From positions 29,078,001-29,142,000 of the forward strand of contig OZ116704.1 in the NCBI GenBank assembly GCA_964199315.1: a DNA stretch of 64,000 bases, in the 5' to 3' direction. How positions within the stretch are numbered: the first letter of the stretch is position 1; each line of letters opens with the position of its first letter. Positions 1-64,000 of this stretch are shown one piece after another. The notes under the pieces were generated by a model that was given only the letters and a program-made list of their open reading frames with translations, was not told the origin of the DNA and ran no database searches. The translations under genes were made by a program, and so were the position numbers. This DNA comes from Orbicella franksi (taxonomy: Eukaryota).

Positions 1-1019
1 TTCCATGAAGCAACATGTGTTGTGGTTTTGCCATAAGCTTGTCACATTGGGCAGGGCTGTGCTCCAGAAGTGCCCTGGTGCCACAAGCACGTAACTTTCA
101 CCTTTGGGCAACTGAAAAAACTTACTCTTTTTATATCAGCTTAAGTGCTGGGCACCCAGGATTTCATGGTTAGGAACCTTTGGGCTCCTTGTAATTTTTC
201 TCAGAACACTGTCTTCCATGGGGCAGTGCAATAAAAACTTTAATTTTTTTTTTTTTTAAGTATCCATACCCCTTGCACAAAGGTATTCTGGTTTAAACCT
301 CTCCATGCTTCATAAAAATTCTAGCTAAGCTTCATGTTTTCCTCTAAAACAATGACTTGGCATTTGAAACCCCCTCCCCCTTGAAAGTTTTAACAACATT
401 CCTTGGATGAATATGGATATGTCCTGCCACTGTACAGTACATTGTATGCCCACATATCATAGCACAATTGCATGTATCCTTTACGTCTGTCTTAGCAGAA
501 GCTCTACAAGGAGCTATTAATATAATAGTTACTAAATAAATGCAATTAAAGAGACCAATAAAGTAGCCTGAACCGACTCAAAACTGTGAGCAGTAAAGAT
601 TTTTGTAAAAGAATTTTAGTTTCTATTTTCAGGGGTAGCCATGTGACAAAACAGTCACAACCACAATTCAAAACAATATTTGTGACATTATCCAACATTT
701 TATCCACTTTTCTTAGAAGCAGCCAGCAACTGTGAGCGATGTCTGAAGATTTCTTTCAGCCCCCCCCCCCCTCATTTTTAAACAGCAGAATATTTGCCAG
801 CCCAGTAAAATTGTAACTGCATCAGTTTCTGCAGGAGCCCATACTTTTGTTAGACAAAACATAGGGAACAAAATAGTAGACAGGATGTACTTTGTTTGCA
901 ACTGAGACATTTTACTAGCGTACATTTTATTCTTGATAAGGGGGATGAGGTAATTGTGGGACGTGAGGGTAATTTCCAGGGGGAGGAGGGGGAATTTTAA
1001 CATCTGAAAATTACGCACA

Positions 1020-1210
1020 TACAGTGGAACCCCACGTTATGGCCACCCTATTAACGCAGGCACCTCATTATTTTGGCCACTTTATTCTGGCCCGAACAAA
1101 AGCTCAGTTGGTCAATTTCTTTTTAAAGAACCCCTTTAATATGGCCACCCCGTTAACGCAGCCCAATTTTTGTAAGCCATTGGTGACCAGATTAACAGGG
1201 TTCTGTTGTA
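1020..1210. mobile_element. Degenerate Tc1/mariner-like MITE
   Basis: Starts TACAGTGGAACCCC and ends GGGTTCTGTTGTA (imperfect inverted termini), with an internal duplicated TATGGCCACCC.TTAACGCAG. No coding capacity. Confidence 0.45.
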
Positions 1211-2792
1211 CATTGATATGGGAGATTATAATTATAACATTGCAATTTTTTCTCATCAAAGAATGGGGGTTGCTAGCTTTTTAGGATGAAGGACATGGCA
1301 CGGAATATGGTCTCAAAAAGGGGGGCAGGATAAAAAGTTATCATGATAGTTTGCAATTAGCAGGGGGGAGCACTCAAAGAACTGCGATAGGCATTAGCTT
1401 GCCTATGACACAATATATATTATAATGTAAACATTCTGGCAGAGGGCGATAATTAACATTTCTGAGGCTCTGAAAATTCCAATTTTTCTGCAGGGGTATA
1501 CTCCCCTGATCCAATTCTAATAAGTGTATTTTGCACCCAGTAAGATCATCTCTCAACAGACTGGTAGATCAGTAGCAAAATTTGCAAACTTTTATCATCT
1601 CTCTGCAGTTTACACACTCTATTTAAAATAAATCCACAGAGTATAGAGATTTGACACTGAGGCAAGCAAACTGGAATCATCAAGTGCATTGTGTTTTATC
1701 ACATAGAAACAGTGGAATTTAGACCTCAAACAACGACTTTATTGCTACTGTGTAGCAATATTTAAGTAGAAGGAAAGCTCATAAAAACGAACAAAAGAAA
1801 TTTAATTATTATTTACAGACATTGGATATTCTGCATTTTCCTTATCCAAGCACATTATGTCACAATAGTATATTATTATATTCAAAGCCTCCATAAGCCT
1901 GAACCATCAGAAAGCAGAAAAAGCTTCCCTAACTTGAGGTGGCTGCTTAAGGGAATAAGCATCATAAGCACTAGCAGCATTAAAAATGGGTGGCCACTCA
2001 CAGGAGCTTGCACTGCCCACATTTAACAATGTTCATGCAGAAAAAAAGCACACTAACCGCTGTGTTAAATTATGGTTTGTTTTTGTGACAGTGAATATAC
2101 AAGTATACATGTAGAGCTGTATACTAACAAGCGTGTTGACAGAGTTTTGACTGTATATTAAAAGTCCATGCTAATAGAGTATATTGATAGTTCTACACAA
2201 ACCTTTTAAAAAGCTGTATATGGGGAGCATGGCAATTACATTATCATGAAATATTAAAAGGGGATTGAAATCTCTCATACAAAATGATCACTTGCTTGTT
2301 ACTCTATTCCATGGCAATAGATGACCCTTTGCATTTTCAACTGCAAATTAATGTGTAGTAACCAACTGCACATAACTGCACATTTAGGCATAATTTTAAA
2401 AGGTGTCAACCATTTTACAGTGACAACAGCAAGAATAAACACAACAAATCCATGTGTCCAATTGTAATTTTTTTTTCCCTTCACAAAAATCATAGCATTT
2501 CCCCAAAACAATTTGCAACCAGGTCTTTTTGGCTTATGAATTTTTGGGCTTTAAAACTGAGACCTGGCAAGTCTTGTATAAAATAATTGTGCTGACTGAG
2601 GGAAGGAAAACTGACAAGAAGTTTAAGCCGCCTGCTTTCATGCATATTTCATGTACTGTGTGGGTCACTTGTACATGACCTGCAGGAATTGAGCAATGAA
2701 ATAATTACATGAATGTATACTCAATGAAGCAGTTGGAGACCTTGTTATGAACAAATTATTTGCATATGTGACAACTTATATGAATAACTCAC

Positions 2793-3865
2793 TTGCAAGA
2801 ATGACAGAAGAGACTTGTCGAGATCCTTATGTTCTGTTTAGCATAAACTAATATTAAGTTATAGGTTGACAAAGAGGAAATAACCTTGCCGATATTCAAA
2901 TCAGTTTTCAAGACATCTACAGAGCATTTGGTCTTGAAATTTCACCCATATTGTTATACACAATAAAATGGCTAGCCAAAACCACTATTAAATCCACATT
3001 AAAATAGACACCTACCTGAATTATTTACAACTGTACAAATTTTTCATTCACAAAGGTTAGTGAGAGGTTTTGTACATGCCGTTATTTTAAGAAACAACAT
3101 TGACGGAAAGAAGTTTCTCTGCAATGCTCAAAATAAATGATATTGTATCTGTTGCATTATAGTCACAAAGCGATTTTACATAAGCTTATTAGCATTTACA
3201 AGCTTTGATACTGAACTCTTAAATAAAGATTCCAAGAAGATCTCGTTACGAGTATATGAATAAACAAGTGAAGGTACTTGTCAAAATATATTTTCAAGTA
3301 CAATCGAGAATGTCAACGCTAATAAAATTCCAATCAATCTCTCTAAGAGGACATACTTGCAAGAGAAAATGTGTCTCGCCTTTAATCGAGTTTTAAGCAG
3401 CATAAAATGCAAAAATATTGGCTTGTTTGTCGTTGAAGTCTTGTTACCCTGGGAGAAAAAATCACTTTCTCGACTATGAACCACTTAATTAAGAGATCTT
3501 TACGCCGAACGTGTGAAAATTACTCGGCATAAGATAGATACTGTATTGGCTTAATAACCTCCTACAACATGCTCCAATGCGTGTTTATCCACCGTAAAAA
3601 CACAAAACACGACGGGGATCTGTCTGCAACGTCGTTTACGCACAGAAAATGAATTACGAGTATAAACTTATCGAAGAATTTACTTTGTTATTACCTCTCG
3701 CTTGCCTCCTTCTTCCACATTTCGCTTGAGTGTTTCTCTTGTCAACGGGGAAGACGACCAGCTTTCCACATAGTAACCGCTTTCTTTCTTAAATTTGCTT
3801 CGTGCAGTGGTAGGCGAAGGAACAGGAATATTTGGCCTGCTAGAGTCGTTCGGGAAATTGTACAT
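2793..3865 (-). CDS. Candidate 5' exons of an unidentified gene, probably continuing toward the window start
   Basis: Possible first exon 3865-3695 (MYNFPND...EEGGKRE, donor GAG|gtaata). A small exon at 2833-2793 has a clean acceptor and donor (HKDLDKSLLSFLQ|gtgagt). I could not join them into a phase-consistent model or recognise a family. Confidence 0.3.
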
Positions 3866-4782
3866 GTCGCCGTTATTTCTTTCCACATACTACTCTTCTG
3901 ATCTGACATTCCATTTATTCACGCTCGAGAGTTTCTTCTTCGCTTCTTGTCCGGCAGGAAGCCATTACTGTAATACCGATGGATAATTTATTCAGTCGAT
4001 AACCGATCGGTGCGAATTCGACCGGAAGTTGCTGTAATCGGATCGGAGCAAAACCATAAAATAAAGAAGATATACCTACAAAAACAACTTGCTAGTGTCA
4101 ACATGCAAAGTTCCACAAACACATTAGCAGGTCGGAAGAATGTCAAAACAGAAGATTCTCGACAGACTGTTTGTGCATTAATTCATTCCGTGATGATTTT
4201 GATGTGTTGTCACCTAAGAGATTCTTCAAATTGCGCGTCAAAGGCCACTTCAAAGAATGATTTATGATAGGCTCGAAATAGATCGGTATTTTGTTTTCTC
4301 TCGCGCCTAAACGCCGAAAAGCAGAGAAAGTGTACACGCGATCTTTGCAGATGAAAGCGGGTTTGGAACGTGTTGAACAAGGGATTCAAAATATCCTTCG
4401 TTCGAATACATCCCATCAAAGACCCTGGACAAAAAAAAAATACCTTCCAGTAATGAAAGTGCTGAAACAGCCTACAAAGAAATGAAAAAGGAAGGAGTGG
4501 AAAGGGCTTCGAACAGTCTAGGCTCTAAATATTTTGATTGGAGTCTTCAAGTGGTAATTTGGCTGATCGAGTGAACCTTTTTTCGCGCCAGCGGAGGGCC
4601 ATGGGCAAGAATTTTTGGTTTAATAAACGATCAAGCCGAGAACCTTTCGTTCTGACGTCACTTTACAGGCGAGTGAGCGGTCGGCCATCCGTCCGTACAG
4701 TCTCTGGAGGAGGGGGAGGGGGAGGGGAGGGGAGTCTCAAGGTAACCCGAACGTCGTCTTTTCTTTCTTAATGGAAAATCGC

Positions 4783-4941
4783 NNNNNNNNNNNNNNNNNN
4801 NNNNNNNNNNNNNNNNNNNNNNNNNNNNNNNNNNNNNNNNNNNNNNNNNNNNNNNNNNNNNNNNNNNNNNNNNNNNNNNNNNNNNNNNNNNNNNNNNNNN
4901 NNNNNNNNNNNNNNNNNNNNNNNNNNNNNNNNNNNNNNNNN
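4783..4941. other. Assembly gap (159 N)
   Basis: Run of N. ORFs crossing it are not meaningful. Confidence 0.99.
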
Positions 4942-6065
4942 GAGCGGGGTCCCGTAGCATAAAAAGACTAGGAGTATTTCTTCTAACTCCTAGACAAGCA
5001 TTAACATCTCCGCTCAAGTGTCATTATTCACTTGGATCAGTGGAGAATTCAACAAGTGTCTTGCTCGTGAATTCGAAGGACAAAATACAAATTATTGATC
5101 CCCGCCAGGACCCGTCGATCTAGATTACACTTGCTTCTCCCATGGATACAATTGAGGGAAGCAAGATAACGTAATACACCAAAGTCCCATCAATGATAAT
5201 AATAACATCTAAACGGCAAAGGGAAACTATCCAATGAGAAACGGATGATGGCAAGATTTGCTTTACGATTTTTACTTTATTTTCTTTTAATTTCAGTCAC
5301 AACGTTATTTCACTCTCTGTAAAGTTAGCTAAACTTAACTTGCTATATGTTTTCATTTGCCAAAATTCTGCAAACGTTAACTAGCCTTTAAAAAGCAACA
5401 AAACCTACAAGTGTAAAGAACAAGGTGCCTGATGCTGTGAAAGATATTATGACCCGTGAAAATGTAAGTGTCTGTGTAATAATGTTCCTCCATTTCTTCG
5501 AACTCGTTCCCAGGGCTTTTTGCTTAAATATTGGTTGTTATTTGTACGGTAGTTTTATTATTGTCAGCCGAACGAAAATACTGAGCTACCCTCAAATACA
5601 ACACTTTTCTGACACAAGGCGCCATATTTTATTCCTTACATTGTGTTTTCGGAATACTAAACAAACAAACAAACAAAACAAGGCTGTTGGCGAGCGGTGT
5701 TATAGGTTCTTTCTAGCTACAATGGCTCTTGTCATGGAAGTTACTAAATTTCTTATCTTGAGGAAATTCTAATTGCATATTGCTGGTCAAGAAAGGCCTT
5801 CCTTCGAGCCCACGGAAATAATCTATTCTTAAAGTGTCTTTATGAGGCGAAATGAAAGCAACTAATTGCGATATGTTCGTATTTGATGATTGCTTGATTC
5901 TCATCACTCGCCCACTTGATGATAAACTAAAATATGGAGAAAGTAACAGTTGATCACTGTTACAAATAAAACAAACAAGAATATCAATACGCTCATAGAA
6001 AAATAAATAAGTTCATTGATTATTAGACCGCAGGTCCACATGTTCTTTACGAAGCTTAGTTGTGT

Positions 6066-8552
6066 TTACCAAACTTCGCATTTCTTCTTTGGGTTCATGT
6101 ATGATCCTTCTTTGCATTTGAACACATCGGAAAACTCTTGAAAGTTTGACAAGGTGCCTATCACCCTGCAAAATAGAGTGAAACAGTATTTCATCAGAGA
6201 AGTTATCAAGAATGGAGGAAAATACTTCACATCGCAAATTTTGCCTTTCTTACGCTCGTACGCTGCCTACCATAGACGAACTAACAGCACTTTAACTTCC
6301 TTTTGTATGGAAAACCGGTTGTCCCAGTGGGAAATCAAATAGAACGTACCATTTCACTAGAAAATTTGGGAAAACTGAAACAGAAATACGTTCCAAGCTG
6401 TTCCTCTTTTTACAGGAATGATCGGAAAATCCCTGAGTACCATTTGGTTTTTCACACTATTCCCAATTTCCCTGATGAAATACTCAGTCGTTCCGGTGGT
6501 AAATAAAATGGAACAGTCCTTTTCGTTGGAAGGTTTACAAATGCAGTATTTAATGGAACAGATGAAGTTGAAAAAGTTTGTTGAAAAAGTTGTATTGCTC
6601 CATTTGGTGGAAAATTCTCCCAGGTTTTTTGACGCAAATGAAAAGCTCTCAAAGTTTCAAGTCTGCTGGACAAGGTATGTAACCAACACACCAGCAACAA
6701 TTGTTCGACGTAAGGGGTTTATTTATGGACGAGTTAAAAACTTAACTTCATATCATTGCCGGTGATTTCTAAAATAGAATGTCCAAACATGTTATATTAA
6801 GAGCTGTAACATTGGAAATACGAGACAAACGATGGAAGGCGACATTTCCCGGACGATCTAGAGATACGGCGATGAACAGAGTGCACGAACGTAACTGTAA
6901 CGTTGCTTATTAAAAGTGAACGAACCTGCTACATTTACATAACCCGAATCGTGGTGGACTGGGAAATAGGAAGAATTGTTTTCCACATACAGGGTAGATA
7001 TAGGGGTGGGGGGAGAGTTTTGTACAACTCACCTGTACTTGGTAAGGGCGTGGACATCCTCTGTGACTGACAAGAATTCGGCAGCAGGGGTGGTCCGCGT
7101 ACATTCTTTCTACAAGTGAAACGTTTCAAACAATCACATATGAAAAAGATGATGGCGAGAGGCAGCAATTGTTATTAGCACTAGCTGGTGGTTTGGTTAA
7201 ATTTTCAAGGTCAGGAACCTCTTGTAAAGGCTTGTAGAAAGCTATAGACCAGTTCGCAGTTTAGGCTTTCGCCATTTTGAAAAGTGTTCACTAAATAAGC
7301 GCGAAATAGAAACCGCAATAACCGAATTATAACAAGGAACAAACAAACAATGCATAGTGCTCTGCTTTGGCTATCAAGTGAAACACAGTGAAGGATCGAT
7401 AAGATTTTTGTGTTGTTTACCTGAGCGTATCCGATAAAGAACAGCTCTTTGCTCGTCATGTTGAGCTCTGGTAAGACTTGCTCGGGACCATTCTTCTCAA
7501 TAAACGCGTTATAGGCCTGGGAGGAATAAAACATCGAATTAAACGCTTCAAACGACATATAGAACATTGATAAAATAGAAACACGTCTGCATTTGGTTCT
7601 TTTATAACTTAACGTCTGCTTTTACAAGTTAACTTAACCAAACGCTTGCTGCAAATTGCTCGGGACTAAGCGGTTTCAATACAAGTTTGTTAGTGCTACG
7701 CGGGAGTACGTAGACAGCTGATTGTGATTTACACGCAGAAACTGCTTTATTAGTGAGTAATTTAGAAAAGCGAGCTTCTATTAAATCTCATGTGTACTCG
7801 CTTGACGAGTGAACGGGATGGAGGCGTGTGAAGCAGAAAATCGTTTAGAAACCTTGTAGAATTTAAAGGAACAACCGCTGGTAAGCGCTGACGAGCTCTG
7901 GCTAGTTCCCAGTTTCAAGATGGCGGAATGACCGCGAAGGCCTCGGGACTGAACACGTGGATTTATAAGGTGTGGGACGAAATAAGGAATGGTTCTTACG
8001 TGGTAAGCCAGATTGACTCCTCCTAAGTCAGCAATGTTCTCCCCAAGGGTTTTCTCACCACTTATCTGTTCATTTAATAAGAGGAGCAGTATAAACTAGG
8101 ACAGTTTATCACGTGATCTATCTTACATGATATGCTAGACTCAGGCCGCCTCCGTCTGCCACGTTTTCTTCCAGAGTTTGGAGGCCGTTGATCTAATTTG
8201 ATTGTCAAAAGTGTGCCGGTAATTAAAAAGAATATAACGAGGTACCAACGGAATAAACTTCTAACAGTTTTAAGGCACGTTGTACAACGATTAAGATGTT
8301 AATGGAATTAACACCATTATAACTACGTGAAAATTATGTTTCCATTGTCGTGCACTATAAAGTGTTTTACTAAGAAACCTGACTTATTCGAACGGCTGCC
8401 AGGTCACGTGAGAATTAGATACTGCTTCTCATAGGCTATAAAAAACGTAATTGTCTGAGTATGCACATAGCCCTGATAATTGTAACTCTTTTTAGATGTC
8501 CCCAATTAGCAGCAATGCTAAATCTCATTGACACATAAATAAAGTCATTAAA

Positions 8553-8613
<61 letters not shown>

Positions 8614-11600
8614 TCATTTCTTAGAACGCACAGAAAGAACAACGGTGCTGTTTCATACTCACGTGAAATTTATTGAGGACTTTATATTTTGAAAATTGCT
8701 CCACCAAACATTTTGCTTTCTCTTGAAACATCTTGATGGCAGGCTCGCTCCAGCGAGTTCGTTTCTCAATCAGCTCACCGTTCTTATCAAATTTTCTCCC
8801 TGACAGCGATAAAAAAGAATGTGTTCTTTATGATGTCCAAATTCAATGGCAAAGCAGATGGATACTGAGCGAGGAACATTTTACGAACTACTGATGAGGC
8901 ACACTCTTATCACGTGAACATTCTCACCTGTCGTATCAAAGCCATGCGTAAGCTCGTGACCGAGCACGTGACCAATGGCGCCATAACTCAAAGACCTAAA
9001 ATGAAAGAACACATGATTCCTAAACATTCCAGGAATGCAGCGTGTCCTCGAGGTAGAGGCCTGGAACTAGTTGAATCAAAGGATGGATGACTGGATAAAT
9101 CACCATCCAGTGGATCAGAGCACAACAGAAACGGAACCGAACCGTATTTTTTTTCGAGGAGTGGTCGAGCAATTACCGAAAAACATTCCTGCACAGCAAA
9201 AACTGCTTTAAAAAAATGGGCAAAGGGAACCATGGGAAAACAATCGTGCAAGAGCTGTCTGCTGTCCAGGTCCTGCATTTTTTATGTTAAGAAACATTCT
9301 TACACAAGCTGTTGCCCACCCAAACAAATCATGCACAACCTAAAGGTGAGAAAAAATTTTGTGCCCCAGAAAATTGCTCACCCCATCCCCCTCAAAAAAA
9401 TAATGGTCCATCCCCTTACTCTGGTGGACAAAGTGGAGCTAGTTTTGTTATTTCTTATCCGATGAACAGCTCCACCCACTCTTTGAGCAACCGATGTCCA
9501 AATTATGGCTCATAATTTCGGTAATATCTGTTACCTTGGTATGTCGTTGGCATAAAAGAATGGTGGCTGCAGAATACCAGCTGGAACCACTGTAGAGATA
9601 AACAAGAGACACATCAAAATATGTTATACTATGCAATCGTTTTTTTTTTTTCAATACGATTAATTGCGTATGCACTCACCTTCATGATAAACATAAACGT
9701 CCCTTACTATTTACTGACAAAATAGATATTACATTTAAGTAATGAGCCTTTATTTTGAAGTCGTTATGAAACATTCATGCACTGGTTTATGTGGCCCGGG
9801 AGGGGGACCCCATATAAGAAAGATGGGGGTGTCTGTCGAACATTTTAGGGGTTAAATACGCGGTTTTAGCACTTCTTGGGGTGTTCAGCCTGAAAAGTCC
9901 ACAGCGAGAGCTTTTGCGGTACCTTAACTAAACCTGACAAAGGATCTGGTGTTGTTGTTATGGACAAGGACGAATACTTGCGCTTACTAGCTGAAGCTTC
10001 CATAAACGATCTCACCAAATTTAGATCGGTCGACCCGATGAGACCAAAAAGCAGAGGAAGACCACCCAAGCACTATCACCCTCTCCTACAAAAGGCGAAG
10101 GACTTAGATTCACTTGTTCGTCGAATTCTCCCTACTGAGATTGCAGACTCTGTCCGTCCGTCTGGCTCAAGGTTAGTTCACCTTTACGGTTTACCCAAAA
10201 CACACAAGGAAAAGCTAGCTATGCGAGCCATCTTGTCAGCTACACAGACTTACAATTATGCGCTGGCGAAATGGTTAGATGACAAGCTTAAACCGCTTGC
10301 TATTAATCATTACACGATAACCGACACCTTCGAATTTGTGAACGAAGTCCATTCATTGACACTCAAAGACGGTGACGTCTTGGTCTCCTATGATGTTTCC
10401 TCATTGTTCACCAATGTACCCCTTGAAGAAACAATACACATCCTTGCTGACAAAGCATTTGCTAATGACTGCTTTAATCAAACGCACCACCTTAATCTCA
10501 GCAAACAGGACCTAATCCATCTCCTAGAAGGGGCAACAAAAGATCAACTTTTCCTGTTTAACGGTCAACTTTATGAACAGACCGACGGTGTCGCCATGGG
10601 CTCCCCGCTTGGACCCCTGCTCGCCAAAGTCTTTATGTGTAGCATTGAGGAAACCCTGGATCGTGAAGGAAAGATGCCCAGCTACTACAGAAGGCATGTC
10701 GACGACACACTGACCATCATGCCTAACCAAGCATCAGCCAACAACTTTCTGGAGACTCTGAACGATTGCCACTCCTCTATTAAGTTCACAACGGAGATAG
10801 AAAATGACCGCATGCTTCCTTTCCTTGGAACGCAATTGCTCAACAAATCCAACCACGTTGAGACAAAGGTTTATGTGAAGCCCACAAACTCTGGTCTCTT
10901 GTTACACTACAAGAGTCATGTTGACGATCGTTATAAACGCGGCCTACTAAAAACTATGCTGGATCGTGCGTTTCGACTTTCTTCTAACTGGACCTACTTC
11001 TCCGAAGAATGCGATCGTCTCAAGTTGTTGTTCTCCCGTCTTGAATACCCAGATGACTTAATTAATTCAACCATAACACGCTTTATTGCCATCAAAGTTT
11101 CTGAGCAACCTGTTCCTTCACCGACTGACAACAACAGTCCAGAGCCCGTTCGGATTGTCCTACCATTCAAAGACCAAGCTTCAGCTGATTTTCTTCGCAC
11201 GCAACTGAAAGATCTTAGCACGAAAACAAACACCACCATCCAACCTGTTTTCATCAGCCACAAGATTGAGCGAGACCTGAAATCACGTGAAGTCAAACCG
11301 CCAGTCGTTAACCAACAGTCCCTTGTGTACCATTTTAAATGTGACCTGTGCGATGCAGGTTATGTTGGTTTTACGCGTCGGCACTTGCACCAACGCGTCG
11401 ATGAGCACAAAAACCCATCGTCATCAATTGGAAAACATTTTCGCGAGGAACATTCTTTGGCCCCTAAAGATCTTACTAATATCTTTTCGATTTTAAAGAA
11501 ATGTACAACCAAGTTTGACTGTCTTATTTTCGAAATGTTTTTTATTCACGAACTGAGACCAAGTCCCAATGTACAATCTGACTCTATTCGTGCGAAAGTT

Positions 11601-23800: not shown

Positions 23801-24859
23801 AAGATCGACCCTAGCTAGCTCACAGGTTTCGGCTGGAAGTTGTGAAATAAGCAACCGATAACGTCATGAGGGAGTGGCAACTTCGGAATAGCCTGGAGTG
23901 CTTGCGCTGTTCTTGATTGGATAGTAAAAATCTAAGACCTTACGTGCTTTAACAAAGATTTGTCAAAAACAACGACACTTGTCTCGCCCACTGTTTCTCT
24001 TAGGGACGTGGCGCAAAAACGGGTCACTGTTCTTCTCAAGGTAACACAACTCAACAAGGCTTGCTCGTGTTCGACTGCAAAAAATGCTAAGCTTGAAACG
24101 TTGAATTAAACAAGTTGTATCTTGAGGTCATGCTGATCGTTTTCGGGTTCACTGTCAATCAATTTAATGTAATATGCTTGCTTTTTTTCAGCATTGTATT
24201 GAAGGGAAGATGACTTTTGCACCAGTCTTTTATGGCCTGGACTGCGGGGCATACCCTGAGAAACCGAAGGGTTCATGGCATAACCACGGTTACCAAATGA
24301 TTGGCATGTTTAAGAAAGATTGGGAACGGATTGGAGGTAGGTTGAAGATTTTCTACCATTTTCTTGAATTCGAATATTAATTTTGAAAGATGAAAGATTG
24401 TTTATCACTGTGCCCAAAACAAACAAATGTCTCAGTTTCATTGTTACTTTCGCAAAAAAATTTGAACCCAGCAAAAACAATCAGAAACACAGCACAAATT
24501 CTGTCCTGTTGCGTCATCAGAATGGAATGTTGTGGGTCCTTTCCCGAGCGGTAGAAGCATTAGGCTTCTAGTTACCTCGTTAGAAAAATAAGGCATCAGA
24601 AACCAAGAAAATACAATAGTGTTCAGACTGTAAAAACAGCGTTAGTTGTCACCCAAAGATATCTCTGCACAGTCTTTCTTTCAACAACGTAAATCCTGCC
24701 TTTTTAGGACTGGACGAGGGTGTAAACGATCATCTGGCAGCCTGGGACCTAGTGGATCGTATTTTATCCAATGGACTGCACGTGGCCCGGATGAAGAGAG
24801 CAAACCTGTTTCGCCTGTTTAATCCTGAATCACGTAAATCGCAAGCCTGGCGAAACTAG
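20857..24859 (+). CDS. Beta-1,4-N-acetylgalactosaminyltransferase 3/4-like protein (PA14 domain + GT7/CHGN domain), 606 aa, catalytic motifs degenerate
   Basis: Exons 20857-21842, 22796-23333, 24192-24336 and 24708-24859, all phase-consistent. N-terminal TM anchor. PA14 (YGQRIYGFLQPPETGYYKFVLYSDDGSEFW...YPLEIIHLQG...VELHW). C-terminal RKHCIEGKMTFAP...DWERIGG...WDLVDRIL resembles B4GALNT3/4. Confidence 0.9.
22038..22613. mobile_element. Non-autonomous DNA transposon with about 40-bp near-perfect TIRs, in B4GALNT-like intron 1
   Basis: Left CCTTATTACATGAAATTTTAGCGACACGTTAATTTCGCGA and right TCGCGAAATTAACGTGTCGCGAAAATTTCATGTAATAAGG (1 mismatch). An internal minus-strand acidic peptide remnant reads VYKAIERFKQLVEQHY...ESSSDEED. 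Confidence 0.85.
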
Positions 24860-26083
24860 ACAGTGATATGAATGAATGAATTATAAGCGATATCAGCAAA
24901 TGGACTAAGATTTCGCAAAGTTTTCCTCCCAAATTTTTTATTCCTTGTACGTATGGAGACCATACACGAACTACTGAATAAAAATCCTCTAAATCACTAA
25001 TAGGCTGTCATAATGAAATGAACGTTGTTTTTGAATGCTAACTTGAAGGCGTTTCTAATCCACCCCTAGGGTTGGTTAATTTTTGCAAATTAATCTTGAT
25101 TGAATAAAAATAAAAATAAAACATCACCATGGTTTTCTGGGCGGGAAATCAGATGGAAAAGGGCGGGTTATAGTTAATTTACAGGGATTTAAAGATTCCC
25201 TACGGCAAGGGACTACTTCGGTTTCTTTGGCCGTGAGGGAGTAGGCAGATCTTTGTAACGGGGACTCAGCGTCCTGGGTACGATATCGTATGCCGTTGCT
25301 AAGCAGTGAAGGCTTTAATCGCTTTTTGTTGGTTTTTCTCGGTGTTTAGCCAATCAGAAATCGAGTAAGTTTTGGAGACGAAAAAGGTTCTTGCAAGCCA
25401 TATATATCTGATCAAAATTATTTTTTAAATATTTTTATACGTTTGATTACTGTACAAAACGGAGCACCTTATCTTTCAGCCGTCCCATATAAATAGTTTT
25501 TGAGTTGAAAATTCGAGCCTTAGTTCCACTTAATGTCAATGAATTGTTAGTTAAACATTTCGTAACTTACCCATTAATACTACAGAATATTTAGAACATT
25601 TGATTACTGTACAAAACTGAGTGCCCTATTTGCCGGCAAATACAAACGGCTTTTGAGACGAAAATTCGAGTCTAAGGTTCTATTTCTGAAGGTCAGTCAA
25701 TTGTTAGACTTGCACGATGACCACAATAATCCTATACAAATATAAAGAAGTCTAATGAAAAACCGACAAACAAAATAGTCTAATACAAACAAAATAAGCT
25801 TGTCTTGTTACAGCTGCAGAAGCTTAAAGACTCTGATAAAGCTATCTGTGTGTGAATCTTATTTTATTCTAATACGTTTCTAAAACTATCGCTTGTTTTT
25901 GCTTCGTCAGAATTGAGAATTTATGCACCTCACCTACGGCTTGGTCCATAAAATTGCTAAAAGACAGAAATTGACCTAACATTTCCCAAATACGGACTTC
26001 ACGCTCGTTCAATAAGATATTTAAAGTGGAAAGGTTGGTAACAGAGGTTTACCATGAAAGTAAATATAGGTATTAAATACTGT

Positions 26084-29000
26084 CTATTGTAAAGCGTTTC
26101 TAATTTTGTCTTCAAATCCTGCCAGCAGCATCATTATTATGAATCCAAGGAGAAGTCCCACGTTTTGCAATACTACAAAATATCGTCGATCACTTGCTCT
26201 TTGCGTGATGGCAGAAAACATCTCTGGAATCTATGAAGACAAAATGCAAGAACATTAAGAGCCTGGTGCTTAAACGAATATGCTCTCATTGCCCCTTTTA
26301 TTGGGTAAAGTCACAGCTTAAGTCTGCGTTTGAACGTAGTGGCCCATGAAGCCAGTGATTATGGAGGCGGCGTGGCCGAAATCCGGAGGTCGCGGGTTCA
26401 AGGCCCGCTCTGACAACTAAGCGGGAATTGTTTCTCGGTAGACCCTTGTTCAGCTTCTTGGTCATGGTCGTAAATAGCCAACTGGTTTGCCTCCTACCAG
26501 TTGGGATTTTCAATCCTATTATTTTTATTTGAAATTTTTCTTTCTTTCAGTTTAAGTGGCACTGATGCCGTAGATCGAACTAGCTAGTTGTAGCCAAGCG
26601 CATCGACCACTATAAACATTTAACATCTCCGGTTTCTGCAGCATTAAGCGACGAGAAGTATTTCTAATCCCCCTAGGTGGGATGTTAATCCATCGCAAGG
26701 TTACCCCCAGTATTTAATTTGCTGGTACCCACTTAAACACCTGGGTGGAGAGAGGCACTGTGAGAGTAAAGTGTCTAGTCTAAGAACAGAAACGTGACAA
26801 TGACCCGGCTAGGGCTAGAACCCGGACCGTTCGATCCAGAGTCAGCGCATTACTATCAACTGTGGGATTTTCTCCTGATGTACCTCCGAATTCTCAAACC
26901 TTACAATAAAAGAAATGTATGGAAGTCTGTAAAGAGAAGAGATATTTTAAGCTTGGGACTTTTTACTCACCATCTCTGCCAGGGCAACGTAAATAAACAT
27001 GCCCGCTATGACAGCAAATATCCAAGCTGTCAGATTAAGACTGGAGCCTAGTAATGCTCCTATAATGACTCCTATGTAGGAACAGACGTAGCTGAACGAG
27101 AGTAGACCCAGGGATCTAAGCAATGATAGACCACACGAGACGAAGATGGCAAAGGTACCTGAAAGTCACACGAAACGATTAACTAGAAAAGTACGAAATA
27201 TTTATGCTTGTCAATCTCTACTAATAGTGTAGGTTTAGCTTAGAGCCAGCGCATGTAAGATCCGGTGCTAAGTGACCTAAAGTGAACGCCACAGTATCTC
27301 CTTTCTTTTCTCCGCAGAGGATCGAACGTTCGTTATATAAATGCACTTGCAAAGTGAGTGCAGGCGCAAAGTCAAATGGATCGCTCGGGCGGAGCCCGTA
27401 AGGTTCCGTAACCTTGCGCCTGCACCTGCATCACTCAGCGGATCCCCCACCAGCAAAATCCTTGAAGGGAGCCTCTGCAGAGGAGAGAGAAATCTCCCCC
27501 ACTCGCCTACAGACATCCAAACTCAAATATCATAAAATATTTCAATATCATAAAATATTATAATTAGTATCAAAGGATTACATATTCAGATTTGTCGTGT
27601 CACAGTCATTTACGAGGCAGCAACATTTTCCTACCAACTGCATGAGGAATTTCATGAAACAGCACAGCAAATGAAGTACTTAGACCATCTCCGGCAGACT
27701 TTGAGAAAGCTGCTCCAACAGCCAGGCCATCAGCCGCTGTGTGTAACGTATTACCTAATAACATCATGCCTATAAGAGCCTTGTTTGTCTTAGACTCGGG
27801 TTCTTCTAATTTGCTTTTACTTTCGGACTGCATTAGATAGATAGTCTCCTGGGCTTCAGGTGTTGAGCCGTGCGAGTGAATATGGTCTCCCTGTAAAAAC
27901 GAAGAGTACGTGACTGTGAGAATGCGTGACACATGAAACGTACAATTTGCTTGAAGGAGTTAGAAACAAAGTGGGCTAGTCCATGAAACTGTCAATTGGA
28001 TGTGCTGTATGCTTACAGGCCCGTATTTAGTTTTCTATGAGTTTTCCATAGACCGAGTCACTGAGATCAAATTTAAAAAACGCAAGTGCTTCTAAGTTGA
28101 ATTCATTTCAATCGAACTGGGCTATTAAAACTTTCAATGATGTTTTAAAATAGCAAAGACGACACTCCTATAAGCCTCGTGACACAACGCCGCATAATCT
28201 AGATTGTTCCTGAGCCTATCACTTTTGCGCTTACCAGTAGGAACACAAATGCCGAGATTTCACACCATTCTAATTTGTAGTGGATATGTAGGTAAATAAC
28301 TGGTGAAAGGTCATTTAAATATGAGCTGCGTTAGTCAACAGCTACATATTACAATGGAAAAAAGCAGTTCTTACCTCCATTGCGCAAAAGAAAAGATGAA
28401 ACAGGTAGAAAAAATATATACTGCAAATTACTAGCGCGGAACGCCATAAGACCACGTGAGCGCCTTCGGAGTCTCCCGTGGAGCCGCCATGTTCGTGGTA
28501 AAAATTAGGATTTAATGCCTATAAAATAATAAAAAATATATCTATCTTATTTCTGCGCTGGATACTTTCTAAGATTTTGAAATTATTGGTTCTTTTCCAA
28601 GAGTCTTATTCTCTCAGAAAATTTCCTTTAAAGTAAATTGAGAAGGGTCTGATTCGCTATATGACTGAAGGCTGAAAACGCCAGCCACATATTTTAAAGT
28701 TTGTTCATATTTCAATCCCCTGACCGTCGTTTGCCTCTAAAGCCCCGTCCACACTATACCGAAGGAGATGAATAAAACGGAAGTTTCACTCTGAAAACGC
28801 ATCAAATGTTTTCTGTCCACACTACGTCGGAGGAATTTAAAACGCAACAACCACCAGTCATTTTGGATTTATGTTTGAGGAAAACGTGGACAGGGAGATC
28901 ACGTTATTATCAAGACTACATCGTTGTGGAAAAGTTCCGTTTTCGTAACGGATTAGAAAACCAGCGGCCTAACCGTAGAAATAAAGCTGCGTTTCAAATT

Positions 29001-29714
29001 TCTCCGCGTAGTGTGGACGCCGCCTAAGTATTAACATGTCACGAAAATAACTAGGCAACAAATAATGCCTGTTTCGTCATCAGTCATTTGAATTTGACAG
29101 ACCACAACCTGAACGTTCGCACCCAAAGCTGTGACAACACAGCTGGTACAGTTTTACCCCCATATGTCACTAGTATTTATCGAATTGACAAAACGTTTCC
29201 AATGAATGGTCACGGATGAAATTTCAAACGTGGATAGGGAACTCCTGGTTTGAAGTTTCAAGTCTTGAAGTTTCTCAATTAGAGACGAGATTTTTGCAAC
29301 TTGATAAATCAATACCAACTGGGCTGTACTTTGGGCTCACCAGTCAAAATCACATTCAATTAGATCATATTTTTTTCGTTTCGTGTTCACGTTAGATGTA
29401 AAGGACGGTGAAGTAAACCTTTCACTATTAATTGGATAAAAGATAATTTATTTGAGCATTTATCTGACTTTTATATAGAATATACTTTTCACTCGAGAAA
29501 AGGCGACTTCAAATCATTCTAGAGACACAAAGGAAGCTACTTACATGAGGTAGGAGATGGAATACGGCGTCACCCGCCATACACGCGGCCCCCAACGCTA
29601 TGAGAACTGTGATCACGTGATCACGATAGCTACCTAGAGCTGGGCATATAACGGCTGACGACAGTACAGCGCAGACAAAAACTATTGTTTGCGCAGCACT
29701 TCCCTGCCAAATAG
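26084..29714 (-). CDS. LIV-1-subfamily ZIP (SLC39A) metal transporter, transmembrane part; N-terminal exons lie further right and were not resolved
   Basis: Exons 29714-29545, 28518-28375, 27890-27635, 27158-26971 and 26230-26084, phase-consistent to the stop. Motifs: ALGAACMAGDAVFHLLPH, His-rich loop GDHIHSHG, LHTAADGLAVGAAF, HEIPHAVGTFAI, AGMFIYVALAEMIPEM, LQNVGLLLGF. Confidence 0.92.
26320..26856. mobile_element. Nested SINEs: family-B SINE (+, 26363-26626) inserted in a family-A SINE (-, 26320-26362 and 26627-26856)
   Basis: The family-A tail (AAGTCTGC...GTGGCCCAT..GCC) is separated from the family-A body (CTCCGGTTTCTG.AGCAT.AAGCGAC...) by an element with a tRNA-like head (GGAGGCGGCGTGGCCG...GCGGGTTCAAGGCCCGC) and a CCACTATAAACATT tail. 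Confidence 0.7.
28741..29025. mobile_element. MITE with GTCCACACTA.../...TAGTGTGGAC termini
   Basis: Inverted termini GCCCCGTCCACACTA and TAGTGTGGACGCCGC, located in a ZIP intron. Confidence 0.6.
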
Positions 29715-29799
29715 CTGTGAACAGCGATAAAAACAAAGTGATTAGCGAAAATTAGTTAACTAATATCATGGATGACAAATTATTCCTTAATTTTTGCAC

Positions 29800-30010
29800 G
29801 AAATTTCAGCCTTAATTTATAATTTTAAAACATAAGCAAGCGAATGTTTAAGTCAATAGCCGACGTTTCGGCGACGTCAAGATTTGATTTCTATACTTTT
29901 ACATTAATTTATTCACTTTGCCTTGAGAATGGTATCACGATGACACCATATCGGCTTGTTTATGTTTTAAAAAGTCGTTATTGATCAAGAATTTATAATT
30001 TTACATGTGA
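29800..30010. mobile_element. Penelope-like terminal remnant with inverted duplication
   Basis: A minus-strand GCCGAAACGTCGGCTATT...TTATGTTTTAAAA faces a plus-strand degenerate CTTGAGAATGG...ATCGGCTTGTTTATGTTTTAAAA, as expected for inverted Penelope pseudo-LTR fragments. Confidence 0.45.
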
Positions 30011-33000
30011 AATTACAAAATTGCAAGGGCAACGTTTGGCGCGAAATTTCTCGATACAATAACCAAGTAAAAAACCTAGGATTGTAAGCGCAATTTGACA
30101 CCCATGATATAAGAAGTAATCAAATGGTGTATTTATTCGCGTTTTGACAAAATTCTAATTATTTCCCTCGCCAAAACGCGCGCGAAATGATTTCCTAATT
30201 TCACTCGTCTTGACTTGAATGTCATGGAAGACAAATTATTCCTTAATTTTGGCGCGAAATTTCATACTAATTCGCATACTAATTACGATTTTAAAGTCCC
30301 AAGAGAGTTAAACCAAGCTAATCAGATGACGATATTTAAGACACGTGACATTGGTTTATTCGCCTGGACAGTTTTCGTAATTGCGCGGTCGAATCAACAT
30401 GGCGTGAAAAAATTCGGAAACGAATTATGATTTGTCTTTGAGTAATTACAGCTCGGGAAAGCTTGGACGGAAAGCTTGCGGAAAGAGAACAATCTTCGCG
30501 CAGTGTTTTCGTTCTAGTGTTCGGTTTCTTAATTACAAATGTAAAGGTAGAACATTTAACAATGGTATTCTTTTGACATGCGCATCTTAAGTTTGATTTT
30601 CAGTACCTCGAATTTCATCCACTTAATTATCCTTGGTTGAATAAAATAGTAAAAGATGAACGGATTACTTTCGTTTGCGAAAAATTACACCATAACATTT
30701 AGCGGTCGTTTTAAGAACGTAGCTTTAGGCCACAGTGCATTCGTCGTATTATACCTTAGCAACCTGAAAGGCATACGATATTGAAGACAAAGAGTTCTAG
30801 CCATATTTAAATTTTCTTGCATACTCCTCAAATATTGAATAAACATGGGGTTGAAAATTGAAGCCAAACTGGTACCGACGTTTGCCAAAAAAAGAACATA
30901 TTTGGTCGATCTGAATTTTCTTCGAGAAGAAATTAACAAAACGCTACCTTTAATTAAATAAGAAAATGATCTTTTAAAGCCTTCAGTCTGGTGTTGTAAA
31001 CTAATAAAAAAATAATAAATAAAATAATATTATTCTCGTAGTCTTTTGTGCAAAAAGTATCAGACCATAACCATGGAAGATGCTGTTAGTTGTACAATAC
31101 TTCATTGAAAACATTGATCTCAAAAACGCAATGATCTTGAGAGGCGCTGACGGCGAGGTTTCATATACTGACGGTTAAATCTTCAGCACTGGTTGAAAAA
31201 AACACTTCAAAAATCAATGTACTTTAGGGCAACAGAGTCCGCCTATTAGTAAGAATTTACAAACAATATATTTTCAATATCGCTAAATATGACTTGTGAT
31301 ATTGCAAAGTTCAAAATTACCTACTCTTCTGAGGTTTTAGTCTCGTCAGACTTAAGACCCTGTTAGAACTTGATGTTTTACAAAGTTATAACTTGACCGG
31401 GTTCTTAGTTTTTTGATAGAGCACATTTGAATTTCCAAGCTGTTGCGTCGCGTGACATTAAACTGGTTGTTGCGTAGATCAAAAGATAACTTTCGTTTAA
31501 GTTTTCGCTAAATGAACAGTTCTTGCATTAGAAGGAGTATCAATTTTAATGTGTGGGCGCTCTAGAATGATAACGTTTTGTTTTAATAGCAAAACTCTAT
31601 GACAGAGATGTTTCGATTTTGTTAGTTTAGGCCGCCATATTGGCCCTCCTCTCAGAGACGCCAATATGGCGTACCACTGTAAATTAGATTGAAACATTTC
31701 TCTGCACAGACCTACGCCTTGACGAAATGCTTATATAACAATCATTTATCACATCACCGATTCTTGACTTAATCTACTGTACGGTTATGACTTTTATTTT
31801 TTGATGGCATGGCAGTGAAATCTACTGAGGAATATACGAGCACTAGATTCTACTTACTTATTACTTACCTCTGATTATGGTCATAGCGCCACGGCGCTTT
31901 CAGAAGCGCGGCTTTGCCCGGCGAAATCAGGCCTTGCTTCGAGTGTTTCGATCGATTCAACACAACACTTACAAAACAAAATCCGTTAATATGAAGGATG
32001 GTGTCTTCGTCATCGTGAACTCTGAAGAAATAAAATAACAGCGCGACAAATCTAGTCAGCGGTCTACAAGACTTCAAGTGGCTCAAACCACCAGTCCCCC
32101 AGACAGGTGAAGTATTGTCCATTACAAAAACACAGCAAAGTCCAGTTATCAAACACTAATGATGAAACCTTAGACAAACGTTTCCATCAATATTAGAAAT
32201 TGAAACGTAGCGAAAAAAACCCCACTTAGCTCAGGCAGTTTTATTTCAGAAACTAAAACGACCCAACGAACACAACACTGGCAGGGTCAGCAAGCTCCAT
32301 TTTTGGGATCATACCCTTGATTCATGATCTAATGTTCTGTTTGTGATATGGATTTTGATGAAATGACAAGAATTAGCGAATAAATAGACAGGCGCAATAG
32401 TTTACACAGTTAAATTATAGCCTGAAGCAAACGGGTTTAGGGTAATTTCTAAGCGGAAAGAATTAGGGGTAGAAGTAAAAGGTGGTTTGAAGATTCTTTG
32501 AGGAGGAATTTAAGAGTTTCAGTTATTTTTTTTAACCATGTGTAACCATTTTTCCGTGGAATAAACTGATCCGTGACTGGCAGATACTTTCAATGTGCAT
32601 TTGACACCAACGAAGTGTTTAGCTGATTATAGTTACAAAAATGTACGTAAAAAATAAAACTTTTACCGTGTGTCTTCAGCTGTTTGTACAGTAGAGCGAA
32701 AATGTTTGTATTTATGGTGAATAGTAAGAGACGTTTTTCTATTTTTCTGTGATTTATTTAAATATTAGAAGAAAAGAAAACAATATCTGAGGTAATATGT
32801 GCTGTTTGAAATAAACGTCATGCTTAATGCTTAACCTCTCTAATTGCGTCTATACATACTAGCTTCCCTCTGTAGAAAAGAACCGATACTTACATTTATA
32901 GCAAGCTGTGTTTTTCAGCGGTAACCTTTTTCTCTTGTCAACAGGCCGAGGATAATACATATGTGAAAGACATTGAATTGTTCCCTTACGCGTCAAGACT

Positions 33001-36000
33001 GACACATTTGCAACCGTGTGAACTTCAAATGGTTTGTTTCAACTTGAATTGCCATTATGTAACCATGGCAATACTAGCAAACAGTTAGCGCGAGAAGGCG
33101 TGAGGTGATATTGCCCGCGCGCAGGTTCAGTCGCGGGGAGGGAAGGGAAGGGGACATTTGTCACGCCAGAGCCCGCGCGTGTTCGATTAGCGATGACCAA
33201 ACGTGCCACGTTCCGGTAAAAATCAACAACCGGAACCACAAAATACTAGATTCGTGTTCTGTGGTAAAAATGACGAGTGAGTTGCAGAGAAAGATACATT
33301 GAGGCAAACGATTTTACTGAGTTAATCCGCGAGATGTATTCCTGTAAGAAAACGCACAGTTACGTTAGTAATTTGTCGAACGTGTTCACGTCCGCGGCAA
33401 GGAATCGAAAGACAATGTGGAAACATGAACGAAACGACACTGCCTGGCTTCTAGCAAAGCCTCATCCCGGCTAAAACTCCTACATAAAACCCATAGCTAG
33501 TATTTTCAGTTTTCAGTGAATAAACTTTTCAGAATTCAAATTTTACGGAGATTGTTCAAGGTCGGGTATCTTTACCAAGATTGCATAAATTTCCGACGTG
33601 ATTGTGTACCCGAAAAGATGGCCGGCACGAACGATATGAAACTGTAAATTTAGTTTACGAAATGATAACCTAGGGCTGGCGTAAAGTTGTAGGTGACAAA
33701 CCTCTTTGCTACATTTTACAGGTTAACTCAAACATTACGCTACCTGTTTGGTTGGTTGGTTGCTTGGTTAGGTTGTTGCCATTCCTTGCCAGTTCCTGTT
33801 CAGTTACGATAGTTAACGTTGACCCATTTTTAACGAATTTAGAAGTTGAATGACACAAGAAAACATGACGATGACACGAGAATTGCTAAATGAACATTTA
33901 GATTATTATTAACTAAACACAACTTGACAATGTGTCATTACAGTCTACGACAGGCCGGATTTATAATTACTTACCGTACGGAGCCGTGTGTACTGCCCTG
34001 ATATTCTGCGATATCAAGTCCCTGACCTGATATGGTTACGGTATCATGCTCACTTGGCCGAATTCGGGCAAGGTAAATATCTAATCGTACCTTTGTTCGG
34101 CGGCGTATCAAGTTCGTTTGATCTCGCCATGGGTATTTTGGCTTCACTACTTCTCGCCAAAATACGAACCATACCTCGACCAATTCACAATCACCTGATA
34201 TGTCACCGATGCGTACAAAAAAAGGCACGACTAGGTATAAAAATTACGATGGCACGTTAGTATAATTTGCGGCAGGTGTGTTATAACAAAATGCGACAGG
34301 CATTTTGACAATCCGCGACAAGGTATGACAATGCTAAAACACAAAGTTGAAAAATACGCCCGCAAAGCGTGCATAGTAGAAAATGGACGGACTGGACTTT
34401 GCTAGAACATCATGGAGAGCTTGGAAAGGCGTTTCGGATTTTAGGCTGCCTAAAGTCGTTCTGTCGTGCTCTAAGGTTTAGCTTAGATTTTCGCAGTGTC
34501 TGTTTCCACTAAAGATCATTAATGGGCAGTACAAAATTAATAGGGCATTGGGCAAAATGCTAGATCGGACATTACCCTTATGCAGACAACAGTCATATAG
34601 GTCACAGTCGCTCTCAAGTTCTTGCTTTATTGAGTGAAAATGAGACCAGCTCGCTTTTTAGAATAAACATGTAAGCTTATATACTATACGCTAAACATCA
34701 TTGCTATTGAAACCCTGTCGCTATTGGGGATATCATAATATGTGTGATAAATATAATAACATTGTTATAATAATTAATGATAACAAATATTTGGACAATA
34801 ACGAGTCGACAGAGATATGATCACAACAAACTTTTTTTTAATGAAAACAGTTATTTAATGTAGTAAGGATGCGGCTAAACGAATACTTTTTGAAACAAAG
34901 CAGAAACAAATCTTGCTTACGTTTGACATATCTAGAATTAACATATATCGGAAAAATGGAACAATTTTAAGTAAGTGGCCAACTTTATTAATACATCAAT
35001 ACTCGAAGCCGAGCATCAACAATTATCTGGCTTTGTCAAGGATTGGAATAACAAACTTATAGATCCAATAAGAACTCTTTAATATTGCCTAATTTTGTTT
35101 TCATGGAAATAAATTCGTTGTTATTACATGAAAGAAACTTCATACCATTTTCAAATCAAGCTATGATAAATTTAAAAGATTAAATAGAACCATAAAATGA
35201 AAAATATACACCCATGTATGCTAGAATTATAATACAATGAATTAAATCGCTGAATCAAGGTAAGAAACAGGTAAATGCCATGTTTCATTTGAGCTATGTA
35301 CATGAAAGTTAAAAAATAAACTCAGAGGGAAAGAGCCATTAGATTACATACGATTTCGACAAAAGTCCTTGGAACACTTTGAAAAACAGAACGAAAAGCC
35401 GTTTAGTCGATGTTCAACGAAATAGACGAGTATTTTTTTTTTGTTAAAACTCCAGATTTATTTAACAAGGAATATCCACAACAGTCCCGAGGAATCTTGA
35501 CGAAAACTGTAGAAAGCCATTTTAATTTGTATATTTGTAAGATCTGTTGTAAACTTGCATAACTTGAAACAGACAATACAACCGTTAGCCAAAGAACGTT
35601 TCTTCAAAGATGTTACTTACAAAAGCGAGGACTTTTTAACGGCTGTTGAACTGAACATTTGGATTTTATATTTAACACCCAGTCATAGAAGCTACCTTAA
35701 ATGTAACGGTTTAAAAATGCTCTCACTTCGACAATATTCAACCTGGTGTGTTAGAACTTCATGCAGTTATGTGAATTTAGCGTCACTCAATTCTGAAAAT
35801 CACATGGTAGTTTCATGTAAGTGATGATTATCTCACGTCAGGGAGGTCATACAATTATGATGTAAAGTCCTTGTTCATGGTCCGCAACAGCGCCGCCTTA
35901 CATTTTGGTAAAAACCTTTTTTCGATAGCTGTACACGTGAATTCGCTACTTTCTTCAAAAGTTAAGCAAAGCAAATAAAAACAGTTTTCCCAAGCAAACA

Positions 36001-36684
36001 TATACACAAAACTTAGTATTGTACCCTAGCAAAATTTCGAAAATATACATTTTTTAAGTAAAGTTTTTTTTACATATTTAGCCTCCATCTTTGGCGTTTA
36101 ACGCGTAAAAAAGCGAAATAAAAAAGCAAACAAACAGAGAAGTCAACTGAGATTGATGGTCCCTTGAGAAAAACTCAAAACCTTTCTATTTGAATGTGGC
36201 ATTAATGTTTACTTTGCAACCAGGCATTCTACTCAATGATCGTTCTTGTGAACCGAACAGCATAACGGTTTACCCAGCGCATCGTACTGCATTTAAAACA
36301 AGCTTGATTCTCCTTAATTTGACACAAATCGATAAAACGTGCATTTAGCAGCAAATAATTCCATTTAAAGGTGACTCAAAGCTAAGCGAAAACATCTATC
36401 TTTCTGATACAGAGAATTTTGCGTTAACATCATCATTCACAATTCAAATGAAGACGCCTCTTTATGTCCCCACCTGTTTTAAACAGACCGTGCACGTTTT
36501 CCCCATAATTTTGAATGGCATCAATAATCTCATCTTACACTTAATTTAAATAGAATTACTCTTATCCTCTCCGACGCTTTTCCAGAACGGAAAACTCCCT
36601 TGTATTTCTCTCGCTACCTGAAGAACTCTTGACGCCCATATCTCTGGTGTTGGAAGTTTCAATTCCGAGTTCCGAGCCTTAATT

Positions 36685-39600
36685 TCAAGTCCTTTTCGTC
36701 TTGTCGGGTATCACTCCCTTCATTTGCAGAGACTCTTTATAGTGTGTATGTAAGTGAGTCTGTAAACTCCCTGACTGAGAGAACGCTTTAGAGCACTGCC
36801 AACATTTATAGGGTTTCTCGCCTGTGTGCGTGCGCATATGGCGTTTCAGGTCCGTAGAGCGTGCAAATGCCCTAGAACATTCTTGACACTTGTACGGTTT
36901 CTCTCCTGTGTGGTTGCGTAAATGCCTTTGAAGGTCAGTTGAACGAACGAACGCCCGCGAACATTGCGTACACTTGTAAGGACTCTCGCCTGAGGGAAAG
37001 ATAGGGAACAATTTCAAAATCACAATTAAGCGATAATGTTACTATAATGAACAACCAGGGTGCACACCTGTGGGGGGGGGGGGGGGGCTCCCATATAAAA
37101 AGGACCGGGGTGGTCGTCGGAAATTTTGAAAAGAATTCCTGAGAGGTACCACGACCGTGTTTTCTGAGCGTAGCTTGAAATTTTTTTCACCCCTAGGAGA
37201 TACCAATTCTAAAACAACACATTATCTCCAGTCTTATTTTTCTCGGCTCAACACCCTAAAAGGTACCGCCAAAGCTTCCTTTATGGACCTTTTGAGACTG
37301 AACACGCTAAGACGTACGCTTTTTTAACCCCTTAAATGTACGACAAACTCACTCGTCCTTTTGATATAGGCGTGCCCTCCCGGGGATGCAAAATGCCACA
37401 ATGGGTTTTGTTCCTTCTATGTTACATACCTGTGTGGGATCTCATGTGTCTCCTCAGATAGCAAGGGTACTGGAAAGCTTTACTGCAGTACGAGCATTTC
37501 CAAGTGCGGCCAGTTTTATCCGGACACACATACTTCACATGACGCTCCAGGTAGCTCTCGTATGCGAAAATCTTGCCGCATTTGTAACATGTATAGCTCT
37601 CATCATCTTAGGGATGAGAAAGCAAACAACATCTGGTTAAAATCAAAGGAAACGACTATAGATCATTGAGTTCGATAATTCCATCACGAGAAGTTTCGAA
37701 AACTAAACTTAGATGGAATGTTATTCGGCGAATGGCAACCTTGTGCCCGCTTTCAAGAGAATAGCCCATTTAAAGGTTTGCTTTGCTTGTTTACTTGACA
37801 AGGTAACGCAACGTGGATGCGAGGCAATTTCGGGCAGAAACGACAGAATTGCCCAAAGTTGCCTCGCATCCACGTTCGACTATTGTTATGCAAATGTCTG
37901 TTAAGTGTAGAAAGGCTAGGGATATTGAATGAAAATGACTCTGAGATAAATTTGTTGTGCGTGGGTCAAGTAAAGCTACAGATTCAAGCAACTTGAGAGA
38001 TCACCAGTGCTGCTGGTCAAGAAGAGTCAATGGATTGTATACAGCCTGTATACAGCGGATTTCGTCCAGAAATCCGATAAAAAAATTCACCATAGACCAA
38101 GGATCATCGTCCTGATGTAAAACAAAATTCTCATAACATATTAGATGTGAGAATTTTGAAGAAATGTGTTACAAAAGTAAAGAGAGTTTATATTTCCATC
38201 AAGGAAAACTTGCCGTACCTGATTCTGTTCTACTAAGCTTTTTCTCAAGATACCATCTGAACAGTTTTGTTCGCTTGTCTTCCTTCAAGTGGACACTTTC
38301 CTGAAGATATTTCGTGATCTCTGTTTGAGACACGCCGGTCTCTTCAATCAGTTCTTTTTCCAAAGCCTTGTTGTTTTCCATGAACTCTCTGATTTCACGT
38401 CCGATAATTTCTTCTTTGCCTCTGAAAAACAGTGACGTCATACATTCAGCCAATGGGCACGCGAAAACTTTGACGGTCATCAGCAAAGTCACTAAATTCT
38501 AATCTTATTGCTTCGAAAAGATAGGAACTTTTAAGCGTTACAACACAATTTTAGTTTGTTTTGTTAGCATATTTGAAGTGGTCTTTCAGTCGATTTAGAC
38601 ATTTTTCTGAGATTGATCAAAAAATGATAGAATTAAAGCCTCAATGGAGGAGTACCCATGGTTCGTTCAAGATGAAAAGAAATTGCATTGAGTTGAAACT
38701 TTTAAAATTTTGCATGGCCTATCACCTAAGTACCTTTCAGATTTAATTAGTATTCAACAGCCTTCGTCCTACCATTTGAGGCGCAACGACAATGGTCGTT
38801 TGTTGGAAAGACCAAGTGTGAAAGCCAAGAAAACATTGGGAGACAGAGCTTTCCAGGTAGCTGCTCCTTTCCTATGGAATAAGCTGCCAAGGTCCGCGCG
38901 CGAAGCAACGAACTTAGAATCTTTTAAGACTTGAATTAAGACATTTTTATTTAAGGAATCATTTCAGTTATCTTAGCATATCTATACCTTTATTTGTAAT
39001 TATCTTTTACCCATTTAATGTAAATATTTTTTATGGTTTTGATAGGAAGATTTGTAAAATTTTAGTTATTAATTATTGTTGTGATGCGCTTTTGAATATT
39101 TTATAGAAAAGGCGCAATACAAATAATAAATGTTAATGTTAATGTTAATGTTAAATGTTCTCTGTCAAACGTACATAAGCCAAACTTAGGTCAATTTTTA
39201 TAAAATGGTGTCTAATCCTGTGGAGCCAAACCAAATGTTTTGTAGCTTAGATTTAATTTTTAAAATAAAAACTGTAAGTTGAAAAATACAGATATCAAAG
39301 ATATAATCGAACCTCTCTACAACGGTCACCTTGGGGACAGAGTAAAGTGGCCGTTATAGAGAGGGGGTGTAACATTAAACACGGACCAACGAAGCGCGTT
39401 ACGGATCACGTTTGGTGGCCTTTTACATTAAAAATGGGCTTCGTATACACCGTTTCTCAGTCACTGATAAACTGGCCATTGTGAAGAGGTTATTTTGGCA
39501 GTCGGGACGCGTTTAGTGGCCGTTGTGGAGAGCTGGCCGTTGTTGAGAGGTTAAAAAGGAGACTGAATGTATGGATTGTCCGCCGAGACCAAAAACGTGA

Positions 39601-42208
39601 CGTGTAGAGAGGTGGACGTTAGTGGAGGCTCGACTCTAAAGTAAAAGCTGAAAAAAGCTTTGAATTTTATGATACTTACTGCAACATCTTTTCCAGTTCC
39701 TCTTCCAGTTTGTGAAGTCTTGATGAGTTATTTTCATTCATGGTATTAACTGATCGTCTCGCTGCTTGCTTTTTTCTTTCCTTCAGATCATCACACTTTT
39801 CCTCTGCAGTTTCCTTGTCTTCAACTTTGACTTGTTCTCGCCTTAAACTTACGAAGCTGTCGCTAACACGCCGTTTAAACTTTGATTCGTGGACTTTACG
39901 AGGCTCTCTGAAAGTATCATTGTTTAGTTCGGCTTCATGCAATTCGCTGCTGTTGGTATCCCTGTGATCTACATTAACGTTCTTTGCACAAAACTCGTAG
40001 TCCGCCCGCCGCAGGCACAGCTCCGCAAGCGTGTGCAGTCCGCGTGTGTCAAGCGCGGGAAAAACAGACGGTTGGTTCCCGCCATTAGTGACGCGGGGCA
40101 CTTGAGAGTTTGCGGCGGTTTCCAGGTTACACTGAATCGCCACGTCGCCTGAAAAAAGATTTAAAGTTTTGAAACAGTCACTCTTGAAGGCTTTAAAAAA
40201 AAATAAAAAACTTAAATTCTTACTTGTTTTCCTGTCCATGATCAATCAGGTACCATCACAGATGTTATTTAAGGAACGGCAGGGTCAAACCAAGGCAAGA
40301 TATAAGTTTTTCACAAAAGATTTGCTATTGAAAGCGTTTCTGTCACGTAAAATATCTCCAAATGCGCTTCGCTATTTTTTAGGCTTTAAAAGTTGAACGT
40401 TTCGAAGCCCGTTTGGGTTGATGCAAACTACTTTTGGCAGGTACTTCTTACAAGATCCGAGCTGTAAAATTCAGCGGTTTCTGAATTTGGTGTTCCATTA
40501 AAAGACCTGCAAGCTTCAATCCTGGCTGATTTTCTAACTGAAACCGGCTCGGAGTGGCCAAAAACAAACTTTTCCGTCGAAGCGCCACCGAGTTTGACAA
40601 GTAGTTGAATCTGTTTCCAAGAGAAGCGTTCTTATTTGAGACCTTCTTAAATGGAAAACCGCTAAGATTGGTTGTTTGTTTGTTCCTGTTGCAACAAAGT
40701 TAGCCAAATGACAACATACCGTAGTGTTATCTTACCTCAAGTTTTGCTTTTAGGGTGTCTTCACGTGGGATGACGTGATGCCATGAAATTTTACCTCGAA
40801 CATATCCAATCTAACCTTTTCCTATCGCAAATTTTTTCATTTTGTTTTCAAACGAAAAGCCAGAAGTTATAAATACTTTAAATTTCGGTATCTGGCCGTT
40901 AAGATATTCTATTGTCAAATTGCGCGTCGTAAATATATGCGAGGATAAGATTAGAAATGCTCTCTCCAACAGTAATTAACTCAACTACATAACCCGATAA
41001 TTATATTATCGATAAGAAAAAAAAAATTGTAAGAAAGATATTTTATCGGGGTTCCAGTGATCAAAGTTTTTCGCCGGCATGCGGTCACATTTCACAAGCT
41101 AACTATTACCATGGCAACCTAGACCAGAACCACTTGTTTCACATCAATCTTTTGATAGTGTAATCTCAATTACGTTATTCAATAACAGAAATCTCTCCAA
41201 CTGCTTTGTTTAGCAAAAAGCCTTTGATTTTTAGGATATAAATCTGGATGAGAAGTTAAATTATGGCTCACTACTTACAAATCAAAGTGTTTTGCAAGAC
41301 TAGGTTCGTTAACACTAAGTCCGTTTTTCCAATCCAACAGAACTTAGTTACTTCCAATCTTTTCAGCGAAATGAAAGACCATGGACTTCATTACAGCCAA
41401 AAAGTCAAAAACGACAAAATAAGCAAAGCTTAAGCTAGCATTAAACGTGTTTCTCGGAGCGTGAAGATCTTTTCTTATCCCTATATTGAAGTCCAGGGCC
41501 TAACGGGTGGTCATGTCAACATAGTTAATCAACACAAACCGGTAATGCTTGATTCTGGACTCCTGTCCGGCTCTCCTTCCTCGATAACGTCCGATAACTC
41601 TTCATTATCTGTGAAAAAATTAAACAGCATTTTATGCGGTGTAGTTCGTAGAGAAATACGACGTAAAAGCTAGTTAACCGAGCTTGACAAACTAGCGCAA
41701 AGCTAAATTATTGATATCTGGTTGTGAGTTCACTACTTTCGCATACTCGCTGACTGAAGTAATCAGCGGTAACAAAAATCTCACTGAAAAATCTGCGCCT
41801 CAAGTTAAAAAAAAACCCCAGATAATTAACTCATTTCGTTTAATAAGACAATTACTTCAAATCTATGGATTAATTTTTTTTATTTACTTGTCAGACAGGC
41901 TGCCTTAATCCTGTTGAGTGGGTCGTGCTGACCCAACGAACCGCGGACTTGCGCCACAACAGAAATTAAAGAAGTCAAGTAAAATCAAATAAAATTCAAC
42001 AAACTTGAATTTAAAAACACTTTGGCGCAAATGAGAGCTTAACTCCATACTAAGTTTAATGTTTCTAAGCTTTGAAAACGCGCTGACCTTTGGTAATGAC
42101 AAGTTTCGCGGAGTCTGGTGTGTTGAAATAACAGCACAGGTACTTACCATCATATCTCTCCTTCCTCTTGTTGCGAGAGGGTTTTTTCACAAGGAAAGAT
42201 TTTGGCAT
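36685..42208 (-). CDS. Transcription factor with N-terminal SNAG motif, HNF1-type POU-specific-like domain and five zinc fingers (427 aa)
   Basis: Six phase-consistent GT-AG exons: 42208-42148 ([20 protein letters not shown]), 41608-41540, 40148-39680, 38421-38219 ([61 protein letters not shown]), 37606-37430 (ZF1-2) and 36989-36685 (ZF3-5 with TGEKPYKC linkers). Total 1284 nt with no internal stop. Confidence 0.88.
37072..37384. mobile_element. Uninterrupted copy of the MITE that is split at 9795-12023 (opposite orientation)
   Basis: The reverse complement aligns end-to-end with the two halves flanking the Penelope element. Confidence 0.8.
38700..39155 (+). mobile_element. L2/CR1-group LINE 3' fragment
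   Basis: Encodes [11 protein letters not shown]...[19 protein letters not shown]...FKTLIKTFLF, a typical L2 ORF2 C-terminus. Followed by an AT-rich 3' UTR and a (TGTTAA)n tail. Confidence 0.85.
39302..39638. mobile_element. Tc1/mariner-like MITE
   Basis: Degenerate inverted termini TA.A.TCGAACCTC / GAGGCTCGACTCTA, with repeated internal GTGGCCGTT..AGAG motifs. Confidence 0.65.
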
Positions 42209-44949
42209 ATCACCGTGGCGTCCTCGAGTTGTCCTTCAAACTAACCCCACTACTCATCTAGCTACAAGGCAACTAAGGAGAGGAATCCCTCCTTCTTGCC
42301 TCAGATGACGTTATCAGCAGATTAGCTTTCCCTCCATTCGCGTCTCTCCTACAACTCCTAACACCGCTCCATCACTCAAACGCGTTACCGATACTGCGTT
42401 GAGCATGCGCGCGCGGTTCCCTGTTTCAAAACAAACCAGAAAAAGCGTGCGTTTCTTGCAGAGGAAAAATCTACGACGAACGGGGAGGAATTTCAAATCT
42501 AAACGCTCGCGTTGCCGTATGCAAGAGTTCTCCAAACCCTGGACAAGAAAATTCGAAGGTGGTCGAGTGTTGTTGATGTTACCCCGCTAGCTGTTTGGAG
42601 AAATTTCCGACCGCCCAACCGGGCAGATTGAATAAGTCAATAATTACGTCACGGTCAGGCGTACGGTTAGGTAATAGAGTTGAATGTCTTACGCTTAGCG
42701 TCATGCACCAAGATTAACCACTCTCTCACTTCTACTCAGCGCAAATCACTCAAACTTCTTCCCTTTTCGAGCCAGCAACGTCTATCTCAAAGCGGTCAGT
42801 GTTGTGGTTAATTCCAGCCGTCGTAGACGCAAATTTTGACCCGTGTTGGAACTTGGAGTTCCCTGGTATGACACTTGGCGTTCACCGGTCCTTGAATATC
42901 CCGCGCTTGAGCCGTTTTAGCTGTTGACACGGTCTCCAGCGGCAGGCTAGTGTCTAGCTCGCAGGTGGCCGACAGAAGTGCGTGTCAACAATGAGCAGCA
43001 CCGTGTTCAATGTGATAAGATCAGAATAAATTGAACAACACTAGCCCAGCAACTTGGGTTAAGTACATCTGTTAAGCGCTTGAATTTGGGGTCGAAAATT
43101 GTCCTTGGTCACAAGTATGTTGTGTGCAATCCTGACATTCTCGATAAGGAGAGGTTTACATATGTTTGAATGGACGAAAAACCCGTGATTTACGGTTCCT
43201 TTGAGCTGTTTACAGTGCGTCTTTCAGGCGGTAATGGGTTAAACATAGCATACAAGAATCACTGTCATGACCATCGCTGAGAGAACGCAAACTTTTAGAT
43301 ATTTTTTTCTGTCTTCAGGAAATATAAACGCGAACGTAAGAATTCAACTGGTTTTAGTTGATTTAATCAGTTGAACTTTAAGGTTTTGCATTTGACATAT
43401 ACCTACAATATACGGTGCATGTTTTTTGAAGAATCAGATCGTTAAAAAGTTCGCCAGTGTAATAACTCAATATTGATTGAGCAAGTAGGTTTAATGTCCA
43501 TTCTCTTGAATTTAAAGAAAAAAAACCCGTTTAAAAGGCTTTCAGCAACGACGTGTATCGTCTATTTTCAGTACATGATTTTAGTAACATCATTAACCTT
43601 GACATCTCAAGAGAGAGTTTGGACAACTTTTGACAATTAAAATGTCAGGGGTTAACAGGCAATAAAGCCATTAACACAAGATTTAATCAGTGAAGAACAG
43701 GCGTCATGAGATTAGCTAGCAAAATAATCGTAATTCTTTGCTTTTATATTCAGCGAAGTTTCGTAGGAAATCTGAACTTCAGACAGGCTAAGAGAAACTG
43801 AAAAAGCTCTTGTTTATCTCGAGGTTCTCATATTTGTTGTGCCTCGTAACGGTTGTAATTTTTCTAGGCAGGTCTTTTTACTGGTTGCTTATTGGATCTG
43901 AGCTCGCATCATCGCCACCAAAACAAATTACGCTTGATTCAGTTCTCCTAGTCAGTGAAATAAAATAGTTTGCTGGCTCTTTTTCGTGATCGAACTGGAA
44001 GAACGAAAATGTTGACAAAAACTTGTACATCAGTAATCAAAAATCGCGTGTTCAATTCTTGTTACGAAGAAATGGCTAGATCTTGGACTAAAAAAACAGT
44101 AACCAAAACAATTGAAATAGTTTATAAAATATGTCTAACTCCAATAAGAAAGAGAGGTTTTCTTTATCAAATCTGACCCAACACTTTTGCCTTGAATTTG
44201 CCCGCAAAATATTCATTGTTACAAATACTCATAAGCAAGCCTGCGGAAAAGCTGTGCGATCCTAGCTCCGGAAATTTGATACAAATTCTTTAGTTTTTTG
44301 ATCATAACATTCTTTTCTTTTTGGTTAGATGACCGTGTGATTTGATCAGTGAACCGTGGAAAGTGTTCAATTAATGTGAATGTTTTCGTCGATTTTGTCA
44401 GTTACACTTAAATAATCCATTATGAGATCTAACGAGTTAAGGACCGTGGTAACACGGATGGATAGGCTTGGTTTTACCTGTGTTTAACAGCTGAAGAACC
44501 ATTTCAGTAAAATTTTTAACGATTTTTGCCTCAGCAACTCGAGATTCTGGTAAATAATTTTGCAATTTACATCTCCCATGAACAATTTTGCGAAGTACTG
44601 AATGTAAAGAAGACTTAATTTGACAAAGAAGGGAGAAATACATTTATTCAACGCATGTAATCTGAATGAAAGTCTAAACTGGTCTTTCAATTTCCTTTGA
44701 CAAATTGAAAATAGTCTTCTCTATTTGACGCACGGAAAAAATCGCATCTTACTGGTACCTGCCAGGCAAATTAACTGAGCATGCGCTTCGGTGCAGCGTG
44801 CTCACAACGTTGATTTCCACACAAAAGAAAAGCGAACCGTCCCTTCTAGCGACATATGAGGAGCGGAAACTGTTTCACTCCTTTGCGCAAGTGTTAAAGA
44901 GATTTTAGAACTGATGCTGCCCAAGGAAGCGGGCCATGTTGAAGTGCAT

Positions 44950-47084
44950 ATGGCGTCTCACCGACTCTGTCTCCGGTTGTGCTTCCTTGGTTTAGTAACT
45001 TTATCTCTGTGCTCCGTTGTTTTCATAATGACAAGAGGTTAGCATTGCAGTTTATTTTCTTAATTTCTGTCCAGGTAATTCACTTTACATCGTCTAGGAA
45101 TTGGTGGGTGATCAGCGCCTTGCGTCGAAATAAAATGATCGCTTATTAGACATTCATTGAAGCGTTCAGTAAGCTACTTGAACTATTCAAAGTTTCGACT
45201 TCGCGCGTGGGACAAAGCGGGGATGTATCGTTAATCTGAGAGATAAGGAGGCGAACTTGTACGAACTTGTACGCTTTTCACCGTATAGCTCGATACAAAT
45301 GCTTTCGGACAGCGAACACATGGAGCTAGCAAGTTCGGGACGGTAAATGCACTTGCGCAAATATTGTTTATACAATACCTGTTAAACAGACAATGCGTGA
45401 AATAATTACTACCCTACTGCAGTGTTTAGGTCTGGGTTTTTTGGTGCTTAATTCTTGAACTTCAAAATCTTTTTTTCATATAGCGTCCGTTATAACAGAC
45501 ATATTGACCTGCTTGTAAGCCATGTCGCTACTTTCTCTTCGCTTCGTGTGTAAAACTATCGCTCGGTCAGGTGACCTTGATTTGGGCAACACCGCACCGA
45601 CATTCGGTCGCCGTAGTGCGATTCTAGATAAGAGAAACAGTGGTTTTGACAGTGGGGTAAGATTGTTAAGTAAGTCTACGCAATACAAAAAAAAAGTGAG
45701 GGTAAAAGTCATGAAGAATGAAAAGAACAAAATACACGCGAACACGGAAACCAATGAAAAATGTAATTTTGATTGTTTTTCATGGCATTCCGCTCAAAGC
45801 AATATTTATCATACACATATTTACCTACAAATTAAATAAAACTCAAATAATAGCTTACTGAGGAGTATGAAAACACAAAAGAGGCATTTATATACAAAGA
45901 AAAAGAGGGCTGGTTAAAATTGGGAGCAATTAAGAAGTTTTACGCAGGAACAATTTTTGAAAAATTAGGCTAATATTTTCAAGATTCTACGCTTTTTTGA
46001 GATGGCGACCACTTAGATTTAAAGTAATGAAGATACTTTGTTTCCAACAGGTTATCTGTTTATCTACATAAGTCCAGTAATTGAAATAGCTGATGAGGAC
46101 AGCATTCTAATCGATCAAAAACGCGAATTACAGAACAGTTACAACCGCGGAGGGAACAACAGCGAAAGAAATTGTAAACACGACAAGTTCGACGACATTT
46201 TACTGGTTATAGCTTTCGTTGAATTTCTTTATGACTCTATTCCTTATCTGGAGAAGCTCTACAGACATCGCTTTCCAAATATTGTTTATTGCGGACCTGT
46301 CAAACCGCCTAAGGAAGGCCAGTACAAACTTATAGTGGTCTCTATGCTTCATGGGGTTACAGCTTACGAGTGTCTGAGTACTGCAGCAAGGACACTACCA
46401 CAGTTTACGGGTTATTTATTTATGAGGAATGATCTGTTCTTGAATATTTGGAGCATTGCAAATTTTAGTCGATCACGGATATGGCAAAGCTCAGGACAGC
46501 TTGGTAGCCAGGTCATGTTTCAGCAAACGCGTGATTCCTGGATCTGGTGGTATACGCCGTGGGGACTCAAGGCCTGCGAGGAGGCTTATAAAGAGCTTAT
46601 TTACCTGAATGACGCTTACAAGCGTGCAATAATCGATAGCAAGGGACAGGAAGAAAGTTCGTGGGATGTGGAAAATTCACTGAATGCTTTGCTATGGAAT
46701 GGACGTGGTTTGAACATGTGTTATCGGGGATTCTCAAATCTATTCTACATTCCTTCACAACACGCAGTTGCATTTCAGAAACTCTCCGCCGTGTTTCAAA
46801 AGCACCAAGTCTATATGGAGATAGCGGTTCCGACCATGATAAAAATGCTCGAATTGTCCGAAAAAACCGAGCAAGTGACAGGGGTGGACATCGGTTCGCT
46901 TTATGGAGAAGAGCGAGCTCAGAAGGACGCTAGCTTGTTTTGGCGGCATTTTTCACCGAACACTAGCTATATAAGGCCTGTTGTTCTAACTCGTAATTAC
47001 TCTGTTGACTCAAAGCCAAACGGGGTGGTAGAGGTTTTGTTAAAATGGTTAAATCACATTGACTGTTCAGAAGGGCTGTCATAG
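44950..47084 (+). CDS. STELLO/DUF288-like putative glycosyltransferase, type II membrane protein (373 aa)
   Basis: Exon 1 44950-45037 (MASHRLCLRLCFLGLVTLSLCSVVFIMTR, TM, phase 1) joins exon 2 46051-47084. ILLVIAF...LEKLYRHRFPNIVYCGP, GYLFMRNDLFLNIW, LFYIP and MEIAVPTMI resemble the C-terminal half of STELLO-type proteins. Confidence 0.75.
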
Positions 47085-48143
47085 CTCACCGAACTAAGAC
47101 TTCGTTACGTGAGCGAATGACCATATATGGTTTGCGCTGTGGTTTAGAAAGTCTCGTCGCGCAAGAAATGTTGAGAAGACAGACGCGCAGGTATAACGTT
47201 TCCCGCCAAAATTTGACTGTCATCCCGACTGTTTAGAGGGGCGTCATAGCACACCGAACTTGGAAAGTCCTGGAGCAAGGAAAGCTGGGAAGACATACGC
47301 GCGGTTAAGTTTCCCGCCATAATTTGACTGAGCTACAGTCGTCGTCGTTTCTTCATATTTCCTTGGCACATGCGTTGGTCGGCAACCGAACCTGCCACAT
47401 TGTCGCAACTTGAATTCAACTCACGCGACAACTCATTCAAAGTACTCTTCAGTTGACATTTTGAAAATTCGTTAATCAACATTCAAAACCTTTGCGATCG
47501 AGTCAACTGGTAACTGACTCTGAACCAAGGGTGGGCAGCCTTACAGTCATAACCCAGTCACTGTTATATTTAACGTAAAATATACACGAAAAATGATTTA
47601 TTAACCGAGTTAATTGTTGTGTAGGCGTGCGCTCACAGGTTGATCATTAAGTGATTCAAGTTTGACCCCGAGGGTTTTTTTTGTGCAGATAGTTGGCGAT
47701 AGACCAGGTCTCAATTCTACTATCAAAGTTGATAGGCAGACTCCCAATAACAACCGAACACCCGAGGGAGCACTATCGAGAGCCGAGCGAGAATGAATCA
47801 ACTTTTAAACATAGAACAGTGATGAACCTGATTTATTGACGTTTTGATTGGTACGTGATTACAAAGGAGCTACGTCACGGTTTGCGCATCTTAGAAAAGT
47901 TGAGCAAAAATTTTCCAAGTTCCTCCTTTGTAATCCGTGTTAATCTTCTCCATCATTAACCATCTTTGTTTCTTTATGGTTTATTATTATCTCTTTGGTG
48001 TTTTTCTATCTGAAAATACCTTGACTGAGCTCCTTTAAGAAATAGCGCTCACACTCCCAAAGACTTGTGTCGATCGAAAGTCGATGCCTGATTAGCTAAA
48101 TAGATCGAGAGTTTGCCACATGATCAATAGACTGGTGACTAGT

Positions 48144-50271
48144 TCATGTTCCAAGGGAGGAAGACTGGTGACCAACGTGTTGAAACAGCTCCTTTGTCCA
48201 AGTATTGCTTTTATCGTCCAATATACTCATTCCACCTCGCGATTGAAGATAAATATACAGCAGCCAATCACATGGCATTTCATTGTAAAACTGTTCTAAA
48301 TACCTGCCAATTAATCGCAAATCGTCGTCGCGGATAAGTTTTCCTATAAAACCCCATCTGGAGAAAGCCAATATACCCCATTGTTTGCCGGCTCTGAGGT
48401 TGATAAATTCCCTTATTTGACTCAAAGCATTCTGCATAACCGTAACGTCATCTTCAAGATGGAGATAATACTGGGCCAGGCCTTGACTGTAATAAAACAT
48501 AAATACATAGTCCATAGCCTGCTTAGAACGCCAATGCATTCTGTCTGGACCGTCGTCAAGGGTCGATTGAAGTCCTGTTAGACGAGGGTAGAACGAGGAG
48601 GGAGCTGAAATGACGTGAATTAGATTCATGTCCAAGTATTTACCAAAGTTTGACCGCAGATCTTCCATGACGTTTGTCCGAGCCGACTCTTCTGAGTCGG
48701 CAAGAAAGACGACGATTAAGATATTTTTGAGGTCTTCCTCGGAGCTGCCGTTGATTATGAGTGAGTTTAAAGTTGCCACCAGATAACTTTCGGTCTTGTT
48801 TTTGAAAGTTCTTTGAACTGTGGGAATTCCAATGGTCAGAAAAACTGAAACAGAGAAGATGGCAAATAGAAGAGCATTCGCACATAAAAAAATAAAATAC
48901 TTGCCGTTCGTTTAGCTTAACCATCCGAGTGTGAGGCATTTAATGAGAAAGACTGTTATAGATGGACTGAACATTTTGTAGCCCAAGGAATGCAGGGAAG
49001 ACACACAGGCCGCTAAGTTTCCCGCCAAAATCTGACTGCAGTTATATAAACCCACCCAAAAACCCTAAATGTTCCGAGGCTTTGCAAGCTTAACACTGAC
49101 AACTAAGATTTTACGGTAATGGTTACGGTAAAACTTTTGAATGGACCAGAATAACAATGGCAAAGTAAGTACCTTTTTTCGTGAGTGGTTTTCCTATTTC
49201 TCTGACGCTAGTTTTAGTGATGATTTCTCCACCTTTTGAACATGACACAAAGTCATCCAGACTGGCTGTTTGGGCACTCTCACCTTAAAAAACGTACATG
49301 AAAAGCATGGTAAAAGATGCACCGAGAAATGGAAATAAAGCCATCCATAAGGACGACGAAAGGCCATTTCCAAGTTGCCTTTTGTCGCTGTGTCAAAGCG
49401 AGTCTTCGTACGAAACATTCATATGAAAATGTGTTCCGCGTACAGGTTTATTTTCATGTAAATCATACTACTTTCATTTGAAAGGTTTTTGCACGAGGAC
49501 TCGTTATTAAACCGAGGCACAAGGTAAAGCTCTGAGATGGCCTATTGCTACCATACAGACTTATTGTTAAATCTCTTACGACGGTCGTAACGCTACAGTG
49601 CTGACAAAAAGCGAAAAATACTATCGTCTCACGTAGTGCAGTAAAAAAGAAACAAGAAAGTATGTAAAAACTATGTAAAAAGTATGCAAGCAATGGTAGG
49701 TAGTGCTAGCAGGAGTAAAGTTGGGCTCATCCTTTTTCTGATTGGCTAAAACTTGCAAGTGCGTCTGTTCAATCATAATAAGAGTATATCGCATTGTGAT
49801 TGAAATATTGATATTAACCGCGGGAAAAGTCGCGAACCCAATTCACCGTTGGCTTGGTTTCGCATCTGATTGGTTGAGAAGACGTGAAGTTTAATCTAAT
49901 TGGTCAAACCTGTTTTGACGAATATATTGAAGTAACAGGAAATCATAAAATAAGCAATCAAAGGCTGCATTTGTCAATCAAATCAAAATCCCATGAAAGT
50001 TGTCTCGGTAGTGTTTGTAAGTTAAAGTACTTACACAGGCTAAGATACTGAAGTTTCCAGTTCAACTGAAGCATTAACATCGCAAGAACAATCAAAAGAA
50101 CATTCTTGAAAGATGAAGTCTTGCCTCTTGAATCGGTAAGAAACAACTTTAACTAGAAGGAATGAAGCAAACACATAAGTTTGATGACTGAGGAAACCGC
50201 AGAATAAGCAGACAAAAATATTTCGGTGCTTGTCAGTAGTATTGCTTACGTACCTTAACAATCCATCTCAT
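48144..50271 (-). CDS. MGAT4-family (GT54) alpha-1,3-mannosyl-glycoprotein 4-beta-GlcNAc transferase-like protein, about 315 aa
   Basis: Exons 50271-50254 (MRWIVK, least certain), 50152-50035 (TM), 49283-49173 and 48844-48144. Motifs: LTIGIPTVQR..SYLVATLNSL, WRSKQAMDY, YYLHLEDDV, FSRWGFIGKL, PCDWLL, LFQHVG..SS. Confidence 0.88.
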
Positions 50272-50685
50272 CTTATTGCGATGATTGTTTTCTTGAGTTT
50301 TTCAATCACTAGCCTGTTTATGAAAATACCAAGTACGAGAGAAGTCAAAAAATGTGGTTTGCAGACTACCATGACTAATACCACTTTTAGGTGACAACAT
50401 CTCGTAACGTCAAAGTTGGGCATAAACCCGTTCAAAATCAAGTGTAAGGATGGCTAGATTTGTGGATGGGTTTATGGGTCAAATTCTCTTTAATCTTAAC
50501 ACCACGTGTGACACCATCATAAAATTAAGCTGAAAAGTACCGAAATCCTCGATCAGTCATCAAACTGGGAGCAAAGACTTTTTCCGAAGCATGGCATTTC
50601 GTTCGAGAAGTGGGCATGTTATTTCCCAAGAACGCTTACTGTTCATTTTAGTTGTAGAATAACTGCCTTGTTCAATGAGAGCTTG

Positions 50686-51552
50686 CATAAGCGTACGGGC
50701 ACCTTCGGACTTGGTGGGGGGGGGAGGGGGAGGGACTTTCTTGCCCGAAAAAATTAAGCAACGCCCGAATGTGTGAGTGTTGAAATCGGGATGCAAACGC
50801 ACTCAAATAAATTGCGTGAAAAACAAAAACGTTCACAAAGATAGTTATATTGAAAGCTTGCGTACTCAATGACCTCTATGAACAGTCTCAATCGAGTAAA
50901 ATCGAAAACTTATTAAAAGAAAAAGTTCTTCCTTTCAAGGCGTTCGTTCAGAGATCGGCTGATCAGCAACAGAGACATTTGTGTTTCAAGATGCACAGTT
51001 TGGACGACCGTTACAGAAGCTATCCTATATTCGAGACGAGCGTCTCGACATACTCGAGACGTTCAAAGAACAACATGAGGCATCCATGAATTCAAGCCTT
51101 CCATGAATTCAGAAACCACGTCAATATTATGGTAAACAACATGGACGTACTAGAGAAACACCTCCAAAGAAAAATTCAAGAAAGAAATTAAAACACTCCG
51201 TGGTTAAGACATTCCAAACGGCTCTTTTTAGGGCTTCCACAAAAACAAAAGTCTTAGCTTGGTCTTCGTTCGCTTAGATTCGTGTCCTTGTTTTGTCGAT
51301 AGAAAATTGGGAAAGGAAATAATATCCTTACTGTGGATTTCCACGATACACATTTAAACGACTTGTAGCTACTAAAAATCCTCAGGTCACTTGACGGCCT
51401 ACAGACTCCCAATAGGGCGTCTAATCACAAAGAGATTAATAAAAAAGAAGAAACGTTTTTTTACTAGTTTTGGAAATCACGCCAATAGCTTTATTTTGAC
51501 GCTGATGTTTTCTCTCAAGTGTCGTTGCCCGAATCATGAGCGTTTTGCCCGA

Positions 51553-51594
<42 letters not shown>

Positions 51595-51907
51595 TTACCA
51601 ATTTATATAGCGCATATTTACATATTCTGATCAATAGCGCTTTACAATCACCATAAAAATAAAATAAAATTATAAATTATAAAAATACTTCTTAAAAAAG
51701 ATGTCTTAAGTCGAGATTTAAAACTGTCAAGTGATGTTGCTTGACAAAGCTCTTCAGGTAGGCCATTCCAGAGTTTCGGAGCTGCTGCCGAAAATGATCT
51801 GGCCCCCAATGTTGGAAGCATCTTACCCTTCTTACCCATAATTTCCGTGGCGGGGGGGGGGGGGGGGGCTGCAGCCCTCCTCGCCCTCCTCAACTCGAAC
51901 GCCTATG
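50686..51907. mobile_element. Non-autonomous hAT-like element with a perfect 8-bp target-site duplication
   Basis: TIRs CATAAGCGTACG / CGAACGCCTATG. AGAGCTTG occurs at both 50678-50685 and 51908-51915. Confidence 0.85.
51553..51826 (-). mobile_element. L2/CR1-group LINE 3' fragment nested in the hAT-like element
   Basis: Reverse frame LPTLGARSFSAAAPKLWNGLPEELCQATSLDSFKSRLKT, followed by a 3' UTR and a (TTA)n tail seen as (AAT)~14 at 51553-51594. Confidence 0.85.
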
Positions 51908-52389
51908 AGAGCTTGTGCCAGATATGAAAGGAATTGAGGTCTTTGACAAAGAAATAGAGTAGTTTTCAATTGAGTGTCGTAAAACCAAAACCAAAGTCAT
52001 CGCTCTAGCCAATCACAAAGGACATAGACAATACAGTGAGTCAATAAGACTTGGATTGAATTACGCGGGAAAACGCGTGCGAACGAGTCACGGTTGGCTT
52101 TGGTTTTCCTTCTGATTGGATGAAAAATTGGCGCTAGTGGTTTGAGCCAATCGTGAAGCGTAGTAAGTGCAAAACCAATTACTTTTCCACACTCAAATGA
52201 CAACCAGTCTAAAATTATGTAAGGAGGTATTCACGGCTTGGGAAGCTGCCAGATTTATTAGATCTGTTAAAAGACTGCAGTAACTGAAGCAAAGTGCCAT
52301 GGGGCTTGGAAAAAATGTAAACAAGGGTGATACACCATTCGAACTTCAATGCAGTTATCATTTTGCTACCATTCAACACTTTGTGAATG

Positions 52390-53050
52390 GGAAAATTTCT
52401 CAAGATAATGAGTAAAGTTCAAAACCTCTTCAATGCATGGTCTCTGAGAGAACTCTCACTGTACGATAAAATAACAATTGTCAAGACCTTAGGGCTTTGG
52501 AAACTTGTCTTTGTAAGCGCGTGTATACATACTCTGCTTTCAGTATTATATAGATATGACCATGATAGAAAGAGATTCGCTTATGGGGCCAAAAGAAAGA
52601 GGAATATAAGATTTGCCAGAATTTGACACAATATGTAAAACATTACAAGCTGCTTGGGTTTAAAGTAGGAAGAAAGGCATAGAATATCAATGGATGATAA
52701 TTCCCTAAGATAATTTCGACCTTGATAATGACGCAAAATTTTTAGATCTAGACAAAATAAACTGTACCAGCGTTTTACGCTGACCGCGTTCTTATAAACG
52801 CCTGGGCGGGCGGCCAGAGTCAAATTTCGGGCAGTAGAACCCGTATTGAGAATGTAATTTTATGAAACAATTAGCGTATTATAAGTACACTGGAAAGAGT
52901 GCGAAAGTTTATTAGATGAAAACAATGGATTGCTTACATTTTTAAATGTTAAAACAAGTTCCGTTTGAAGACTGGTCTCTAGGCTTCTTTTAAAAAGCTA
53001 CATGGTTCACTATCGGCTATACTTAAAAAATGGAAGCGTGCTCTCAAACA
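52390..53050 (+). mobile_element. Decayed L1/Tx1-like LINE ORF2 remnant
   Basis: KVQNLFNAWSLRELSLYDKITIVKTLGLWKLVF resembles the region after the RT in L1/Tx1 elements. Downstream frames are disrupted. Confidence 0.55.
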
Positions 53051-55257
53051 GGATCTTCCATCACAGACAATCTTCACTCGGAACAAAAAAATACCTACAG
53101 AAATATATTGCTTTTCAATAGAATTGCTCGCAACTCGCAATAAACTAATTGCTCGCAATTTACCGGCCGTGCCATCCTTTTCTTGTTTACTTAAAAGCTT
53201 GAAAATGTACAGCGTGAATGAAATAATATGATTCTAAGAGAAGGAATACTCTTTACCGACCTCCTGTGGTAAAACTTCTCAACCATATTTGCTCAGTTCA
53301 AATCGAGACTGACGGCTGTCGCGAGGACGAATTGAATCTAAAGCTGTTACTTTTCTCGAGAAAAAAACACCTTAAGGGAAGTTACTTTTTCCTTGCCGAT
53401 ACCACGCACTTAGAACAAATATCTACGTGACGGTGATTCGCAAGAAAAGAAGGAAAAACAAAGTTATCGGATCAAAATTGGATCTATTTGCGGCGATGGC
53501 TTATTCCATATTATCTTACCTTTAGGTCAATGAGTCCAACTCGGTGAAGAAAATGTTAGAGTGCTTTTGTAGACGAGACGTCTTTTTTTTCTCGAAAATT
53601 TACTGATGCCAGGCGATAAAATCAAATGAAAACCGCCGTACAGGAAGAATTAGATAGAAATATTCCTACAGCAGCAGCCTTTAGAAACTTGTCCGGCGGT
53701 TAAGCTAATTTATGCAGATTTAATCTCTGTTTCCAAATAGCAATAAAAGATTTTATGTTTCCATGGGGTTTGCTTGCTTTTTTGCCACGCCGTTGTGAAT
53801 GTTAATTCGTCTCCATTTCCCAAATAAAGAACACAGATTTAACACGGGAATTCTTCACTGTGAAAAGTGCACATGTGCTGAGCGACAAATTAAAATGTTC
53901 GGCGAAGGAAACTGTCCAAATAGCAAAGATTAATTAAAGTCACTTCTGTAGGTTCCGATATTTGTTTTTCCTTTCATTGACAATTTATCACGGTGTGGTA
54001 AGCAGGTCTAAAATTATTCACTACAGCCGCAAGTAGCGCATTAAACAAAACAATAAGAACTTGAATCAAAACCATGTAACCGCTAACAAGCGCGGGATAA
54101 ACGTGGCCAGGAACGCGAATCAAATCACGTGACCAGCATTTGCATGCAGCTGATTGGCTGAGAAAACAGATTCTTTGCCGTGATTGGCTAGAACACCGTC
54201 ACGTTGTACAATAAATCTTTCCACCGTGCCTCAGCGATGTTACCAGCTTGTGAATTCAGCAATATTTAAAAACCTAGATAATGAGTTTCGCGATGCTAGA
54301 TTATTCTGGTTGGTGTTTGTCTTTGTCGTTGAGAAATGCTGATGAAGGAAAACTGAAAACTCAGTTAATTCCATTCTCGTCGCGATAAAATGTCGTTACG
54401 AGTACGGTAGATTTCTCTCTTTGCCGACCCCGTAATTAAGGACTCCGGGAACGACATAAAAACGTCTACCGACCGCAATCACTGCTGTAAAGTGCATGAC
54501 AACACTGTAAAGTCTGCTGACCAGAAAGCAGGTCTTCGTCAAGGCCGCACTAAATGCATGGCGAAGCATCCATTGTTTTCACGCGAAAACCGGAACCGTT
54601 ACCCAAAAGAAGAGGAAAAAGAACATTTTAGCATACCTGACATTTAATCAGACGATAGCTATCTGTAAATTACTTAAGAAAAGAAAGATATCTGAGTGAG
54701 AAAACCTATCATGCAACAACAAGATTGTTGTACGCATGAATACTTTTTAAACGGGTGCCATGTGTGTTTAAGCTGTAATATTTGCCCGTGATCTCACTTA
54801 TTCAGAATCATAATAACGCTTATTCTTATGAAGAAGTATTCTTCTTTATTATTTAGCGTCAAAAGCCGCAGAAACTATAAGAAAAAACGGCCTCTTTTTC
54901 TGTTTGAAGTCAAGACCTTTTTGCCGGTACCTGAGGGAAACGTTTCGCTCCTGACTTGTATTGGTTTAATTTGAAGTGAACAGTTTGGTCATAACGATTA
55001 TGAGGACTTGCCACACAATAGCGGCAAAATGTTATTTGTGTACACACTACAGAAAAACGTGAATGTACATCATCTTTACGGAGTACGCTGTTGTGAAAGA
55101 TCACCTTCGAAGCAACTTCCGGCTCTCTTCAATATAGCGCGACAGTTCATTCGTTGATAGCGACTGGCAAAGCTCACGGAGATTTCGCAGTTAAAAATCA
55201 CAAACAAATCAAGGATTAGCGCTTTCAGCGAAAACTATTGGTCAAGAAATTCAAGTT

Positions 55258-57149
55258 ATGCCATGGAAATGGCCGCGTTGTGGTTTAGGCTGGCTTTGTA
55301 TTCTGTTGATCATCTGTAGTGCCGTTACTGTGATCTCTTCGTATTGTGTAGCTCTCTCACATGGACACATCTACCCGTTCCTTCCAGCGATCAGCGAAAC
55401 TGGAGTTTTGTATCCGGAGAAATACGTTTTCAGGGAGTTAGCTAATTTAACGGCCTTTCTATTCATCTCCAACGCGTTCGTTCGTTTTATGCAGTATAAA
55501 CTTGTGGCTGAGCAGTGTAGAGAGGAACACGTGAAGCTCAATCGCCTTAACAAATTGGCATTTGTAGTCGCCATTTTAGCGGGTGTCGGAATGACTTTCG
55601 TGGCCAACTTTGAAATTGAAAAGGTATGCCAAGAAACTTTTATTATTTTACAGAGAGGCTTCTTATTGACTTGTGTGACAGGATGTTTGAATATTATTTT
55701 GATTAGTGTTTAGAGGTCTTTTGGTTGGGCTATTTTTTTTTTTAAAGAAATTCATTTTACCAGATATCATGTTACGGATTGTATTGAAACATGAACAGGT
55801 AATAAGTAAACAGTAGCCTCTATTTGGCGCGGAAATATGGGCGGATATTTGTCCGCGGACGTTGTCTGTTCCGAGAAGCGAACAGTTTTCTGAGAGCGTG
55901 GCTCGAGGAAAACTATGAGCTTTATAGAACAGATAATGTCCAAGGACAAATATCCGCACATATTTTATTTTCGCGCCATTGTGCAGTGTTTATCCTTCAA
56001 ATATTTTTTACAACACGTGCAGTTTTGAAAATTGGGGAATAACACTCGGATATGCCCCAGATTTAGCTGGGACATATTCAGTCACGTGACGCGTTTGGAC
56101 CAATCCCACGCAAGCGAAACTTTTTGATGGATTATAATTACTGATATCAAGCCCTAGCTATCTAATCCTACATGAACGACGCTGTGTCAGACCTAATCGC
56201 TACTGCTGTGGATTTCGCCGGATCAACTGAATTCTAGCCTTTAGTTGGGGTTGGGAGAGAGGGGAGATTGTATTGTCTTCCTAGTCAAGACACAGGCTTG
56301 CTCTCACGGTGTCTCCGCTTCCAGGAGTATCAACGGGTACCAGAGAATAGTGCGGCAAACTGGCCAAAATGTCGGTCGGGGTGAGGCTAATGATTTGGTG
56401 GACTGGCAACCCATAAATGGGGGTGGGGCCGGTTGCAACACTCTTGAGAGAGGGGCTTTGGGGGTTGGCCTCTCCTCTTTTTTTATTTTTTGAAAAAGAC
56501 AAACTCTTTCTTATTGGAGTATGAATCCTTTTTATAGGCAAGAAAAGGCCTTTCTTCCCTTTTGAGAAAATCTGTATCTGTTAGTGTTTGATAGAGAACA
56601 GGGGCACTGTGAGCGCATATTGTCCAGCTCAAGAACACAAAGGGGAGGTAGTTTGGATCAAATGTTTCACTTTAGCCATTATGGCTTCATATAGTCCCTT
56701 GAAATCGAGTTGTGACAAGAGTTTGTATATATTTACAGAACTGGTCAGTCCACGACGTCGGTGCCATGACAGCATTTATCAGCGGTCTTTCATACTGTTG
56801 GTTACAATGTGCAATGTCTTACAAGCTTCGAGACCACGGTGTCATCAATAGTTCAGCGGTGTGCCATTCAAGAGCCACGCTCTCTCTCATAATAACTTTC
56901 TGCGTCATGATCTTTGGCGCGTGTCAGGGCAAAGCTAATATGGAATGGGACCGAGTTCGGCCTCGATATCACTTCCTTGCCAAACTCAAGTGGAGTCCTC
57001 AAGATCCCGGATATTTGTACCATGTGATATCCAGCGTGGCCGAATGGAGCATGTGCGGAGGAATGCTTCTGTTTATGTTGACGTTTGCTCAGGAGTTTCA
57101 ACAAATAGAGATAACCTCTGATATCTCGTCCACAGATTATTGGGAATGA
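55258..57149 (+). CDS. DRAM/TMEM150 (Frag1/DRAM/Sfk1) family membrane protein, 258 aa
   Basis: Exons 55258-55623 (donor AAG|gtatgc) and 56739-57149. Six hydrophobic segments, with motifs GHIYPFLPAISETG..YPE, VANF, SVHDVGA, SSVAEW and TFAQEFQ. Confidence 0.9.
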
Positions 57150-58878
57150 TCAAACTGTACTAAAACACGACCCACTTTAAGCTTTTTTTGTTTGCATTCA
57201 CAAGATACATCAAACACTCAAGACAGTGTTTAACTACATTTCCAAACATCTCGAAGTTCGTCAAAAATACTCCGCTACGCGCCGTACTTTCAACTCTCTT
57301 CTCGGTGTTTTGAAATGTGGTCAAACACGGTCTTTCGTGTTTGATATATTACAAGGCTTCATCATGACCTGATACGTTGAATCACAAAAGCGCAAACCAG
57401 CAAGAGTTTTAGTTTTCCAAAAGATAACAAAAGGATGAAAAAGCCGACGTAGTCTTTATATTGCGTTTTACTAAATAACCTTCAATGTGTTCAGTAATTT
57501 TTTTATTCCAAGTTCTTTTACAGAGAAATATCCCGTGAGTGAGTTGACTTCACCAGAAAAACATTTACGATACACATAAGAAATCATTACACAACAGTTT
57601 GATCCCATGCGGAAGTTTCGGAGGGACACAACTGTAAACTTTGACACGCGCGTCACATATAAATGGCGGGAAACAACTGCAAGATGTGTTGTACGCGTCT
57701 CATTTTGGCGGAAAGCAAATAGAACTTTTAATGGATGGGTTTTATTATGGCGGGAAAACGCCACAACGCGTGGCATACGCTTGGGCTCTCCTAATTTCCG
57801 ATCGCTATCATAGAACGGGATGGCAATTAGCTTTGTTAAACTATTATTAAATTTATTTGAGACTTTTTTAAGTGAACAATGTTTTGAAAGATACTGGATA
57901 TAGGCAGTTAGAGTATTGTTTGTATTTTTATTCATGTACGGTTATAACCCTGCTGTTCTGAAGAGGCATTTACGGCCAGTCATTAATGCAGAGGATGGCA
58001 TACCTGTGCTATTCTCAACAGAACTTTCTCACCTCCAAAAAGCAGGAAAAGGAAATTTAATATTTATATTACTTACTACAGGGTATTTTCATTGGACTAA
58101 ATTATCAGTATCCACACCAAAATTAATTTTGTTATCTTCTCTATTTTGATCTTTTAATACTAACGAGCACTTTCGTTCACATTTCTTACTTCTCACGGTG
58201 TACTTTGCAGGATGTTAAGAAATAGTTTCCAGGCACATTTTGTTGTTCAGAGCACTAGGAAATATTGAGTGTGAAAATATTACTTGCGACAGGCCCTTAG
58301 AGTTTTCTAAATCTGATGAGCCTCAAAGACACTCTGTTGATAACGAGCAAGGTGTTTTCAGTTAATTGTCAATTCAATCAATCAGTTTAATTTATTCTAA
58401 AACTAATCCTCCAATCCACCGAGTATTACAAATCCTACCTACATACTACTACAGATAAATCTGGATTTTTTCAGCCAGTTTAAGTTTTCAAAAACTAATT
58501 TCTAACTTGTTTTCAATCTTTCCTTAATCTAGATAATTAGTATTAATTTAGTTCAGCTTCCTATAAATTCGTTGTTTTGCCGTTTAATTAAAGAGCTTGT
58601 TTAATGAGTAAAGGAGGCTCAATTTGGATTTCCCAGTATCAATATTTTTACATCCTGCTTGTTAATCTAATTCCTTTTAAATTTCCTAGTGGTCCCTTTG
58701 AAATAAAATATGAAGACGAGAGATTAAGAACATCCAAAGTTACTTTCAGCTGGCAGTTTTTTAAAAATAAATTTTCACTCCTGAATTTGCTGTTTACATA
58801 ACCTAAGCTGTAGCTGTTCCCACACATTCATCCTCACATATTCTTGTGCCAGTGTCCACAGGTGTGTACATGTATACT

Positions 58879-61800
58879 TTATGACAACATTTCTAACTTG
58901 TACATATCGGTCCTCTTCTGCTGTTGGACTGGAATTTGGGCTCGGACATCTTCCAGATAACTCAGATCTATGAAAGAAATTTAAGACAGTTGCAATAATG
59001 GAGATGCAGAGGCCTCATAGTTAGTGCACTCATCTCCAGATTGAGTGACCCAATGAAGCTTTGACTGAGGACACTGTGATGTGTTCTTGGCAAGACACTT
59101 TACTCTCACAGTGCTTCTCTCCACTCAGGTGTATAAATGGGTACTAGTCAATTAATGCTGGGGGTAACCCTGTGATGGATGAACGTCCCATCCAGGGGTA
59201 AGTAGAGCACTACGAGCAGTCAGTGTCACAGGCAACCCAGGAGGACAATAATGTCCCACAACAGCTTACCTATGTCTGAATAAAGGGTTTGCTCTGTGTG
59301 GTCTGCTTTGGCTATCACCTCACCCCTAAAAAAAGCAAGCAAGACATGATTTAATACAAGATTTGAGCTTTAACCATCTTGAGTGGACTAGTCTCAATCA
59401 ATATTTTTTCCAGCAGAAGGTACACCATGTCAAGAAACAAAATTAACAGACTTGCCATTTGCAAATTATACACGGTCAGTTTGTAGATGTGGTTCTTGCC
59501 AAACAGGTGGTCCTGCTCTAGGAGTAGGAGTAGCTGATTTTTTTCCTTACACAGGTACAGGAGGCATAAAATGGAGAATTTTTTTCTTGTCGTCATGTTC
59601 AGAGTCATTGCCTTAACAAGTCAATGAAGAATTAATGGCATCATTTGCTTTACCATCAAGATCAGTGGGTACCAGGTCGTTTACATCTGGTATATATGCA
59701 GGGTAATTTTTGTTGTCAGTCTTGGCAATTTTTTGTCACTTGAAACTTATGTGATGACCATGATAATGAAAGTACACATTGAGCTGTCATTGTGTAACTA
59801 GTGCAACTAACTACAACTGGGGACAACAATACATTGCACATGAAATACATTGCTGTTGCTTGGAACATATTTCACCTAGTGTCCACTGGTAGTAAGGCTG
59901 ATGGTTTGAATGGTCACTAGACAATCTTGAGTCTGGGATACTTTTCATCCAATCAGAAGCTTTCACAATGACTCACAAAATCTCAACTCTCCATGTCTCA
60001 TTTGTCTCTCTCGCTTTCTTCGATTGTCCAACAAGGGTCTCGGGGTCTTGGATTTTACCAATTGTAACTCCTTGGCTTATTAGACCTAATAAATGGTCCA
60101 AGCCCTTAAATTTGTACTCTGGTCGTGTGAGAGTGGTATAATGTACAAGTCTTAGGTTTAGTGTGACTGTCCATACCATGGATTGACGACAGTGCTGTGT
60201 CCCCAGGCTACATAAGTTGCTTTCTCATCTCTGGCTGGTGATACAGCTGCTACATACAACTACAAAGGACCACACAAGAATTAACAATGCAGCAGTAAAT
60301 ATAGTTCATATAACATGGAATTTTATGTCCGATAATTATTGGATGAAAAGGATATGTTGATTGTCCTAACCTGATTATCCAAGGCCCTGTAAGAGAAAAG
60401 GATGACACTGTTTTATTCATTTCTGATGCTTAAAATCCAACCATATCAGTAATTGCAAAACAAAGTTATTAGACATAAGCTTCTTGGCTACTTTATAGAT
60501 GTGAGATGAAATAAAGTCATATATGAATGTATGCATTGATTTTCCAATTCTCTTTTGATTGAAAATCAAAAGCTTTGGTGAAGGTAAGAGAGTACCTTGC
60601 TCTAATGAGAGGTTCCCAGTGAGCCGGTCCTGTCGTCATGTTAAATGCTCCAGGGTAAAATAATAATTTACAGCCTAAAACAGTAGGATCAGAGTGGCTA
60701 ATGTTAAAAAGGCACACCTCCTTACATTCTACTACACTCCAGGAACTGCTAAGGACTTTGCAATGGTAAATTAACCACCAAAATGTTTAGTACTATTAAG
60801 ACCTGACACTAAAATAAGGGTTTATTTACCTTGCTGAGTGTAAACTTGAGCCATCTCCGGAAATCTCATGTCATAACAGATTCCAATTCCTATTTTACAC
60901 AAAGCTGCCATAAAAATAAACAGGACTTCAGACAAAATGATTACAGGTCAGGATAAAGACAACAACAACAAAATAAAACCATCCTCTAATTATTGAAAGC
61001 CAGAATAAAAACCACTTACAAAGTAGAGTTTTCTTTATAGCAAAACAAATTAAAAACAAAAAACAGAAATAACTGCTCCCTGTTGTTCAAAATTAGCTAT
61101 CTTAATGGACGTAATGTAAAAATTTAATTAATATAGGAATACTCCCTTGTATTGTTTAGCTATAGTATCCTGTTGTTATCTTTTGTAAGAAGTATTTATG
61201 TAAGTAGCTTTTATTATTATTATCATCATTATTATTTTCTTGTATATTGCCAGTGAAATGTAACTTTTTACTTTGTATTATGTGTAAAATGAACTATAAC
61301 TATGTTAATGTGTTGATGATGATTACAAATTGTAAAAAAAAGGGAAAAAAGTTTCTATTTTACATGTGTTCATCATTGTCAGCTGTTTTCCACTGCTCAG
61401 GACTTCTGATTCTTGAAAGCGAATTTTTCCTGGAACATCAATATCAAAGAGATGAACCTACAACAAAATAAATGCAAAATAAAAACCTACCATGTTGTTA
61501 AACTGCTTGAAAGTTGGCTCACATGACTCGCTGGCTTGCACTTTGTGCAGACTATTACAGTAACAGTCTGTACAAAGTGCAAGCCAGTGAGTCATGTGAG
61601 CCAACATGTACCAGTAATCCATTTTGGTTAGCCTGAATAACAGTCTGGTTATGGCCTAAATAGAACCTGGTTAGCCTAAATAGCTTCCCCCTCCAGAACA
61701 AAAAGTTAGCTTAGTTAGCTTGTGGTTAGCCTAAGAGCCAGGGGTATTACTGGCTCCCATGGCTTGCTTGGTGGTTGGTTGCCCATTCTCCTCGTGCCTT

Positions 61801-62748
61801 GTGGCATATAGGGAGTGGGGGTTACCCTAAAAAATCCCCTATCAGCCTAACTAGCTCCCTGTTTAGTCTAGATTGCACTATGGTTAGCATAACTTAGCTT
61901 GTGGCTAGCCGATTTATTGGGGTTAGGGATCCTTGATTTGCATGTCTCACATGGCTCCCATAGTAAGAACACTCATTTGTCATTGTTGACCTTTCTGTGT
62001 TTAGCAAGCATGGTGCCATCAGGTCCAAATGAGGTGGAGGTGTTGTACAACTTTCCATCACTTTTTCTCTCGGGAATGGACCCTCCAATGATGTAACATT
62101 CGGTCTCTTTTGCAACAGATGACAGCATGTTTGTTGATTCCCCTGGGATATTCTCTGCATAGTCAGCAAAATATTGAGTGCCATAGGGTGAGTTGAAACA
62201 TTCCTAGTAAGGTAAAAATTATTTGATTTGCACTCAAAAACAAAATTATGTAAGTTAGTGAATTTTCATAATTTTTTACCAATAGAGAGCACTTTCCAGG
62301 TAGGTGTGGATAGGTCTATCTGTGTGGGAGGGGGTGGGGAGGGGACTACAGGGGATGAGGGGGGGGGGGAGAGGGAAAGGTGCATCAAATTACAACGTCA
62401 ACAGTTTGAACTTGGCAGACAACCTAGCGTTATTTCTCACAAAGTTGTTATAGATCTGCCATGTAACTAGAACACGAAATTTCGATGCGAAATAGAATCT
62501 CTCTAAAGTGAAAGCAAAACCTACCGGAAGCGCGATAATTTTCGCTCCATTCGACGCCGCTTCTTTGATCTTGTCTTTCGCACGCAACAAATTCTGAGCC
62601 TTGTTTGAAGTTACAGCAAGCTGAACAAGCGCAATACGAAATTCTAAAATCAGAAAATAAAAGAAAGATGGGAACCTTACAATTTTTTACGCCGTGCAAA
62701 GAAAATCACAAGAAACTGCAAATAACCTTGCTTACTGGAAGCCGCCAT
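58879..62748 (-). CDS. NIT2: Omega-amidase NIT2 (nitrilase superfamily), 278 aa
   Basis: 10 phase-consistent exons: 62748-62736, 62643-62525, 62203-61991, 61457-61364, 60904-60830, 60674-60596, 60386-60371, 60259-60177, 59325-59270, 58967-58879. Catalytic triad intact ([30 protein letters not shown]), plus [15 protein letters not shown] and WGHST. Confidence 0.96.
59000..59210 (+). mobile_element. tRNA-derived SINE, family A, in the last NIT2 intron
   Basis: tRNA-like head (GGCCTCATAGTTAGTGCACTC...) followed by TTCTTGGCAAGACACTTTACTCTCACAGTG...GGGGTAACCCTGTGATGG, matching the copies at 17175 and 26627. Confidence 0.75.
61513..61605. repeat. 93-bp near-perfect inverted repeat in NIT2 intron 3
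   Basis: 41-bp arms with 2 mismatches around an 11-nt spacer. Confidence 0.95.
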
Positions 62749-62888
62749 GTTTCTTTGTCCCATGACCATATGTGGCGTGTGCTCACGTGACTAAATGGTT
62801 TGTGGGCGCGCGAAATTCGTGTTCGGCAAGATGGCGGTACTTGCGACCATGTGAGAACACGAACACTTTTGATCTTTTTCTGGCAACG
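62749..62888. promoter_or_regulatory. Compact bidirectional promoter shared by NIT2 and CHEK1
   Basis: Only 140 bp separate the divergent ATGs. Contains TCACGTGAC (E-box, 62783-62791), GGCGCGCGAAA (E2F-like, 62805-62815) and CAAGATGGCGG (YY1-like, 62827-62837). Confidence 0.75.
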
Positions 62889-63350
62889 ATGACTGCGTTT
62901 GTAGAGGGATGGGACTTTTTAGAGACCCTTGGTGAAGGTGCTTATGGCGAGTAAGTGTTTCCTGTCTTGACGCTGTTGGGATTGTGATCAAATGCAAGCT
63001 TTTGGTTATGAATGACTGGACGAGTTCGATTTCGTTTTCCAAATATTTCTAGAGTGAAGCTAGCAGTGAACAGAGAAACGCAACAGGCGATTGCTGTAAA
63101 GATCATCGACCTAGAGAAAGCTGCTGATTGTTATGACAACGTCAGAAAGGAGGTTAGTGGCGTGAAGGTCGCTTGTGAAAGATGGATCAAACTGTACATT
63201 TCTTAACGAGCCCCTTTTGTTTACAGATTTGCATTCATCGAATGCTTCAAGATGTCCACGTTATTCGATTTTATGGACAGAGAACTGAAGGAAAGAAACA
63301 GTATCTGTTTCTAGAGTGCGCTGCTGGTGGAGAATTGTTTGATAGAATAG
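62889..63350 (+). CDS. CHEK1: Serine/threonine kinase Chk1, first three exons (gene continues beyond the window)
   Basis: Exons 62889-62950, 63053-63152 and 63227-63350 give [40 protein letters not shown]...VRKEICIHRML...[17 protein letters not shown]. Confidence 0.93.
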
Positions 63351-64000
63351 GTATTTAAATGTATTCATACCTTTGATTTTGAGTCGTTCAAATTCTCACC
63401 CTCCCCTCTCCCAAATTGCTGTTACATGAGACCCGTTGAAGGGAAGGGTTGGGTTGGAGGGATGAAGGAGGCGGGGGAGGGGGGGGGGGGGGAATGGGCA
63501 TAACTGCATGAAATAGTGAATAATGGAAGTGTTTGATTGTTATTTGCAGTCCACGATCCACTGTGCCAATTTTGACCTGCCCTGTTCCTAGTCCCAAGGA
63601 CAGGTTCTGGTAAGACGGAACACAGAATGTCTGGATTACCAAACCCAGTGTTGCAAACCTCTTGACCACATAATTTCCATAAATAATAAATCAGGGGTTT
63701 CATTTAGGTGGGGGAGTGGGGGGGCTCTGGGCAAATTGCCCGGCTGTGAGGATGATTTTGCCTGCCTGGTTTGACCATCTAGAGGAAAGTTTTTCTTATA
63801 AAGAAGTTCAGTTTAAAACATTTGCCTGACTGTGAAAACCTGTTGCTGAAAACCTTAATGAAACTCCTGATAGTTTGTGTTCCCTCAACACTGCATCAAA
63901 CATGGGTCACTATAAAATATGCCTCTAAAACAACATATACCATTGTTATTGTCTCGTATGCTATGGTATCTCCTTCAACTAGCTGGGACATTCAAATGTG

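What the first reader, a model, noticed from the sequence alone, without database searches (positions are those of the whole stretch)
36685..42208. Chimeric transcription factor: SNAG motif + HNF1-type POU-specific domain with no homeodomain + five zinc fingers
Seen in sequence: six exons splice in frame to a 427-aa protein that begins MPKSFLVKK. It carries [67 protein letters not shown] and ends in five fingers, with no homeodomain or PR/SET exon between them. Established knowledge: MP(R/K)SFLVKK is the SNAG motif that recruits LSD1/CoREST in Snail, Gfi1, Insm and Ovol proteins. The middle segment aligns without gaps to the HNF1A/B POU-specific domain as I recall it ([67 protein letters not shown]), which in HNF1 and HMBOX1 works together with a homeodomain. 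Inference: this is a repressor whose POU-specific module has been paired with zinc fingers. I know of no described family with this architecture.
Basis: partly seen in the sequence, partly recalled or inferred. Interest (0 to 1): 0.8.

Follow-up and report, generated by a model that had tools for sequence, protein, structure and literature searches.

The report
Cnidarian SNAG, HNF1-type POU, zinc-finger factor
This coral gene is real and encodes a transcription factor found across corals, anemones, jellyfish and Hydra. It joins a repressor tag, a DNA-binding-type fold otherwise seen only beside the homeodomain of HNF1/HMBOX1 proteins, and five almost unchanging zinc fingers; I found no paper describing this combination.

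Summary
Six GT..AG exons on the minus strand (42208-36685) give a 427-aa protein. Single assembled transcripts from independent coral RNA runs join all six exons at exactly the predicted borders.

- **Domains.** The exon-4 peptide passes Pfam's own threshold for HNF-1_N (41 bits; 48.5 bits with the upstream helix). A family profile hits only HNF1A/B in the PDB at 3e-10. An AlphaFold model (pLDDT 85) superposes on HNF1A/B/HMBOX1 POU-specific domains (TM 0.72-0.81, rmsd 1.3-1.6 Å), and no classical POU protein appears among the listed hits.
- **SNAG.** The first 20 residues match only SNAI1 in the PDB, best the peptide crystallised with LSD1-CoREST.
- **No homeodomain** was detected in any coding piece.
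- **Distribution.** The architecture is conserved in scleractinians, octocorals, an anemone, Aurelia, Hydra and Clytia, and was found nowhere else.
- **Origin.** The intron inside the domain lies at the same residue and phase as HNF1A intron 1. This points to genomic capture from an HNF-class gene.

The fingers are 93% conserved, but the POU-like "recognition helix" is only 42% conserved and the domain is acidic to neutral (net -6 to +1, against +6 in HNF1A). The fingers therefore probably set DNA specificity, and the POU-like domain is more likely an accessory or docking module. Repression through LSD1 is inferred, not shown. The gene is not ZNF845. I file it as an undescribed family built from known parts.

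The parts
42148..42208 (-). Coding exon 1. It holds the start codon and the SNAG motif [20 protein letters not shown].
   Evidence: model. (in-frame stop 30 nt upstream). (only PDB matches are SNAI1: 2y48_C, the peptide bound to LSD1-CoREST, E 0.029, and 3w5k_B). (joint 41608|42148 in three runs).
42209..42400 (-). 5' UTR, contiguous with exon 1. The transcript contigs run about 176 nt further upstream, beyond the stretch that was laid.
   Evidence: X2 record 7 covers 42148-42400 at record positions 3295-3547 of 3723.
41540..41608 (-). Coding exon 2 (69 nt), an acidic and poorly conserved linker.
   Evidence: joints 40147/8|41539/40 and 41608|42148. (pLDDT below 50).
39680..40148 (-). Coding exon 3 (469 nt). 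It is mostly predicted disordered. It carries the conserved motif [17 protein letters not shown] and, at its 3' end (about 39729-39680), helix 1 of the POU-specific-like domain ([14 protein letters not shown]).
   Evidence: (the Pfam HNF-1_N alignment extends to profile position 76 once this part is included). (sequence and structural alignments to HNF1 start in this helix). (conservation).
38219..38421 (-). Coding exon 4 (203 nt, intron phase 2 before and 1 after). It encodes helices 2-5 of the HNF1-type POU-specific-like domain.
   Evidence: HNF-1_N, 41.1 bits against a cut-off of 29.7.. (model and fold matches). (the Hydra orthologue has the same discrete exon, 206 nt, with the same phases). 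(same position and phase as HNF1A intron 1).
37430..37606 (-). Coding exon 5 (177 nt, phase 1-1). It encodes finger 1, a C2HC variant whose last zinc ligand is the Cys of HVKYVC, and finger 2.
   Evidence: zf-C2H2. (near-invariant across Cnidaria). (a search restricted to this segment finds only this family). (same 177-nt exon in Hydra).
36685..36989 (-). Coding exon 6. It encodes fingers 3-5 (helix residues RSTDLQR, RSTDLKR, QSGSLQT), a short basic tail and the TGA stop at 36687-36685.
   Evidence: (zf-H2C2_2, 89 bits).
34614..36684 (-). Probable unspliced 3' UTR of about 2.1 kb.
   Evidence: X2 record 7 has 1886 nt beyond position 36500; an AATAAA at 34631 fits that end.

Best explanation
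This is the coral orthologue of an undescribed, apparently cnidarian-restricted family of transcription factors.

**Shown.**
- It has no homeodomain, and its Pfam match does not reach the N-terminal dimerisation segment of HNF1.
- The architecture and the exon structure are shared by anthozoans and medusozoans, so the gene dates to the stem of Cnidaria.
- The intron that splits helix 1 from helix 2 sits at the same aligned residue (a Gln codon split 2|1) as human HNF1A intron 1. The next intron has the same phase as HNF1A intron 2, one codon away.

**Inferred.**
- The POU-like part was captured as genomic DNA from an HNF-class gene. The captured piece was at least the end of one exon plus the next exon, and it became joined to a SNAG/zinc-finger gene.
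- The near-invariant fingers supply the DNA specificity. Fingers 3 and 4 have Arg at -1, Asp at 3 and Arg at 6, which under the classical recognition code suggests a G-rich GNG-GNG core.
- The free N-terminus recruits LSD1/CoREST-type corepressors, as the SNAG motif of Snail, Gfi1 and Insm1 does.
- The POU-like domain has a variable recognition helix and an acidic-to-neutral charge. It therefore acts as an accessory module (protein docking, or weak non-specific DNA contact) rather than as a conserved base-reading unit.
For: - **Gene and splicing:**
- **HNF-class domain:** Pfam above the curated cut-off in coral, octocoral and Hydra (41-48.5, 47 and 34.6 bits). The family profile hits HNF1B/HNF1A at 2.5e-10 and 3e-10, and the next PDB hit is at 1e-3.
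- **Fold:** AF2 model with pLDDT 85. The top 11 PDB hits are all HNF1A/B (TM 0.72-0.79, rmsd 1.3-1.5 Å). The top 16 Swiss-Prot models are all HNF1A, HNF1B or HMBOX1, and no Oct/Pit/Brn protein is in the list.
- **SNAG:** only SNAI1 matches in the PDB, including the LSD1-bound peptide. MP[RK]SFL is conserved across the family.
- **Conservation:** fingers 93%, POU-like domain 58%, recognition-helix equivalent 42%.
- **Distribution:** hits with the HNF-1_N and finger combination are all cnidarian where named. A search on fingers 1-2 alone returns 18 proteins, all of this family. An exhaustive phmmer of the exon-4 peptide over 1.84 billion proteins gives 21 hits, which are family fragments plus one HNF1B-like protein.
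- **Introns:** coral, Hydra, HNF1A exon ends c.326 and c.526 taken from published variant names, and residue numbering from the structural alignment.
Against: - No experiment or expression map is available, and the cell type is unknown.
- SNAG-LSD1 binding is inferred from a short motif. Scleractinians have K3 instead of the canonical R3.
- A variable recognition helix does not exclude DNA binding. Several HNF1 DNA-proximal positions are partly kept: Q141 in corals, and the K158/R159 pair in anthozoans. E132, which in HNF1A faces the homeodomain, is conserved here with no known partner.
- The cnidarian restriction rests on word-indexed and single-sequence searches.
- The full-length model shows no confident interdomain packing (pTM 0.26), so it gives no structural hint of what the POU-like domain touches.
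Confidence: 0.6

Rival explanations
1. Bipartite DNA recognition. The POU-specific-like domain is a true sequence-reading helix-turn-helix that extends or modifies the finger footprint, replacing the POUs + homeodomain pairing of HNF1 with a POUs + zinc-finger pairing.
For: - The fold is the DNA-binding fold of HNF1A/B, with rmsd 1.3-1.5 Å.
- The T-G turn, W165/Y166/K169 equivalents and, in anthozoans, the K158/R159 and R131-equivalent basic residues are retained.
- The domain sits only about 10 residues before finger 1, a short tether that is conserved in length.
Against: - The recognition-helix equivalent is the least conserved part of the domain (42%), while the fingers are 93% conserved over the same divergence.
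- Net charge is -6 to +1, against +6 in HNF1A. Hydrozoans lose the R131 and K158 equivalents.
- In HNF1 the domain relies on a rigid interface with the homeodomain (PMC12412204), which is absent here.
Confidence: 0.3
2. A diverged member of an established SNAG zinc-finger family (Snail/Scratch, Gfi1, Insm1, Ovol) that merely picked up an extra domain.
For: It has an N-terminal SNAG motif and a C-terminal C2H2 array, like those families. The first 19 residues resemble SNAI1 beyond the core motif (KPS..RK..Y).
Against: - The fingers score lower against SNAI1 (84.9 bits) and Gfi-1 (75.7 bits) than against generic poly-zinc-finger proteins, CTCF and ZBTB proteins.
- The distinctive fingers 1-2 have no relatives outside this family.
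- Nematostella Insm1 and Gfi1b orthologues are separately described, each with six fingers (PMC9020782; PMC9172639).
Confidence: 0.07
3. Annotation or assembly artefact. On this reading the exons belong to different genes, or the HNF1-like exon is a pseudo-exon.
For: Several public gene models of orthologues are broken or truncated (Actinia, Paramuricea, Pocillopora).
Against: - Single RNA contigs in independent runs span all six exons.
- The same architecture appears in more than 14 species, including a Hydra mRNA contig that maps to the Hydra genome with the same exon plan.
Confidence: 0.02

Closest known systems
HNF-class homeodomain proteins (HNF1A, HNF1B, HMBOX1)
   Same: - They share the five-helix POU-specific-like domain. 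Pfam HNF-1_N is above threshold, TM is 0.74-0.81, and identity is 21-28%.
- The alignment is gapless over about 70-80 residues.
- The intron between helices 1 and 2 is at the same residue and phase as in HNF1A. The following intron has the same phase, one codon away.
   Different: - There is no homeodomain.
- There is no match to the N-terminal dimerisation segment. The Pfam alignment starts at profile position 49-90 of 175.
- The domain is acidic to neutral instead of basic, and its recognition helix is not conserved.
- It is flanked by a SNAG motif and five C2H2 fingers.
SNAG-domain zinc-finger repressors (Snail/Slug, Scratch, Gfi1/1b, Insm1, Ovol)
   Same: MP(R/K)SFLVK lies at the extreme N-terminus, followed by a disordered middle and a C-terminal C2H2 array. 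The expected mode of action is recruitment of LSD1/CoREST/HDAC to finger-bound sites.
   Different: - The fingers are not orthologous to any of these families.
- A folded POU-specific-like domain lies between the SNAG motif and the fingers.
- It was found only in Cnidaria.
- Corals have K3 instead of R3.
ZNF845 (cnidarian-specific C2H2 factor required for cnidocyte fate; Babonis et al. 2022, PMC9172639)
   Same: [quoted passage not shown]
   Different: It is a different gene. ZNF845 is described with six tandem fingers, and the paper mentions no SNAG, HNF or POU-specific domain. Its Hydra accession is XP_002158383.2, whereas the Hydra orthologue here is XP_002157355.1 / XP_065644540.1, with five fingers.
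Classical POU-class factors (Oct1, Pit1, Brn)
   Same: Both have a lambda-repressor-like helix-turn-helix 'specific' domain used alongside a second DNA-binding module.
   Different: No classical POU protein appears among the listed fold matches (top 50 PDB chains, top 30 Swiss-Prot models). The domain here has the extra N-terminal helix typical of HNF1, and there is no POU homeodomain.

Membership tests
HNF class (HNF1/HMBOX) | POU-specific-like domain (Pfam HNF-1_N, C-terminal part) | tested here: met
   - Pfam bit scores are 41.1-48.5 against a cut-off of 29.7.
- The family profile hits HNF1A/B at about 3e-10.
- Fold matches have TM 0.72-0.81.
HNF class (HNF1/HMBOX) | Atypical homeodomain C-terminal to the POU-specific-like domain | tested here: not met
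   No homeodomain hit in any coding piece at E up to 10 or in residues 1-275 of four orthologues. The sequence after the domain is five C2H2 fingers. The window's ORFs of at least 110 aa that were scanned around the gene hit only unrelated families, none a homeodomain.
HNF class (HNF1/HMBOX) | N-terminal dimerisation domain (HNF1 only) | tested here: not met
   Pfam HNF-1_N alignments cover only profile positions 49-174, 76-174, 82-174 and 90-174 of 175. The N-terminus is a SNAG motif instead.
SNAG zinc-finger repressors | MP(R)SFLVK at the extreme N-terminus | tested here: met
   MPKSFLVKK follows the first ATG after an in-frame stop. It is conserved as MP[RK]SFL[VLM] in all full-length orthologues. 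The only PDB matches are SNAI1. Note K3 in corals.
SNAG zinc-finger repressors | C-terminal C2H2 finger array | tested here: met
   Five fingers.
SNAG zinc-finger repressors | Binding of LSD1/CoREST and transcriptional repression | not testable with these tools
   This needs a pull-down or co-IP and reporter assays.
Snail/Scratch or Gfi1 (specific families) | Orthologous finger sequences and finger number | tested here: not met
   SNAI1 (84.9 bits) and Gfi-1 (75.7 bits) score below generic zinc-finger proteins. Fingers 1-2 have no relatives outside this family. No phylogeny was made.
POU class | Four-helix POU-specific domain plus POU homeodomain | tested here: not met
   No POU-class protein is among the listed fold hits. 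There is no Pfam POU or homeodomain hit.
ZNF845 | Same gene (orthology to Hydra XP_002158383.2; six tandem fingers) | tested here: not met
   The Hydra orthologue here has different accessions and five fingers. The sequences were not aligned directly.

The most novel reading that the evidence does not exclude
The HNF-type POU-specific domain, known only as the obligate partner of a homeodomain, was freed from it in the stem cnidarian and has worked for over half a billion years beside a zinc-finger array. Two readings are possible. Either it forms a new composite DNA-recognition unit (helix-turn-helix plus C2H2), or a former DNA-binding fold has been converted into a protein-docking module. 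In both cases it sits inside a cnidarian-only SNAG repressor that may control a cnidarian-specific cell fate.
Probability: 0.35. Interest if true: 0.75.

Novelty: new variant of a known kind. Interest (0 to 1): 0.6.

Why it matters
- **A natural test case.** POU-specific and HNF-type 'specific' domains are textbook examples of modules that function only in tandem with a homeodomain. A deeply conserved family in which the HNF-type module is instead paired with zinc fingers shows what this fold can do on its own.
- **A clean example of exon capture.** The intron position shared with human HNF1A makes this a well-documented case of exon-level domain capture creating a lineage-specific transcription factor. 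It parallels ZNF845, another stem-cnidarian invention, which controls stinging-cell fate.
- **A knock-down candidate.** The near-invariance of the fingers from corals to Hydra implies a strongly constrained target set, so the gene is a good candidate in Nematostella, Clytia, Hydractinia or Hydra.
- **Limits.** All the parts are known domains, the proteins already sit unnamed in public databases with these Pfam hits, and no function is known yet.

Tried and rejected
- **ESM Atlas feature search** returned only generic zinc-finger clusters. The Atlas shape search returned only generic phage and bacterial HTH folds. Neither was informative.
- **Raw-read run X22** laid only 7 reads, all on intronic repeats, so it gives no expression level.
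- **The look-up of encoding contigs** had no record for the HNF1B-like P0014 or the octocoral P0022. HNF1 exon borders were therefore taken from published HGVS variant names and the structural alignment numbering, not from a cnidarian HNF gene.
- **The full-length AF2 model** gave disordered N-terminal regions and no confident interdomain contacts, so it could not say what the POU-like domain touches.
- **Literature searches** found no description of the family. I searched by Pfam accession, SNAG plus cnidarian, HMBOX/HNF class, database accessions and the automatic name.
- **Identity with ZNF845** was considered and rejected.
- **Membership of Snail/Gfi/Insm** was considered and rejected.
- **The last protein-database search** was not spent on a full-length profile. 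One search had already shown that the diagnostic fingers 1-2 have no word-sharing relatives outside the family.


Full report
**1. The observation**

On the minus strand, six exons (42208-42148, 41608-41540, 40148-39680, 38421-38219, 37606-37430, 36989-36685) add up to 1284 nt. Every intron is GT..AG, and the translation is a 427-aa protein beginning MPKSFLVKK. An in-frame TGA lies 30 nt upstream of the ATG within the same exon, so the SNAG-like motif is at the true N-terminus.

The window comes from a coral. Assembled transcripts from three independent coral RNA libraries were laid on 36500-42400. They show exactly five joints, each at the predicted border and each CT..AC on the plus strand. 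Two single contigs (3723 nt and 3223 nt) run through all six exons. The refutation test [quoted passage not shown] therefore fails, and the model stands. The contig lengths suggest a 5' UTR of about 370 nt and an unspliced 3' UTR of about 2.1 kb ending near an AATAAA at 34631. This is inferred.

**2. The domains**

*The POU-like domain.*
- The 67 codons of exon 4 hit Pfam HNF-1_N at E 3.4e-10 and 41.1 bits, above the curated cut-off of 29.7. The match covers profile positions 121-174.
- When the preceding helix, encoded at the end of exon 3, is included, the match grows to 48.5 bits and profile positions 76-174. The octocoral (47 bits) and Hydra (34.6 bits) orthologues also pass the cut-off; Clytia, at 23 bits, does not.
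- Against all PDB sequences, the single peptide finds HNF1A and HNF1B at about 1e-5. A 17-sequence family profile finds them at 2.5e-10 and 3e-10 in a gapless 69-residue alignment. The next hit is at 1e-3.
- An AlphaFold2 model of the domain (pLDDT 85, five helices) has HNF1A/HNF1B crystal structures as its top 11 PDB matches (TM 0.72-0.79, rmsd 1.3-1.5 Å). After these come generic Cro/C1 helix-turn-helix proteins below TM 0.5.
- In Swiss-Prot models the top 16 are all HNF1A, HNF1B or HMBOX1. HMBOX1 has the highest identity at 28%. No Oct, Pit or Brn protein is listed.

*The other parts.*
- No homeodomain, SET domain or HNF1 dimerisation segment is detectable.
- Exons 5 and 6 encode five C2H2 fingers. 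The first is a C2HC variant whose last zinc ligand is the Cys of HVKYVC.
- In the whole PDB the first 20 residues match only SNAI1. The best match is the SNAI1 peptide crystallised in LSD1-CoREST (2y48_C, E 0.029), and the similarity runs past the core motif.

**3. A conserved family**

Searches starting from an octocoral relative found full-length proteins with the same three parts in many cnidarians:
- scleractinians (Oculina, Montipora, Pocillopora, and transcriptome-derived sequences);
- octocorals (Dendronephthya, Paramuricea);
- an anemone (Actinia; its public model skips most of the POU-like exon);
- a protein from an Aurelia genome annotation, Hydra vulgaris and Clytia hemisphaerica.

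All carry only automatic names. Other searches point to a cnidarian restriction:
- A search restricted to the unusual fingers 1-2 returned 18 proteins, all of this family and all cnidarian where named.
- An exhaustive phmmer of the exon-4 peptide over 1.84 billion representative proteins gave 21 hits. These are fragments of this family plus one HNF1B-like protein.

Within the limits of these searches, the family looks cnidarian-restricted and dates to the stem of the phylum.

**4. Gene structure and origin**

In Hydra, mapping an mRNA contig onto the genome shows the POU-like domain on a discrete 206-nt exon with phase 2 before and phase 1 after. It is followed by the same 177-nt phase 1-1 exon for fingers 1-2 as in the coral. 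Hydra has one extra intron in the finger region.

The structural alignment to human HNF1A is gapless (model residues 6-83 against HNF1A 95-172). It places the coral's split Gln codon (CA|A) at HNF1A residue 109. Published variant names c.326+1G and c.526+1G show that HNF1A exon 1 ends at c.326, the second base of codon 109, and exon 2 ends at c.526, the first base of codon 176.

- The intron inside the domain is therefore at the identical residue and phase in coral, Hydra and human HNF1A.
- The next intron has the same phase and lies one (coral) or two (Hydra) codons further, in an unalignable linker.

Homology starts upstream of that exon, in helix 1, so more than a single exon was captured. 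I read this as DNA-level capture of part of an HNF-class gene and not as retrocopying or convergence. Both HNF1 and HMBOX-like genes exist in cnidarians (PMC1779571; a hit named 'FLJ21616-related', which I recall to be HMBOX1's old name). Which of them was the donor is open.

**5. How it probably works**

Conservation is very uneven (alignment A3 of 14 species):
- fingers 93%, with most columns invariant from coral to Hydra;
- SNAG motif 83%;
- POU-like domain 58%;
- the segment equivalent to the HNF1 recognition helix (HNF1A about 140-150) only 42%.

That segment reads [10 protein letters not shown] in coral, TIVDASRFLL in octocoral and DKNEIKAFIE in Hydra. The conserved positions are mainly core or turn residues (F/Y122, T137-G138, W165-Y166, K169 equivalents) plus a family-specific NN pair. 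Net charge of the domain is -6 to +1 across the family.

A module that read a conserved DNA sequence next to invariant fingers would be expected to keep its reading helix. In HNF1 the domain also depends on a rigid interface with the homeodomain (PMC12412204), which is missing here.

My best reading has three parts:
- The fingers define the target. From the classical recognition code, the Arg(-1)/Asp(3)/Arg(6) pattern in fingers 3 and 4 suggests a GNG-GNG core. This is an inference.
- SNAG recruits LSD1/CoREST-type corepressors. This is inferred from Snail, Gfi1 and Insm1.
- The POU-like domain is an accessory or docking module.

The fold is intact, the tether to finger 1 is short and conserved, and anthozoans keep equivalents of R131, Q141 and K158/R159. 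The full-length model gives no confident interdomain packing (pTM 0.26), so it does not decide between the two.

**6. Comparison with what is known**

- It is not an HNF-class member, because it has no homeodomain and no dimerisation domain.
- It is not a Snail, Scratch, Gfi, Insm or Ovol member. The fingers score lower against SNAI1 and Gfi-1 than against generic fingers. Nematostella Insm1 and Gfi1b are separately described, each with six fingers.
- It is not ZNF845. ZNF845 has six fingers, no other domain is mentioned for it, and its Hydra accession is XP_002158383.2. The Hydra orthologue here is XP_002157355.1.
- It works like a SNAG zinc-finger repressor and carries an HNF-class module.

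Literature searches found no description of this architecture. The library lacks many subscription-journal papers and does not search supplements, so a mention in an atlas table cannot be excluded.

**7. Verdict**

This is a new, deeply conserved domain combination made of known parts, with a well-supported exon-capture origin. Its function is unknown. Interest is 0.6.

Surroundings: neighbouring sequences in the window are unrelated. They include a Penelope-like retroelement, an M13 peptidase, glycosyltransferase-like genes including MGAT4, and a Frag1/DRAM gene.

Noticed in passing
window 9960-11609 (+): A 549-aa ORF with reverse transcriptase (RVT_1) and GIY-YIG endonuclease domains, the signature of a Penelope-like retroelement.
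   Followed up: no
window about 38697-39560 (intron 3 of the gene) and 37075-37320 (intron 5): Intronic stretches are covered at high depth by RNA contigs that run off into unrelated sequence (loose ends, depths of 200-1100). They are probably dispersed repeat or transposon fragments. A poly-C/G run lies near 37075-37095.
   Followed up: no
window 39860-40040 (-); P0023 residues 80-102: A further conserved motif lies in the otherwise disordered N-terminal half. It reads [17 protein letters not shown] in anthozoans and W.YE.EKSYWF in medusozoans, with Y97/E98 near-invariant/invariant. It has no Pfam match and is predicted as a low-confidence helix. Its function is unknown.
   Followed up: partly
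window 14090-18691 (-), 20842-23378 (+), 46038-48779, 55258-57149 (+): Neighbouring genes are unrelated to the transcription factor. They are exons of an M13 peptidase, a PA14/GLEYA-domain protein with a CHGN-like glycosyltransferase, STELLO-like and MGAT4 glycosyltransferases, and a Frag1/DRAM/Sfk1 protein.
   Followed up: no
orthologues P0028 (Actinia XP_031570901.1), P0012 (Paramuricea), P0109 (Pocillopora), P0054: Public gene models of this family are often wrong. The Actinia model skips most of the POU-like exon. The Paramuricea and P0054 models start in an intron. The Pocillopora model has a false N-terminus and stops after finger 2.
   Followed up: partly
window 42148-42208 (-) compared with P0023: There is a 12-nt (4-codon, LKEE) indel in exon 1 between this genome and the closest transcriptome-derived protein, which is otherwise nearly identical. 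It is an allelic or species difference just after the SNAG motif.
   Followed up: no
P0014: A vertebrate HNF1B-like database protein carries the exon-2-encoded POU-specific segment twice in tandem, with unit borders at the exon borders. It looks like an assembly or annotation duplication, not biology.
   Followed up: no
window 4783-4941: A run of 159 N (assembly gap or masked stretch), left as it is.
   Followed up: no
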